Part shown: piece after piece, positions 1-64,000 of the stretch | How the letters are laid out: each line of letters opens with the position of its first letter | How positions within the stretch are numbered: the first letter of the stretch is position 1 | Assembly: GCA_964390305.1 (NCBI GenBank) | Contig: CAYMHT010000001.1 | Location: forward strand, 41 to 64,040 | Direction of reading: 5' to 3' | From: an uncultured Anaerolineales bacterium | GTDB taxonomy: Bacteria > Chloroflexota > Anaerolineae > B4-G1 | DNA length: 64,000 bases | The notes under the pieces: generated by a model | The model's database searches: none | Told to the model about the DNA's origin: nothing | The model's input: only the letters and a program-made list of their open reading frames with translations | Made by a program: the position numbers and the translations under genes

Positions 1-1004
1 GTCTGAGTCGCCTCTCCTCTGCTCGGTCCGCAGGCCGTCCGGGTTGGAGCGTGGGTGGCGCAGTGAGTCTGGTGATGGGCGCTGTGGCTGTCTATTCGCT
101 CGCCGGCGTACTGGCCCCGGCATTCGCTCCCCCGCGCCCCTTGGGCAACACTGAGATCGAGAGTATACCGAATCAGATTGACGTCAAACTCGGGGCCACG
201 GCACAGCTGCTCGGTTATGCAGTCACGCCGACGGAGGTCAAGCCTGGCGACACCGTGGAGGTCGCGCTCTACTGGAAGCCCCTGGCGCGCACCCAGCACG
301 ACCTCGCCGTCTTTGTTCATCTGATGAGTGACGTAGGCGCCATGATCGCCCAGCGCGACACCTATCCTGGCCTGGGCCGGTACCCGACCACGGCGTGGGA
401 CCCCAGGGTCGTGTTCGCCGATATCTACCGAGTGGAGATTCCGAGCACTACCTACGCGCCAGACAGTGGCTACGTGCAGGTGGGCCTTTACCTGCCTGAT
501 GGCCCTCGCCTCGCTACCGACGAGGGACAAGACACGGTACGGCTCGCAAACGTCACGGTGGATCCGCACCCCGGCGCCGTCCCCAATCCCCTGGACATCA
601 ACTTCGGGGACAAAGTCGCATTGAAGGGATATACGCTTTATCCCCGGGTCGCAGGGCCAGGTGATACCATCCAACTCACCCTCTACTGGGAGGCACTGGC
701 GCCGATGGGGCTCGACTATCACGTATTTGCGCACGTCCTCGGCGACGAGAATCAGATCTGGGCCAACAGCGACAGTCTGCTCACGGACGAAGTAGTCTGC
801 AGCAGTCGGTGGAGGCCCGGCACGCTGGTCAAGGAGGTCCGGGAATTGACACTCCTTGAGGCAACGCCGCCGGATTTCTACGATGTCGAGGTGGGACTCT
901 ACATACCAGGTCAAGACCGTTTGGAGATTCTGGCGGAGGACGGTCGTCACCTTGGAAATCGGACCCTCCTAACTACGGTCCGGGTCGTGAACGACCGTGG
1001 GTGA
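1..1004 (+). CDS. 3' part of a GT-C family membrane glycosyltransferase (paralog P1); the 5' end lies beyond the window start. The visible part is a last TM helix plus two copies of the C-terminal repeat module
   Basis: Frame 3 is open from position 3 with no stop. The product shows a hydrophobic helix followed by two ~120-aa repeats with the LYW...FVHL...GLY-xPG motifs, the same module that ends the downstream paralogs. Confidence 0.55.
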   Translation, partial: LSRLSSARSAGRPGWSVGGAVSLVMGAVAVYSLAGVLAPAFAPPRPLGNTEIESIPNQIDVKLGATAQLLGYAVTPTEVKPGDTVEVALYWKPLARTQHDLAVFVHLMSDVGAMIAQRDTYPGLGRYPTTAWDPRVVFADIYRVEIPSTTYAPDSGYVQVGLYLPDGPRLATDEGQDTVRLANVTVDPHPGAVPNPLDINFGDKVALKGYTLYPRVAGPGDTIQLTLYWEALAPMGLDYHVFAHVLGDENQIWANSDSLLTDEVVCSSRWRPGTLVKEVRELTLLEATPPDFYDVEVGLYIPGQDRLEILAEDGRHLGNRTLLTTVRVVNDRG

Positions 1005-3546
1005 ACCTCGATTGCGCCGCAGGTATTGGGGCAGCGCGCTCCTCCTCTTACTGCTATACGTCGGCGTGGCAGTGGGAACGACATATCCGCTCGTAGGTCA
1101 CCTCACAACGCACCTACCCGGACAAACAACGGATACCTTGGTCCACTACTGGAACGGTTGGTGGGTGCGTCAGGCTTTGAGGAACGGTCAATCGCCCTTT
1201 CGCACCTCATATCTGTTCTACCCCCAGGGACTGAGTTTAGTATACCACAACTTCGCATGGCCCAGCATCCTGGGTTGGCTCGCATTGGAGCCCATAGTAG
1301 GAGGCTTTGCCGGCTACAACTTGGTCTTCCTTCTCAGCCTGGCTCTCTGCGGCTGGACAGCCTCTTTACTAGCATACGACCTGACTGGCGACAGACGGGC
1401 TGCGTTCCTCTCCGGTCTGATCTATCAGTGCTGGCCTTTTCGCATGGCCCAGCTGGATCATCCTAATCTGATCAGCACCTACTCCATTCCGTTGTTCCTG
1501 CTGTTCTTGAACCGTACGGTACGCCGCCACCGGTGGCGGAGCGGTGTGTTCGCAGGCGGTTTCCTCGCTTTGGTTGGCTATACCCGATGGCAACTCCTGA
1601 TTCCTGCTTCCATCATTGGGGGAATCTATCTGGCCTTCACCTTGCCTCGCGCTTGGGCTACGCGTCATCAGTGGCTGCCCCCGCTACTGCTCGCGGGGAG
1701 CGTCGCTGCGCTGGCATTGACCCCGCCGGCGATGCTATTGATGAACGAGCAACAGACCAATCCGGCAAGCTTGGTGAAGCAATCAGATGAGGTCGCAATG
1801 CAGACCGACCTGATGGCCTATCTGACCCCCAGCGCTGCCCACCCTATATTTGGCCCCTTCACCGCGACAGCTTATGATCGATACTACAGCAATCGTAGCA
1901 CAGGGCGCCGCTTCCCCGCCTACGTGGGTGTGGCGACACTGGCCTTAGCTTCTCTCGGCATCTGGCGGGCTTCTCGAAAGAGCATCCCCTGGGTGGTCGG
2001 AGCAGTTGTGCTGATCTCGTTGGCCTTGGGGATGGACCTGCGGATCAACGGCAACGTATATCCAGCTCTTCCGATGCCCTATCGCCTAGCAAGCAAGAGC
2101 TTCCTGGTGCGTCTATTGCGCTTTCCCGACCGCTTCAGTCTGTTTGTGGCGCTGCCGATGTCCATGCTGGCCGCGCATGGCACATCTCACGTTCTGCAGG
2201 CCTTTCGCCATGACAGCAAGAGGCTCGCAGCCAGCACGATGTGCCTGCTATGTGGAGCTGTTGTATTCGAATACCTGGCAGTACCCGCGCCCCACAGGGA
2301 TCCCCAGGCGTCAGACTTCTACCGAGAGATAGCTCACGAATCCCAGGAGTTCGCCATACTGAATCTGCCAATCAACTCCCAGAAGTCGAAAGAGTACATG
2401 TTTGCGCAAGTGACCCACCAACACCCGATCCTCCAGGGAAAGTCAGCTCGTTTACCAGAAGGCACGTATACCTATCTCGACACCCGTCCCTTGCTGCGAA
2501 GCCTAAAGCAGTCCGGTGAGATCGATCCAGCGCTTACCGACGTCAGTCGTCAGCTAACCTCCCTTGCGGACGACGACGTGGCCTACATCGTCCTGCACAA
2601 GCAGGAAGTTGAGGCCGATCGCGTGGCCCGCTGGCGTCGTTATCTCTTGACCACCCCTCGCTTCGAAGATCACCTGATTGCTGCTTTCTCTACGTCTCCT
2701 GTAGCAGGGCGGGATTTCCCTCTGGCACAGGAGCTTTTGCCCGGTATCGGGCCCGTGCACATCGTTACCTCGACTGGTTGCCTCGACCCTGGAGGGGTGC
2801 TAGAGGTAGATATTGGGTGGGGCACAGCACGATCTCTGACACAGGACTTCAGCCTGGAGATATCCCTCGCATCGAACGAAGGAACGACTGCAGAGAGTCG
2901 GGTCTATGCTCTGTCTTCGGACTGGCCCACGTCCAACTGGCCGGCGAATGCCCTGGTGTGGGGTTATTATCCTTTCCACGTGAGCACATCGCTACCCCGT
3001 GGCACCTACGCCGTCGAACTGGCCCTGGTCGACGCAGTGACCGCCGAGAAGGTGGGGCACTCGATGCTCGCTGGAGAGGTGAGAGTCCCCCGCACCAGGT
3101 GCGTCTTTCCTGTCCCCCCGGGTGCCACAAGTGTGAACTCGGTATTTGGCGACGCTCTGCGGCTCTTGGGTTACCGGTTGCTCCGCCAGGGGGACGAATT
3201 GGAGATCACTCTCTACTGGCGTTCGGAACAGAGAATGGAGACCGATTACAAGATCTTCGTCCATGTCTTTGAGCCAACCACCAAAGCTCCCGTAGCGCAG
3301 GACGACTCCATGCCCAAGCGGTGGGCCCATCCAACCACATTGTGGGCACCTGGAGAGCGGGTGGCAGACGTCATCCCTGTCTCGCTCAAAGGCGTGCCGC
3401 AAGGAGAATACGGCGTAGCAGTCGGAGTCTATGATCCGCAGACGATGGAACGTCTCCCTGTCGTCGGTGCCGAGAATCGGTTTTATCCCGATGATCGCCT
3501 CATCCTACAACGAGAGACCGTCGTGGTGGAGAATTCCAAGCCATGA
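997..3546 (+). CDS. GT-C family membrane glycosyltransferase (849 aa, paralog P2) with a multi-TM N-terminus and two C-terminal repeat modules
   Basis: Polytopic hydrophobic N-terminus of about 560 aa. The C-terminus has a degenerate and then a canonical repeat (ITLYWRSEQ...YKIFVHVF...GVYDPQTMERLPV). The GTG start overlaps the P1 stop by 8 nt. Confidence 0.7.
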   Translation: MGEPRLRRRYWGSALLLLLLYVGVAVGTTYPLVGHLTTHLPGQTTDTLVHYWNGWWVRQALRNGQSPFRTSYLFYPQGLSLVYHNFAWPSILGWLALEPIVGGFAGYNLVFLLSLALCGWTASLLAYDLTGDRRAAFLSGLIYQCWPFRMAQLDHPNLISTYSIPLFLLFLNRTVRRHRWRSGVFAGGFLALVGYTRWQLLIPASIIGGIYLAFTLPRAWATRHQWLPPLLLAGSVAALALTPPAMLLMNEQQTNPASLVKQSDEVAMQTDLMAYLTPSAAHPIFGPFTATAYDRYYSNRSTGRRFPAYVGVATLALASLGIWRASRKSIPWVVGAVVLISLALGMDLRINGNVYPALPMPYRLASKSFLVRLLRFPDRFSLFVALPMSMLAAHGTSHVLQAFRHDSKRLAASTMCLLCGAVVFEYLAVPAPHRDPQASDFYREIAHESQEFAILNLPINSQKSKEYMFAQVTHQHPILQGKSARLPEGTYTYLDTRPLLRSLKQSGEIDPALTDVSRQLTSLADDDVAYIVLHKQEVEADRVARWRRYLLTTPRFEDHLIAAFSTSPVAGRDFPLAQELLPGIGPVHIVTSTGCLDPGGVLEVDIGWGTARSLTQDFSLEISLASNEGTTAESRVYALSSDWPTSNWPANALVWGYYPFHVSTSLPRGTYAVELALVDAVTAEKVGHSMLAGEVRVPRTRCVFPVPPGATSVNSVFGDALRLLGYRLLRQGDELEITLYWRSEQRMETDYKIFVHVFEPTTKAPVAQDDSMPKRWAHPTTLWAPGERVADVIPVSLKGVPQGEYGVAVGVYDPQTMERLPVVGAENRFYPDDRLILQRETVVVENSKP

Positions 3547-5558
3547 GCAGACAGTGGCAATGGGCCATCCTCACGGGGATACTTCTGCTGGCTGCCGCGA
3601 TGCGCCTCGTGGCGCTAGGCCAGGTACCTCCTGGGTTAGCTCATGATGAAGTCGCCAACTGGCTCATCGCCCAGGATATCCTGAGCGGAAAGCACACGAT
3701 CTACTTCACCGCCGCCTACGGCCACGAACCGCTCTACCAGTACGTGCAGGCGGCCACCGTCGGGCTTTTCGGGGACCACTGGCTGGGGCTGCGCTGGCCC
3801 TCTTTCGCTTTCGGCCTGCTGGGCATTGTAGCGATCTATGCCCTGATGCGACGTCTGTTTGGCGCACCCGTCGCTCTGCTGACTATCACCTGGCTGACCG
3901 TGAGCTTTTGGCCTCTGTTCTACGCTCGGGTCGGCCTACGAGCTATTACGCTGCCTCTCACTGCCGCGCTCTCCGCCTACTTCCTCTGCCATGCCCCCAA
4001 CCAGCCAGCCAGTCCAACAACACACCAAGCCAGTGGTGCCTCAACACGTCAACTTGCCAATGCACTGCTTGCGGGGCTCTTCCTCGGCTTGAGCCTGTAC
4101 ACCTACATGGCGGCTCGTATTCTTCCCTTCATCTTCGTTACGTTCCTCGTGTATTCAATGCTTGTTTCCTCATCTCGTCTTGATGTCCGCTGGTCTCACC
4201 TGCTTGTGCTGTTTCTTGTCGCTCTCCTCGTGTCCATCCCTCTCGTAATCTGGCTGGCGACCCACCCTGGCGCCGAATATCGCATCTCGGAGATCCGAGA
4301 ACCGCTCGACCGTCTACTTGCGGGCGACCCGACGTTGGTCTGGCAGAATCTGATCGCCAACCTCAAGTCCTTTACGATCGCTGGTGATCCTTGGCCCCAT
4401 CAGAATCTGCCCGGGCGTCCGGTTTTCGCCGACCCGATCGGTGCCGTGTTGTTCTACGCCGGCGTCGGCATCGCGCTGTGGCGCTGGCACGATCCACGCT
4501 ACGGCTTTCTGCTCATCTGGCTGATCGGCGCGCTCGGCCCCAGCGTCGCCACCTCTGTCGCCCCTAGCTCTATCCGCAATATCCTCGGGCTGGTCGTCGT
4601 CTTTGCCTTCCCCGCGATCGCGCTCGCCGAAGCAGGCCGCTGGTTCAAAGGCGAGGTGCAAGGTGTAGCGAACAGGATACAGCGCTGGCCCTTCTTTCTT
4701 GTTGCCTCCTGCTTCTTACTTCTCACTCCCTGTCTCCTTCTCACTGGGCGCGACTACTTCGTCCGCTGGCCCCGGAATGAAGACGTCCGCTATTTCTACC
4801 AAACTGACCTGACCGCCGTGGCCCATCGGCTGGACGAACGGTCACCAGGGACGCCCGCTGTCGTGGCAGGACTTTCAGTGCACACGATGGATCGCCCAAC
4901 GCTGCAGCTCACCGCTTCCGAGCGCGTCGATGACGTCCGCCTCTGCGATACCCGCGAGACACTCGTCCTCCCCGCGTCAGCCAGGAATGAAGGACGGCTG
5001 TTTGTGCCTCGCATTGTCCCCTTCGATCCAGATCTCGAGCAGCGGCTCTTGAAGTGGGGAGCGGACCTTGCAACGTATCAGAATGGGGCCTTCATCACCT
5101 ATCGCTTGCCCGATCGTACCTCGCTGGAGCGCAATCTGGAGCTTCTAGCGGATGAGGCTGCTTTGCCCGACGGCTCGGTGGTGGAGCTCCCGGCCTCCTT
5201 CGGCGGCCACCTTGTTTTCCTCGGCTATGAGTGGCTCCAGAGTAATGGCGGCACTCTCAAGCTGCTGACATATTGGCGCGTTGAGGATCCGCCATCCACT
5301 CGGCTCAAAATCTTCGTACATCTGGTGGACGAGACCGGTCACCAAGTTGGTCAACACGACGGCCTGGGCAGCCCCCCGCAGGGATGGGCCCCTGGGGACT
5401 TGGTCGTACAGAAGCACTTTATAGCGTCCTCCGAGCCGGTTGCCCCTGGGCTTTTCAGCCCACAAGTCGGCCTGTATAATCCCTCCTCCGGGTCACGGCT
5501 CTCCGTCGCCGGTTTTGAGCGATTGTCTCTATCACCCGATGAGGCGAAGGCACCCTGA
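3543..5558 (+). CDS. GT39/ArnT-like (PMT family) GT-C glycosyltransferase (671 aa, paralog P3) with one C-terminal repeat module
   Basis: DE motif after TM1 (LAHDEVANW). ArnT/PMT-like loop (TAAYGHEPLYQYVQAATVGLFGDHWLGLRWPSFAFGLLGIVAIYALMRRLFG). C-terminal LLTYWRVED...KIFVHLVDETG...VGLYNPSSG module. ATGA start-stop overlap with P2. Confidence 0.8.
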   Translation: MSRQWQWAILTGILLLAAAMRLVALGQVPPGLAHDEVANWLIAQDILSGKHTIYFTAAYGHEPLYQYVQAATVGLFGDHWLGLRWPSFAFGLLGIVAIYALMRRLFGAPVALLTITWLTVSFWPLFYARVGLRAITLPLTAALSAYFLCHAPNQPASPTTHQASGASTRQLANALLAGLFLGLSLYTYMAARILPFIFVTFLVYSMLVSSSRLDVRWSHLLVLFLVALLVSIPLVIWLATHPGAEYRISEIREPLDRLLAGDPTLVWQNLIANLKSFTIAGDPWPHQNLPGRPVFADPIGAVLFYAGVGIALWRWHDPRYGFLLIWLIGALGPSVATSVAPSSIRNILGLVVVFAFPAIALAEAGRWFKGEVQGVANRIQRWPFFLVASCFLLLTPCLLLTGRDYFVRWPRNEDVRYFYQTDLTAVAHRLDERSPGTPAVVAGLSVHTMDRPTLQLTASERVDDVRLCDTRETLVLPASARNEGRLFVPRIVPFDPDLEQRLLKWGADLATYQNGAFITYRLPDRTSLERNLELLADEAALPDGSVVELPASFGGHLVFLGYEWLQSNGGTLKLLTYWRVEDPPSTRLKIFVHLVDETGHQVGQHDGLGSPPQGWAPGDLVVQKHFIASSEPVAPGLFSPQVGLYNPSSGSRLSVAGFERLSLSPDEAKAP

Positions 5559-5611
5559 GCACGATGGTTCGCATTCGGCCCGATTGATCGAAGTTCTAGA
5601 AGGTGCTTAGG

Positions 5612-7687
5612 ATGGCACAAGACAAACAACAGCGTCACTGGCTGCCCCCGTGGGCCGTCTCTGTCTTCATCTTTCTGTTAGCCTTCTTGCCACGTGCTGT
5701 CTACCCGGTCTCCCGGCCAATGCAGTGGTACACCCGCGCTGTTCGATTTAGCGATGCGCTGCTGGCGCAGGACTGGGCAGAAGCGTATCAGCGCTATCAC
5801 CCTGGCGTGTCTACGATGTGGCTCTCCAGCATCGGCGTGAGGCTCTATGCCTGGCAGAAAGGGCTGTCAACTGATCAGTTGTTGGGCACCGCGCCGACCA
5901 AGCCCGGCGTCCTAAACGACGCGGTCACAGCAGGCGTAATCCCATTGGCTGTCGTCATTGCCCTGTGCATTGGCCTGTCATACGTGCTGCTCAGCCGCAT
6001 CACTGAGCCCAAGGTCGCATTTGCAGGTAGTTGTCTGCTCGCATTGGACCCTTTCTACATCCCCCACAGCAAAGTGCTTCACGTAGATGCCCTGTTGGCG
6101 ACGTTCATGCTCACGAGTGCCCTGTTCTTGCTCAACTTCCTTCGCCATTCCAGGTCGCTCGATCTGATCTTGAGCGGCGCGTTCGCCGGGCTGGCATTTC
6201 TCAGCAAGAGTCCTTCCTGCTTCCTCATCCCCTACGCAGCCCTGGTAGTAGGGACACACAATGTTCTGCCTCATATCAGATCGGGACAAAAGCGATGGAC
6301 GCACCCATTCTGGGAGACAACCCGCGTCATGCTGCTCTGGGGCATGGTTGCCTGTGTGGTCTTTGTCGCGCTCTGGCCAGCAATGTGGGTCGAACCGGTG
6401 AGTACACTGCGCAAGATAGCAGCGAGAGTCCTGTTTCACATTGGGACCGCGCACTACAACCCTGTCTTCTTCGTCGGCGGGGTCACCCACGAAGACCCTG
6501 GCCCACTTTTCTATCTAGCGACTATCGCGTGGAAGACGACCCTGGTCACGCTGCCGATGCTGTGCGCTGCGATCCTCTTCGAGGCTCGTCAACTGCGGCG
6601 AGGTAAGGGAAACGGGATGGTATGGTTGTTCGCAGCATACGCTGCCTTCTTCACAGCCCAAATGTGCTTGAGTGCGCGAAAGGAGCTAGTTTATCTGTTG
6701 CCCGCTTTCCCGGCACTGGACATGCTGGCGGCGCTGGGCGTAGCGCGGACAGCGGATTCGGTGACCCGAGTCCGCCGTTGGCAGAGACTGGATTGGTTGC
6801 CGTCGGCGATAGTAGGCGGAGTGCTCGTGTTGCAGGCGGTCTTGGTGCTGCCGCGTCATCCCTACTACGGTACACTTCACAACCGTCTGCTGGGTGGAAC
6901 GCGGGTGGCGCAGTACATCCTTCCGCTCCAAGATCAAGGAGAGGGACTAGATCTGGCGGGGCAATACCTGAACACCCTACCTCGAGCACAACGTGCCAGG
7001 GCAGGCCTCTATAGACGCAGCGCTTCCATCTTTCGGCGCAACTTCGTGGGTGCAACCAGCAACATAAGCGACCCCCGTGCCAACTACCGGATCTACTACG
7101 TTAACCAGGTAATGCGTCGTCTCGGGAGCGAGGCGTGGGAGGAGATGTGGCATCTCGACCGGCAGGAGGAGCCTCTGTGGACGGTGACCTTTGGGGGTGT
7201 CACCTACGTCTGGGTCTATGGCGCGCCACCGGCAAAGCCAGCCGCTGGCGGGCCCGAGTACGAAGTGAACTGCCAATTTGGTGAGCATATCCAGCTGGAC
7301 CGCGTGCGCATCAGCACCGAGGTGCTCGCTCCGGGCGACAAACTGACCGTCGTGCCAGTCTGGATGTCGAACGGCGACATCGAGAGAAGCTACAAGGTCT
7401 TCTGCCACATCCTGTCCCAGACCGGCGAGTTGGCCGCACAGCGAGACGATTTTCCCCTCGCAGGCGTCCGCCAGACGCCGAGTTGGCGGCCCGGCGAACT
7501 CATCGAGGACAGCTACGAGATAAAGCTAGAGGACGATATGCCCCCGGGCGAGTATCAGGTCTCACTAGGGATGTATGATCCAGAGAGTATGCACCGCCTA
7601 CCCGTCTATGACGCGGCTGGCAGGCAGTTGGCTGACGAGCGAGTTGTTCTGACATCCGTGCGCGTTGAACAACGGACACAGGACTGA
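5612..7687 (+). CDS. GT-C family polytopic membrane glycosyltransferase (paralog P4) with one C-terminal repeat module
   Basis: Long multi-TM protein. C-terminus VVPVWMSNG...YKVFCHILSQTG...GMYDPESMHRLPV. ATG at 5612 is preferred over the GTG at 5603 because of the upstream GAAGGTG. Confidence 0.65.
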   Translation: MAQDKQQRHWLPPWAVSVFIFLLAFLPRAVYPVSRPMQWYTRAVRFSDALLAQDWAEAYQRYHPGVSTMWLSSIGVRLYAWQKGLSTDQLLGTAPTKPGVLNDAVTAGVIPLAVVIALCIGLSYVLLSRITEPKVAFAGSCLLALDPFYIPHSKVLHVDALLATFMLTSALFLLNFLRHSRSLDLILSGAFAGLAFLSKSPSCFLIPYAALVVGTHNVLPHIRSGQKRWTHPFWETTRVMLLWGMVACVVFVALWPAMWVEPVSTLRKIAARVLFHIGTAHYNPVFFVGGVTHEDPGPLFYLATIAWKTTLVTLPMLCAAILFEARQLRRGKGNGMVWLFAAYAAFFTAQMCLSARKELVYLLPAFPALDMLAALGVARTADSVTRVRRWQRLDWLPSAIVGGVLVLQAVLVLPRHPYYGTLHNRLLGGTRVAQYILPLQDQGEGLDLAGQYLNTLPRAQRARAGLYRRSASIFRRNFVGATSNISDPRANYRIYYVNQVMRRLGSEAWEEMWHLDRQEEPLWTVTFGGVTYVWVYGAPPAKPAAGGPEYEVNCQFGEHIQLDRVRISTEVLAPGDKLTVVPVWMSNGDIERSYKVFCHILSQTGELAAQRDDFPLAGVRQTPSWRPGELIEDSYEIKLEDDMPPGEYQVSLGMYDPESMHRLPVYDAAGRQLADERVVLTSVRVEQRTQD

Positions 7688-7711
7688 CAGCAAGGCAGCC
7701 CTACGGTTTCC

Positions 7712-9352
7712 ATGAAGCATTGTATGGCTCCGCGGTTCCTCATCGTCCTCCTGTTGCTGATCTCCTTCGGCCTGTGCCTCACCAGTGCGATACAAAAATC
7801 GCCAACAATGGATGAGCAAAACCACATTGCCCGGGGAGCTGCCTATCTGGGTACCGGCGATCCACGCCTGAACATCGAGCATCCGCCGGTGGTCAACGTC
7901 CTCAGCGCGCTGCCCTCCCACCTCCTGCTCGATCTCCGTCTGCCACTCGACGAGTGGTGGGAGGTTGCGGAATGGTACCACTTCGCCGACAACTTCTTGT
8001 GGCATGCCAACCAGGATCCCGACGCCATCGTCTTCCTCTCCCGCCTGCCCATCATCGGACTGGGGCTGTTGCTGACCTCCCTTGTCTTCCGTTGGGCGCG
8101 CAGGCGCTTCGGTGCGTGGGGTGGACTGCTTGCGGCTGCCTTCTGTGGGCTGGATCCCAATATCCTGGCCCATGAGCGGCTCTCGACGACAGACCTGGGT
8201 GCCACCTTCTTCATCCTCCTGGCTGCTTATGCGTTCTGGCGGCTCTCGCGGCAACTCTCTCCACGGCGCGTCCTGGCTGCCGGTTTGGCACTGGGGCTCG
8301 CTTTCGCCGCCAAGCTCTCGGCACTGGTCTTCGGTCCCATCCTGGGCCTCACGTTCCTCCTGGATGGGATGCGCCACAGCTCACACCGCGCGCGTCACCT
8401 GCTGCGCCGTCTGGCCCTCGGCGCGGCGGTGGCGACGCTGGCGCTACTGGTGATTTGGGGCAGCTACCTTTTCCAGGTAGGACCGTTCGAAGGCATCAGC
8501 GTCCCAGCGCCAGCACCGCCTTACCTCGAGGGTGTGCAAGCCATACTAAGTCTCGCCGCCGGGGGTCGACCGGCTTACCTGCTGGGCCGGATCAGCACCG
8601 AAGGCTGGTGGTACTACTTCCCGGTCGCTTTCGCGGTCAAGACGCCCCTGCCCACTCTGCTCGGCCTGCTCGTCGCAAGCCTAGTGATGATTCTGCAACC
8701 GAGCCGCGACGACCTGTTCGTCTGGTTTCCGCCGCTGGCTTTCTTCCTAATCCTCATGACCGCTCGTCTCAACCTGGGGTATCGGCACTTATTGCCCATC
8801 CTGCCTTTCCTCGCCATCCATGTTGGTCGCCTTGCTCAACCCTCTGCCTTTCGCTTTCTGGCGCATCAGTCCTCACAGGTTGACTTATGCCGCTTTGTAA
8901 GTATCGTCCTCGCCGCCTGGCTGACAGCGAGCACCGTCTCGATCTATCCTCACTTCCTCGCCTACTTCAGTCCCCTCGGTGGCGGCCCAGAGAACGGCTG
9001 GCGCATCCTCGTCGATTCCAACATCGATTGGGGCCAGGATCTGAAAGAGCTGCGGAAGTGGATGGTGCACGGAAACGTTGAGCGGGTCAAGCTGAGCTGG
9101 TTTGGGAGCGCTCCGCCGGAGGCTTACGGCATAGAGCACCAGTTGCTGGTCGGCGTCCCTCATGGGTTCACGATGTGGCAAGATCCGCCCTTCAATCCTG
9201 ATCAACCAGAGCCGGGGGTTTACGCAATAAGCGTGACCAATCTGGTAGGAGCAGCGCTTCCCGACCCAGACCTGTACGCGTGGTTCCGGAGGCATCCGCC
9301 CGACGATCGAGTCGGCTACACCATCTTCATCTATCGAGTCGAAGCGCCATGA
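7712..9352 (+). CDS. GT39/PMT_2-like GT-C membrane glycosyltransferase (546 aa, paralog P5); the only member of the family without the C-terminal repeat module
   Basis: DE motif in the first loop (PTMDEQNHIARG). About 11 predicted TM segments. Ends ...GYTIFIYRVEAP without the repeat motif. Confidence 0.7.
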   Translation: MKHCMAPRFLIVLLLLISFGLCLTSAIQKSPTMDEQNHIARGAAYLGTGDPRLNIEHPPVVNVLSALPSHLLLDLRLPLDEWWEVAEWYHFADNFLWHANQDPDAIVFLSRLPIIGLGLLLTSLVFRWARRRFGAWGGLLAAAFCGLDPNILAHERLSTTDLGATFFILLAAYAFWRLSRQLSPRRVLAAGLALGLAFAAKLSALVFGPILGLTFLLDGMRHSSHRARHLLRRLALGAAVATLALLVIWGSYLFQVGPFEGISVPAPAPPYLEGVQAILSLAAGGRPAYLLGRISTEGWWYYFPVAFAVKTPLPTLLGLLVASLVMILQPSRDDLFVWFPPLAFFLILMTARLNLGYRHLLPILPFLAIHVGRLAQPSAFRFLAHQSSQVDLCRFVSIVLAAWLTASTVSIYPHFLAYFSPLGGGPENGWRILVDSNIDWGQDLKELRKWMVHGNVERVKLSWFGSAPPEAYGIEHQLLVGVPHGFTMWQDPPFNPDQPEPGVYAISVTNLVGAALPDPDLYAWFRRHPPDDRVGYTIFIYRVEAP

Positions 9353-11418
9353 CTCCACCCACCCGACCGGAGACAGCCCCTGGTCCCCACCTCGAGCTTT
9401 GGCTGATGGTCGCGACCCTTGTCGTCGCGACTTTCTTCCGCTTCTATGCGCCCTGCACCATGCCGCCGGGGCCGTCGCACGACGAGCTCCGGATGATGGA
9501 TCTCGGCGAGATGATCGTCGAGGGAGAACGACCTATCCACTGGACGATAAGCTACAGCGCCGAGCCGCTCTTTATGTATCTGCTGGCGCTCGTTATGCCA
9601 GTATGGGGCTTCACCCCATTCGGGGCGCGCCTCGTGACGCGCTTCGCGGGTCTGCTGCTTATCCCCGTAGCGCACCGTCTGACGCGTCGTCTCTTTGGGC
9701 GGCGTATCGCGCTCTTCACCAGCGGTGTGCTCGCGGTGACCTGGTGGCCGTTATTCTTCAGCCGGGTGGCCCTCCGCGGTATCACGCTGCCACTGACCTT
9801 CACCGGCGCCATCATCTGCCTCTGGCGAGGTCTGGCTTTGGACGAGGACAGGACCCTCAGAACTCGGACTACTGCACACTGGGGATGGCTGGTTGGAGGC
9901 GGAGCGTTGACGGGGCTCACCTGGTATACGTTCACCGCTGCTCGAGGCCTAGCCATTCTGCTGCCGATGCTGTTGGTCTACCTGGGATTGCTGGGAGCCA
10001 TCCCCCTCGGCCAGCTTGGGCGCATCGCTCTCGTGACGCTAGTGATGGCATCCCTGGTCGCTGCCCCCTTCATCTACGAGATGCAGGTCCACCCAGGCGC
10101 ACCCGAGACACGCCTAGATCAGTTGGGGGGCGTCGTTGACCAACTGCTGGCCGGAAACCTCGTTCCCTTTGCGAAGCAGGCTCTGAATACAGCGGGCCTG
10201 TTCTTGGTGACAGGTGATCCAAACTGGCGCTATAACATCGCAGAGCGCCCGGTGTTTGGCCCACTGCTCGGAGCCATAGCCATCCTGGGTCTTGCGCTGA
10301 GCGTCGCCCACTGGCGGCAACCGCGCCACGCCCTCCTGATTCTGTGGCTGCTCCTGGGGGTTGCTCCTTCCGTCCTTACCCCCGAAGCGCCAAGCTTCGT
10401 GCGCGGAATAGGCACCCTGCCCGTGGTTGCGGTCTTCCCTGCAATTGGCGCTGTGGCCATCTGCGACTGGGTCGCGTTGCGCACGGGTCGAAGCCTTGCC
10501 AGGCTCGGTGCCGTCCTGGTCGTGGTCCTCATACCGCTCAACGGCCTGGTCACGTTCCGCGATTCGTTCTTCGTGTGGACAGCTCGACCAGAGGTGCGCG
10601 AGATCTATCAAGCTTCTCTTACCGAGGCGTTCCGTGACCTCAATCACAGCAACCTGGAGGGGCCGCTCTGGATCTCTGAACCCTTCCCTGATGACCGTCA
10701 CCTGCTGCTCGCCAAGCGGGTCCTCCATCGGAAGGCTATCGAACTGCGCTGGTTCGACGCCGATAGAGCGCTGATCCTGCCCCCTGCCAGTGGTGTCCGA
10801 CGCTATCTGCTCGCAGATTTCGCGGAACCCGACCAGAGGCTCTTTGCACGATGGATGGGCGACGCGACTGAGCTGCTCGAGCGGCACACGGATTCGCCCG
10901 CGTCAAAGACTTCAACGTACAGGCTTTACCAGGCTGTAGGAGGCCCTTGGGTAGAGGAGGAGCTCTCACAGATTGAAGCGCAGTCAACGGCGTCGCTCGA
11001 CCTTGAGACAGAGCGCCCTGTGACGCTGCCGTCTCGTTTCGAAGACGTAGCGACGATGCTGGGGTATGAACTGGTGGACGATAGGTTGGCGCCTGAGGAC
11101 CAGGTTCATGTCAGCCTCTACTGGCGTGTCCACAAGCCCGTCTATGAGCCAATCGCAAGCTTCGTCCACCTCCTCGACCAAGAGAATAACGTCGTCGGTC
11201 AATACGATGGCTTTGACGTCCCCCCTTGGCATTGGGAACCTGGCGCCGTCATCGCCCAGGTCTATCGCTTCACAATTGACGAGCACACTCGAGAGGGACC
11301 TCACTGGCTGGAAGCCGGTCTCTACCATTCGCAGACGATGGAGCGGCTGATGGTTGTCGACGAAGCAGGCTTCGTGCTTGGCGATCGGTTGGTGCTTCAA
11401 CGTGTCACGGTGCGATAG
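9349..11418 (+). CDS. GT39/ArnT-like GT-C glycosyltransferase (paralog P6) with one C-terminal repeat module
   Basis: PSHDELRMM DE motif. ArnT/PMT-like loop (ISYSAEPLFMYLLALVMPVWGFTPFGARLVTRFAGLL...RRLFG). C-terminal VSLYWRVHKP...SFVHLLDQEN...AGLYHSQTMERL. The ATG at 9349 overlaps the P5 stop (ATGA); the ORF-track start at 9280 would overlap P5 by 70 nt. Confidence 0.75.
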   Translation: MTPPTRPETAPGPHLELWLMVATLVVATFFRFYAPCTMPPGPSHDELRMMDLGEMIVEGERPIHWTISYSAEPLFMYLLALVMPVWGFTPFGARLVTRFAGLLLIPVAHRLTRRLFGRRIALFTSGVLAVTWWPLFFSRVALRGITLPLTFTGAIICLWRGLALDEDRTLRTRTTAHWGWLVGGGALTGLTWYTFTAARGLAILLPMLLVYLGLLGAIPLGQLGRIALVTLVMASLVAAPFIYEMQVHPGAPETRLDQLGGVVDQLLAGNLVPFAKQALNTAGLFLVTGDPNWRYNIAERPVFGPLLGAIAILGLALSVAHWRQPRHALLILWLLLGVAPSVLTPEAPSFVRGIGTLPVVAVFPAIGAVAICDWVALRTGRSLARLGAVLVVVLIPLNGLVTFRDSFFVWTARPEVREIYQASLTEAFRDLNHSNLEGPLWISEPFPDDRHLLLAKRVLHRKAIELRWFDADRALILPPASGVRRYLLADFAEPDQRLFARWMGDATELLERHTDSPASKTSTYRLYQAVGGPWVEEELSQIEAQSTASLDLETERPVTLPSRFEDVATMLGYELVDDRLAPEDQVHVSLYWRVHKPVYEPIASFVHLLDQENNVVGQYDGFDVPPWHWEPGAVIAQVYRFTIDEHTREGPHWLEAGLYHSQTMERLMVVDEAGFVLGDRLVLQRVTVR

Positions 11419-11595
11419 CTGTTCGGCCACGAAGCGCTGCTTGACCCTTGCCACTGTAGCGGTCATGCCGGGCAAAACCAGGGACCCCACTGGCCTATCC
11501 TTAACAAAACCAGGCCGTCTCATGGTCAGAGTGGCCGTCATCAGCTGCTCCTCAACCTCGAGTGACATGGATCGATCTCAGCCCAGACACCGACG

Positions 11596-11624
11596 TTGAC
11601 AAGAGGTCCATCCCATAGTAGAAT
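11596..11624 (+). promoter_or_regulatory. sigma70-type promoter: TTGACA, 17-nt spacer, TAGAAT
   Basis: TTGACA at 11596-11601 and TAGAAT at 11619-11624 with an exact 17-nt spacer, about 120 nt upstream of the ATG at 11743. Confidence 0.5.
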
Positions 11625-11742
11625 CGCGTCACTTGACCCCGTCACAGCTTGCCTCCTGCAAGCCAAGACGCTTCTGATAGAGCCACACCAGCCTCGTAGC
11701 ACCATGGCCGGCGAATGGTGCTCACGGGAAAGGAATACAGAG

Positions 11743-13203
11743 ATGAAACCGAGTACGACATCAATCAGGCGTGCCACGTGGATGTTGATGAGCGGTGCCT
11801 GTGGGCTCGCGCTCGTCGTAGGCTTGCTTCTGTTCGTTCGACTCCCGGTCCGAGCGAAGCCAGCGGCAGACCCGATGGGCGCAGGAGTGACTGTAGAGAA
11901 ATACGCAAACACGGACTTCGCAGACGCTGGAGACACCCTTACCTACACCATCAGCATCGGGAAGCTCGGAGCCGACGCAACGTCCGCCTGGCTCACGGAC
12001 GAGTTGCCCACCCAACTCACCTACGTCGCCGACAGCCTCACGGCTGTCGACAGCTTCGGCGACCACATTGGAACCTTCGGGGCAAGCAATGGCGTGATCA
12101 CCTGGCACGCACCCAGCCTGGCCGGCAACGTGTGGATCACCTTTAGCGCCCAGATTTCGTCAGAGACAGAGGCGGATATCGTCAATGTGGCTGAAGTCAC
12201 CGGGACCGGCGAGTTGATCACAGACTCCTGGAAGACACGCCTCGGTGGGGGCTTGATCTACATGCCCCTTATCGCGAGGCGGTGGCCACCTATACCTTAT
12301 GCCCCGATCCTGCATGAAATATCGAACCCAGACCGGCAGAGAGACTACACTGTCAACTGGGACTATGATTACGCCGAGCCCCCGGTGTTCTCGTACACGT
12401 TGCAGGAGGCGAGGAACGAGGGCTTCACCCAAGATGTGACTGACTTCCAGATCACCGCCCCCTCGTCATCGAAGAGCTTCGCCAATAAGGATGGCGGGAC
12501 GTATTACTACCGGGTGCGGGGCCACAATACATATGGACCAGGCCCGTGGAGTAACGTGGTACGGACGACAGTCTTCTACTACTTCGATGACTTCAGCGAC
12601 TACCAGAGTGGGTGGCCGCGAGAGTGGACCAGAACGCGCGGAGCTCTGTATCGGGTGCGTCCTTATGAACACCCCGCATGCCCAGGGTCCGACTGCAAGT
12701 ACGACGGAGGAGACGGCTATCTCATCGCACGCCGAAATGACGGTGAACCCTTTGCGCGGTTCGGCCCGAACGTAAAGGTGCCAGGAGCGGATTACGAGAT
12801 TACGCTAGACGCGCGCTGGTTCTCGTCCAACTTCTGGAACACCTACCAGATCTTCTTTGGATCCGACAAGTCGTTCGAGAAGTACTACGCTGTTCAGGTT
12901 CGCTACAGCTACGAAGGCTACTGTGCCTATTCCATTGTCAAGGACCGCGACGACAATTACCTGGAGGGGTGGTCGCACGCCACGGACATCAAGTGCCAGG
13001 CAGGGGATGACGCATCCCGGGATCACTGGAAGATCCGTCGCAAAGAGGGCAAAATCACTGTGTGGGTTAACAACGTGGCGCTAGGCACGTGGACCGACTG
13101 GTCTTATGGTGCTGACCGCTATTTCGGCGTGGGGGCCACGACCTACGAGTTCACCCCCTCTAAACCAGAGTTCGACAACTTCAGAGTCAGGCTGATAGAC
13201 TAG
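11743..13203 (+). CDS. Secreted or membrane-anchored surface protein with a signal/anchor, a DUF11-like repeat domain, an FN3-like domain and a C-terminal concanavalin/LamG-like (DUF1080-type) lectin or hydrolase-like domain
   Basis: N-terminus MKPSTTSIRRATWMLMSGACGLALVVGLLLF is a signal/anchor. DUF11-like segment (TVEKYANTDFADAGDTLTYTISI...VADSL). FN3-like segment (GTYYYRVRGHNTYGPGPWSNVVRTTV). C-terminus ...KITVWVNNVALGT...FDNFRVRLID resembles the DUF1080/LamG ending. GGAAAGGAA RBS before the ATG at 11743. The longer ORF start at 11596 lies inside the promoter. Confidence 0.65.
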   Translation: MKPSTTSIRRATWMLMSGACGLALVVGLLLFVRLPVRAKPAADPMGAGVTVEKYANTDFADAGDTLTYTISIGKLGADATSAWLTDELPTQLTYVADSLTAVDSFGDHIGTFGASNGVITWHAPSLAGNVWITFSAQISSETEADIVNVAEVTGTGELITDSWKTRLGGGLIYMPLIARRWPPIPYAPILHEISNPDRQRDYTVNWDYDYAEPPVFSYTLQEARNEGFTQDVTDFQITAPSSSKSFANKDGGTYYYRVRGHNTYGPGPWSNVVRTTVFYYFDDFSDYQSGWPREWTRTRGALYRVRPYEHPACPGSDCKYDGGDGYLIARRNDGEPFARFGPNVKVPGADYEITLDARWFSSNFWNTYQIFFGSDKSFEKYYAVQVRYSYEGYCAYSIVKDRDDNYLEGWSHATDIKCQAGDDASRDHWKIRRKEGKITVWVNNVALGTWTDWSYGADRYFGVGATTYEFTPSKPEFDNFRVRLID

Positions 13204-13225
13204 CGTGGGTTTCATTGTCATAGAC

Positions 13226-13252
13226 GGGGAGGCGCCGGGGCCTCCCCTTCTG
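13226..13252 (+). terminator. Possible intrinsic terminator hairpin after the surface-protein gene
   Basis: GGGGAGGC (13226-33), 6-nt loop, GCCTCCCC (13240-47), followed by TTCTG; the T-tract is weak. Confidence 0.3.
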
Positions 13253-13317
13253 CGTGATGTACGCCAGATGACAAGCCGAAGCCCCGTGCTGCCAAGTCCC
13301 GTCCCCTGGGCTCTCGC

Positions 13318-14280
13318 ATGAACAGAAGGACGCTGAACGGACTGCGCATACTGATCAGCGCGGGTGCGCTGATCTTCTTGTTCTGGAAGATCGTAACCCC
13401 AGATGAGACGTTCAGGGTCCTGAGCCGAGCCGACTTGCGATACGTCTTGGCGGGATTCCTCCTCTTCGCTGCCAGCCTGGTCATTCGCGCCTACCGCTGG
13501 ATCCTCTTGCTCCGCAGTCTCGACCCCAGCGTTCCGTTCTCTCGACTGGTCCGCCTCTACTTCGCCGGGCAGTTCTTCAGCAGCTTCCTTCCCACTCAGT
13601 TTGGCGGTGACGTGATGCGAGCGCTGGAGTTGACCGAGGACACCGACTCACCAGCCGCCGTCGGTACCGTCCTACTTGATCGCATGATCGGCCTGCTCAT
13701 TCTCTTTGTCATAGGACTGGCAGCACTCCCGTTCGTCGCCACGCGCATCGCGCCATGGTTGGCGTGGCTCCTGGTCATTGTGTCCGGCACGGGACTGGCA
13801 GCGGGGGTACTGGTGTTAGAGGGCCGCCTGCTGCGGAGGGTTTCTGCCTGGCTGCCGGATGCAGTATCCCTCTCGGGCGAAGGTCCTCTCGCCAAGACGT
13901 ATGCCGCAGTGACTGCCTGTGGGTGGCAGGCAGTAGCTGGTGCCTCCGCAGTCTCATTGGGGTTCAATATCCTCAACATCCTCATCAACTGGTTATCTGC
14001 GCAGGCAGTGGGTATAGGTACGGGTTTGGGATACTTCTTCGTCGTGACCCCGATCCTGTCCATCTCGGGTCTCATTCCTTCCATTGGCGGTTGGGGTGTG
14101 CGCGAAGCCGTGAGCACAGCCCTCTTCGCCCCAGTCGGTGTCGACGAGAGCGCGGCTGTGGCCCTTGGGATAACGCTCAATGGTATCACTCTGGCAACGG
14201 GTCTCGCCGGAGGGATCGTCTACGGTGTCGAGAGACTGACCGGCCTGAAGAAAGGGCACGAGACGCCGGAGTCTCAGTAA
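13318..14280 (+). CDS. Flippase-like domain membrane protein (UPF0104 / lysyl-PG-synthase TM-region family)
   Basis: About 8 TM helices. N-terminus RILISAGALIFLFWKI...RAYRWILLLRSL is typical of TIGR00374-type flippase-like proteins that accompany glycosyltransferases. Confidence 0.65.
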   Translation: MNRRTLNGLRILISAGALIFLFWKIVTPDETFRVLSRADLRYVLAGFLLFAASLVIRAYRWILLLRSLDPSVPFSRLVRLYFAGQFFSSFLPTQFGGDVMRALELTEDTDSPAAVGTVLLDRMIGLLILFVIGLAALPFVATRIAPWLAWLLVIVSGTGLAAGVLVLEGRLLRRVSAWLPDAVSLSGEGPLAKTYAAVTACGWQAVAGASAVSLGFNILNILINWLSAQAVGIGTGLGYFFVVTPILSISGLIPSIGGWGVREAVSTALFAPVGVDESAAVALGITLNGITLATGLAGGIVYGVERLTGLKKGHETPESQ

Positions 14281-14281
14281 G

Positions 14282-15082
14282 ATGATCACCAGCTCAAGCA
14301 ACGATAGAGTCAAGTACGTACGAAAGCTGCAGAGCCAGAGCAGCACCCGCCACCGTGATCGGCGCTTCGTGCTGGAGGGCGTGCGACTGGTTGAGGAGGT
14401 GGTTCGCGCCAGCCTCGTCCCAACCCTGGTGTTCTACACGGAGACCCTCGCCAACGAGCCTCGGGGCAAGGCCCTGCTGGTCACACTGCAGGCCCTGGAC
14501 GCGCCCTGCTACGCCGTGAGCGAATCGGTGATGGACGACTGCTCGGACACCGTGACGCCCCAGGGCATCCTCGTCGTCTTGCCTATCCCCCGGCTTTCGG
14601 CTCCAGACCCCCTCACACTTGCGGTGATCGTCGACCGTCTGCGAGACCCGGGCAACCTGGGAACCCTCCTTCGCACTGCCCTCGCCGCTGGCGTGGAGCA
14701 GGTCCTGTTGGCACCTGGGACGGTCGATTTCACGAACCCGAAGGTGGTACGATCGGCCATGGGGGCCCACCTTCGTCTTCCGATGGGAGATGCCGACTGG
14801 GACATCATTGCCCAAGCAGTCGCCGAGTGCGACGTGTGGCTGGCGGCGGGTGGCGCACGAAGGCGGTACACAGAGGTCGATTGGACGCGTCCCGCGGCAC
14901 TGATCATTGGGAGCGAGGCTCACGGGGCCGGGGAGAAGGCCCGGGAGCTCGCCGACGGTCGTGTCTCTATCCCCATCAGGCCGGCGGTCGAGTCACTCAA
15001 CGCAGCGATGGCCGCGGCGATCATCCTCTTCGAGGCAGTGCGTCAAAGAGGTTCGGCGGTGCCTGGGCGAAGCTCAGCTTGA
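14282..15082 (+). CDS. TrmH/SpoU-family RNA 2'-O-methyltransferase (RlmB-like)
   Basis: SpoU methylase motifs (DPGNLGTLLRTA, LIIGSEAHG, SLNAAMAAAIILFE). The start lies 2 nt after the upstream stop. Confidence 0.85.
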   Translation: MITSSSNDRVKYVRKLQSQSSTRHRDRRFVLEGVRLVEEVVRASLVPTLVFYTETLANEPRGKALLVTLQALDAPCYAVSESVMDDCSDTVTPQGILVVLPIPRLSAPDPLTLAVIVDRLRDPGNLGTLLRTALAAGVEQVLLAPGTVDFTNPKVVRSAMGAHLRLPMGDADWDIIAQAVAECDVWLAAGGARRRYTEVDWTRPAALIIGSEAHGAGEKARELADGRVSIPIRPAVESLNAAMAAAIILFEAVRQRGSAVPGRSSA

Positions 15083-15205
15083 CGACAGGCACGTGGGAGC
15101 GACCGGACGAATCGACGACGGAACCGTCGATCAGCATCCGCCCCTCCCCCCGGTATGATCCTCCTTCACGCCTTTCACCCTAAGACAAACACGCCCCCCG
15201 ACCAA

Positions 15206-15233
15206 TTGACAGGCGACATGAGACATCTATAAT
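15206..15233 (+). promoter_or_regulatory. sigma70-type promoter: TTGACA, 16-nt spacer, TATAAT
   Basis: Consensus hexamers at 15206-11 and 15228-33, about 17 nt upstream of the GT4 gene ATG at 15250 (very short leader). Confidence 0.55.
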
Positions 15234-15249
15234 TCCGTCGGAATCTGGT

Positions 15250-16359
15250 ATGCGAATTGGCATTGACGCTCGGATTGCTTACTACTCCCACGGTGGAATC
15301 CGCAGCTACGTCGTCCATCTAGTGGACGCCCTGGCAGGTCTGGACGGCGAGACGGATTATCGCATCCTGTATAGCCGCAACGATCGTGAGGTATCGCCAT
15401 CAGGCTCCAACTTCCGCCCCGTCCCCTGCTGGACACCTTCTCACCATCGTTTCGAGCGCTGGGCGCTGGGCATAGAGATATCCCGGTTGGGTCTGGACCT
15501 GTTGCACACCCCAGACTTCATACCTCCAGCCTTCGGTTACGATCGCTCGGTCATCACGATCCACGACCTCAATTTCCTCTACTACCCGCGGTTTCTCACG
15601 GCTGAGAGCCGTCGATACTACAACGATCAGATTGAGTGGGCTGTCCGGCGCACGGACCACATTCTGGTCGACTCACGGGCCACGAAGACCGACCTCACCT
15701 CGGTCCTCGGAGTCCCATGCGAAAAGGTCACGGTTGTTCACCTGGCCGCAGATCCCTCTTTCCACCCGGTTTCGGACGAGGACGCGCGCGAAGTTGCCGC
15801 GCGGTACGCTCTCGAGCCTGGTTTCCTCCTGTTCGTGGGGACCCTGGAGCCGAGAAAGAACCTCCCCGGCCTGTTACGTGCCTATCGAATTCTCCTGGAC
15901 GAGGACGTGACAGCCCAGCCGCTGGTCCTCGTGGGTAGCAAGGGCTGGCTGTATGAAGAGATCTTCGATCGCGTCGAGACGTTGGATTTGAGCAAGCAGG
16001 TCCGCTTTCTGCATGGGGTACCCGATGCTGATCTGCCAGGGCTCTACAACGCGGCCAGCGTCCTGGCGACCCCTTCATTTTACGAGGGGTTTGGTCTACC
16101 CCCCTTAGAAGCGATGTCCTGTGGCACGCCAGTCGTCGTCGCAGACCGGGCGTCTTTGCCCGAGGTGGTGGGGGACTCAGGGGTCTTCATCGACCCCGAA
16201 GATCCCGATGACATCGCACGGGCATTACAGCGTGTTCTGACGGAGGAGTCGCTCCGCGACAGGATGCGAGAGCTGGGACTGGAGAGGGCCTCTAGATTCA
16301 GCTGGAAGCGCGTGGCTCAGGAGACGCTGGATGTCTATCGTGAGGTACTCAGTCGATGA
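15250..16359 (+). CDS. Glycosyltransferase family 4 (GT-B, RfaG-like)
   Basis: GT4 C-terminal signature (EPRKNL...FYEGFGLPPLEAMSCGTPVVVADRASLPEVVGD). Confidence 0.85.
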   Translation: MRIGIDARIAYYSHGGIRSYVVHLVDALAGLDGETDYRILYSRNDREVSPSGSNFRPVPCWTPSHHRFERWALGIEISRLGLDLLHTPDFIPPAFGYDRSVITIHDLNFLYYPRFLTAESRRYYNDQIEWAVRRTDHILVDSRATKTDLTSVLGVPCEKVTVVHLAADPSFHPVSDEDAREVAARYALEPGFLLFVGTLEPRKNLPGLLRAYRILLDEDVTAQPLVLVGSKGWLYEEIFDRVETLDLSKQVRFLHGVPDADLPGLYNAASVLATPSFYEGFGLPPLEAMSCGTPVVVADRASLPEVVGDSGVFIDPEDPDDIARALQRVLTEESLRDRMRELGLERASRFSWKRVAQETLDVYREVLSR

Positions 16360-17564
16360 GGATTCTGTTCCTCACGCCTCAGTTGCCGTACCCACCTCAG
16401 AAGGGCACCGCGTTACGCAACTGGGGGTTGATCCACGGACTCGCGCCGCGACACGAACTGAGCTTGCTCTCGTTCCGTGCGCCAGAAGAGGACACAGGGC
16501 TTCCACAGCCGCTCGTCGATGCCTGTGAGCAAGTGAAGACCGTACCCCAGCCGGGGCGGTCGCTGCGCGAGCGACTGCGGGACATGCTCGCGACCCGCCG
16601 CCCAGACATGGCACTGCGCCTCAAGTCAGACGTCTACGCTCAGCGGCTGGCTGACTGGCTGGCGCGAGAGTCCTTCGACGTTGTGCAGATCGAGGGGATT
16701 GAGTTGGCCCCTTATATCGATGTCATCGACGCAGTCGCTCAGGACCCCCTGGTCGTCTTCGATGACCACAATTGCGAATATGTCCTTCAGCGACGGGTGT
16801 TCTTCACCGATTTGCGCTCGCCCGCTCGCTGGACAGGAGCAGCCTATTCCTGCGTGCAGTGGTTGCGGCTACGTCACTACGAGGCCCAGGTCTGTCGGCG
16901 CGCCGACCAGGTATTGGCCGTCTCGGAGGCAGATGCGGATGCTCTGCGAAGGCTGGTCCCTGAGCTCGACCCAAGTGTGGTCCCCAATGGAATCGACACG
17001 AGCCGGTATCGTCCCAGCCCCGTCGAGACGCCCAGTGGAAAGGACTCACTGGTTTTTACCGGGACAATGGACTTCCGACCGAACGTCGACGCTGTGCTGT
17101 GGTTCGCGAGAGAGACGTTGCCCCTGATACAAGCGGAGATCCCCGACGTCCATTTCACCGTCGTCGGGCAGCGGCCTCACCGGCGTCTGGACCCGTTGAA
17201 GAGAAACCCAAGCGTGACGCTGACTGGCCGGGTTGAGGACGTGCGGCCCTACATCGCCGATGCGACGCTCTATGTAGCGCCGCTGCGCATGGGCGGGGGG
17301 ACCCGGCTCAAGCTGTTGGAAGCCATGGCCATGGGAAAGGCGATCGTCGCCACGCGTCTGGGGGCGGAGGGATACCCGGTCACTAACGGCGACGAGCTGG
17401 TCTTGGCCGACACGCCGACTGACTTCGCTGAGCGCGTGATCGGCCTGTTGCGGTCGCCGGACCGTCGTGCCGCAGTGGGAAAGACCGCCCGCGCTTTTGT
17501 GGAACGGCGATACGACTGGCACGTGATCGTACCTCTGGTGGAGAGAGTCTACCCTACAGACTAG
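16356..17564 (+). CDS. Glycosyltransferase family 4 (GT-B)
   Basis: GT4 signature (...GGTRLKLLEAMAMGKAIVATRLGAEG...). ATGA overlap with the upstream GT4. Confidence 0.85.
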   Translation: MRILFLTPQLPYPPQKGTALRNWGLIHGLAPRHELSLLSFRAPEEDTGLPQPLVDACEQVKTVPQPGRSLRERLRDMLATRRPDMALRLKSDVYAQRLADWLARESFDVVQIEGIELAPYIDVIDAVAQDPLVVFDDHNCEYVLQRRVFFTDLRSPARWTGAAYSCVQWLRLRHYEAQVCRRADQVLAVSEADADALRRLVPELDPSVVPNGIDTSRYRPSPVETPSGKDSLVFTGTMDFRPNVDAVLWFARETLPLIQAEIPDVHFTVVGQRPHRRLDPLKRNPSVTLTGRVEDVRPYIADATLYVAPLRMGGGTRLKLLEAMAMGKAIVATRLGAEGYPVTNGDELVLADTPTDFAERVIGLLRSPDRRAAVGKTARAFVERRYDWHVIVPLVERVYPTD

Positions 17565-17583
17565 CCAGCCATCCAAAGCAAAA

Positions 17584-17617
17584 GGGGCCACCGATGGCAT
17601 CGGTGGCCCCTCTTTCC
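17584..17617. terminator. Bidirectional intrinsic terminator between the convergent GT4 and clpC genes
   Basis: 13-bp inverted repeat GGGGCCACCGATG / CATCGGTGGCCCC (17584-17610) followed by TCTTTCC and preceded by CAAAGCAAAA, giving T-tracts on both strands. Confidence 0.55.
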
Positions 17618-17634
17618 ATTCACGTCTCGAAGGG

Positions 17635-20124
17635 TCAGGCCGGTACCGGCTCCTTCGGACTCTCCGGCTCTTCCTCCGGCTTGGCTTCACGGATCACGAA
17701 GTCCTCCCCTTCCACGTCCACCACCACCGCAGCCCCTTCTGCGAAGTCGTCCGCCAGGATCGCGTCGGATAACGCATTCTCGACCTCGTTCTGGATGACC
17801 CGCCGCAGCGGCCGTGCGCCGTACTCCTCGCTGTATCCCTCCTTGGCCAACAACGCCTTGGCCTCGTCGGTCACCTTCATCTGGAGGCCGGATTCCAACA
17901 GCCGCTTCCGCACCTTATCCAGCTCCAGACCCACAATCTTGGCGATGTGCTCCTTTGTCAGAGCGTGGAAGACGACGACTTTGTCTACCCGGTTGAGGAA
18001 CTCTGGTCGGAACGTGCGCTTGAGTTCCCTCAACAGCTTATCACGCATCTCCTCATAGTCGCGATAGTCCACCGATCCGTTCTTAGGGGTGGCGAAGCCC
18101 ATACTCGTCTGCCGTTTGATCATCTCGGCTCCGACGTTGGAGGTCATAACGAGGATCGTGTTACTGAAATCCACCTTGCGTCCTCGCGCGTCCGAGAGCT
18201 GCCCCTCTTCCATGATCTGCAGAAGCATGTTGAAGGCTTCAGGATGAGCCTTCTCGACCTCGTCAAGCACGACAATGGAATACGGACGCCGGCGAATCGT
18301 CTCCGTAAGCTGCCCCGCGTCGTCGTACCCTACGTACCCCGGCGGGGCGCCAACCAGCCGGGCGACGTTGTGGCGCTCCATGAACTCAGACATATCCAGC
18401 TGGAGCAGGGCATCCTCGCTTCCGAACATAAACTCGGCCAGCGCCTTGGTCAGCTCCGTCTTCCCCACCCCCGTGGGCCCGAGGAAGATGAAAGACCCAA
18501 TAGGACGGCTCGGATCCTTCAACCCCGCCCGCGCGCGGCGCACGGCCTTCGAGATTGCCGTGACTGCCTCGTCCTGTCCAACGATGCGCTCGTGGATCGC
18601 ATCCTCCATCTCCAGCAACCGCTCTTGCTCATCGCTATGCAGCTGGGTCACCGGGACGCCGGTCCACATAGCCACAACCTCGGCGATGTCCTCTGGACCA
18701 ACGGCTACACCGTTCTTGAACAGATTCACCTGCCGATCAGCCCGGATAATCTCCAACTCCTCCTGCAGATCGAGTTCCCGATCCCGCAGCGCGGAAGCCT
18801 CCTCATAACGCTGCTCGTCAACGGCTCGTTCTTTGGCTTCCTGCACGTCCTTCAGATCGCTGAAGATCTTCCGCAAGTTCTGAGCGTGCGGGGTCTTGTA
18901 CATACGCACCCGAGAGGCAGCTTCGTCAACCAGGTCGATCGCCTTGTCCGGCAGGTATCGATCGGTGATGTACCGGCTGGACAGCCGAGCCGCGGCTTCG
19001 AGAGCCTCGTCGGTAATGCGCAGCTGATGGTGCTGTTCATACGGCTCCCGGATACCCTCAAGGATCCTGATTGTCTCTTCAACCGTAGGCTCTTCGACCG
19101 TGATCGGTTGGAAGCGTCGCTCCAGCGCCGCATCCGATTCAATGTGCTTGCGATACTCGCCGAGCGTGGTGGCACCGATGCACTGGAGTTGCCCACGGGC
19201 CAGGGCAGGCTTGAGGATATTCGCCGCATCCATCGAGGAACCGGCCGAACCAGCCCCGACCAGCATGTGTACCTCATCGATAAACAGGATGCAGTCGCTC
19301 TCCTTAAGCTCGTCCAAGACCTTCTTGAGACGCTCCTCGAACTGTCCCCGATACATCGTCCCGGCCACCAAAGATCCAATATCAAACTGGAGGAGGCGCC
19401 TGTCGAGCAAGGGCTCGGGAACCTCGCCGGTGACAATCCGCTGCGCTAACCCCTCGACGATAGCCGTCTTCCCGACCCCAGGCTCACCAATCAGCGCAGG
19501 GTTGTTCTTGGTCCTTCGCGCCAGAATCTGCACCACACGCTCGATTTCTCTCTGCCGACCGATAACCGGGTCCAGCTTGTCCTGCTCCGCCAGAGCAGTG
19601 AGGTCAACGGCCAACTTGTCCGTCGCCGGCGTCTTGGAAGACTTGCGATCCTCTTTCTCCCCGATAAAAATAGGCTCTTGTTGCACGACCTGCTCTGTGT
19701 AGCGACGGACCTGGTCGTCCGTCACACCGAGCTGATTCAGGATGTCGACCGCGGTACCATCTCCTTGGCGGACGAGACCCAGCAAGATATGATGGGTGTC
19801 GATTCTGGGCGCCCCCTGATGCTGTGCCTCTTCCTTTGCCAGCTCAAGCACGCGTTGCGTACGAGGCGTAAGGTCAAGGTCCTGCTTGAGTAGAGAGGCG
19901 TGCTCTCGCATCGTGCTGAGCCGCTTGACCCAGTGCTCGACGTCACGGGACTGGAGCCCGAGCTGCCGCAGTACCTGGCTCGCCGTTCCCGCGTCTTCGT
20001 GCAATAGTCCCAACAAGAGATGCTCGGTGCCAATTCTGGGATGATGCATTCGCTTGGCCTCTTGCTGGGCCAATTTCAGTGCTCTCCGTGCCGCATTAGT
20101 AAAGTATTTCATCAACTTGTCCAT
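17635..20124 (-). CDS. clpC: ATP-dependent Clp protease ATP-binding subunit ClpC
   Basis: Clp_N repeats, two AAA+ modules (GEPGVGKT... and GPTGVGKT), UVR-like linker and a conserved C-terminus. ATG at 20124 is preferred (GGAG RBS 9 nt upstream) over the ORF-track GTG at 20139. Confidence 0.95.
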
Positions 20125-20197
20125 AACTCTAAACTCCACGCTCCGATTGCTCGCCGCGATGGATTCTGTCGTGATCGTTCCTTGAGACGTCGAGGTA

Positions 20198-20226
20198 AGC
20201 GAACTGAATTATAGACCGTTTGGTCC
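20198..20226 (-). promoter_or_regulatory. clpC promoter (TTGCGG, 17 nt, TATAAT on the minus strand) with the palindrome GACCGTTTGGTC inside the spacer, a candidate repressor operator
   Basis: Minus-strand TATAAT is the reverse complement of plus ATTATA at 20198-20203. The -35 TTGCGG is the reverse complement of 20221-20226. The inverted repeat GACC-N4-GGTC at 20205-20216 overlaps the spacer. Confidence 0.4.
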
Positions 20227-20296
20227 CTAGCCGCAAGTTTACGACGAGAACACCCGCCCGCGGCCCCGAAAACCGGCGCTGAGTCGATGCAGTTGC

Positions 20297-20325
20297 TTGC
20301 CAGCTGCAGGTGTGTCATGTAAAAT
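20297..20325 (+). promoter_or_regulatory. sigma70-type promoter for xpt/guaA: TTGCCA, 17 nt, TAAAAT
   Basis: Hexamers at 20297-20302 and 20320-20325, followed by a leader of about 80 nt before the xpt ATG. Confidence 0.4.
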
Positions 20326-20409
20326 GCAGGCGAAGGAGATTGCGGCCGCTCATGGAGTCCGGCTTGTCTGACCAGGCTGTCTTAACGATGGGACCGTAGG
20401 GGGAATTCG

Positions 20410-20979
20410 ATGCAGGAACTCAAACAGCGAATCCTGACCGAGGGCAGAGACCTGGGAAACGGGATTCTCAAGGTCGATAGCTTCATCAACCATCAGATCG
20501 ATCCGGGCCTGATGCTCGACGTGGGCCAGGAGATGGCGCGCCGATTTGCCGAAGTGGCCATCAACAAGGTGCTCACCGCCGAGATTTCGGGCATCGCCCC
20601 GGCCCTTGCGACCGGGCAGGCATTGAGCGTGCCCGTCGTCTATGCGCGGAAGACGAGACCCGTCACGATGACAGGTCCTGTGTTCGTCGAGGTCGCCCCT
20701 TCACACACGAAGGGCCGAGACATTTTCCTGATGGTCTCCACGGAGTTCCTGGGCCCCGGCGACCGTGTGCTCGTGGTCGACGACTTTCTGGCCACCGGGG
20801 CGACAATCTCGGCGCTCGTGCGCCTAATCGAGCACGCCGAAGCGGAGTTGGTCGGTATCGGTACCGTGATTGAGAAAGCGTTTGAAGGCGGACGTGCGGA
20901 GCTGGAAGCCTTTGGAGCACCCATCGTCTCCCTGGCTGTGGTCAGCGACATGACCGACGGGCAGATCACCCTGGTATAG
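20410..20979 (+). CDS. xpt: Xanthine phosphoribosyltransferase
   Basis: Strong match to the Xpt N-terminus (MQELKQRILTEG...VDSFINHQIDP) and the PRPP-binding motif VLVVDDFLATGATI. Confidence 0.9.
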   Translation: MQELKQRILTEGRDLGNGILKVDSFINHQIDPGLMLDVGQEMARRFAEVAINKVLTAEISGIAPALATGQALSVPVVYARKTRPVTMTGPVFVEVAPSHTKGRDIFLMVSTEFLGPGDRVLVVDDFLATGATISALVRLIEHAEAELVGIGTVIEKAFEGGRAELEAFGAPIVSLAVVSDMTDGQITLV

Positions 20980-21019
20980 TGAAGCTGGACTTTCCCTGTG
21001 ATGAAGCGGAGGCCTTAGC

Positions 21020-22600
21020 GTGAGTCGCGATGCAATTGCCATCCTCGACTTCGGTTCGCAGTACACTCAACTGATCGCCCGGCGTGTGCGCGAGGCCGAC
21101 GTCTACTGCGAGCTCTTCCCCTGGAACACACCTGCTGAGGACGTTCTGCGCTTGAGTCCTAAAGGCTTCATCCTGTCGGGGGGACCCTCCAGTGTCTATG
21201 CCTGTGAGGCACCGCGGCTACCAGGCTATGTGCTTACGCAAGAGGTGCCGGTGCTGGGCATCTGCTACGGGATGCAATTGCTGGCCCATCATCTTGGAGG
21301 GCATGTTGCCTCTGCCGTCAGGGATGAGTACGGCTCATCGGAGATCTCCCTCACCGGTCCAAAGACCCCCCTCTTCGGAGCGCTGCGATCTGAGACGCCA
21401 CATCTCAAGGTCTGGATGTCCCACGGCGACCGGGTCGAGACTGTACCCGCTGGCTTCGAGGTGCTCGCGCGCAGCGCAAACGCTCCCGTCGCGGCGATTG
21501 GCGACGTGAAACGAGGGCTCTATGGCCTTCAATTCCACCCAGAGGTCGTGCACACCCAGAGAGGCCGCGAGATCCTGCGTCGTTTCGCCCTTGACGTATG
21601 CGGCTGTGCACGGAGCTGGACTCCAACGTCGTTCATCGACTATTCGGTGGAGACGATACGCAGTAAGGTCGGCGACGCCCACGTCGTATGCGGCCTCAGC
21701 GGTGGGGTCGACTCCTCGGTGACCGCCACGCTGGTCCATCGGGCGATTGGCGATCAGCTGACGTGCGTCTTCGTCAACACCGGGTTGCTTCGGGAGGGCG
21801 AGCCAGAGCAGGTCGTGCGGACATTTCAGGATCAGCTTGGCGTGGAGTTGCTGCCGGTTGACGCGACAGAAGAGTTCCTCGACGCCCTGAGCGGGGTGAC
21901 CGATCCGGAACGAAAACGCCGCGTCATCGGCGAACGCTTCGTTCGGGTTTTCGAAAGGGCGGCATCACGGCTGCGCGACGTCGGCTTCCTGGCGCAGGGC
22001 ACACTCTACCCAGATGTAATCGAGAGCCGAGGGCCGGAGCGACAAGCCGCGGCACGAATCAAGACTCACCACAATGTAGGCGGCCTGCCAGAGGACATGA
22101 GCCTGGAGCTGATAGAGCCACTGCGCTACCTCTTCAAAGACGAGGTGCGGGCAGTTGGGGCCGAACTGGGCTTGCCCGACGAAATTGTCTGGCGACAGCC
22201 GTTCCCTGGCCCGGGGCTAGCCGTCCGGATCATCGGCGAGGTAACCTGGGAGCGACTGGAGACACTGCGTGCAGCAGACGCCATTCTGCTTGAGGAGCTT
22301 CGCGAGGCGTCTTTGTTGCGCGAGGCCACGCCGTCGGCTCACGCAGATCAAATCCAGCAAGCCTTCGCTGTCCTGTTGCCGGTACGGAGCGTCGGCGTGA
22401 TGGGCGACGAGCGAACGTACTGGCATGTGGTTGCCCTTCGCGCTGTCACCACGGAGGATTTCATGACCGCTGATTGGGCGCGGTTGGATCACGACCTTCT
22501 GGCGCGCATCAGCAACCGCATCGTGAACGAAGTCCCTGGGATCAATCGCGTGGTCTATGACGCAACCTCTAAGCCTCCCGCCACTATCGAGTGGGAGTGA
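21020..22600 (+). CDS. guaA: GMP synthase (glutamine-hydrolysing)
   Basis: GATase1 domain ([15 protein letters not shown]...GICYGMQL) and the ATP-PPase motif SGGVDSSV, with a conserved C-terminus. Confidence 0.97.
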
Positions 22601-22607
22601 GGCCTGA

Positions 22608-24902
22608 ATGTCAGCCATAGAGAACAGCTCGATCCGCCATGACGCTCCCAGAGCGTCGATCGCGTTGACGGTCTCGACGCTCCGGTTCGCCGACGGAGCT
22701 CTCCGGGACCCTGCACCCTTCGCCACGGTCTTGAGGGCACCGAACAAGGCAGCGCGGAGCCGACACGACGACCAGCTCATCTTCTTTCTGCATCCCACGA
22801 ACGCAGAAGCCCTCGACCTGTGTCAGGAGCTTCATCAAGTTATAGCAGAAGCCTACTGGTCTACAGTGGGCAGCGTCACCGCCGCTCTGCGACGGGCGGC
22901 TTCTTTGACCAACCGTCATCTCTTCGAGCATAATCTGAACGCTGAGCCCTCCGATCGATGCTACGGGGGGCTCGCGTGCGCCGTTCTGCGTCAGAAGGAC
23001 CTCTTCCTCCTCCAGGCCGGCCCTGCCTCGGCGTGTATCCTTCAGGAAGACAGAATCAGTTGTTTCCCCCGTGGAGAGAAGCTGGCTCATCTGGGCATTG
23101 GGCCCGCGCCCGACGTGCGGCTCCACCACATCTTCGCGGCGACTGGTGACACCCTTTTGCTGGCTTCACCCACTCTCCTTCGAGCGGTAGGCAAAGATGG
23201 GCTTCGTCGCGTGCTGCCCCGGGACGAGGTAACCAGCGTCCTGACGGGATTGCAGCAACTGGCCGCCAACGCCGATTTCATTGCCCTCGTCGCTCGTTGG
23301 GAACCCGCCTCAGTCGCCAAGGCCCCCGAAGGCCCAGCATCCCCCCGGGCTCGTCGTTCCGAAGCGCGTTCGCCTGCTTTGCGGGCGCAGCCAAAGCCGC
23401 GCAACATGCGTGAGCCAGTTGAGCACGAAGCCCACGTGGCCGAGAGGAGACTTGTCAAGCCGAGACCTGTCGCTAAGGAGCAACCGTCGGTTCGAGAGCA
23501 AAAGGCACCACGCAAGAAGCTGGCGCGCGAGCTGGGCAAGAAGCTGGGAAGCAGCCTGGGTCACGTGGCCCGCGGCCTCAGATACGTGTGGCACGCCGTC
23601 GCAGCTGCCGCTGCCGGGGTGACCGCTCTAGGCAGATGGCTGATCGGCGCGACAGCGACGACGATTCGTCGTACGCTTCCTGGGGCAGAACAGAAGGCCT
23701 ATCGACGCGTCCATCGCCGCCCGCCCCCAGATGAGAATCGTAACGTGCTGATAGCTGTTGCCGTGGGGATCCCGCTGTTGGTCATCGCTGTCGTCGCCCT
23801 GGCCTATCTACAACTCGCCAGAGTGTCCCGCTTTGAGGCCACGATCCAGCAAGCTGAGGAGCAGATCGCCATGGCCCAGGCTGCCCAAGCCGGTTCTGAG
23901 GAGGCACGGGCCCATTGGCAGGTAGCTCTGCAGCGGATCGACACCGCCGCCGCGCTCCAGCCTGGCGATCCGTCCGCGCAGGCACTGCGAGAACAGGTCC
24001 GAGACGCACTCGACCACATTGACCAGATTGAGCGGCTGACCCTCAGTCAGCTGGCTGATTTCGGCTCGAGTCATGTGGAGCGCCGGCTCGTTCCCAGCGA
24101 TCAGGTGCTCTTTGTCCTCGACTCGGCGGACGGCTGGGGAGCCCGAGTGTCTCTGGATCGCCCCGGCGCGGGATCAGAGAGCGAGAACGTACTCGTCCTC
24201 CTGCGCACCGGTCAACAGGTCGCGGGGGAGGAAGTTGGTCAGCTTGTCGACTGCGCCTGGGCAGGGCGTGAAGGGGGTCGACAGTCAGGCGCCCTCTTGG
24301 TCTTGGAGAAGGGCGGCGGACTGGTGAGCTACGATCCGGCGTGGAGAAGTGAGACCGGTGCCCCTCACCTTGCCCGTCTCGAGTTGAGCGCGCCACTTCC
24401 CGGAAGGCCAGTAGCAGTGGGAACTTATCAGGGACAGTTCTACGTCTTGGACGCTGCTGAGACCGGCGGCCAGATCTGGCGCTACAGACCCGAGGGCAAC
24501 GCCTACCCCCGATCTCCAGAACCTTACTTCGAAACACCTCCCGATAAAGAATTGGCGAAAGCTGTCGACATGGCCATCGACGGGCATATCTATATTCTCT
24601 ACAACGACGGGACTGTGGATAAGTTCCTGGGAGGCGAGCTGCAGCAGTTCGAGATTCGAGGGGTGCCTGGAGATATCGGCGAAGTCGCCGGGCTTGCCGT
24701 TGACCCGAGAGGTCAAGGGACCATCTACGTTGCCGATCGGAGTCATAATCGCGTGGTCGAGCTTCATCCCGATGGCCGCTTCAAGGCACAGTTCCTCGCA
24801 GATGGCGCCTTCGCCGCCCTGGAAGCCCTGGCTGTCAATGAAGGCGAGCGACGGCTCTACGTGCTTGACGGCGGCAAGCTGCACGTGGCATCACTCCCCT
24901 GA
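22608..24902 (+). CDS. Membrane protein with an N-terminal PP2C-like domain that looks catalytically degenerate, a Pro/Arg/Lys-rich linker, one TM helix and C-terminal NHL-type beta-propeller repeats
   Basis: The PP2C-like pattern YGGLACAVLRQKDLFLLQAGPASACILQED lacks the usual Asp residues. TM helix VLIAVAVGIPLLVIAVVALAYL. NHL-like repeats (GTIYVADRSHNRVVELHPDGRF). The start is 8 nt after the guaA stop, with a GGGAGTGAGG RBS. Confidence 0.55.
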   Translation: MSAIENSSIRHDAPRASIALTVSTLRFADGALRDPAPFATVLRAPNKAARSRHDDQLIFFLHPTNAEALDLCQELHQVIAEAYWSTVGSVTAALRRAASLTNRHLFEHNLNAEPSDRCYGGLACAVLRQKDLFLLQAGPASACILQEDRISCFPRGEKLAHLGIGPAPDVRLHHIFAATGDTLLLASPTLLRAVGKDGLRRVLPRDEVTSVLTGLQQLAANADFIALVARWEPASVAKAPEGPASPRARRSEARSPALRAQPKPRNMREPVEHEAHVAERRLVKPRPVAKEQPSVREQKAPRKKLARELGKKLGSSLGHVARGLRYVWHAVAAAAAGVTALGRWLIGATATTIRRTLPGAEQKAYRRVHRRPPPDENRNVLIAVAVGIPLLVIAVVALAYLQLARVSRFEATIQQAEEQIAMAQAAQAGSEEARAHWQVALQRIDTAAALQPGDPSAQALREQVRDALDHIDQIERLTLSQLADFGSSHVERRLVPSDQVLFVLDSADGWGARVSLDRPGAGSESENVLVLLRTGQQVAGEEVGQLVDCAWAGREGGRQSGALLVLEKGGGLVSYDPAWRSETGAPHLARLELSAPLPGRPVAVGTYQGQFYVLDAAETGGQIWRYRPEGNAYPRSPEPYFETPPDKELAKAVDMAIDGHIYILYNDGTVDKFLGGELQQFEIRGVPGDIGEVAGLAVDPRGQGTIYVADRSHNRVVELHPDGRFKAQFLADGAFAALEALAVNEGERRLYVLDGGKLHVASLP

Positions 24903-24931
24903 TTGCTTGCGGCTCCCCGCTGTGCTATAAT
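24903..24931 (+). promoter_or_regulatory. sigma70-type promoter: TTGCTT, 17 nt, TATAAT
   Basis: Hexamers at 24903-08 and 24926-31, upstream of the LCP, murA and murJ genes. Confidence 0.5.
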
Positions 24932-25040
24932 CGTGCTCGACCTTCTGGCAGGACGTTCCGAGACGTGATCGCGTTTCACCCCGGGCTGGAAGGTCGGTTT
25001 GTGTTGGCAGTTTCGGACAGGTGCTCGGAGGTAGTGCGTC

Positions 25041-26432
25041 GTGCAAAGCAACACAGGACAGATCAGCCGCTCGAGCAGTATCGTTGAGAGATTATTCACC
25101 GCAGGCCTGGTCATACTCTTTGTCGTGATCTCCGCCGCGGCGGGGGTGTTCGTCTTCGATCAGGTGCGACGATATATAGCTGCCTCCGACTCCCCACCTC
25201 CCTTCATCCCTGGCGGGGGCAGCACCGAGTCGGGCACGCCGACCCCAGACCTGACGAGCCCAGACCTGGTCTGGCAAGGGAAAGAGCGCGTCAATATACT
25301 CGTCCTGGGCATTGACCAGCGTCCGGGGGAAGAAGGATACTTCCGTACCGATACGATGCTGGTCTTGACCCTCGATCCAGTCACCAAGAGCGGAGGAATG
25401 CTGTCCATCCCTCGCGACCTCTGGGTCCCAATCCCGGGATACGGCGTCGAGCGTATCAACGCCGCTCACGTTTTCGGGCAGAGGGACAACTACCCGGGCG
25501 GAGGGCCGGCGCTTGCGGCTAAGACTGTGGAGAACAACCTTGGCGTCCACATTCACCACTACGTGCGTGTCGATTTCAACGCTTTCGTTGAGCTTGTAGA
25601 TCAGATTGGCGGGATTGAGATCTACGTCGAAGAAGAGATCAACGATCCCAAATACCCATCTCAGGATCCCGCTGACCCATATGGCTATGATCCGTTGCAC
25701 ATCGAGGTCGGTGAGCACCATTTCGACGGCGAGATGGCGCTCAGGTACGCCCGCACACGGCGCACCTCAGGGGCCGATTTTGATCGGGCCAGACGCCAGC
25801 AACAAGTCCTCACCGCGATCTTCAAGAAGGTGACGCGGCTGGACATGCTGCCGACGCTGATAGCGCAGGCCCCCCAGGTATGGCGAACCGTACAGGATTC
25901 AGTGGAGACCGACCTGAGGCTCGATCAGATCATCGCTCTCGCCCGGCTGGCCAGCCAGGTGGATCTCGACGACGTTCGGTTCGGCGTCGTCGATGAGAAG
26001 TACACGGTACCCCACGAGACAGAGGATGGGGCGAAGGTGTTGATCCTGCTGCGAGACAGGATGCGCGAGCTGCGCGATGAGATCTTTACCTCCGAAGAGT
26101 CCGCCCCGGACGACGAGGCTGGTCCAGAATCTCGACTCGATGAGGAAGCTGCCACCATCGAGGTGTTGAACGGAACCCTCACACAGGGACTGGCTGCCGA
26201 CGTCACCGAGCGCCTCCGCGAGAGCAATCTAGACGTCGCGCATACTGACAATGCTGACCGGCAGGACGTCGAGGAATCGCTGGTTGTCGCCCACACCGAC
26301 AAGACGTACACGGCTCATTACATCGCTCGTCTTCTGGACCTTCCCGAGTCAGCAGTGGTACAAGGATCTGCGCCAGCAGCTGAATACGATATCTCGCTGA
26401 TTCTCGGGGCCGATTACGCACCCCCACAATAA
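25041..26432 (+). CDS. LytR-CpsA-Psr (LCP) family phosphotransferase with an N-terminal TM anchor and a C-terminal LytR_C-like domain
   Basis: LCP core (VNILVLGIDQRPGEEGYFRTDTMLVLTLDP...LSIPRDLWVPIPGYGVERINAAH) with an N-terminal TM helix. Confidence 0.85.
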   Translation: MQSNTGQISRSSSIVERLFTAGLVILFVVISAAAGVFVFDQVRRYIAASDSPPPFIPGGGSTESGTPTPDLTSPDLVWQGKERVNILVLGIDQRPGEEGYFRTDTMLVLTLDPVTKSGGMLSIPRDLWVPIPGYGVERINAAHVFGQRDNYPGGGPALAAKTVENNLGVHIHHYVRVDFNAFVELVDQIGGIEIYVEEEINDPKYPSQDPADPYGYDPLHIEVGEHHFDGEMALRYARTRRTSGADFDRARRQQQVLTAIFKKVTRLDMLPTLIAQAPQVWRTVQDSVETDLRLDQIIALARLASQVDLDDVRFGVVDEKYTVPHETEDGAKVLILLRDRMRELRDEIFTSEESAPDDEAGPESRLDEEAATIEVLNGTLTQGLAADVTERLRESNLDVAHTDNADRQDVEESLVVAHTDKTYTAHYIARLLDLPESAVVQGSAPAAEYDISLILGADYAPPQ

Positions 26433-26561
26433 GCCGGGGATGGAGGATCACCAGGCGTTGGCCGGACAGCAAAGGTTCAGTTGATGAGACGTGCCAACTC
26501 GTCAATCGGCATAGTCGCAACGCGGAGCGACTCCTGAACGCTTCCTTGGGAGGATAGCGGC

Positions 26562-27842
26562 GTGGAGAAGTTTTTGATCGAAGGGGGACATCCCATCTCC
26601 GGGACGCTGGCCCCCAGTGGAAACAAGAACGCGGCTCTTCCGCTACTTGCGGCCTGCCTGTTGACAGATGAACCGATCACATTGCGGAATATGCCCGACA
26701 TCGGTGACATACGCACCATGGCCGAGATCCTCGCCGATATCGGCGTTGATGTCGAACAGCCCGGTCCCCACACGTGGCGAGTCCATGCTCAAGACATCCG
26801 TACGAACGAACTGAGCCCCGACCTCTTCGGCCGCATCCGGGGCTCAATCACGCTGGCCGGTCCGTTGCTCGCACGCACCGGCGGCGTTCACATGCCCTCG
26901 CCCGGCGGGGACGTCATCGGACGTCGCCGCGTCGATACACACTTCCTGGCCTTAGGTGCGTTGGGTGCGGAGCTCGGCAGCGGTCTTTCCTTCCACCTGG
27001 AAGGCCGGCAGCTTCACGGTACCGATATTCTCTTGGATGAGGCCAGCGTCACCGGCACCGAGAACGCCATCATGGCATCTGTGCTTGCAGAGGGCACAAC
27101 GGTGATCCGCAACGCGGCGTGCGAGCCCCACGTACAGGATCTGTGCCACATGCTTTGTCGGTTCGGCGCACAGATAGCGGGTATCGGCTCCAATACCCTT
27201 TCGATCCACGGCGTGGATCGTTTGGACGGGGGCGAGTTCACCGTTGGGCCAGATTATATGGAGGTGGGAAGCTACATCGCCCTGGCCGCCGTGACGGGAG
27301 GCGAGTTGTTGATCAAGGGGGCCGCTCCGGAACATCTGCGGATGATCGGCCTGGTCTTTGATCGTTTAGGGGTTCAGTTCGAGGCTCAAGGTGACGATGT
27401 CTTCGTGCCCGCAGAGCAGCCATTGACCGTCACACCGGACCTCGGTGGTGCGATTCCAACCATCAAGGACGCTCCCTGGCCGGCTTTTCCCGCTGACTTG
27501 ATGAGCATCGCCATCGTGTTAGCGTCTCAAGCTAAAGGAACCGTCCTGGTTCACGAGAAGATGTTTGAGAGCCGCCTCTACTTCGTGGATCAGTTGATCG
27601 CTATGGGAGCCCGTATCATCCTCTGCGACCCGCATCGATGCGTGGTGCAAGGGCCTTCTCCTCTGCACGGCGAGGAGGTCAGCAGTCCAGACATCCGTGC
27701 TGGCATGGCTCTGCTTATCGCAGCCCTCTGCGCCAGAGGCCAGAGCCTGATCCGAAACATCCGTCAGATTGACCGCGGATATGAGCGGATCGAGGAGAAA
27801 CTGTCCTCCCTGGGTGCTGTGGTCAAGCGCATCTGTGTCTGA
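26562..27842 (+). CDS. murA: UDP-N-acetylglucosamine 1-carboxyvinyltransferase
   Basis: Typical MurA sequence across its length ([23 protein letters not shown]...). Confidence 0.95.
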
Positions 27843-28167
27843 TCCCTCGTTCTGTACCAGCCGCGTTGCTGGTGAGCAACCATCATTTACCGATCCCCTG
27901 GTTTAAGCCGATGTTCACTCCTGCCTCAAGCGACGAGGCGGCCTCCGGGCTGATTCCTCTGGCGACCGTAAGCGTAGCGTCAGGTAAGCGTAAGGTTCAC
28001 GTCAAGCTTCACAGTCGACAGTGTGTTATATTCTATGCTGAGTCAGGGGCGGTTTCTCTTCTTCTCCTCCTTTTGGCGAGGGCCGGGGTAAGTAACCCCG
28101 GCTCTCCCTGTGTATCGGGGGCCGGCGCACGATGCGCTGGTCCCTTTTCTTGTGCCTGGGAGAGGGG

Positions 28168-29715
28168 ATGACTCGAGACGGACGTCGCATAGCCAGGGCC
28201 GCCTCGCTGGTCATGGCGCTCTTTGTCTTGAGCCGCCTGCTCGGACTCGTGCGCCAAATGACCATCGGCGCGCTATTTGGCACCAGCGGCGAGTTGGATG
28301 CCTACCTGGCAGCGAGTCGTATCACCGAGACCGCTTTCCTCGTCGTCGCCGGTGGCGCTCTCGGATCGGCCTTCATCCCTGCCTTTGCCGATCACCTGGC
28401 AAACGGAGATCGCGCCGGCGCCTCCCGGTTACTCTCAGCTGTCATCAACCTGACGCTGATCGCGATGACGATCGTCGTGGGGTTGATCGCCCTCCTCGCT
28501 CCAACGCTGGTGCGCACCGCGATCGCGCCTGGATTTGACCCGGCACTGCAGCTTCTGACAGTGCGCTTGCTGCGGTTGATGCTGGTCACACCCGTCATCT
28601 TCGCCGTAAGCGGCATCGTTATGAGCGCGCTGAACGCTCAGCAACACTTTCTTCTACCGGCACTCGCGCCGTCAATCTACAATATTTGCATCATCGGTGG
28701 GGCAGTGGTGCTGGGGCCGAAGCTGGGCGTGCGCGGGATGGCTGTTGGCGTGGTCGTAGGCTCAGTTCTCCACCTGCTGATCCAGCTACCCCGATTGCTT
28801 CGCTACGGTGCCCGCTACGTGCCGGCCCTGGGATTGGCTGATCCCAGCGTCCGAGAGGTAGGGCGCCTGATGGGACCTCGCGTGCTGGGCACCGCGATAG
28901 CTCAGCTCAACCTGATCGTAAACAACAGCCTCGCCACTGGAATGGGGGAGGGCGCCGTCTCTGCCATCAACTATGCCTGGATGTTGATGCTTCTGCCCCA
29001 GGGGATCTTCGCTCAAGCTGTCGGAACGGCAGCTTTCCCCACGTTCGCCGAGCAAGCGGCGCGCGGACAGCGAGAGGAGATGCGACACGCTTTGTCCTCC
29101 ACACTGAGAGGGGTCTTCTTCCTCAGTATTCCTGCCACTGTGGGCTTGTTGGCCCTGGGAAATCCCCTGGTGAGCCTTTTCTTCGAGCGCGGAGCGTTCG
29201 AGGCCGCTTCGACCAAGGCTGTTGCCTGGGCGCTGGTCTTCTTCGCGCTGGGCCTGGTGGGCCACGCCGGCCTGGAGATCGTCGCTCGTGCATTCTATGC
29301 GCTCCACGACACACTGACGCCGGTCTGGGTGGGAGGGGTTGCCACCGCCCTGAATGTCGCGCTCAGCCTGACCTTGCCGGCGGTGTTCGCCTCAGCAGGA
29401 TTGCAGCCATTTGGTGGGCTGGCGTTGGCTAACTCAATTGCGACGCTCCTGCAGTTCGGCGTGTTGCTGATGCTCATTCGCCGTCGGATGAACGGCATAC
29501 AGGCTCGGCGAATGGCGAGAGCAATCGCCAAGAGTGGTTCGGCAGCTTTAACCATGGCTGTCGCGCTGGCAGCATGGCAGGCTGCCCTGCCCAACGCGGG
29601 ATCGCTCGTTCGAGGGGGCGGAGGGGTTCTGCTTGGTCTCGTCGTCTACCTGCTCGCAGCTCACCTGCTGAGGACCGAAGAGCTTCAAGCAATATACGCG
29701 CTGGTCCGTCGATGA
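28168..29715 (+). CDS. murJ: Lipid II flippase MurJ (MviN)
   Basis: MurJ N-terminus (LSRLLGLVRQMTIGALFGTSGELDAYLAASRI) and about 14 TM helices. ATG at 28168 is preferred; the ORF track starts at 28132. Confidence 0.9.
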   Translation: MTRDGRRIARAASLVMALFVLSRLLGLVRQMTIGALFGTSGELDAYLAASRITETAFLVVAGGALGSAFIPAFADHLANGDRAGASRLLSAVINLTLIAMTIVVGLIALLAPTLVRTAIAPGFDPALQLLTVRLLRLMLVTPVIFAVSGIVMSALNAQQHFLLPALAPSIYNICIIGGAVVLGPKLGVRGMAVGVVVGSVLHLLIQLPRLLRYGARYVPALGLADPSVREVGRLMGPRVLGTAIAQLNLIVNNSLATGMGEGAVSAINYAWMLMLLPQGIFAQAVGTAAFPTFAEQAARGQREEMRHALSSTLRGVFFLSIPATVGLLALGNPLVSLFFERGAFEAASTKAVAWALVFFALGLVGHAGLEIVARAFYALHDTLTPVWVGGVATALNVALSLTLPAVFASAGLQPFGGLALANSIATLLQFGVLLMLIRRRMNGIQARRMARAIAKSGSAALTMAVALAAWQAALPNAGSLVRGGGGVLLGLVVYLLAAHLLRTEELQAIYALVRR

Positions 29716-29746
29716 CCGACGGGTGGTGTCCATCACGGAGCAACGA

Positions 29747-29977
29747 CTATCCTTCAGGTCTGAAGGGGACCTCGCCCTCGGGTGTTATCTCTTTGACCCT
29801 CAGTTCTGCCTGATCGAGTTGCTGGTTGCAGTGGGCAGCCAGCCGCTGCCCCCGTTCGAAAAGGCTCAGGCTTTCCTCCAGTGAGAGCCCGCCGTCCTCC
29901 AGCCTGCTTACTATCTGCTCCAGCTCAGCGAAGGCCTCTTCGAAAGACATCTCTCCAAGTTCACGATCTTTCCCCAT
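29747..29977 (-). CDS. xseB: Exodeoxyribonuclease VII small subunit
   Basis: 76-aa protein with the XseB motif FEEAFAELEQIVSRLEDGGLSLEESLSLFERGQRL. Confidence 0.9.
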   Translation of the reverse strand: MGKDRELGEMSFEEAFAELEQIVSRLEDGGLSLEESLSLFERGQRLAAHCNQQLDQAELRVKEITPEGEVPFRPEG

Positions 29978-29987
29978 TCGCTCCTCC

Positions 29988-30563
29988 TCACGGCACGCGA
30001 GGCTTGGCCAGAATCTCCATCACCCGCAGGTCAAAGAATCGCTGCGCATTGGCAGGGATCACAGTGATGGCCGTGTCGGCCCCGCGACCGGTGCCAGCGA
30101 CGGCAATGCACGGCTCACCGACTGTCACGAGGCCGGCATCGGCAGCCATAAGAGCGATCTCTACACAGACCTTCATTCCCTCACCGAACGTCCGCAACGT
30201 GTACGCGATGATCTCGTCCGTGAGATACGTCCCCAGCTGCTTACGCACCGCGCGATTGACGCCCCCGAAGGCGTGCTGGCAAGTCAAGAGGGTCGCCCCA
30301 GCGTTCTCGATGGCCTCACGGTTCTCCTCCGTCAGCTCCTGGGCATTCGGCTCGACAAAACCGGTGGAGTGTGACACCACCACCACCTCGTAGCCTTGGA
30401 GCAGCTCAGCGGCCTGCGCGCCAGTTCGTCCTCGCGTGCTGGCCACCAGGATCGCATCGACCTCAAGGTCGGCCGCTCGCTTTGCCGCAATCCTAAGGGT
30501 CTTGGCGGTGTTTTGCGGGCCCGGCTCCTCGAAGTAGACCGTCGCAACAGTAACCTCAGACAC
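29988..30563 (-). CDS. Pyruvate-kinase C-terminal (alpha/beta) domain-like stand-alone protein, inserted between xseA and xseB
   Basis: 191-aa protein resembling the PK_C domain fold pattern (AILVASTRGRTGAQAAEL..VVVVSH...). Recognition is weak. Confidence 0.4.
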   Translation of the reverse strand: MSEVTVATVYFEEPGPQNTAKTLRIAAKRAADLEVDAILVASTRGRTGAQAAELLQGYEVVVVSHSTGFVEPNAQELTEENREAIENAGATLLTCQHAFGGVNRAVRKQLGTYLTDEIIAYTLRTFGEGMKVCVEIALMAADAGLVTVGEPCIAVAGTGRGADTAITVIPANAQRFFDLRVMEILAKPRVP

Positions 30564-30659
30564 AACCTCCTCCTCTCACGTCCTCCACTCCAGCTTGCCG
30601 ACCTCCTCCCGCCTGTCCCCTGGAGTCGACTGCGGAGTCCTGATCCTCACTCCCCCAGC

Positions 30660-31889
30660 TCACATCGCCTCCGCCTCGAAGTCTCCATCCGAGACGCGGA
30701 TGTCGAGCCTGTCACCTGATGTCACGTCTCGAGTCGAGCGAACCACGGCGCCGGTCCTCTGGTCTCGCACGATGGCGTATCCCCTTTCCAGGGTAGATAG
30801 AGGGCTCACCCCGATCAATCGTCCAAGCAGCCCCTCCAGCCGTTCACGGCGCAGACGGAATTCATGATAGACAGCTTTCTCGGCACGTTCCGTGAGATCG
30901 TCTACACGTTGACGGGCCTGCATCAACTGCGCAGCCGGCGAGAGATGCCGCAGTCCTCGAACTTGCTCGATCAAGCGCCATCGACGTCCCGCAATGCTGT
31001 CCTGCAGTTTGCCGGACAGGACAGCGGCGTGTTCTCTAATCTGAGCGCGGACCTCGGTCTGATCTGGCACGACCAGCTCCGCAGCCGCTGAGGGTGTAGG
31101 AGCGCGCGCATCGGCGGCAAAATCGGCGAGCGAGAAATCCGTTTCGTGGCCGACACCACAGACCACGGGGATCCGGGAGCCGGCGATCGCTCTGGCCACC
31201 TCCTCGTGATTGAAGGCCCACAACTCCTCCAGGCTGCCGCCCCCACGCGCAACAATCATCGCCTCTACGTCGTCGCGTTCATTGAGCGCCTCGATCGCGG
31301 CCACAATCTGAGGGGGCGCAGCTTCTCCTTGCACCGGCGTCGGTGACAACAGGACCTCCACCAGCGGGAACCGGCGACCGAGAACGTTAAGGATATCGCT
31401 GAGCGCAGCAGCTGTCGGCGATGTCACAACACCAACGCACCCTGGGAATCTGGGCAGCCTTCGCTTCCGCTCCGCGGCGAAAAGCCCCTCCTCCTCCAAT
31501 CGCTCCTTCAGGCGCTCAAACTCTCGATACAGATCCCCCACGCCAGCGCGCTCGATCCGATCAACGTACAGCTGATAGAGACCCCGCACCTCGTACACGC
31601 CCACCCGACCATGACTCAACACCAGGTCCCCGTCCGCGGGCAGATAGCTCTGTCGATCGGCGTCACTGCGCCACATCACGCATCGGATCTGCGCGCGAGG
31701 ATCCTTGAGCGTAAAGTAGCAGTGACCCGAGGCAGCACGGTTGAAGTTCGAGACCTCTCCCTCGAGCCACACGTCGCGCAAGGCGGGGTCTTCGTCTATC
31801 AGCCGCCGAATGTACCCGGTAAGCTGACTGACGGTGTACGGCTCCGAGTGCGTCGATCCGAAGAAGCTGAGCTGTTCAAACATCGTCAC
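30660..31889 (-). CDS. xseA: Exodeoxyribonuclease VII large subunit
   Basis: N-terminal OB fold (YTVSQLTGYIRRLIDEDPALRDVWLEGEVSNFNRAASGHCYFTLKD) and the ExoVII large-subunit core. Confidence 0.9.
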   Translation of the reverse strand: MTMFEQLSFFGSTHSEPYTVSQLTGYIRRLIDEDPALRDVWLEGEVSNFNRAASGHCYFTLKDPRAQIRCVMWRSDADRQSYLPADGDLVLSHGRVGVYEVRGLYQLYVDRIERAGVGDLYREFERLKERLEEEGLFAAERKRRLPRFPGCVGVVTSPTAAALSDILNVLGRRFPLVEVLLSPTPVQGEAAPPQIVAAIEALNERDDVEAMIVARGGGSLEELWAFNHEEVARAIAGSRIPVVCGVGHETDFSLADFAADARAPTPSAAAELVVPDQTEVRAQIREHAAVLSGKLQDSIAGRRWRLIEQVRGLRHLSPAAQLMQARQRVDDLTERAEKAVYHEFRLRRERLEGLLGRLIGVSPLSTLERGYAIVRDQRTGAVVRSTRDVTSGDRLDIRVSDGDFEAEAM

Positions 31890-31929
31890 AACGGATCATC
31901 CATACACCAGACGAAGGGACAATTCCATC

Positions 31930-32442
31930 TCACCCTCTCAGCACCTGCCACACGAAGATCAGGATCATGGAGACTCCAACGGAGAGTTGCACACCAACCG
32001 AAAGGAGATAGCCGGCCAACCATCCACCAACTACTTTGAGCGTCCCACGCCAGTCCCTGCGGCGATGCCACTCAGCTAGAACAAGACCGACAAGGGCGCC
32101 AACAAAGGCCCCTGGAACGGCACCAATTCCGAAGAAGATCAGGCCCGCGATACCTCCCACTGCTCCCAACAAGATCCCGACCAGCACGGACCAGGTCGAT
32201 GCGCCGCCCACCTTGGCTCCCGCCTGGGTCATCCAGAATTCGGCGCTGAAGCCAAGCGCTGCAAGAAAGGTGAGGAAAGCGAAAGTCAGGGGGTCGATGG
32301 CGGCGAATCCCTCGGCGATAGCGTAGATCAGAATCACAAACCAGATGAGGACGATATCCGGGACGAGGGGCACAAGAACACCAGCCAGGGCGAAGAGCAT
32401 CGCGACCAGCGCAACCCAGAATGCCCAAATGGGTAGGCCCAT
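31930..32442 (-). CDS. DUF456-family small membrane protein
   Basis: 170-aa protein with 4-5 TM helices and a Gly-rich helix (GILLGAVGGIAGLIFFGIGAVPGAFVGALVG). Confidence 0.6.
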   Translation of the reverse strand: MGLPIWAFWVALVAMLFALAGVLVPLVPDIVLIWFVILIYAIAEGFAAIDPLTFAFLTFLAALGFSAEFWMTQAGAKVGGASTWSVLVGILLGAVGGIAGLIFFGIGAVPGAFVGALVGLVLAEWHRRRDWRGTLKVVGGWLAGYLLSVGVQLSVGVSMILIFVWQVLRG

Positions 32443-32451
32443 GCTGTCCCC

Positions 32452-32479
32452 CTAAAAGAAAATCGGCCCGTCTGGGCCG
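32452..32479 (-). terminator. Intrinsic terminator downstream of tRNA-Lys on the minus strand
   Basis: Perfect hairpin CGGCCC-GTCT-GGGCCG at 32464-32479, followed on the minus strand by a U-tract (plus-strand AAAAGAAAAT at 32453-62). Confidence 0.5.
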
Positions 32480-32494
32480 ATCATCCAGCAAGTG

Positions 32495-32567
32495 TGGGCC
32501 GTGCAGGACTCGAACCCGCGACCCTGGGCTTAAAAGGCCCCTGCTCTACCAGCTGAGCTAACGGCCC
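32495..32567 (-). tRNA. tRNA-Lys (anticodon UUU); CCA is not encoded
   Basis: Manual cloverleaf: 7-bp acceptor stem GGGCCGU/ACGGCCC, U8, D-arm GCUC-AGCUGGUA-GAGC, anticodon loop CUUUUAA, variable loop GGGUC, T-arm GCGGG-UUCGAGU-CCUGC, discriminator A. Confidence 0.85.
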
Positions 32568-32576
32568 ACACAGGCG

Positions 32577-32605
32577 AGTATAACACGCGCAATAGGCGTT
32601 GTCAA
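32577..32605 (-). promoter_or_regulatory. tRNA-Lys promoter: TTGACA, 17 nt, TATACT on the minus strand
   Basis: Reverse complement of 32600-32605 is TTGACA and of 32577-32582 is TATACT. The -10 ends about 9 nt before the mature tRNA 5' end. Confidence 0.5.
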
Positions 32606-32937
32606 CTTCGCTCTCGGCGGGCGGGGCAGCACGCTCAAATGGTCTTGCTTCCTGACCAAGATCTGCCTCCCCCGCAGTGCGGCTCGACCACCTGCACGGG
32701 ACGGACTTGACACCGAACCACCGCCGCACTAGAATAGTCTACCTTCTTCTCTCGCTCCTTACCAGAACCATAGTGAGACGGCACCGCCCTTTTCTCAACC
32801 GGATGTACAGGTGCTGGATCCGTGCCAGGCAAACTCCCCAGTCCCCGGCGTCGGCAGGAAGCGCTCCGTCGCCGGGCCGGGTCCACCGTTTGAACACGCT
32901 GGTGCCGGCCCATTCATCTCATTATCAAATCAGGAGA

Positions 32938-33498
32938 ATGACAGTGAAAGCAAGACTAGACAGGTTTTCTCGGCGGTGCATCAGCTTGACCGTTCTCATC
33001 GTCTGCCTAGTGCCTGCCGGCACCGTCCTGGCCCGGACCCCTGTCCCGTCATCTGCGCTCCTGAGTTCGGTAGGGGCTCGAGCCCAACCTGCCGCGTCGA
33101 CCCAGCCTTCCCGGCAGACTATCCTTGGCTATCACACCGTGCAGGGAGGAGAGACGCTCTACTGCATCGCGCGAGCTTACGGGGTCGATCCGTCTGCCAT
33201 TGCCAGAGCAAACGGACTGCTCAATCCGAACCTCGTTCTTCCCGGAACGGTTCTGGCAGTGCCGAACGTCCCGCATTCGTTACCGGAAGGTCCGACGTGC
33301 CCGGCCCAGTTCGCCACGGACACGAGCCTCGCACATGGCACGGCCCCCGGCTGCCGCTGGCTTCATCCCGTATCAAGCGGACAGAACCTGTTTCGCATCT
33401 CGCTGCGCTACGGGGTGAGCATATCCACGATCGTGCAAGCAAATGACATCAGCGACCCCAACCTCATCTACGCGGGGCAGACGCTCTGCATCCCCTAG
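32938..33498 (+). CDS. Secreted protein with two LysM domains (peptidoglycan-binding)
   Basis: Signal peptide, then two LysM motifs (YHTVQGGETLYCIARAYGVDPSAIARANGLLNPNLVLPGTVLAVP and FRISLRYGVSISTIVQANDISDPNLIYAGQTLCIP). AGGAG RBS 5 nt before the ATG at 32938. The ORF track has a GTG at 32677. Confidence 0.8.
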   Translation: MTVKARLDRFSRRCISLTVLIVCLVPAGTVLARTPVPSSALLSSVGARAQPAASTQPSRQTILGYHTVQGGETLYCIARAYGVDPSAIARANGLLNPNLVLPGTVLAVPNVPHSLPEGPTCPAQFATDTSLAHGTAPGCRWLHPVSSGQNLFRISLRYGVSISTIVQANDISDPNLIYAGQTLCIP

Positions 33499-33646
33499 GG
33501 ATCAAGGCACGTCCCGGGCAACGGTCCGACCTGGAACGCAGAAGCTTCCCTCGATACCCTCACATCTGGCTCTCCGAAGCAAGACCTGACCCGACGTGAC
33601 CATGGGTGACGTCGGCGCGGTCGCGCAGCGCGGCCTGACGGGACGG

Positions 33647-34678
33647 CTAGCCCACGACCTCCTGCACCGCCCGGACGGCAATCTCAATGTCGGAGTCATC
33701 TATCCAGTAATGCGTCACAGCGCGGAAACGTCCACTACCCCGGCTGTTCACCAGAACGCCTCGCTCCGCCAGCTCCGCGTATACCTCTTCGGGCAATTTC
33801 TCCACCTCATCGCCGATCTGAAAATACAGAATGTTCGTCGTCACGGGCGCCACGTCCACACCCGGCACCTGCTCCAGCCCCCCTGCCAGCTGCCTTGCGC
33901 GAACGTGGTCTTCGACTAAACGGTCGATCATCTCCTCCAGGGCAACAACACCTGCCGCGGCGATGATTCCCGCCTGACGCATCCCGCCGCCCACGACTTT
34001 CCGTGCTCGTCGCACCTTGGCGATGAAGTCGCCGCCGCCGCACACCATCGATCCCACTGGCGCGCACAGCCCCTTCGAGAGACAGAACATCACCGAGTCC
34101 ACCTCCCGTGCGATCTCCTTCGCGTCCACGCCCAGAGCAGCGGCCGCATTGAAGATTCGCGCCCCATCCAGGTGGACCTTCAGACCGTGACTATGTGCGA
34201 GCTGAGCTGCCTGTGCCATGTACCCGACCGGCAGCGGCGCCCCGTTACACATATTGTGCGTGTTTTCCAGGCATACCAGCCGAGTGACCGGGAAGTGAGG
34301 ATTGTCGGGGCGGATGGCACCTTCGATATCCTCCAGTCGCAGTGTCCCGTCGTCTTGGTTGGGAATGGGATGGGGTGTGATCCCTCCCAGCGCCGCCATA
34401 CCACCTTGCTCGAAGAGAAAGCTGTGGCTCTGGTCGCCCAAGATGACCTCATCACCTCGCCCGCAGTGGCTCAGCAATGCCACGAGGTTGCCCATCGTGC
34501 CGCTGGCAACAAAAAGAGCTGCTTCCTTTCCCAGCCTTTCGGCCGCCATCCTCTCCAGCTTATTGACCGTCGGGTCTTCCCCGTACACGTCATCGCCTAC
34601 CTCTGCCCGATGCATCGCCTCGCGCATTGCAGGTGTGGGGCGCGTCACGGTGTCGCTACGTAGATCGACAGTTCCCAT
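33647..34678 (-). CDS. ltaE: Low-specificity L-threonine aldolase (PLP-dependent)
   Basis: Threonine-aldolase N-terminus ([18 protein letters not shown]...[15 protein letters not shown]) and a fold-type I PLP-enzyme core. Confidence 0.85.
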
Positions 34679-34733
34679 TTCGTTACCTCCAAAAGAGTGG
34701 GCGCCTGTATCGCGTCAGTCGGACCGTCATTGG

Positions 34734-34761
34734 ATTATAGTCTTCCTCATGCTCTGGTCAA
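34734..34761 (-). promoter_or_regulatory. ltaE promoter: TTGACC, 16 nt, TATAAT on the minus strand
   Basis: Reverse complement of 34756-61 is TTGACC and of 34734-39 is TATAAT, about 55 nt upstream of the ltaE start. Confidence 0.45.
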
Positions 34762-34770
34762 CACATTCGC

Positions 34771-34798
34771 TTGACCAGCCACCCAGGTCACTTATAAT
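34771..34798 (+). promoter_or_regulatory. Divergent plus-strand promoter: TTGACC, 16 nt, TATAAT. The next plus-strand start is the CCA gene about 240 nt away
   Basis: Hexamers at 34771-76 and 34793-98, back to back with the ltaE promoter. Confidence 0.45.
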
Positions 34799-35042
34799 CG
34801 GATTGCTGCCCAATCATCTCGGGGTCAGCGCAAGCACTCGGCGATGGCGAGTCGTGTCAGAGTGGTACCCTGGATTCTCGAGATGCAGAGCTGAGGCTCC
34901 AGCTGACCGAGCGGTCATCCGCGCCCGACGATGCACGGCAGGAAGAGCAGTCTGCCTAGCTGGATGAGAATCGTCCCGACGCGCCGCCCAGCACTGTTCC
35001 GAGACTTGAGAGAGCACCTGCTGATCGGAAGGGAGTCGCAGC

Positions 35043-37664
35043 TTGGAAGTCATTCTAACCCACGAAAACGCCGATTTCGACGCCATCGCCAGCCTGTTGG
35101 GTGCGAGCAAGCTCTTCTCAGGCGCGATCCCTGTCTTGCCTCGGCGCGTGAATCGAAACGTCAGTGCCTTCCTGGCACTCTATGGTGCGGAGCTTCCGTT
35201 CACCCATCCTGACGAGCTACCACGTGACGAGATCGAACGGGCCATTCTGGTCGACACCCAGAGTCTGACCACACTCAGAGGCATGACTTCGGACCTGAAG
35301 GTCGACATCATCGATCACCACAAGCTCGATCGCGACCTGCCCCCGGACTGGACATTCTCTGGCGAGCCGATGGGGTCCACGACAACGCTCTTGATCGAAG
35401 AGACCTCGACGCGTTTCATCAACCTCACCGATTTGGAGGCGACCCTGCTGCTGTTGGGGATCTATGAGGATACCGGCTCCCTGCTGTATCAGTCGACGAC
35501 TGTTCGCGATGTGCGAGCGTCCGCCTGGCTGATGGAACAGGGCGCTCGACTCGACCTGGTCAACGAGTTCTTGCGCCACCCCTTAGGCCCCGAGCAGCGG
35601 GAGCTTTACGAGCGGTTGTTGGAGAAAAGCGAAACCTTCGACATTGAGGGACACACGATCGTCATCACGGCTGAGAGAGCCCCGGACTTCAAAGAGGGGC
35701 TGTCCACACTCGCGCATAAGCTGCGCGATCTCCTCGAACCCTCGGCACTGCTCATGCTGGTCGCGCTCGATGGACGAATCCAGCTCGTCGCCCGCAGCAC
35801 CACCGACGACGTCGACGTCTCCGTCGTGGCAAAGCACTTCGGTGGAGGGGGCCACGACCGGGCCGCGGCTGCCCTCATTCATGATCGCGATCTGGAGGAC
35901 GTCCGCGAAGAGCTCCTGGATATGCTGCCTGATATCATCCGTCCATCTGTGACTGTTGCTGAAGTGATGTCGCTGGGCGTGCAAGTGCTCTCGCCAGAGG
36001 ACACCGTCGGCGATGCAGCCGAGCAGATGCGCCGTACGGGCCACGAGGGCTACCCGGTCGTACGGGGCAATCAGGTGATCGGCCTGGTGACTCGTCGAGC
36101 TGTCGATCGGGCTGAGCAGTTCGAGATGACTGACGCGCCTGTCACCCAGGTGATGGATGCAGGCAGCGTCACCGTCAGACCCGAGGATTCAGTGGAAACC
36201 CTGCAGCAGTTGATGATCGAGTCTGGGTGGGGTCAGATTCCGGTGGTGAAGGATGGAAACGTGATAGGCGTTGTCACCCGCACCGATTTGATCACGCTCT
36301 GGGGCGTCCCTCCAGAGCCATCGCGCCGTCTAAGGATAGCAGCGCGTCTCGAGCAGGCTCTATCCGATCCGCTGCTCGCCCTGGTGCGCCGTGTCTCTCG
36401 GACGGCCCACGAGATGGACATTGTCCCCTACTTCGTTGGGGGTCTGGTGCGCGATCTGCTGCTGGGTCAGCCCATCGTCGATGTGGACATGGTCGTCGAG
36501 GGAGATGCAATCGCCCTGGCCGATCGGCTGGCTGACAAGCTCGGTGGAAGGGTCATCGCTCATCGACGCTTCGGCACGGCGAAGTGGATTCTCTCAGACC
36601 GAGTGTGGGCCAAAGTTGCTGATCAGGTCTCCTCGGAGGATGAATTGCCTCCCAGCGTCGACTTTGTCACGGCGCGCACGGAGTTCTATACTCACCCCAC
36701 GGCTCTCCCGCAGGTGGCCCAAAGCTCGATTAAGCAAGACCTGCACCGGCGAGATTTCACCATCAACACGCTTGCTATCCGGCTAGACCCCGACCACTGG
36801 GGAGAACTCCTTGACTTCTATGGGGGCGAGGAAGACTTGGAGAAAGGGATCATCCGTGTGCTGCACAGCCTCAGCTTCGTCGATGATCCCACTCGAATCT
36901 TGCGGGCTGCACGGCTCGAGAGCCGACTCGGCTTCCATCTTGACCCCCGGAGCGAGGAACTGATCGACGATGCCCTTCCGCTGCTGAAGAGAGTCAGTGG
37001 CGACCGCATACGCCACGAGTTGGAGCTGATCTTCCGCGAGGAAGAGCCAGAGCGAGCCCTGTGCCGACTGGATGAGTTAGGTGCTCTATCACGTATCCAT
37101 CCGCATCTTCAGTGCGACCGTTGGCTAAGGGTGAAGTATCGCACCCTACGAAAGCATCTCGACCCCGAGAAGTGGGGGCTCGAGCCGGAGGACATGGATT
37201 TCCTCCATCTGGCTCTACTGGCCTACCGACTCGATGCGGACGAGCTCCGGGCATTGAGCGAGCGCCTTAAGGTGAAGCGGGAGACTGAGGAGGACCTGCT
37301 CTCGATGGAGAGTCTACGGCAGAGGCTGCCTGAGCTCCTGAGGTTGGATCGGCCCAGCGAAATACACCATCTTCTCCAGCCTTACGCGGCTCGCGTCAGA
37401 GCGGCCGTTTGGACCGCGACCGACAGCTCCGTAGCTCAGGAGCGCTTGCTCCGCTACCAGACCAGATGGCGATTTGTGGAGCCGGAGCTTACGGGCGACG
37501 ACTTGAAGGCCATGGGGCTGGAGCCCGGCCCGCTCTTCGGTCACCTGCTGAGAGAACTGCGTGATGCCCGACTGAACGGTGAGGTGAGCACGCAGGAGGA
37601 AGAGAGGGCACTGATGGAGCGAATGCTGACTGACACTGATCTGGTTGATGAGGAGGAACGATGA
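35043..37664 (+). CDS. cca: Multi-domain CCA-adding tRNA nucleotidyltransferase (873 aa): DHH/DHHA1 phosphoesterase, CBS pair, poly(A)-polymerase head and C-terminal domains
   Basis: DHH motif (ILTHENADFDAIAS), DHHA1 (GGGHDRAAAA), two CBS domains, and the nucleotidyltransferase head (VGGLVRDLLLGQPIVDVDMVVEGDA...RRDFTINTLAI). TTG start preceded by GGAAGGGAG; an in-frame stop lies 21 nt upstream. Confidence 0.85.
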   Translation: MEVILTHENADFDAIASLLGASKLFSGAIPVLPRRVNRNVSAFLALYGAELPFTHPDELPRDEIERAILVDTQSLTTLRGMTSDLKVDIIDHHKLDRDLPPDWTFSGEPMGSTTTLLIEETSTRFINLTDLEATLLLLGIYEDTGSLLYQSTTVRDVRASAWLMEQGARLDLVNEFLRHPLGPEQRELYERLLEKSETFDIEGHTIVITAERAPDFKEGLSTLAHKLRDLLEPSALLMLVALDGRIQLVARSTTDDVDVSVVAKHFGGGGHDRAAAALIHDRDLEDVREELLDMLPDIIRPSVTVAEVMSLGVQVLSPEDTVGDAAEQMRRTGHEGYPVVRGNQVIGLVTRRAVDRAEQFEMTDAPVTQVMDAGSVTVRPEDSVETLQQLMIESGWGQIPVVKDGNVIGVVTRTDLITLWGVPPEPSRRLRIAARLEQALSDPLLALVRRVSRTAHEMDIVPYFVGGLVRDLLLGQPIVDVDMVVEGDAIALADRLADKLGGRVIAHRRFGTAKWILSDRVWAKVADQVSSEDELPPSVDFVTARTEFYTHPTALPQVAQSSIKQDLHRRDFTINTLAIRLDPDHWGELLDFYGGEEDLEKGIIRVLHSLSFVDDPTRILRAARLESRLGFHLDPRSEELIDDALPLLKRVSGDRIRHELELIFREEEPERALCRLDELGALSRIHPHLQCDRWLRVKYRTLRKHLDPEKWGLEPEDMDFLHLALLAYRLDADELRALSERLKVKRETEEDLLSMESLRQRLPELLRLDRPSEIHHLLQPYAARVRAAVWTATDSSVAQERLLRYQTRWRFVEPELTGDDLKAMGLEPGPLFGHLLRELRDARLNGEVSTQEEERALMERMLTDTDLVDEEER

Positions 37665-37990
37665 GTGACCGCACCTGGGAGAAGTGGCCCATGAAGACAG
37701 AGATCATCGAAGGCGATCCGATCCGCGTGGGGGGACGCGAGCTGGCGCTCTTCGTGCGGGTGATGCGTCACACGCGGCGGCGGGCTCGGGTCGGCAACGA
37801 AGGCGTCGCGGGCGAGGGTCTGGGGGTCGTGCACATGAGCCCGGTCGCGGTTGTAGATCGGAGTGCCAGTGATGGGCGACGTCTCCCTGTTCGTGACCGG
37901 ACGACGGAGTCAATTAAGTGGCTGTTGCTGGTAGCCCTTATCGTCCCATGTCTCGCATCGATGCTAATCCACCTCTCACGCAGATCTTGA
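37661..37990 (+). CDS. Hypothetical small protein (109 aa) with a C-terminal hydrophobic helix, translationally coupled to the CCA gene
   Basis: The ATG overlaps the CCA stop (ATGA) and is preceded by GAGGAGG. Third-codon positions are high in GC. C-terminal helix WLLLVALIVPCLASMLIHL. Confidence 0.4.
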   Translation: MSDRTWEKWPMKTEIIEGDPIRVGGRELALFVRVMRHTRRRARVGNEGVAGEGLGVVHMSPVAVVDRSASDGRRLPVRDRTTESIKWLLLVALIVPCLASMLIHLSRRS

Positions 37991-38016
37991 TGCAGCAGCC
38001 CACCCGACGGCTTAGC

Positions 38017-38044
38017 TTGACAACCACCTGGGGGTGGTTATAAT
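38017..38044 (+). promoter_or_regulatory. rpsU promoter: TTGACA, 16 nt, TATAAT, with a palindromic spacer CCACCTGGGGGTGG
   Basis: Hexamers at 38017-22 and 38039-44; the inverted repeat lies inside the spacer. Confidence 0.55.
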
Positions 38045-38079
38045 CAACGTGTCTGAGGTTGGTTTCAAGGAGAGAATGA

Positions 38080-38286
38080 ATGACCAAGGTGGAACTAAGA
38101 AACGGTGAATCTTTCGAGTCTCTGCTGAAGCGCTTCAACAAGCAGGTTCACAGCGACCGTGTGTTGTGGGAAGCACGTCGCCGGCGCTTCTTCGAGAAGC
38201 CAAGTGTCGTCCGAAAACGCAAACGGGCGGCTAAACTGCGCAAGAGCCGGCAGCAGACCCTCAAAGATCAGCAGGGCGCGTTCTAG
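38080..38286 (+). CDS. rpsU: 30S ribosomal protein S21
   Basis: 68-aa basic protein MTKVELRNGESFESLLKRFNKQV...RRRFFEKPSVVRKRKRA matches the S21 family. Confidence 0.9.
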   Translation: MTKVELRNGESFESLLKRFNKQVHSDRVLWEARRRRFFEKPSVVRKRKRAAKLRKSRQQTLKDQQGAF

Positions 38287-38289
38287 AAG

Positions 38290-38757
38290 GTGATGGATCT
38301 GAAGCAACGGTTGCAGCACGACCTCAAGGAAGCACTCCGGGCGGGTGACGAGCGGCGGAAGAGCGTCATTCGTATGGCCTTAGCCGCAATCACCAACGCC
38401 GAGATCAAGAAGGGCAGGCAATCAGGCGAAGCCGAACTCGATGAGGATGAGCTCATCGCCGTGCTGCAGAAGCAAGCGAAGCGGCGGCGGGAGACCATTG
38501 ATGAGCTAGAGGAGCTGGATCGGCCTGATCTCCTCGCTGCTGAGAGGGAAGAACTCGCCATCCTGGAGGAATACCTGCCGGAGCAACTTTCGCGCGAAGA
38601 GATTGCTGAAGAGGCTCGTCAAGTTATCAGGGAGGTCGGAGCAACGGGGATGAAGGATATGGGCCCGGTGATGGGCCGGCTGATGTCCAGACTAAAGGGA
38701 CGAGCTGACGGTCATACTGTAAGCGACGTTGTACGCGACTTGTTGACCAGCCAGTAG
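38290..38757 (+). CDS. GatB/YqeY domain protein
   Basis: YqeY family pattern (LKQRLQHDLKEALRAGDERRKSVIRMALAAI) and the typical position directly after rpsU. Confidence 0.85.
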   Translation: MMDLKQRLQHDLKEALRAGDERRKSVIRMALAAITNAEIKKGRQSGEAELDEDELIAVLQKQAKRRRETIDELEELDRPDLLAAEREELAILEEYLPEQLSREEIAEEARQVIREVGATGMKDMGPVMGRLMSRLKGRADGHTVSDVVRDLLTSQ

Positions 38758-38831
38758 GCACTCACCAGCTGGCGAGTGATACGACCGTAACGAGAGGGAG
38801 CGCCCTGGGTGCTCCCTTTTGTTGGTACCCT

Positions 38832-40991
38832 ATGAGTGTGAACGAGTTCGGGAGCAATAACGAGAACGGAATCGAGAGTCGACCAGGCGCCAACGGTCGG
38901 CGCCGTTGGTGGGCCTGGGTGCGTCTCATCCTGCTGGGCCTGGCACTGACAACCGTGACCGCCCTGGTGATGGTTCAACCCTTATTACCCACCGGGCAGG
39001 TAATGCTCGAAGAGGGCGATGTCGCTGCCGAGACGATTCGGGCGCCCTATTCTCTCACGTACGACAGCAGGATTCGCCGGGAGGAAGAACGGGAGAGGGC
39101 CGCCTCCAGAGTCAGGCCCGTCTACTCCTCGCCAGAGGGAGACCTGGCTCGCCAGCAGGTTGAGCGAGCTCGTGAAGTCCTTGACTATCTGGGATCGGTC
39201 CGGGCTGACTCGCTGGCGTCGACGGCTCAGAAGCGCGCCTGGGTCCTGGCAGTGCCCGAGTTGTCTGGTCTGAGCTCTGAGACGGTTGACAGTCTGCTCG
39301 CTCTGCCCGACGAGAGCTGGGATCCGGTTCAGCTGGAGACGCTCGCTGTGATTGGGCAGGTGATGCGACAGGAAATCCGCGAGGGCGAGGTCACCGAAGC
39401 GCGGAACGGAGTCCCCAGGATGATCGGTCTCGATCTCTCCGATAGGGAGGCCGCCGTGGTCACCGCGCTCACACAGTCCTTCATCATTCCCAACTCGTTC
39501 CTCGACCACGCAGCCACGGCCGAGGCGCAGACTGAAGCCCGCGAGGCAGTTGGCCCCGTCACTCGTCGTTTTGAAGAAGGCCAGGTCATCGTTCGCGAGG
39601 GAGATCCGGTTGCCGCGCTCGATATCGAGGTACTCGATCAGTTTGAACTCCGTCAGCCTCGGGTGAAATGGACCGAGTTCGTTGGCGCCGCTATGCTAGC
39701 CATTCTAGGCGTCGCGTTGCTTTACACTTACCTGGCGCGATTCGATCCCCAGGTCGTGTGGAGCGGACATCAACCTCTTCTTTTCGTTCTGCTGATCACC
39801 TCGTTTGTCCTTGGGTCGGGGCTGATGGTCCCAGCTGGTGGAACCCTGCGCTATCTTGCTCCGGCCCCGGCCTTGGCGATGCTGCTCACCGCCACTTTGG
39901 GTAGACACGCTGGAGCAGCGTCGGCCGTGTTCCTCGGTGCCGTCACCGGTGTCGTCGCCAACAACTCGCTCGACATGGCAATCTACGCCACGGGGGGAGG
40001 GCTGGTCGCCGCCCTCACCCTGGACCGGGTCGAACGTATCGGCGAGATGTTCCGTGCCGGCGCGTTTGTCGCCCTGACACACGTCGCCGTGCTGCTCATA
40101 GGTCATCTCGTCGAGGATGCAGCTCAACCCGCTGAACTGGTGGTATCGGCCCTGGCTGGAATCGTCAACGGAGGTCTGTCCTCAAGTCTGGCGCTCGGTG
40201 CGTTGTTCCTCGTCGGCCCGCTGTTCGATATCGTCACGACGATGCGGCTCATCGAACTGAGCCGGCCGGAACGTCCACTCTTGCAGCGTATGCTGCGTGA
40301 GGCCCCAGCCACGTACCATCACAGCTTGATGGTGGCTAATCTGGCCGAGCAAGCCGCCGAAGGCATCGGAGCTAACGCTCTACTGACTCGGGTGGGTGCC
40401 TACTATCACGATATCGGCAAGATCGCCCGCCCCTACTTCTTCGCTGAGAACCAGGCCGACGGCCTGAACCCACACGATCGATTGGATCCGGAAACGAGTG
40501 CCGAGGTGATCGTAGGACACGTCACTGACGGACTGGAACTAGCACGGCGGTATCACCTGCCTGCACGTGTACGGGCCTTTATCCCAGAGCACCATGGGGA
40601 AAGCCGCGTGGGGTTCCTCTACGATAGGGCAGTGGAATTGGCAGGCGATGAGGAACTTGTAGATGAGGAGCGCTTCCGCTATCCTGGTCGGAAGCCCCAA
40701 AGCAGAGAAACAGCCCTTGTGATGCTGGCTGATGGCTGCGAGGCTGCCGTGCGTGCGGCGCGCCCGGCAACCGGCGAGGAGTTGGAAGAGATAGTTGACC
40801 GCATAGTCGATCAACGTGTTGAAGACGGGCAGCTCAATGAATCTGATTTGTCCCTCCAGGATATCCAAGCCATTAAGGAGGTCTTCACGTCCGCGTTGAA
40901 GGGAACATTCCACCCCAGAATAGAATATCCGGAGACCGAGGGAGAGGATCGTGTTGCTAAGGCAGAAGCCAGCCCGTCTGTTGAGACATGA
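38832..40991 (+). CDS. 7TM-receptor HD-domain phosphohydrolase (HDIG, YqfF/PgpH-like)
   Basis: Extracellular N-domain, 7 TM helices and a C-terminal HD domain (YYHDIGKIARPYFFAENQ ... HHGESRVGF). Confidence 0.85.
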   Translation: MSVNEFGSNNENGIESRPGANGRRRWWAWVRLILLGLALTTVTALVMVQPLLPTGQVMLEEGDVAAETIRAPYSLTYDSRIRREEERERAASRVRPVYSSPEGDLARQQVERAREVLDYLGSVRADSLASTAQKRAWVLAVPELSGLSSETVDSLLALPDESWDPVQLETLAVIGQVMRQEIREGEVTEARNGVPRMIGLDLSDREAAVVTALTQSFIIPNSFLDHAATAEAQTEAREAVGPVTRRFEEGQVIVREGDPVAALDIEVLDQFELRQPRVKWTEFVGAAMLAILGVALLYTYLARFDPQVVWSGHQPLLFVLLITSFVLGSGLMVPAGGTLRYLAPAPALAMLLTATLGRHAGAASAVFLGAVTGVVANNSLDMAIYATGGGLVAALTLDRVERIGEMFRAGAFVALTHVAVLLIGHLVEDAAQPAELVVSALAGIVNGGLSSSLALGALFLVGPLFDIVTTMRLIELSRPERPLLQRMLREAPATYHHSLMVANLAEQAAEGIGANALLTRVGAYYHDIGKIARPYFFAENQADGLNPHDRLDPETSAEVIVGHVTDGLELARRYHLPARVRAFIPEHHGESRVGFLYDRAVELAGDEELVDEERFRYPGRKPQSRETALVMLADGCEAAVRAARPATGEELEEIVDRIVDQRVEDGQLNESDLSLQDIQAIKEVFTSALKGTFHPRIEYPETEGEDRVAKAEASPSVET

Positions 40992-41464
40992 GCTCCCGTA
41001 CCGTGGACGTACAGATTGACGACTGCTACAGGCCAAACGTGAGGCCCAGGGTCTTGCGTGAGGCTGCTGAGGCCACGTTGAACCGAGAGCATGATGAGGA
41101 TGCATATGCTCTAACCGTGGTGGTCACCGGGGATCACGTCCTGCGCGAACTTAACCGCCGCTATCGAGGACTGGACGCGTCTACAGACGTCTTGGCCTTT
41201 CCCAACGAGACAAAAGGCCCGTTCGTTGATGTGCCGGGACTTCCACACTACCTGGGCGACGTCCTTATCTCTTTCCCTCAAGCCAGGGCTCAGGCCCGCG
41301 AGGCGGGGAATGACCTCGTCGCCGAATTGCAGTTGCTGGTCGTCCACGGCGTCCTGCACCTGCTAGGATATGACGATCAAACGGAATCCGAACGCGCCCG
41401 GATGTGGCGGGTTCAGCAGACTGTGCTCGATGAATTAGGCGTCGAGGTGCATCTCACGGGCTGA
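40988..41464 (+). CDS. ybeY: rRNA maturation endoribonuclease YbeY
   Basis: Zinc-binding motif HGVLHLLGYDD; ATGA overlap with the upstream gene. Confidence 0.92.
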   Translation: MSSRTVDVQIDDCYRPNVRPRVLREAAEATLNREHDEDAYALTVVVTGDHVLRELNRRYRGLDASTDVLAFPNETKGPFVDVPGLPHYLGDVLISFPQARAQAREAGNDLVAELQLLVVHGVLHLLGYDDQTESERARMWRVQQTVLDELGVEVHLTG

Positions 41465-41468
41465 GCGT

Positions 41469-41852
41469 ATGCACAACCGAAGCATACTGGACGCCTTCCG
41501 CTTTGCCTTTTCCGGTCTCTGGTACGCGCTACGCACCCAACGCAACATGCGCATCCACCTCCTCATTGCCGCTGCCGTGGCTATCGTGGGAGTATGGTTG
41601 CGGCTCTCAGCTGACCAGTGGGCGACCCTGGCGGCAACATGCGGGCTGGTGCTGGTGAGCGAGATGGTCAACACAGTGGTTGAGCACATGATGGACCTGG
41701 TCTGTCCTGACTACCACCCGTTGGCCAGAACGGTCAAGGACGTGATGGCTGGAGCAGTGACCGTCGCCGCGATGGTAGCTGTCATCGTTGGCCTGTTGAT
41801 CCTCGGCCCACCTCTGTGGAGCAGGCTGACACGCTGGTACGTTGGTCAGTAA
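41469..41852 (+). CDS. dgkA: Diacylglycerol kinase (prokaryotic DgkA family)
   Basis: 127-aa protein with three TM helices and the DgkA motif (SEMVNTVVEHMMDLV). Confidence 0.88.
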   Translation: MHNRSILDAFRFAFSGLWYALRTQRNMRIHLLIAAAVAIVGVWLRLSADQWATLAATCGLVLVSEMVNTVVEHMMDLVCPDYHPLARTVKDVMAGAVTVAAMVAVIVGLLILGPPLWSRLTRWYVGQ

Positions 41853-41928
41853 ATCCCCTGCGCTGGCGACGCAGCTCTCGAGTGTCATCTTTGCTGTGTA
41901 GTAAGAGATTGTTTGGGAGGATCTGTCA

Positions 41929-42402
41929 ATGAGTGCACAGAAGAAAATATACCTCACTCCAGAGGGGAGAGAGGAGTTGCGCGAAGAACTGGATAGGCTG
42001 GTAAGTGTGAAGCGACCCGCTTTGGCTGAGAGGTTGCGCAAGGCAATCGCCCAAGGGGACCTCTCGGAGAATGCCGACTACAAAGCGGCCAAGGAGGAGC
42101 AATCGTTCCTGGAGGGACGTATCCAGGAGATTGAGGCGATGCTACGCAGTGCCGAGATCATCGAGCGGACGGGGAACTCAGAAGAAGTCACTCTAGGAAG
42201 TCGCGTTACTGTGATCGAGGAGGGCGGGAGGAGTCCAGAGGTCTTTCGCATCGTCGGCACCCCCGAAGCAGATCCAGTAGACGGAAAGGTGTCGTACAAA
42301 TCACCCATGGGCAAGGCGCTAATGGGACGCCAAGTCGGCGATGTCGTGACGGTCGAGGCCCCTGGAGGAGAGATTGCATTCCGCATCACCGATATCGATT
42401 GA
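41929..42402 (+). CDS. greA: Transcription elongation factor GreA
   Basis: GreA N-terminal coiled coil (LTPEGREELREELDRL...ENADYKAAKEEQSFLEGRIQEIE) and an FKBP-like C-domain; GGGAGGA RBS. Confidence 0.95.
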   Translation: MSAQKKIYLTPEGREELREELDRLVSVKRPALAERLRKAIAQGDLSENADYKAAKEEQSFLEGRIQEIEAMLRSAEIIERTGNSEEVTLGSRVTVIEEGGRSPEVFRIVGTPEADPVDGKVSYKSPMGKALMGRQVGDVVTVEAPGGEIAFRITDID

Positions 42403-43000
42403 AGACCCGCTTGGTGAGCTCCACACCAAGATGCGGGCCTGCCGCCGGTGTCTGGGCGCGGGTTATTCGGTCACTCCAGGTGCCATATTCTCCGGCCCCG
42501 CGTCGGCTCGCCTGATGATTGTGGGACAGGCGCCGGGCGTGACCGAGTGCGATACCGGAAGGCCGTTCAATGGAGCCTCGGGGCAGCGGCTTTTCGAGTG
42601 GTTGGCCGAGGCTGGGTGGGACGAGTCTACGTTCCGCGCCACCCAGTACATAACCGCGATCACAAAGTGCTACCCGGGGAAGTCCTCCAACGGCAAGGGC
42701 GACCGGGCTCCGACGCGAGAGGAGCAAGCGCTGTGTGCTCCGTACTTGGAGCAAGAACTGGCTTTGGTCCAGCCGGAGATCGTCGTCCCGGTGGGGAGTG
42801 TGGCGGTGCGCCGCTTCGTGGGGCGGGTCAGGTTGACCGACGTCGTCGGTACCGTCATAGAGGGGAGCGAGGGATGGCTGATCGTACCCCTTCCCCATCC
42901 TTCCGGTGTGAGTCTGTGGCTTAACCGGCCCAAGAATCAGGAGCGCGTTGCGCAGGCCCTGGCCCACCTGCAGCGGCTGCACGCGAGGCTGGCTCCGTGA
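42374..43000 (+). CDS. Uracil-DNA glycosylase, family 4 (UdgA-like)
   Basis: Motifs CRRC, GQAPG, PFNGASGQRL and the C-terminal HPSGVS. The TTG start at 42374 follows a GGAGGAG RBS and overlaps the greA 3' end by 29 nt. An alternative start is the ATG at 42431. Confidence 0.8.
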   Translation: MHSASPISIEDPLGELHTKMRACRRCLGAGYSVTPGAIFSGPASARLMIVGQAPGVTECDTGRPFNGASGQRLFEWLAEAGWDESTFRATQYITAITKCYPGKSSNGKGDRAPTREEQALCAPYLEQELALVQPEIVVPVGSVAVRRFVGRVRLTDVVGTVIEGSEGWLIVPLPHPSGVSLWLNRPKNQERVAQALAHLQRLHARLAP

Positions 43001-43036
43001 CGGACACCAGGGGACTCCAAGGCTGTCTCACAGGCC

Positions 43037-45820
43037 TTGATTGAACCTATGAGTCAACCTCCGACTGTCGCCTCAAGGGTCGCCGTCTCCCGGCGGATCC
43101 AGTGGGCTCTTCTGATCCTCGCTGTGGCCGCTTTCGGCTTGCGTTGCCATGACCTGGAGGCCAAGAGCTTGTGGACCGACGAGGGCCTGACAGTGCGCCG
43201 TGCGGAACAACCTCTCAGCCTCCTGTTCAAGAACCAGAATCTCATCCCAGTGGAGCCCAACTACCACGATGGGACGGAAGTGGAGATGGTGGCGACGCCT
43301 GACGTCCACCCACCACTCTACTTCCTGTTCATGCACGTCTGGATACGCGGTGCGGGCCGGAGCGAGTTCGCGCTGCGCTTTCCATCGGTGATGGCAAGTG
43401 TCTTGGCAGTGCCGCTGCTCTTCGCTTTAGGCAGTGCACTCCTGACCAGAGAGACAGGACTCTGGGCGGCCTTACTCGCTGCGTCGTCGCCTTTCTACAT
43501 CTGGCACGCTCAAGAGGCGCGAATGTACGCCTGGGTTGTCCTCCTCAGTGCGGCGTCGGTGTACATGTTCTTGGCACTGCTGAGAGACGCTCCGAGACCT
43601 GGTCACTATCTCGCCTATGCAGCAGCCACATCGGCTCTGGTTTACACTCACTACACAGGTTTTCTGCTTGTCGCTTTCGAGGTGATAATCTACGCAGCCT
43701 ATCAGTTCAAGAAGGGAATGCGACCGGTCTTGGTGGTTATCGCAGTCCTTGCGGTGGCGTCGGTCCCACTCATTCCGTACGTGCGTCGCGTGTTGAGTCT
43801 GTCATTCCACGGGTTCCTCTCGCCCTCGTTGCCAGTCCTGCTGGCGCAGGCCTCGAGCTATTTCAGTCTAGGGGGCAGCGAGTTTCTCGGTTTGCCCTTG
43901 TGGCAGACGGGTCCCTTTGTGGCGCTTTTCGGCATTGGGGCCTTAATGCTGGACGTACCACGTCGCAGACGTGCATGGATGGTCTGCCTGGGTCACCTGG
44001 CGATCCCTATGCTGTTGTTCCATCTTATCTCCTACTTCAAGCCGAACTATATGAACCCCCGACACTTCCTGATCGTCAACCCCGCCTGGGACCTGGTCGT
44101 CGCTCAGGGGCTGATCACGTTGAGGCGACGATTCTGGCCAGGCCTGGCAATTCTGCTCAGCTTGTCCCTGGTGTTCAGAGGCAGAGCCAACTACGAGATC
44201 TTCACCAGTCGCCGCATGTGGAAGGACGACATCCGTGGTGCCGCCCGATATATCGAGGGGCGAGCACGGCCTGGAGACGCTATCGTCCTGCACGATCCTG
44301 TGATCCGTCTCACTTTCGACTACTACTATGATGGCCCGTATCCGGAGGCTGCAATCCCTCGCTATGGCGAGAACGACGAGCAGCAGGCAATCGATAGGTT
44401 TGCGGGATGGGCTCAGCACTATGATCGTATCTGGTTCCTCTACGGTCCGCCACCGACTCACTTCCCGAGAGATCTCTTGCCACAATGGGCCGACGCTAAC
44501 CTGTTCAAGGTCTGCCACCAAGGATTCGAGGCCATGTCGACCTACGTGGCGGTGGCAGCATACGATGACGAGGCTCCCGTCCTCGACGCATTGCCCCTCG
44601 AAGCCGATTCCTGTGATGTTAATTGGGGCTCGCTCCGCTTGGTGGGCTTTCGGGCCAAGGACACCATGGAGGGCAGCAACCACTGGCTTGAGTTCTTTTG
44701 GCAAGCCGACGAGGGACAGCTGGATAGACCCCTCATACTGAAAGCACGCTTGCTCGACAGCGGGGGCACGGTCTGGTACGAACGGCAGGAGGAAGTACTG
44801 CCATTCTATCCCCCTTCGGCCTGGCCCCCTTATCGCACGGTACGCACTGATTTTCGCCTCCCTCTGCCATACGACGTACCGCCCGTCACCTACACCGTGG
44901 AGGTGGTCCCGGTCGGGCTGGGGGACTTCGAGACAGTCGGCCAGATGACCGTGACCGATTCGACCCAGTCTTCCCCTGCCCCTTGCCCAAGCGCACGGTT
45001 CGAGGGCAGCCTGGAATTGCTGGACGGCGAGTTGGGCAGCGACGTATTTCGCGCCGGCCATGTTCTCTTCGGCTCTTTGACGTGGCGAGCCACTGCTCAG
45101 GTCGATAGCGACTATCGCCTTCGTGTTAGCCTCACGAATCTGTGGGGCCGCCAGGTGGCTGTCCGTGAGATGCGGCCAAGTGCGGCTGGGTTCCCCACCA
45201 GCGCATGGATACCAGGTGATCCCGTCGCGGGACGCTTCAGCCTCCGCCTTCCGCCGGACTTGAACAGCGGATTATACCGCGTCGAAATCGGCTTGATCGA
45301 CGAGTCGACTGGGCGTCCCCTCGGCGTTCAACGCTGGTACGGCAAGAAAGAATGGCTTTCTCTTGGGTCTGTCCGCGTAGAGGATTGGCCTCTGATGACG
45401 AATGTGCCGGACGATGTTGATCATCGGCTGGACCAAATCGAGATTGCGGGGAAGGTAAATCTCCGTGGTTATGACCTGGCTCGAGAAGATGATACGCTCA
45501 TGCTCACGCTTTACTGGCAAGCTCAAAGTCCGCTGGAGCGGAGCTACCACGTTTTCGTCCACGTTGGGATGCCCAATCGGCCGCCACTCGCTGATGCAGG
45601 CGGCGTGCCTGCTGAGTGGACACGCCCCACCACGAGTTGGCGACGGGGCGAGGTCATCGTAGATGATTATGCCCTGTCTCTGTCTGACGTGCCGCCTGGT
45701 CGTTATCAGCTCTTCGTCGGCTTTTACGAGCCCGACACTGGACAGCGCCCTGAGACTGTTGTGGACGACACCGTCATCCCCGGCGGCTACGTCCTGTTGG
45801 AGGAGATAGATGTACGGTGA
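43037..45820 (+). CDS. GT39/ArnT-like GT-C glycosyltransferase (927 aa, paralog P7) with three C-terminal repeat modules
   Basis: DE motif (LWTDEGLTV). ArnT/PMT-like loop (HPPLYFLFMHVWIRGAGRSEFALRFPSVMASVLAVPLLFALG). Three ~115-aa repeats, the last canonical (LTLYWQAQSP...YHVFVHVG...GFYEPDTGQRP). Confidence 0.75.
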   Translation: MIEPMSQPPTVASRVAVSRRIQWALLILAVAAFGLRCHDLEAKSLWTDEGLTVRRAEQPLSLLFKNQNLIPVEPNYHDGTEVEMVATPDVHPPLYFLFMHVWIRGAGRSEFALRFPSVMASVLAVPLLFALGSALLTRETGLWAALLAASSPFYIWHAQEARMYAWVVLLSAASVYMFLALLRDAPRPGHYLAYAAATSALVYTHYTGFLLVAFEVIIYAAYQFKKGMRPVLVVIAVLAVASVPLIPYVRRVLSLSFHGFLSPSLPVLLAQASSYFSLGGSEFLGLPLWQTGPFVALFGIGALMLDVPRRRRAWMVCLGHLAIPMLLFHLISYFKPNYMNPRHFLIVNPAWDLVVAQGLITLRRRFWPGLAILLSLSLVFRGRANYEIFTSRRMWKDDIRGAARYIEGRARPGDAIVLHDPVIRLTFDYYYDGPYPEAAIPRYGENDEQQAIDRFAGWAQHYDRIWFLYGPPPTHFPRDLLPQWADANLFKVCHQGFEAMSTYVAVAAYDDEAPVLDALPLEADSCDVNWGSLRLVGFRAKDTMEGSNHWLEFFWQADEGQLDRPLILKARLLDSGGTVWYERQEEVLPFYPPSAWPPYRTVRTDFRLPLPYDVPPVTYTVEVVPVGLGDFETVGQMTVTDSTQSSPAPCPSARFEGSLELLDGELGSDVFRAGHVLFGSLTWRATAQVDSDYRLRVSLTNLWGRQVAVREMRPSAAGFPTSAWIPGDPVAGRFSLRLPPDLNSGLYRVEIGLIDESTGRPLGVQRWYGKKEWLSLGSVRVEDWPLMTNVPDDVDHRLDQIEIAGKVNLRGYDLAREDDTLMLTLYWQAQSPLERSYHVFVHVGMPNRPPLADAGGVPAEWTRPTTSWRRGEVIVDDYALSLSDVPPGRYQLFVGFYEPDTGQRPETVVDDTVIPGGYVLLEEIDVR

Positions 45821-46033
45821 TCGCCCGGCTGGACAATCAGTGAGCGTCGGTCGAGGTCCTGACCCTCTACCAGTTCCTGGCAACGCCCCACGGCCCAGTC
45901 AGCCCCCTCAATCGGTCCTTGCACACCGTCGATAGGCGTGTACAATCTCGACCTGATCACCGTCTACCAGCTCGCAAAGCGAGCCGCGTCTGCTCGAGAG
46001 ACGAACCGCGATGACCAGTGGGATGAGCATCAA

Positions 46034-58492: not shown

Positions 58493-60433
58493 ATGCACGT
58501 AATTGGGACTGCCGGTCATGTAGACCACGGTAAGTCCGCCCTGGTTCTCGCTCTCACGGGCATTGACCCAGATCGCCTGCGCGAGGAGAAGGAGCGCGGT
58601 CTCACCATCGACCTTGGCTTCGCCTGGCTTAAGCTTCCCAACGGCGAGGCTGTCGGTATCGTCGACGTGCCAGGTCACCGTGACTTCGTTGAGAACATGC
58701 TCGCGGGCGTCGGCAGCATCGACGCGACCCTCTTCGTCGTCGCTGCCGATGAGAGCGTGATGCCGCAGACCCGCGAACACCTCGCCATCCTCGATCTACT
58801 GAACGTTGACAGGGGAGTGGTTGCGTTAACCAAGATCGATGTCGTGGAAAGCGAGGAGTGGCTTGACTTGGTGGTGGAGGATGTCATACAGACGCTGGAA
58901 GGCACGGTGCTGGAGGACGCCCCCCTCGTTCTCACGTCGGCCCGTACGAGACAGGGCCTCGATGAGTTGCTGGCTGCGCTACAAAGAGTGCTGACCACAA
59001 CCGAGCCGCAGCTTCCTCGTGGTCACCCCAGACTGTCCATCGACCGAGTGTTCACCGTCAGCGGCTTCGGCACCGTCGTCACCGGCACGCTCATTGACGG
59101 TCATCTACAGGTAGGGCAGGAGGTAGAGATACAGCCTCAAGGACTACGAGCTCGCGTGCGCGGTCTTCAGACCCACAAGGAGGAGGTGGAGCGAGCCGTG
59201 CCGGGCAGCCGGGTGGCCATTAACCTCAGCGGCATCGACAAGGATCAACTGCAGCGTGGGGACGTCATCACGTCTCCTGGCTGGCTCCATGCCACGACGC
59301 TGGTGGACGTGAGATTGCGTTACCTGCCGGACATCCTCTGGCCAGACCTGGGGCAATTTGCGCAGCGCTCGCTGCGTCACAATACTGAGCTCAAATTCTA
59401 TGTTGGGGCCGCCGAGGTCATGGCCCGTGTCCGGCTCCTGGGCAGAGAAGCTCTCTCGCCCGGCCAGACTGGCTGGGTTCAGTTGGAGCTCCAGGATCCG
59501 GTGGCTGTGGTCAAGGATGACCGCTACATTGTGCGCCTGCCCTCACCTCCCACAACCGTTGGCGGGGGCATCGTCGTAGATCCCCATCCTGGTCGCAAGC
59601 ACCGTCGGTTCCGCTCCCAGGTCGTTGACCGTCTGGAGACACTCGCGGAAGGAAGCCCATCGGCAATGCTACTCCAGACACTCAAACGGCAGGAGCCCGT
59701 CGCTGTCCGAGATCTGCTGCAGGACGTGAGACTCGGAGAAGATCCTGCCGAGGCCTTGACTCAGCTGCTGAACGAAGATGAAGCCGTTCTCCTGGCAAGA
59801 GGGAAAGATCGCGAACCCCCAAGTGAGGACCGCATGGCTTCCAGCACGCGGTTGGTGGTCAGCAAGGACTGGTGGTCCAACCTGATGGCACGCACCGTGA
59901 GCGAGCTATCAGCCTACCACGAATCGTTTCCTTTGCGAAGAGGCATGCCTCGAGAGGCCCTGCGCAGCAGCTTGCGCCTGACGCCTAAGGTCTTCGATGC
60001 GACCATGGCTCGGGCCGATGCGGAGGGCGTCGTTGCTGACGAAGGAGCCACCGTCCGCCTGACGTCTCATGCCGTCCGGTTCACGCCTGAGCAGAGGCGC
60101 CAGGTGGAAGATCTGCTGACCGCTTTCCGCCGCCACCCTTACGCGCCCCCCTCGGTCAAGGAGAGTATCGACCTTGTGGGGCAGGAGGTACTCAACGTCT
60201 TGCTGCAGCGCGGGGACTTAGTGCAGGTCTCCCCGGACGTGGTGTTCCTATCGGAGACCTACCAAGAGATGATCCGCCGGATACAAGAGCAGATTCAGCA
60301 CCGTGGTAGCCTCACCCTCGCCGAGGTTCGAGACCTGTTCGGCTCCAGCCGAAAATATGTTCAGGCTCTCTTGGAGCACCTGGACGAGGTGGGTATCACG
60401 AAACGGGTTGGTGACAAGCGCGTCCTGCGCTAG
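58493..60433 (+). CDS. selB: Selenocysteine-specific translation elongation factor SelB
   Basis: EF-Tu-like GTPase ([20 protein letters not shown]), beta-barrel domains and C-terminal winged-helix repeats. The 646-aa length is typical of bacterial SelB. Confidence 0.88.
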
Positions 60434-60486
60434 AGCGCGCCCGAGCTAGCAGCGGAAGTCGTCTCTTCCGTTCCCGGCGTCTCGTT

Positions 60487-61833
60487 TCACGTCCCCTGTT
60501 TCATCTCCTTCAGCCGCTCAACAATCTCCTGCTCGTACCCATGCCCCTTCGGCCTGAACCACCCACCATCCATCCCTTCCGGTAGGTACCGCTGCTCCAC
60601 CCACCCTCCTGGATAGGCGTGCGGATACTTGTACCCCTCGTGCTCCCCTATCGTCCGCTCGTAGTGCTCGCGGAGCGCGCCGCGGAATACGTCGCCCTTG
60701 TCGCGCAGGTACAGGGGGATTGGGCCGGCACCGTGCTCCCTCACCTCCTCCAGTGCCTTCCAGTAGGCGCCGACGGAGTTCGACTTAGGCGCTGTCGCCA
60801 GATACAGCGTCGCCATCGCCATGTGGTACTGCCCCTCTGGCATCCCCACCCATTCGAAAGCCTGGGCGCAGGCGTTCACCACCTGCACCCCATCCGGATC
60901 GGCGAGGCCGATATCCTCCGCTGCCAGGATGTAGAGGCGGCGCAGGATAAACCGCGGATCCTCGCCCGCGGCGACCATCTTGGCCAGCCAGTACAGTGCC
61001 GCATCAGGGTCGCTGCCCCGCACAGACTTGATGAAGGCTGAGGCGGTGTCGTAATGCTGATCGCCAGTCTTGTCGTAGCGGAGCGCGCGCTGCTGAATCG
61101 AATCCTCAGCCACGCCTAAGGTCACGTGGATGACCCCATCTTCATTGGGTGGCGTGCTCTCGACCGCCAGCTCAAGGGCGTTCAGGGCGTCCCGAGCGTC
61201 GCCCCCTGCCACGCGCACCAGATGGGCCAGCGCCCTGTCGCTGATCCGGACGTGGCGGTCACCGTAGCCGTGTTCTGCATCCTGAACAGCGCGCTTCAGA
61301 ATAGCCTTCACCTCGTCGTCCGCCAGCGCCTCGAACTGGAAGATCCGAGAGCGAGAGACGAGGGGCCCGATGACCTCGAAATACGGATTCTCTGTCGTGG
61401 CGCCGATGAGCACGATGGTACCATCTTCGACGTGGGGCAGCAGCGCATCCTGCTGTGCCTTGTTCCAGCGGTGGATCTCGTCCACAAACAGGATCGTACG
61501 TTGGCCGTACATCCCCAGCCGATCCCTGGCTTCCTTGATGATACGCCGCAGATCGGCGACCCCGGCCAGCACAGCGCTGATGGTCTCGAAGTGTCTCTCG
61601 GTCGAGTTAGCGATGATCATCGCCAACGTCGTCTTGCCAGTGCCCGGTGGCCCCCAGAAGATCAGTGAAGAGAAGAGGCGATCGGCCTCAATCGCGCGGC
61701 GCAGCAATCGTCCCTCGCCGACGATGTGCTCCTGGCCGACAAACTCCCCCAGGCTACGTGGGCGCATGCGTGCTGCCAAAGGTGCCTGCCGGCGAATCCA
61801 CTCCTTGCGGCGGTGTTCAAACAAGTCGTCCAT
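60487..61833 (-). CDS. rarA: Replication-associated recombination protein A (RarA/MgsA AAA+ ATPase)
   Basis: Motifs FWGPPGTGKTTLA and ILFVDEIHRWNKAQQD plus the MgsA C-terminal domain. ATG at 61833 (MDDLFEHRR, GGGAGTGAG RBS) is preferred over the ORF-track start at 61884. Confidence 0.9.
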   Translation of the reverse strand: MDDLFEHRRKEWIRRQAPLAARMRPRSLGEFVGQEHIVGEGRLLRRAIEADRLFSSLIFWGPPGTGKTTLAMIIANSTERHFETISAVLAGVADLRRIIKEARDRLGMYGQRTILFVDEIHRWNKAQQDALLPHVEDGTIVLIGATTENPYFEVIGPLVSRSRIFQFEALADDEVKAILKRAVQDAEHGYGDRHVRISDRALAHLVRVAGGDARDALNALELAVESTPPNEDGVIHVTLGVAEDSIQQRALRYDKTGDQHYDTASAFIKSVRGSDPDAALYWLAKMVAAGEDPRFILRRLYILAAEDIGLADPDGVQVVNACAQAFEWVGMPEGQYHMAMATLYLATAPKSNSVGAYWKALEEVREHGAGPIPLYLRDKGDVFRGALREHYERTIGEHEGYKYPHAYPGGWVEQRYLPEGMDGGWFRPKGHGYEQEIVERLKEMKQGT

Positions 61834-61903
61834 ACTGAACTCACTCCCAATATTCCTGCGGGAGAGACCTCCTCTCCCCATCATCCGGGCACAGACCTAT
61901 CTT

Positions 61904-61932
61904 ATTCTAGACCAAGCGTTGGCTTGCGGCAA
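61904..61932 (-). promoter_or_regulatory. rarA promoter: TTGCCG, 17 nt, TAGAAT on the minus strand
   Basis: Reverse complement of 61927-32 is TTGCCG and of 61904-09 is TAGAAT. Confidence 0.35.
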
Positions 61933-62113
61933 GACACTGGTGCAAGAAGGCGCCTCACCACTCGCTCAATCATAAGGGATGCAAAGGCGCAACAGAAACG
62001 AAGGGTCAAGGTGGTAGACTCTGCTTCGTGGTGTTATAATCTACCACAACGGTCTGTTGGCAGTCCGTCTATCGATCAGTCTGTCAGTCTCTGATTTCGT
62101 CACGGAGGTGCTG

Positions 62114-62914
62114 ATGTCTAAACTACCGATTCGACAACCGGCTGTGGCTGGGCAATTCTACCCGGCAGATCCCGATCGATTGCAGCGGCAGGTCCAGCGT
62201 TACATCGACCAGGCATCGCTTCCCGAAGACCTTGGCATCGTGAGAGCAGTCGTGGCTCCGCACGCTGGCTACGTTTACTCGGGGGCGACGGCTGGACACG
62301 CCTTCAAGGCCCTGGAGCAGCTCCCCCCCAAAGACTGGACCGTGTTCCTGCTTGGACCGGCCCATCGCGTGCCCGTAAACGGCGTCGCGCTGGGCAACTA
62401 CTCGGCCTTCCGCACCCCTCTCGGGGACGTGCCCGTCGCTGTCGATCGCGTTGCCGACATGTTAGAGCGCTCATCGCATTACACCCGGGCAGCCGGCGCT
62501 CACGCTCCTGAGCATTGCCTTGAGGTGGAGATCCCGTTCCTTCAAGTAGCCCTGTCCGACTTCCGGTTGGTACCCATGCTATTCGGTCAGGTGAATCCGG
62601 ACGACGTGGCCGAGGACCTGGTCGATCAAATCACCGAGAACGACCTCCTGGTCGTCTCCACCGATTTGAGCCACTTCTACCCGTATGACGCAGCTCAGAA
62701 GCTGGACCAGGGGTTCTTGGACGCTCTGCTAGAGGGGGACAAGGACGGAGTCATGGAGGGCGAGGCCTGCGGACGAGCGCCAGCAACGACGCTGATGGAG
62801 GTAGCCAGGCATCAGACCTGGAACCCGCATCTGCTGGACTATCGCAACTCCGGCGACACCGCGGGGGACAAGTCGCGCGTTGTAGGCTATGCCTCGGTCG
62901 CCTATACCAGCTGA
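62114..62914 (+). CDS. AmmeMemoRadiSam system protein B (Memo1-like)
   Basis: Memo family N-terminus (RQPAVAGQFYPADPDRLQRQV...AVVAPHAGYVYSG). GGAGGT RBS before the ATG at 62114. Confidence 0.85.
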   Translation: MSKLPIRQPAVAGQFYPADPDRLQRQVQRYIDQASLPEDLGIVRAVVAPHAGYVYSGATAGHAFKALEQLPPKDWTVFLLGPAHRVPVNGVALGNYSAFRTPLGDVPVAVDRVADMLERSSHYTRAAGAHAPEHCLEVEIPFLQVALSDFRLVPMLFGQVNPDDVAEDLVDQITENDLLVVSTDLSHFYPYDAAQKLDQGFLDALLEGDKDGVMEGEACGRAPATTLMEVARHQTWNPHLLDYRNSGDTAGDKSRVVGYASVAYTS

Positions 62915-62952
62915 AGTCGACCCGGTCGCCCGGTCAAGGAGAGAATCCCACC

Positions 62953-63519
62953 ATGCCGTTGTCGCCAGAAGAACGACGATACCTGCTCAATCTGGCACGG
63001 GCATCGATAACCCGTGCGGCTCACAACCAGGAATTGCCGCCCATCGACGTGGATACTGTGCCGGAAAACCTCAAGCGGGATGGGGCGAGCTTCGTCACCT
63101 TGAATAAGGATGGCCGTCTGCGCGGGTGCATCGGGTCGCTTGAAGCCCGGCGCCCTCTGGTGCTCGACGTGCAGCAGAATGCCATAGGGGCAGCGCTTCG
63201 CGATCCCCGGTTTCCACCGGTGCGCCCGGGGGAGGTTGAACATCTAGATATCGAGATCTCGGTGCTCAGCCTCCCGGAGCCCCTGGAGTACGATGACGCT
63301 GAAGACCTCCTCGAAAAGCTACGTCCAGGGGTGGATGGGGTGGTCATTGAGAGAGGATGGCACCGGGCTACCTTTCTTCCCCAGGTGTGGGAGAAGATCC
63401 CGGATGAGCGGCAGTTTCTCGAGCGTCTCTGCCTTAAGGCGGGCCTCTCTCCAAATGCCTACCGGACTGGCAAGCTCAACGTCTCAACCTATCAGGTAGA
63501 GGAGTTCAAGGAAGCATGA
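62953..63519 (+). CDS. AmmeMemoRadiSam system protein A (AMMECR1 domain)
   Basis: AMMECR1 motifs (GASFVTLNKDGRLRGCIGSLEARRPL ... DPRFPPV). Confidence 0.88.
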   Translation: MPLSPEERRYLLNLARASITRAAHNQELPPIDVDTVPENLKRDGASFVTLNKDGRLRGCIGSLEARRPLVLDVQQNAIGAALRDPRFPPVRPGEVEHLDIEISVLSLPEPLEYDDAEDLLEKLRPGVDGVVIERGWHRATFLPQVWEKIPDERQFLERLCLKAGLSPNAYRTGKLNVSTYQVEEFKEA

Positions 63520-63542
63520 ACCCACGTTCAGTCGGCAACCAG

Positions 63543-63578
63543 GCGGGGGCTGAGGACGAATCCTCAGCCCCCGCTTTA
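63543..63578 (+). terminator. Strong intrinsic terminator after the Memo/AMMECR1 operon
   Basis: Perfect 14-bp stem GCGGGGGCTGAGGA / TCCTCAGCCCCCGC with a CGAA loop, followed by TTTAGG. Confidence 0.7.
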
Positions 63579-63614
63579 GGTTCAGGTGGGCCGGTCGGAG
63601 GTCCTTCGACCGTC

Positions 63615-64000
63615 TTATGGCTCAACGGTGATCTCAATTCTTCGCTCGCCCTGTGGCAAGATCTCGAAGAACGTACTTCCAACCTTGAACGGAAGCAAGT
63701 TCCCTCCCTCGTCCGCCAGGGTCACCATATGCTCCCGCTCTTCGCGGTTCCAAATGCCGTCGAAGCGCTGTCCATCCCGGAAGAGGACAGCCGGGCGGTA
63801 CGGATTATCTTCATTCCACAAGGCCCAACGGATGGAGCGCGCGCCACTGTGGGGCTCCTCTATGATCTCAGTATCCCATTGGGGAACGTAGAGCACGACG
63901 ACGTTGGCCGCGCTGAGCTGCTCTCCGGTGAGCGCATCAGTATGCGCCGTGCCATCGGTCCAGCGCAAATACCGCTCGCTGTCTTCATCATAGCGCCACT
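63615..64000 (-). CDS. Hypothetical protein; the 5' end lies beyond the window end
   Basis: The minus-strand reading frame is open to the window edge (...WRYDEDSERYLRWTDGTAHTD...). No family recognised. Confidence 0.3.
   Translation of the reverse strand, partial: WRYDEDSERYLRWTDGTAHTDALTGEQLSAANVVVLYVPQWDTEIIEEPHSGARSIRWALWNEDNPYRPAVLFRDGQRFDGIWNREEREHMVTLADEGGNLLPFKVGSTFFEILPQGERRIEITVEP

Follow-up and report, generated by a model that had tools for sequence, protein, structure and literature searches.

The 64,000-nucleotide window analysed here, that is, the whole stretch of DNA from an uncultured Anaerolineales bacterium, raises the question of what the repeated module is that follows the membrane region in most of its predicted GT-C enzymes, and what role it might play there. 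The initial annotation had described it as an uncharacterised, probably extracytoplasmic β-sandwich shared by seven GT-C paralogs and had suggested that it binds a carbohydrate or an acceptor. The window has a GC content of about 60 %, and its large plus-strand ORFs run at 1-11418 and 43037-48310. The proteins encoded there, with their matches to Pfam families, are the following:

Window edge (3) to 1004, plus strand: P1, its 5' end cut off by the window edge
997-3546, plus strand: P2, GT-C-like membrane protein of 849 aa; PMT_2 26.2 bits; start overlaps the end of P1
3543-5558, plus strand: P3, GT-C of 671 aa; PMT_2 E = 5.9e-12, 46.5 bits; 'HDE' motif after TM1
5603-7687, plus strand: P4, GT-C of 694 aa; PMT_2 47.9 bits; GT-C fold
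7712-9352, plus strand: P5, GT-C of 546 aa without the module; PMT_2 (41.0 bits) and PMT
9280-11418, plus strand: P6, GT-C related to P3; PMT_2 19.4 bits, sub-threshold
43037-45820, plus strand: P7, GT-C of 927 aa; PMT_2 E = 6.2e-9, 36.7 bits
45938-48310, plus strand: P8, GT-C of 790 aa; PMT_2 27.0 bits

The gathering cut-off of Pfam PMT_2 (PF13231), 26.1 bits, was reached by P2, P3, P4, P5, P7, and P8. P7 additionally gave a sub-threshold match to the NCBIfam mannosyltransferase model NF052499 (42.8 bits against a cut-off of 900, E = 2.4e-11). The closest ortholog of P1, a protein of 744 aa with 58 % identity, carries both PMT_2 (40.2 bits) and PMT, and it is through this PMT_2-bearing relative that P1 is taken to be a probable GT-C enzyme. 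A full-length AlphaFold model of P4 obtained from 55 relatives (pLDDT 90.4, pTM 0.88) revealed the GT-C fold in its membrane domain, with helices up to residue ~418 followed by an α/β domain at ~432-540 and a β-sandwich at 552-688. By eye, a 'DE' motif was observed after TM1 in P3, P5, P6, P7, and P8 and 'TTD' in P2, while P4 has no obvious equivalent. The membrane domains of P3 and P6 are related (BLASTP E 1e-49, 33 % identity over 428 residues) and those of P7 and P8 are weakly linked (E 0.005); every other pair has an E-value above 0.8. The GT-C assignment of the initial annotation could thus be upheld, while close paralogy could not, and the hosts are distinct GT-C subfamilies rather than recent paralogs. 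As most of their membrane domains cannot be linked to one another by BLASTP, the module is the most conserved element common to these enzymes.

Neighbouring genes of the array share a few bases in several places (P1 and P2 at 997-1004, P2 and P3 at 3543-3546), an arrangement suggestive of a single operon. Variations in host layout were also observed. In the P1 subfamily (P1 itself and the ORF at L004 4597-6828), the first module starts only ~20 residues past the last membrane helix, and the α/β domain of ~140 residues found in most other hosts is lacking. In one single-copy subfamily, the module is followed by a further hydrophobic helix and a short, basic tail; in these proteins the module would be anchored in the membrane on either side. 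This helix was considered as evidence on topology and dropped, both of its flanks being basic. The members of the subfamily are:

L013, 8075-10390
L016, 2990-5260
L018, 7938-10349
L019, 6083-8563
L020, 4637-6805
L021, 5926-8052
L023, 4358-6538
L024, 6401-8581

With the last 135 aa of P8 as seed, jackhmmer found exactly 12 module domains in seven ORFs of the window and matched no other of the 696 six-frame ORFs that have 50 aa or more. P1, P2, and P8 have two copies each, P3, P4, and P6 one, P7 three, and P5 none. Where the final strand of a copy lies beyond the HMM envelope, the envelope is given separately:

177-581, plus strand: P1 copy 1, from jackhmmer; most signature residues kept (F H Q D ... 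W ... D ... Y ... R)
591-980, plus strand: P1 copy 2 (last), final strand included, HMM envelope 591-956; signature partly degenerate
2764-3117, plus strand: P2 copy 1 (inner, degenerate), from jackhmmer; signature residues lost
3133-3525, plus strand: P2 copy 2 (last, canonical), HMM envelope 3133-3489; full signature F H Q D P PT W E D G Y R
5187-5555, plus strand: P3, single copy, HMM envelope 5187-5531; from jackhmmer and alignment
7265-7684, plus strand: P4, single canonical copy, HMM envelope 7265-7657; signature invariant in 55 relatives
11029-11415, plus strand: P6, single copy, HMM envelope 11029-11382; from jackhmmer and alignment
44615-44992, plus strand: P7 copy 1 (inner, degenerate); from jackhmmer
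44987-45370, plus strand: P7 copy 2 (inner, degenerate), HMM envelope 44987-45349; from jackhmmer
45431-45817, plus strand: P7 copy 3 (last, mostly canonical), HMM envelope 45431-45781; from jackhmmer and alignment
47492-47902, plus strand: P8 copy 1 (inner, partly canonical); from jackhmmer
47903-48307, plus strand: P8 copy 2 (last), used for AlphaFold modelling and fold searches

All 12 copies were already recovered by single-sequence phmmer without iteration, nine of the 11 other copies with domain E-values from 6e-21 to 1e-6; the weakest were P2 copy 1 (E 0.0014) and P7 copy 1 (E 0.11). No further match to the module was present in the window at E ≤ 10, and P5 lacked one in the phmmer search as well. 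The number of copies and their distribution are those of the initial annotation, with coordinates that agree within a few tens of bases, and the consensus motif proposed there is matched by alignments of the 12 window copies and of 454 copies from elsewhere. Its length estimate of 110-130 aa had to be adjusted: the copies measure about 115-137 aa, as the module extends ~20 residues beyond the 'RLP' of that motif, and this additional stretch forms the last β-strand, '(D)RxxLxxVxV'. Pairwise identities among the 12 copies are only 12-39 %, from which it follows that the copies are ancient and are not repeats in the nucleotide sequence itself.

The AlphaFold model of P8 copy 2, made from 48 sequences, is an almost all-β β-sandwich of nine strands with a pLDDT of 97.4, in line with the fold that had been predicted from the sequence pattern. 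None of the searches for a named family, whether in Pfam, NCBIfam, or with profiles against the PDB, gave a match at threshold, as had also been anticipated. In Pfam-A, the module region of the eight full proteins had no match, and the 12 window copies and 60 further copies, searched in isolation, had none at threshold. Below threshold, the 60 copies matched ML (9 copies), DUF4625, DUF4832, and MG2 (4 each), and Wzt_C, NPCBM_assoc, and the RbmA-like FnIII family (2 each), the best E-values being 7.8e-4 for DUF4625, 0.0029 for Wzt_C, and 0.0041 for ML; all of these families are β-sandwiches. NCBIfam gave no match within the module. PDB profile searches with the 12-copy and 48-sequence profiles gave no match, and PDB sequence searches with the P4 family profile and with P3 produced nothing usable. 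The 60-copy profile found only RbmA in the PDB, at an E-value of 4.7e-4 made up of two individually insignificant stretches. The precomputed Pfam field was also empty for 64 module-only fragments, and the family is not described in the literature searched. The module is an autonomous Ig-like (E-set type) β-sandwich of ~125 residues that falls outside every named sequence family.

A Foldseek search with the module model placed RbmA on top (E 6e-6), followed by the carbohydrate-binding domain of Wzt (TM 0.63-0.65) and NPC2. Fold matches just as good were obtained with domains that do not bind sugars, namely the structural Ig-like domains of GH2 enzymes, arrestin/Vps26, Spo0M, and NPC2, and the fold alone is therefore no proof of sugar binding. 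The carbohydrate-binding modules of Emb and AftD were absent from the matches of the fold search.

The family extends far beyond this locus. In a profile search of 1.84 billion representatives, 30,706 proteins, each standing for a cluster at 50 % identity, carried the module at E ≤ 1e-3, and 21,314 did so at E ≤ 1e-10. The best 150 of the 30,706, a list skewed to multi-copy proteins, have two to four tandem copies C-terminal to the membrane region. In every protein or ORF inspected (these 150 best matches and 213 locus ORFs), the module follows the transmembrane region in one to four tandem copies. Entries in the databases with nothing but the module are short 'hypothetical protein' fragments, and the one that was checked comes from a syntenic locus, in which the P8 ortholog is split and this fragment is its C-terminal half. 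A scan of genomes with the P4 family alignment, the taxonomic picture of which is skewed to P4 relatives, yielded 379 relatives. The best 80 of these loci all belong to Chloroflexota or to unclassified bacterial MAGs and include Anaerolineae, Caldilineae, Ardenticatenia, and Chloroflexia, with Roseiflexus, Caldilinea aerophila, and an Oscillochloris isolate. One module fragment came from a Fimbriimonadaceae MAG, and no match was obtained in a tblastn search of plasmids. In 82 Chloroflexota loci (945 kb), 213 module-bearing ORFs were counted, up to six per locus of ~14 kb; the module occurred once in 93 ORFs, twice in 81, and three times in 8, again downstream of the membrane helices.

The tandem copies are not equivalent. 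When 454 copies from the 150 representatives were aligned and divided according to their position in the protein, the last copies kept F46, H48, Q59, D61, P64, G67, P70, T71, W74, E78, D82, G102, Y104, and R111 (numbering of P8 copy 2) at frequencies of 0.92-1.00. Middle copies kept only the fold-defining W33 and W74, G, and P-T, with H48, Q59, D61, Y104, and R111 down to 0.2-0.36, and first copies were intermediate. The same trend was seen in the window, where the full set is present in P2 copy 2 and in P4 and the signature is lost in P2 copy 1 and in P7 copies 1 and 2; the last copies of the window share a mean identity of 29.9 % with each other as against 23 % with inner copies. P1 is an exception, its first copy being better conserved and its last copy more degenerate, so that the notion of the last copy as the working copy describes a trend and not a rule.

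Such a pattern bears directly on the explanation that the module is a structural stalk, spacer, or oligomerisation domain, which would set a distance or hold a complex together and bind no substrate. The Ig-like domains of GH2 enzymes among the fold matches and the degenerate inner copies both fit this explanation, but the nine near-invariant polar and aromatic residues of the last copy, maintained in 150 diverse proteins, would be needless in a plain spacer. The single-copy P4, moreover, keeps the whole residue set invariant across 55 relatives. We consider a purely structural role rather unlikely. A ligand site, rather than a spacer, would be expected to conserve residues such as these (H, Q, D, W, E, D, Y, and R), and ligand binding is plausible in view of the fold neighbours and the conservation pattern.

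The following model is proposed. The module is fused behind the last membrane helix of GT-C enzymes that use polyprenyl-phosphate sugars, mostly after a small α/β domain, and its C-terminal-most copy would be the working unit. The putative polar and aromatic site of that copy, formed by F46, H48, Q59, D61, W74, E78, D82, Y104, and R111, would accommodate the acceptor or product glycan, or else an envelope polymer that the enzymes have in common. Otherwise unrelated GT-C enzymes would in this way be held on a common substrate while their membrane-embedded active sites add sugars, and inner copies that have lost the site would serve mainly as spacers or for secondary contacts. Two points favour this model: some of the nearest folds are those of glycan binders, and the module is common to otherwise unrelated GT-C subfamilies. 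For an extracytoplasmic glycan- or acceptor-binding module with the terminal copy as working unit and the inner copies as spacers, as drawn from sequence comparison and modelling, we regard the chances as evenly balanced. A bolder version is possible but doubtful: the terminal copy would represent a new, very large CBM family and act as a common address tag that brings mutually unrelated GT-C subfamilies to one undescribed envelope polymer of the Chloroflexota.

The genes around P1 to P8 are cell-envelope genes, with Wzy_C, GT4 enzymes, LytR-CpsA-Psr, MurJ, MurA, and a DUF11 surface protein. The relevant features are:

11596-13203: DUF11 protein (PF01345, E 9.6e-8) of 535 aa, next after the P1-P6 array; hydrophobic segment at the N-terminus
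13318-17564 and 25041-29715: LPG_synthase_TM protein, two GT4 glycosyltransferases, LytR-CpsA-Psr, MurA, and MurJ
48315-49799: Wzy_C gene (O-antigen ligase or polymerase type), directly after P8
53637-54452: ABC-2 (Wzm-like) permease, with no adjacent ATPase gene among the ORFs scanned

The order P7, P8, Wzy_C, M50 peptidase, prephenate dehydrogenase, and GT4 is kept in a metagenome contig of 184 kb (L083, with Wzy_C at 5699-7204). In this contig, the P8 ortholog at 3342-5627 is called as two genes, one of 500 aa with PMT_2 and one of 208 aa with the module only, which could be due to a frameshift or represent a genuine split; the P7 ortholog gives a faint Pfam match to NPCBM_assoc (E-set). 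Two further observations were made in the window: a 764-aa ORF at 22608-24902 has a single sub-threshold NHL-repeat match and is otherwise unannotated, and at 57270-60433 the gene of the selenocysteine elongation factor SelB (58493-60433) is preceded by a 402-aa ORF without a meaningful Pfam match.

The DUF11 protein may be a surface protein, and it is one candidate for the acceptor of these GT-C enzymes. Its position directly after P1-P6, together with its N-terminal hydrophobic segment, agrees with an explanation in which the module docks a protein acceptor or partner, such as a surface, S-layer-type, or envelope-assembly protein, instead of a glycan. The hosts also match PMT and PMT_2, families of protein O-mannosyltransferases, and Ig-like domains commonly mediate protein contacts. 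Yet the closest full-domain folds with a known ligand, those of the Wzt carbohydrate-binding domain and RbmA, belong to glycan binders, and since at least six GT-C subfamilies that are dissimilar to each other carry the module, a shared polymer is a better fit than a single protein. Docking of a protein is judged to be unlikely, and binding of a glycan or glycan acceptor by the terminal copy is retained as the preferred reading.

A lipid ligand would be suggested by the NPC2 and MD-1/MD-2 structures, which were found by Foldseek at E-values of about 3e-5 to 3e-4, and by the ML family, the commonest weak Pfam match (9 of the 60 copies, best E 0.004). The module would then be an ML/NPC2-like binder of a polyprenyl-phosphate carrier or a glycolipid acceptor. 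All matches to ML (PF02221) are, however, below the gathering score, and the TM score of about 0.5 compares poorly with the 0.63-0.65 obtained for the Wzt domain. ML domains typically have conserved cysteines, which are absent from the module consensus. In addition, it is the copy most distant from the membrane in the polypeptide, by as much as three domains, that is conserved. Lipid binding is improbable.

As to the side of the membrane on which the module lies, the P4 family has, over its 55 relatives, a mean of 4.1 lysines plus arginines in the loop before the last helix and 0.2 in the first 15 residues after it. Among 113 full-length representatives these numbers are 2.66 before and 1.56 after the last helix (Wilcoxon p = 6e-8), the count before being higher in 67 of the 113 and the reverse being found in 21. 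When the positive-inside rule is applied to this charge bias around the last helix, the tail lies outside. To our knowledge, all GT-Cs of solved structure that have a large soluble domain at the C-terminus carry it outside, and we know of no large cytoplasmic C-terminal domain in the solved GT-Cs ArnT, PglB/STT3, Emb, and AftD. From the charge bias and this precedent, we infer that the module tail is probably located on the outer face of the cytoplasmic membrane. The extracytoplasmic position given in the initial annotation thus draws support from the local bias at the last helix, whereas lysine plus arginine counts over all loops of the P4 model are nearly balanced in schemes of either 11 or 12 helices. 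A cytoplasmic regulatory domain is very improbable: a crude TopPred-style predictor did call 'C-terminus in' for several of the proteins, and the structurally similar Wzt domain is cytoplasmic, but the predictor was inconsistent and counted β-strands of the soluble tail as membrane helices in P2, P4, P5, and P8, the charge bias points outside, and the solved GT-Cs known to us offer no such case.

The family constitutes an annotation gap of 30,706 clusters that have neither a Pfam or NCBIfam model nor a solved structure, and a name for it would supply an annotation for the as yet unexplained C-terminal third of proteins that carry the label 'glycosyltransferase family 39 / ArnT-like' and number tens of thousands. 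In Chloroflexota, the envelope glycans of which are poorly known, up to six such GT-C genes lie side by side. The module, being shared, soluble, and easily expressed and having a sharply conserved putative site, may serve as a practical probe for the acceptor polymer. It is also a case from nature of a tandem array whose terminal copy alone tends to keep a putative functional site. If the terminal copy does act as a common address tag, the enzymes would make up an extracytoplasmic assembly line comparable to those of mycobacterial arabinogalactan and lipoarabinomannan synthesis, and the ligand of the module would point directly to an undescribed glycan.

Several known systems invite comparison. 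Mycobacterial EmbA/B/C and AftD have the same architecture, a polytopic GT-C enzyme with one or more extracytoplasmic β-sandwich modules, the outside position being the probable one in the present case. The likeness includes several GT-C enzymes encoded side by side and the same proposed role, in which the module would hold the acceptor glycan; it does not extend to structural or sequence similarity between the Emb/AftD modules and that of the window. The C-terminal carbohydrate-binding domain of Wzt (PF14524; PDB 6o14, 2r5o, 5hno, and 7k2t) has the same fold as the module, at an identity of 12-15 %, although only two of the 60 copies match Wzt_C, below threshold, and the PDB profile searches gave no match to Wzt chains. 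The Wzt domain is cytoplasmic and fused to an ATPase, whereas the module sits on GT-C enzymes and is probably outside. The FnIII domains of RbmA (PF22021), a polysaccharide-binding biofilm matrix protein of Vibrio cholerae, reach a TM score of only about 0.53, and the two stretches of the RbmA profile match lie in two different domains of that protein; RbmA is a secreted matrix protein, while the module is an enzyme appendage. The Ig-like domains of GH2 glycosidases and of the E-set type (MG2, NPCBM_assoc, DUF4832, and DUF4625), none of which reaches the gathering score with the module, are mostly structural parts of soluble glycosidases. Since the sequence-profile membership tests all fail, the module is a member of none of these families; it is closest in fold to the Wzt carbohydrate-binding domain and RbmA and resembles the modules of Emb and AftD in architecture and in its proposed function. 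The principle of accessory β-sandwich modules on GT-C enzymes is not new, as it is already known from Emb and AftD. New with respect to the literature searched are the family itself, its size, its tandem layout with a differentiated terminal copy, and its role as the shared element of divergent GT-C enzymes in Chloroflexota.

Follow-up and report, generated by a model that had tools for sequence, protein, structure and literature searches.

The window, the whole stretch of 64,000 nucleotides analysed here, opens with an array of GT-C genes, and directly behind them lies a gene whose product has three conceivable relations to these enzymes. It could receive sugars from them, bind the glycan that they make, or be a surface protein with no biochemical link to either. 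The preliminary description had offered the first two options, as acceptor or as glycan-binding partner. Our analysis showed that the 486-aa gene is real and separately transcribed and codes for a surface protein, exported by prediction, that combines a stalk domain with an FN3 domain and ends in a lectin-like one. It is a surface protein of a kind already known. The gene and its homologs are called family genes below.

Transcription unit of the family gene

The features of the locus were as follows.

51-11418, plus strand: PMT_2-type GT-C array, one gene tail and five complete genes, with PF13231 matches
51-1004, plus strand: GT-C gene tail; PMT_2 is found in full-length homologs of its product
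997-3546, 3543-5558, 5603-7687, 7712-9352 and 9280/9349-11418, plus strand: five complete GT-C genes (PF13231)
11596-11624, plus strand: sigma-70-type promoter, -35 TTGACA (11596-11601), 17-nt spacer, -10 TAGAAT (11619-11624)
11631-11742, plus strand: predicted 5' leader, about 112-115 nt, with two hairpins and a Shine-Dalgarno-like GGGAAAGGA
11743-13203, plus strand: coding sequence of the family gene, 486 aa and stop codon
13226-13256, plus strand: intrinsic-terminator-like hairpin, GGGGAGGC-gccggg-GCCTCCCC followed by TTCTGCGTG; the GC-rich hairpin itself spans 13226-13247
13318-14280, plus strand: flippase-like membrane protein gene (PF03706 LPG_synthase_TM / TIGR00374), downstream of the family gene

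The coding sequence starts at the ATG at 11743, 8 nt downstream of the Shine-Dalgarno-like sequence (11726-11734), and its stop codon ends at 13203. In the alignment of homologs, the Met at 11743 lined up with their N-termini. Two other start codons were rejected: the TTG at 11596, which opens the listed ORF, because it belongs to the -35 box, and the in-frame ATG at 11704, which had neither a Shine-Dalgarno sequence nor homolog support. Minus-strand ORFs over the gene (e.g. 11541-11936 and 12160-12432) were treated as spurious high-GC open frames. The 486-aa protein had 122 homologs, all of them from Chloroflexota metagenome-assembled genomes or metagenomes. Horizontal transfer of the gene left no sign in its GC content (58%, with 60-62% in the flanks), and no further copies of the FN3 or C-terminal modules were found elsewhere in the 64-kb window.

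The promoter matched the consensus at 11 of 12 positions, and its -10 box ended 118 nt before the ATG. The pattern TTGACA-N17-TANAAT, with at most one mismatch, occurred four times in the window against 0.13 expected. In every orthologous locus for which the intergenic region was available (15/15: the window, L001-L004 and L045-L054), the promoter was found exact and in the same place, with diverging flanks. The earlier proposal of a strong, near-consensus promoter of the gene's own, about 120 nt upstream, was thus upheld. Transcription would start near 11631. The two leader hairpins put forward at the same time fared differently. Their strings, GCTTGC/GCAAGC (11647-11663) and GCACCAT/ATGGTGC (11699-11721), are really there, but they are no more than chance gives: the leader folded no better than its shuffles (z -1.3 and -0.9), and the leaders of the four orthologous loci L001-L004 had no common sequence and no significant structure. 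An Rfam search at E<=1 found nothing in the leader, its sole match being a chance miRNA inside the coding sequence, and a regulatory RNA in the leader was rejected.

A hairpin equivalent to the one at 13226-13247, with a clearer T-run, was found 3' of the stop codon in all ten orthologous loci tested, or 11/11 with the window. A simple terminator scan had missed it here because the T-run is weak in this copy. The preliminary description ended its region at 13252, which takes in this hairpin, and left it unmentioned. Several of the GT-C genes upstream overlap by a few bases (e.g. ATGA at 3543-3546), which suggests translational coupling. With its own promoter and its own terminator, the family gene would be insulated from these coupled genes.

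Domain architecture of the family protein

The segments of the protein were assigned as listed below. Confidence in the AF2 models was high for the domains, but not in the signal peptide and the linker or in a single loop of the C-terminal domain.

11743-11853, plus strand: signal peptide (aa 1-37), from an AF2 helix, a conserved [V/A]-x-A motif and inspection
11872-12243, plus strand: DUF11 / CLIPPER Ig-like domain (aa 44-167), from PF01345, TIGR01451 and AF2
12244-12303, plus strand: conserved linker GGGLIYMPLIARRWPPIPYAP (aa 168-187)
12304-12573, plus strand: FN3 domain (aa 188-277), from AF2 and the family profile
12574-13200, plus strand: C-terminal concanavalin-like (galectin / LamG / DUF1080-like) beta-sandwich (aa 278-486), from AF2 and Foldseek

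The protein is predicted to be exported by a Sec-type signal peptide. By inspection, basic residues at positions 9-10 precede an h-region at about 12-32 (about 20 residues), followed by V35-R36-A37 and then K38-P; the AF2 model has a helix at aa 9-30. The [V/A]-x-A motif was kept 5-7 residues past the h-region in about 20 homologs, and cleavage probably occurs after Val-Arg-Ala37, although the long h-region could instead serve as an uncleaved anchor. A lipoprotein was rejected, since Cys20 falls within the h-region without a lipobox and is not kept in the homologs. Tat export was rejected as well: the homologs do not keep the RR pair and have no twin-arginine motif in common. The protein sequence contained no LPXTG, SLH domain, OmpA-like element, lipobox or C-terminal transmembrane segment.

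The DUF11-type domain claimed earlier was confirmed, with both models above their curated cut-offs: PF01345 at aa 50-155 (33 bits against 24.6, E 8e-8) and TIGR01451 (42.2 bits against 24). Its pLDDT was above 90. A Foldseek search with the full-length model matched 9ifr (TMt 0.76), the aligned query region being assumed to be this domain, and phmmer of the domain against PDB sequences gave no match. A Lys-Asn isopeptide pair with a catalytic Asp is present in many DUF11 / CLIPPER members, but not in all. Here K53, D86 and N148 were conserved in all 23-24 DUF11-bearing relatives, and their spacing of 33 and 95 residues compares with 33 and 91 in 9IFR, whose triad is given as K715, D748 and N806 in the available text of a CLIPPER survey (bioRxiv 10.1101/2025.04.25.650565). 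Judged by this conservation, Lys53 and Asn148 probably form an isopeptide bond catalysed by Asp86. Relatives had up to three detected DUF11 stretches, with a variable number of stalk domains and lengths of 450-960 aa.

Between the stalk and the FN3 domain lies a conserved, hydrophobic-basic linker. Its motif was present in 27/27 family genes and in no other among 2750 ORFs. The half YMPLIARR had low pLDDT, and the half PPIPYAP aligned with the Pro-rich start of FN3 domains. The FN3-like domain that had been suggested held at the level of fold and family profile, but not at the Pfam threshold on the query protein, where PF00041 (fn3) gave no match and only Pur_ac_phosph_N (E 0.077) and Ig_J_second (E 0.12) appeared. 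PF00041 was matched weakly by 10/22 family members. The family profile matched titin (E 1e-19 for the whole chain, 0.0014 for the best single domain) and the FN3 domains of Dscam (4e-7), DCC (2e-5) and gp130. The region was modelled as a beta-sandwich with pLDDT 91-96, the full-length Foldseek search returned tandem FN3 structures, and NCBI annotates the homolog P0016 as an FN3 protein.

The protein ends in ...KPEFDNFRVRLID, as described before. The concanavalin/LamG-like assignment of its C-terminal domain stood for the fold and the family profile, but curated thresholds were not reached on the query: no Pfam or NCBIfam model matched, and PF06439 was absent even at E<=10. When the suggested profile search for DUF1080 and LamG was extended to relatives, PF06439 was matched weakly by 19/28 (best E 6.6e-6) and Laminin_G_3 by 8/28. 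The domain was modelled with pLDDT 83 and pTM 0.84. Foldseek was run on it alone because full-length matches mix domains, and it returned galectin-like, GALC-lectin, CBM66 and DUF1080 structures at TM 0.56-0.64, among them 1oq1 (YesU), the lectin domain of 3zr5, 4b1m (CBM66) and 4jqt. The DUF1080 protein 4jqt (TM 0.56, Foldseek E 6.5e-6) was equalled or exceeded in score by YesU, the GALC lectin domain and CBM66. A profile search of PDB sequences gave 4jqt at E 0.0017 and 3imm at E 0.017. The domain is thus in the concanavalin-like superfamily, and its DUF1080 membership is at superfamily level only. It contains four cysteines (313, 318, 394 and 418).

In the wider family of this domain, with 3873 cluster representatives at E<=1e-3, it is a constant C-terminal module and is found in many other architectures. 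Identity to P0001 was 80% in DUF11, 92% in FN3 and 49% in the C-terminal domain; to P0016 the figures were 16%, 47% and 71%. P0025 and P0026 form one lineage with a different C-terminal subtype, lacking GTC5, the last GT-C gene of the array here, and having a different GT-C gene adjacent. The identities to P0001 and P0016 indicate that lineages have swapped the lectin-like domain, which thus behaves in evolution as an exchangeable module, like ligand-binding domains.

Conservation of the neighbourhood

As had been stated, the gene lies directly downstream of a GT-C array, with five complete PMT_2 genes and the tail of a sixth upstream, across a gap of 325 nt. Absence of the gene from homologous GT-C loci had been named as an observation that would speak against the idea. 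The gene was found directly 3' of the GTC5 ortholog in 9/9 informative metagenome loci and in four close genome loci. Its most constant neighbour was PF03706, which was adjacent or nearby in L001-L004, L045, L046, L049-L051 and L057 and upstream in L059. The 17 distant loci, at 23-35% identity, had PF03706 within about 5 kb in eight (L007, L009-L011, L013-L015 and L019), a GT-C gene within 10 kb in eight, and either of them in 11; in the other six, neither was found within the available DNA. One distant locus carried a YfhO-type GT-C, and in ten distant loci stand-alone DUF1080 proteins above the Pfam threshold adjoined the family genes. In L059 the order was rearranged to PF03706, PMT_2 and family gene, with the trio still together, and the trio also persisted at the P0016 locus, where the DUF11 stalk was replaced by other domains.

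Two observations temper the weight of this neighbourhood. The synteny of close relatives takes in an unrelated SpoU gene, so that the conservation there is partly inheritance; this gene was present in 0/17 distant loci. GT-C genes are also very common in this genome (eight in 64 kb), which weakens the weight of GT-C proximity alone. Measured against a three-component extracytoplasmic glycosylation locus, GT-C enzymes are present and the flippase-like PF03706/TIGR00374 protein is a putative flippase. A GT2 polyprenyl-phosphate sugar synthase was not found among the large ORFs scanned, which held only GT4 genes, so that the donor pathway is incomplete as seen.

Possible roles and related systems

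We tentatively propose, as a reading with somewhat less than an even chance of being right, that the product is a surface protein without enzymatic activity, exported and abundant, which acts together with the envelope-glycan machinery encoded beside it through lectin-like glycan binding. The mature protein would be a short rod of the CLIPPER/DUF11 domain, the hydrophobic-basic linker, FN3 and then the C-terminal lectin-fold domain. Transcription would run from the near-consensus promoter to the terminator of its own gene, which is what one would expect of a structural protein produced in greater quantity than enzymes are. The flippase-like protein would supply lipid-linked sugars, from which the GT-C enzymes would assemble a glycan on the outer face of the membrane. 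The lectin-like domain would bind this GT-C-made glycan and so retain at the cell surface a protein that has no other anchor; presenting or organising the polymer may be a further function of this binding. The lectin fold is not in itself proof of a lectin function, because the same superfamily holds hydrolases and a hydratase (8v31).

Under the acceptor option, which we consider unlikely, the exported protein would be the dedicated substrate on which the adjacent GT-C enzymes build an O-linked glycan outside the membrane from lipid-linked sugars. The conserved neighbourhood favours this option by the same evidence as it does glycan binding; the protein is predicted to be exported and GT-C enzymes act on the outer face of the membrane; their families (PF13231/PF02366) include protein O-mannosyltransferases; and the separate, strong expression predicted from the promoter fits a structural glycoprotein. 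Some positions, e.g. T471 and S473 in FTPSKPEF, were also Ser/Thr in 90% or more of the 14 closer relatives. The protein sequence, however, has neither of the features by which PMT-type and OST-type acceptors are recognised, although it could still be an acceptor of another type. It contains no N-X-S/T sequons, as OST-type enzymes require, and no exposed Ser/Thr(/Pro)-rich or disordered tract such as PMT-type enzymes use, the richest window having 7/15 residues and the Ser+Thr content being an ordinary 15%. The NCBIfam model of protein O-mannosyltransferases matched negligibly, at 15 bits where the cut-off is 800. Protein O-mannosylation does not call for six or more paralogous GT-Cs, and an array of at least six is more reminiscent of the extracytoplasmic assembly of a polysaccharide. 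In loci keeping the same position, moreover, unrelated domains replace the stalk, on which the glycan would sit. The acceptor idea is thus slightly disfavoured for this protein; binding of the sugar polymer made by the neighbouring genes appears, from these sequence features, more likely than receiving sugars, and of the two options in the preliminary description the glycan-binding partner fits better. A more elaborate form of the acceptor idea is very improbable: an undescribed Chloroflexota protein-glycosylation cassette with the insulated, strongly expressed CLIPPER-FN3-lectin protein as its dedicated acceptor. Outside the membrane, this protein would be given a complex glycan by several GT-C paralogs, to which a PF03706-type flippase would deliver the sugars, and the YLPLIxRRWPP linker would be a recognition or processing site.

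The protein may instead be independent of the GT-C enzymes: a small relation in form to the fibrillar adhesins, with a lectin-like tip for a ligand outside the cell, be it a substrate polysaccharide, another cell nearby or a surface. Its place in the locus would then reflect shared envelope regulation or inheritance. We regard this as improbable, although the stalk-plus-tip architecture with a variable stalk number is adhesin-like, the diversification of the C-terminal domain fits varied external ligands, this domain occurs in many other architectures, the SpoU gene is also kept in close synteny, and 6/17 distant loci are without GT-C or PF03706 neighbours. Against it, the PF03706 linkage survives both rearrangement of gene order and divergence to 23-35% identity, where SpoU is gone; a chance proximity of PF03706 of about 2% (a rough estimate that assumes few copies per genome) compares with the 8/17 observed; and there is no cell-wall anchor to hold an adhesin. 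Tandem stalk repeats, an adhesive domain and an envelope anchor or sorting signal define a fibrillar adhesin, and the protein sequence has a single DUF11, a single FN3 and no anchor. A catalytic C-terminal domain, which the stalk would hold at the right height to work on the envelope glycan as a hydrolase, lyase or hydratase, is very unlikely. The weak matches in relatives are to PF06439, a family with characterised enzymes, the fold matches include the 8v31 hydratase and GH16 and GH43 proteins, stand-alone DUF1080 proteins lie beside family genes in ten distant loci, and Asp at domain positions 7 and 203 and Glu at 194 (aa 282, 478 and 469) are near-invariant. No family threshold was reached, however, and inspection of the alignment led us to reject a GH16-type E-x-D-x-x-E catalytic strand, which is not conserved (YEITLDARW in the query, YEIEVD in relatives). 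The best structural matches were non-catalytic lectin or CBM domains, and the strong separate expression predicted for the gene suits a structural protein better.

Returning to the glycan-binding proposal, its parts can be compared with known systems. Secondary cell-wall polymer is bound by SLH domains and PSII by CWB2 domains. GW domains bind lipoteichoic acid (PMC4944223). A protein held by glycan binding next to GT-C genes might resemble these SLH-SCWP, CWB2-PSII and GW-LTA pairs in having no covalent anchor, a glycan-binding module and a gene beside polymer biosynthesis genes; their binding folds are unrelated to the C-terminal domain here, and the likeness is an analogy only. Three-component systems consist of a polyprenyl-phosphate sugar synthase, a flippase and a GT-C enzyme (PMC11127046), as in LTA glycosylation by CsbB/GtcA/YfhO (PMC5836110). 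The present locus likewise combines GT-C enzymes with a putative lipid flippase-type membrane protein, but its flippase candidate belongs to PF03706 instead of MATE or GtrA, the ORFs scanned contained no GT2 synthase, and it has at least six GT-C paralogs in place of one. In the Citrobacter system, a GT-C enzyme is documented that itself bears a carbohydrate-binding module for the acceptor glycan (PMC11127046); a separate secreted lectin-like protein, as encoded here, is no part of the described three-component systems.

Surface proteins have stalks made of DUF11/CLIPPER domains, according to the available text of the CLIPPER survey (bioRxiv 10.1101/2025.04.25.650565). Compared with the fibrillar adhesins in that text (9IFR), the family protein is alike in its Pfam match, predicted export, Lys/Asp/Asn spacing and an Ig-like stalk followed by a putative binding domain. 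It differs in having one CLIPPER domain where they have a long tandem array, no recognised anchoring or sorting domain, a C-terminal, DUF1080-like binding-type domain, and a GT-C/flippase-like locus, a setting that the available part of the survey does not describe. The Chloroflexota protein GhlA of Litorilinea aerophila also uses DUF11 as a surface building block behind an N-terminal hydrophobic segment and makes surface filaments (PMC13319060). Those are three-stranded, grappling-hook-like filaments of a 6596-aa protein with 49 DUF11 domains, whereas the 486-aa protein here has one DUF11, FN3 and a lectin-like end. With the DUF1080 / 3-keto-disaccharide hydrolase family (PF06439; 4jqt, 3imm) and the LamG-like superfamily, the C-terminal domain shares its beta-sandwich fold and strand order, and the motifs FDDFSxxxSGW at the start, WNHWKI...VNG in the middle and FDNF at the end correspond to those of DUF1080. 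The query and most relatives nevertheless score below the Pfam gathering threshold, no catalytic residues are assignable, and a cysteine-containing insertion (aa ~300-325) is specific to the query's subfamily.

Since the protein is small and its domains are confidently modelled, binding and glycosylation can be tested with recombinant material. If it proved to be only an ordinary surface protein, the result would still be an improved annotation of a DUF11 family and of the DUF1080-like domain family, which is large and for the most part unannotated. Little is understood of the Chloroflexota cell envelope, and the majority of these lineages have not been cultured. A compact, conserved cassette of GT-C genes, a flippase-like gene and one exported, presumably abundant protein with a lectin-fold end provides an entry point to the questions of which surface glycan Chloroflexota make and what retains proteins on a wall in the absence of known anchors.

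Limits and transcription signals of the family gene

The TTG at 11596, where the listed ORF (11596-13203) begins, was ruled out as the start codon of the gene for the 486-aa protein, which is predicted to be exported (hereafter the family gene). This TTG is part of a -35 hexamer, and the Met at 11743 matched the homolog N-termini in the alignment, so the gene starts at ATG 11743, ahead of which GGGAAAGGA lies at 11726-11734.

Features of the family gene
11596-11601 and 11619-11624, forward strand, promoter: TTGACA, 17-nt spacer, TAGAAT; 11/12 consensus positions
11743-13203, forward strand, coding sequence: ATG 11743 to TAG 13201-13203; 486 aa
13226-13247, forward strand, terminator-like hairpin: GGGGAGGC-gccggg-GCCTCCCC; strong, GC-rich, 23 nt past the stop codon

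The near-consensus promoter that the preliminary description had placed about 120 nt upstream of the gene was present, ending 118 nt before the start codon. Sites of the form TTGACA-N17-TANAAT with at most one mismatch occurred four times in the window, where shuffled sequence would give 0.13. An exact TTGACA-N17-TA(G/N)AAT lay in the stretch from the GT-C stop codon to the family gene in all 15 orthologous loci containing the region (the window, L001-L004 and L045-L054); the intergenic DNA around it did not align among these loci. In L017, a distant locus, the family gene was likewise preceded by this pattern. We know of no experimental definition of Chloroflexota promoters, and the assignment therefore rests on consensus and conservation. 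Elsewhere in the window, a second perfect TTGACA-17-TAGAAT promoter-like site was located at 32707-32735 (+), near the ORF 32677-33498, and a divergent one-mismatch site at 32577-32605 (-), 100 nt from it.

Both hairpins previously described in the leader were found (11647-11663 and 11699-11721), but the leader was no more stable than shuffled sequence (folding z-scores of -1.3 and -0.9 in two computations), and an Rfam search of it gave no match. The hairpins are not a conserved element, because the leaders of the orthologous loci (84-115 nt) were unrelated in sequence, with z-scores from -1.5 to +1.0. The hairpin past the stop codon, which lies within the originally described interval (11596-13252) and had gone unmentioned, was directly followed by TTCTGCGTG. 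Each of the ten other orthologous loci tested had a GGGAGGC-type hairpin with a T-run past the stop codon. With its own conserved promoter and its own hairpin, the family gene appears to be an insulated single-gene transcription unit, unlike the upstream GT-C genes, which overlap one another by a few bases. The terminator stem (GGGGAGGCC...GGCCTCCCC) was nearly constant in the window (13226-13247), L001-L004, L045, L046, L049, L051 and L052, loci whose intergenic DNA has otherwise diverged; this conservation exceeds the needs of a terminator.

Domain architecture and mosaicism

Basic residues at the N-terminus preceded a hydrophobic segment some 20 residues long, for which the AF2 model had a helix at aa 9-30, and then came V-R-A with K-P directly after it. 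The [V/A]-x-A motif was kept at the same distance in about 20 relatives. These features fit a long signal peptide cleaved after residue 37, of a kind that occurs in single-membrane bacteria; the hydrophobic N-terminus could possibly serve as an uncleaved anchor. A lipoprotein signal (lipobox) and a Tat motif were both rejected on comparison of the N-terminus with those of relatives.

Residues 44-167 formed the DUF11 domain, as the preliminary description had stated: PF01345 matched over its cut-off (E 8e-8), and TIGR01451 matched as well; no other domain of the protein reached a curated threshold. This threshold places the protein in the DUF11/CLIPPER family. A recent survey renames DUF11 "CLIPPER", describes the domain as a stalk component of adhesins on the cell surface, and reports the solved structure PDB 9IFR, with an isopeptide bond between Lys715 and Asn806, catalysed by Asp748 (bioRxiv 10.1101/2025.04.25.650565). 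The structure 9IFR was among the Foldseek matches of our full-length model (TMt 0.76, the aligned part of the query not being given in the output). Lys53, Asp86 and Asn148 were kept in every DUF11-bearing relative. Because this triad is conserved and its spacing (33 and 95 residues) is near that of 9IFR (33 and 91), a Lys53-Asn148 isopeptide bond is likely in the DUF11 domain.

The linker (aa 168-187, GGGLIYMPLIARRWPPIPYAP) had a pattern found in 27/27 family genes and in 0/2750 other ORFs of the collected loci. Its PPIPYAP half aligned with the proline-rich stretch that commonly opens an FN3 domain, and its YMPLIARR half was modelled with low confidence. The family-exclusive form, Y(L/F/M)P(L/I)(I/V)xx(R/K)(W/Y)PP, occupied window positions 12256-12294 (aa 172-184). 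A shorter YLPL(I/V)xR motif stood immediately before the same lectin-like domain in other architectures and terminated two large ORFs (related ORFs: L020 1055-2884, L027 9275-10555, L031 1-3372 and L038 628-1914); in Chloroflexota it might serve in processing, docking or sorting.

Residues 188-277 were modelled as a confident beta-sandwich. Pfam gave no match for this part of the query itself, but the family profile matched the FN3 domains of titin, Dscam, DCC and gp130, and PF00041 was matched weakly by 10/22 members; by profile and predicted fold, the protein contains an FN3 domain. The C-terminal part (aa 278-486), modelled separately (pLDDT 83, pTM 0.84), was a concanavalin-like sandwich that matched B. 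subtilis YesU (galectin-like), the galactocerebrosidase lectin domain, CBM66, galectins and the DUF1080 protein BT3469 at TM 0.56-0.64. A sequence search with the query's own domain, including the DUF1080 and LamG profiles, found no match, whereas among 28 relatives PF06439 (DUF1080, 3-keto-disaccharide hydrolase) was matched weakly in 19 and Laminin_G_3 in eight. The family profile also matched DUF1080 structures (4jqt, E 0.0017; 3imm, E 0.017). The domain is thus placed by profile and model in the concanavalin-like superfamily, near DUF1080 and below that family's threshold, and the original domain calls were correct at the level of fold and superfamily. At E<=1e-3 the family of the C-terminal domain ran to 3873 cluster representatives; the domain sat mostly at the C-terminus of diverse proteins and had little Pfam coverage.

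Identity to P0001, the closest overall homolog, was 80% in DUF11, 92% in FN3 and 49% in the C-terminal domain; to the homolog P0018 it was 72%, 63% and 29%. P0016, whose N-terminal half is unrelated and has no counterpart of the DUF11 domain, was 47% identical in FN3 and 71% in the C-terminal domain. The alignments indicate a mosaic protein whose lectin-like end (window 12574-13200) is exchanged independently of the remainder. The sole lineage with an alternative C-terminal subtype (P0025 and P0026, from L059 and L058) had a different adjacent GT-C and no GTC5 ortholog (GTC5 being the last gene of the upstream array) in either locus, a single case which hints that lectin-like subtype and adjacent GT-C change together.

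Linkage to glycosylation genes

Pfam identified five complete PMT_2 GT-C genes upstream of the family gene. ORF 51-1004 (+), the first in the window, had no Pfam match of its own. Its homologs of about 730-820 aa (L001, L013, L045, L052) carry PMT_2, which identifies it as the C-terminal third of a sixth such gene; the array thus holds at least six paralogs and extends past the left end of the window. The GT-C genes at 997-11418 (+) were tightly packed, neighbours sharing an ATGA at 3543-3546 and 8 nt at 997-1004. The listed GTC5 start (GTG 9280) is probably too early, since the conserved part of the listed ORF sets in near residue 39 and ATG 9349 would give a further ATGA overlap with the stop codon 9350-9352.

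Genes downstream of the family gene
Next neighbours: PF03706/TIGR00374 flippase-like membrane protein; SpoU RNA methyltransferase; two GT4 glycosyltransferases
25041-29715 (12-16 kb downstream): LCP (LytR-CpsA-Psr), EPSP_synthase-family (MurA-like) and MurJ genes
43037-45820, 45938-48310, 48315-49799, 52390-53589 and 53637-54452: second envelope-glycan cluster, with two PMT_2 GT-C, Wzy_C (O-antigen ligase/polymerase-like), GT4 and ABC-2 permease

The 64-kb window held eight GT-C genes, and no GT2 polyprenyl-phosphate sugar synthase was found among the large ORFs scanned. The LCP enzyme could attach polymer to peptidoglycan.

Protein alignment yielded 44 genome loci, and GTC5, as an independent anchor, 12 metagenome loci; all related sequences came from metagenomes or from metagenome-assembled genomes of Chloroflexota, chiefly Anaerolineae. 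The order GT-C array, family gene, PF03706, SpoU was kept in L001-L004. In the reciprocal test, absence of the family gene from homologous GT-C loci was looked for, and the gene directly followed the GTC5 ortholog in 9/9 loci with enough downstream DNA; PF03706 came next in 5/7 GTC5-anchored loci. Synteny among close relatives proves little by itself, because the unrelated SpoU gene is equally preserved. More telling for a tie to glycosylation genes were the 17 distant loci (23-35% identity): PF03706 lay within about 5 kb in eight, a GT-C within 10 kb in eight, one or the other in 11, neither in six, and SpoU in none. Gene order varied among them, tandem family paralogs were common, and in one locus a YfhO-type GT-C adjoined the family gene. 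PF03706 is the better linkage marker, GT-C proximity being weakened as evidence by the high frequency of GT-C genes in the genome. The trio of PF03706, PMT_2 and family gene survived rearrangement in L059 (PF03706, PMT_2 of 809 aa, family gene, SpoU) and persisted at the P0016 locus, where other domains replace the DUF11 stalk.

In L007, L008, L010-L016 and L018, a tandem pair of stand-alone proteins, each about 210 aa long (for example L013 5522-8706 and L010 6542-9165), and a MiaB-like radical SAM gene preceded the family gene. In each pair scanned, one protein was above the PF06439 cut-off and the other had no Pfam match. L010 and L011 each carried three tandem family paralogs.

Glycan binder or glycan acceptor

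We tentatively favour a model in which the protein would be an abundant, exported, rod-like molecule that binds, through its lectin-like end, the glycan produced by the adjacent machinery. An acceptor glycoprotein, modified by the adjacent transferases, is improbable: N-X-S/T sequons and Ser/Thr/Pro-rich tracts were both absent from the protein, its Ser+Thr content was ordinary, and it thus appears devoid of the features of known GT-C protein acceptors. Moreover, to judge from the arabinan and mannan systems of mycobacteria and from three-component systems (PMC11127046), an array of at least six GT-C paralogs looks closer to the assembly of a polysaccharide outside the cytoplasm than to protein O-mannosylation. 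The exchange of the lectin-like end also bears on the choice. Ligand-binding modules are often exchanged independently. If the signal peptide is cleaved, no recognisable anchor would be left, and the glycan-binding domain would supply one; in other bacteria, SLH, CWB2 and GW domains anchor surface proteins. These four indirect observations (exchanged lectin end, missing anchor, no acceptor features, many GT-Cs) lean towards binding.

An adhesin acting independently of the neighbouring glycosylation genes is about as improbable as the acceptor; six distant loci had neither PF03706 nor GT-C nearby, and the protein, with a single stalk repeat and no anchor, differs from a typical fibrillar adhesin. 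A glycan-remodelling enzyme, to which the nearness to DUF1080 might point, is less probable still, the C-terminal domain falling below that family's threshold. The preferred glycan-binding rod would share its working principle with surface proteins held by wall glycopolymers, with no shared fold.

A literature search found no paper on this DUF11-FN3-lectin-like family or its link to the GT-C locus; the closest described a giant DUF11 filament protein of Litorilinea (PMC13319060). The gene holds no surprise for the specialist; it is real and well delimited, and its promoter and neighbourhood are unusually well conserved.
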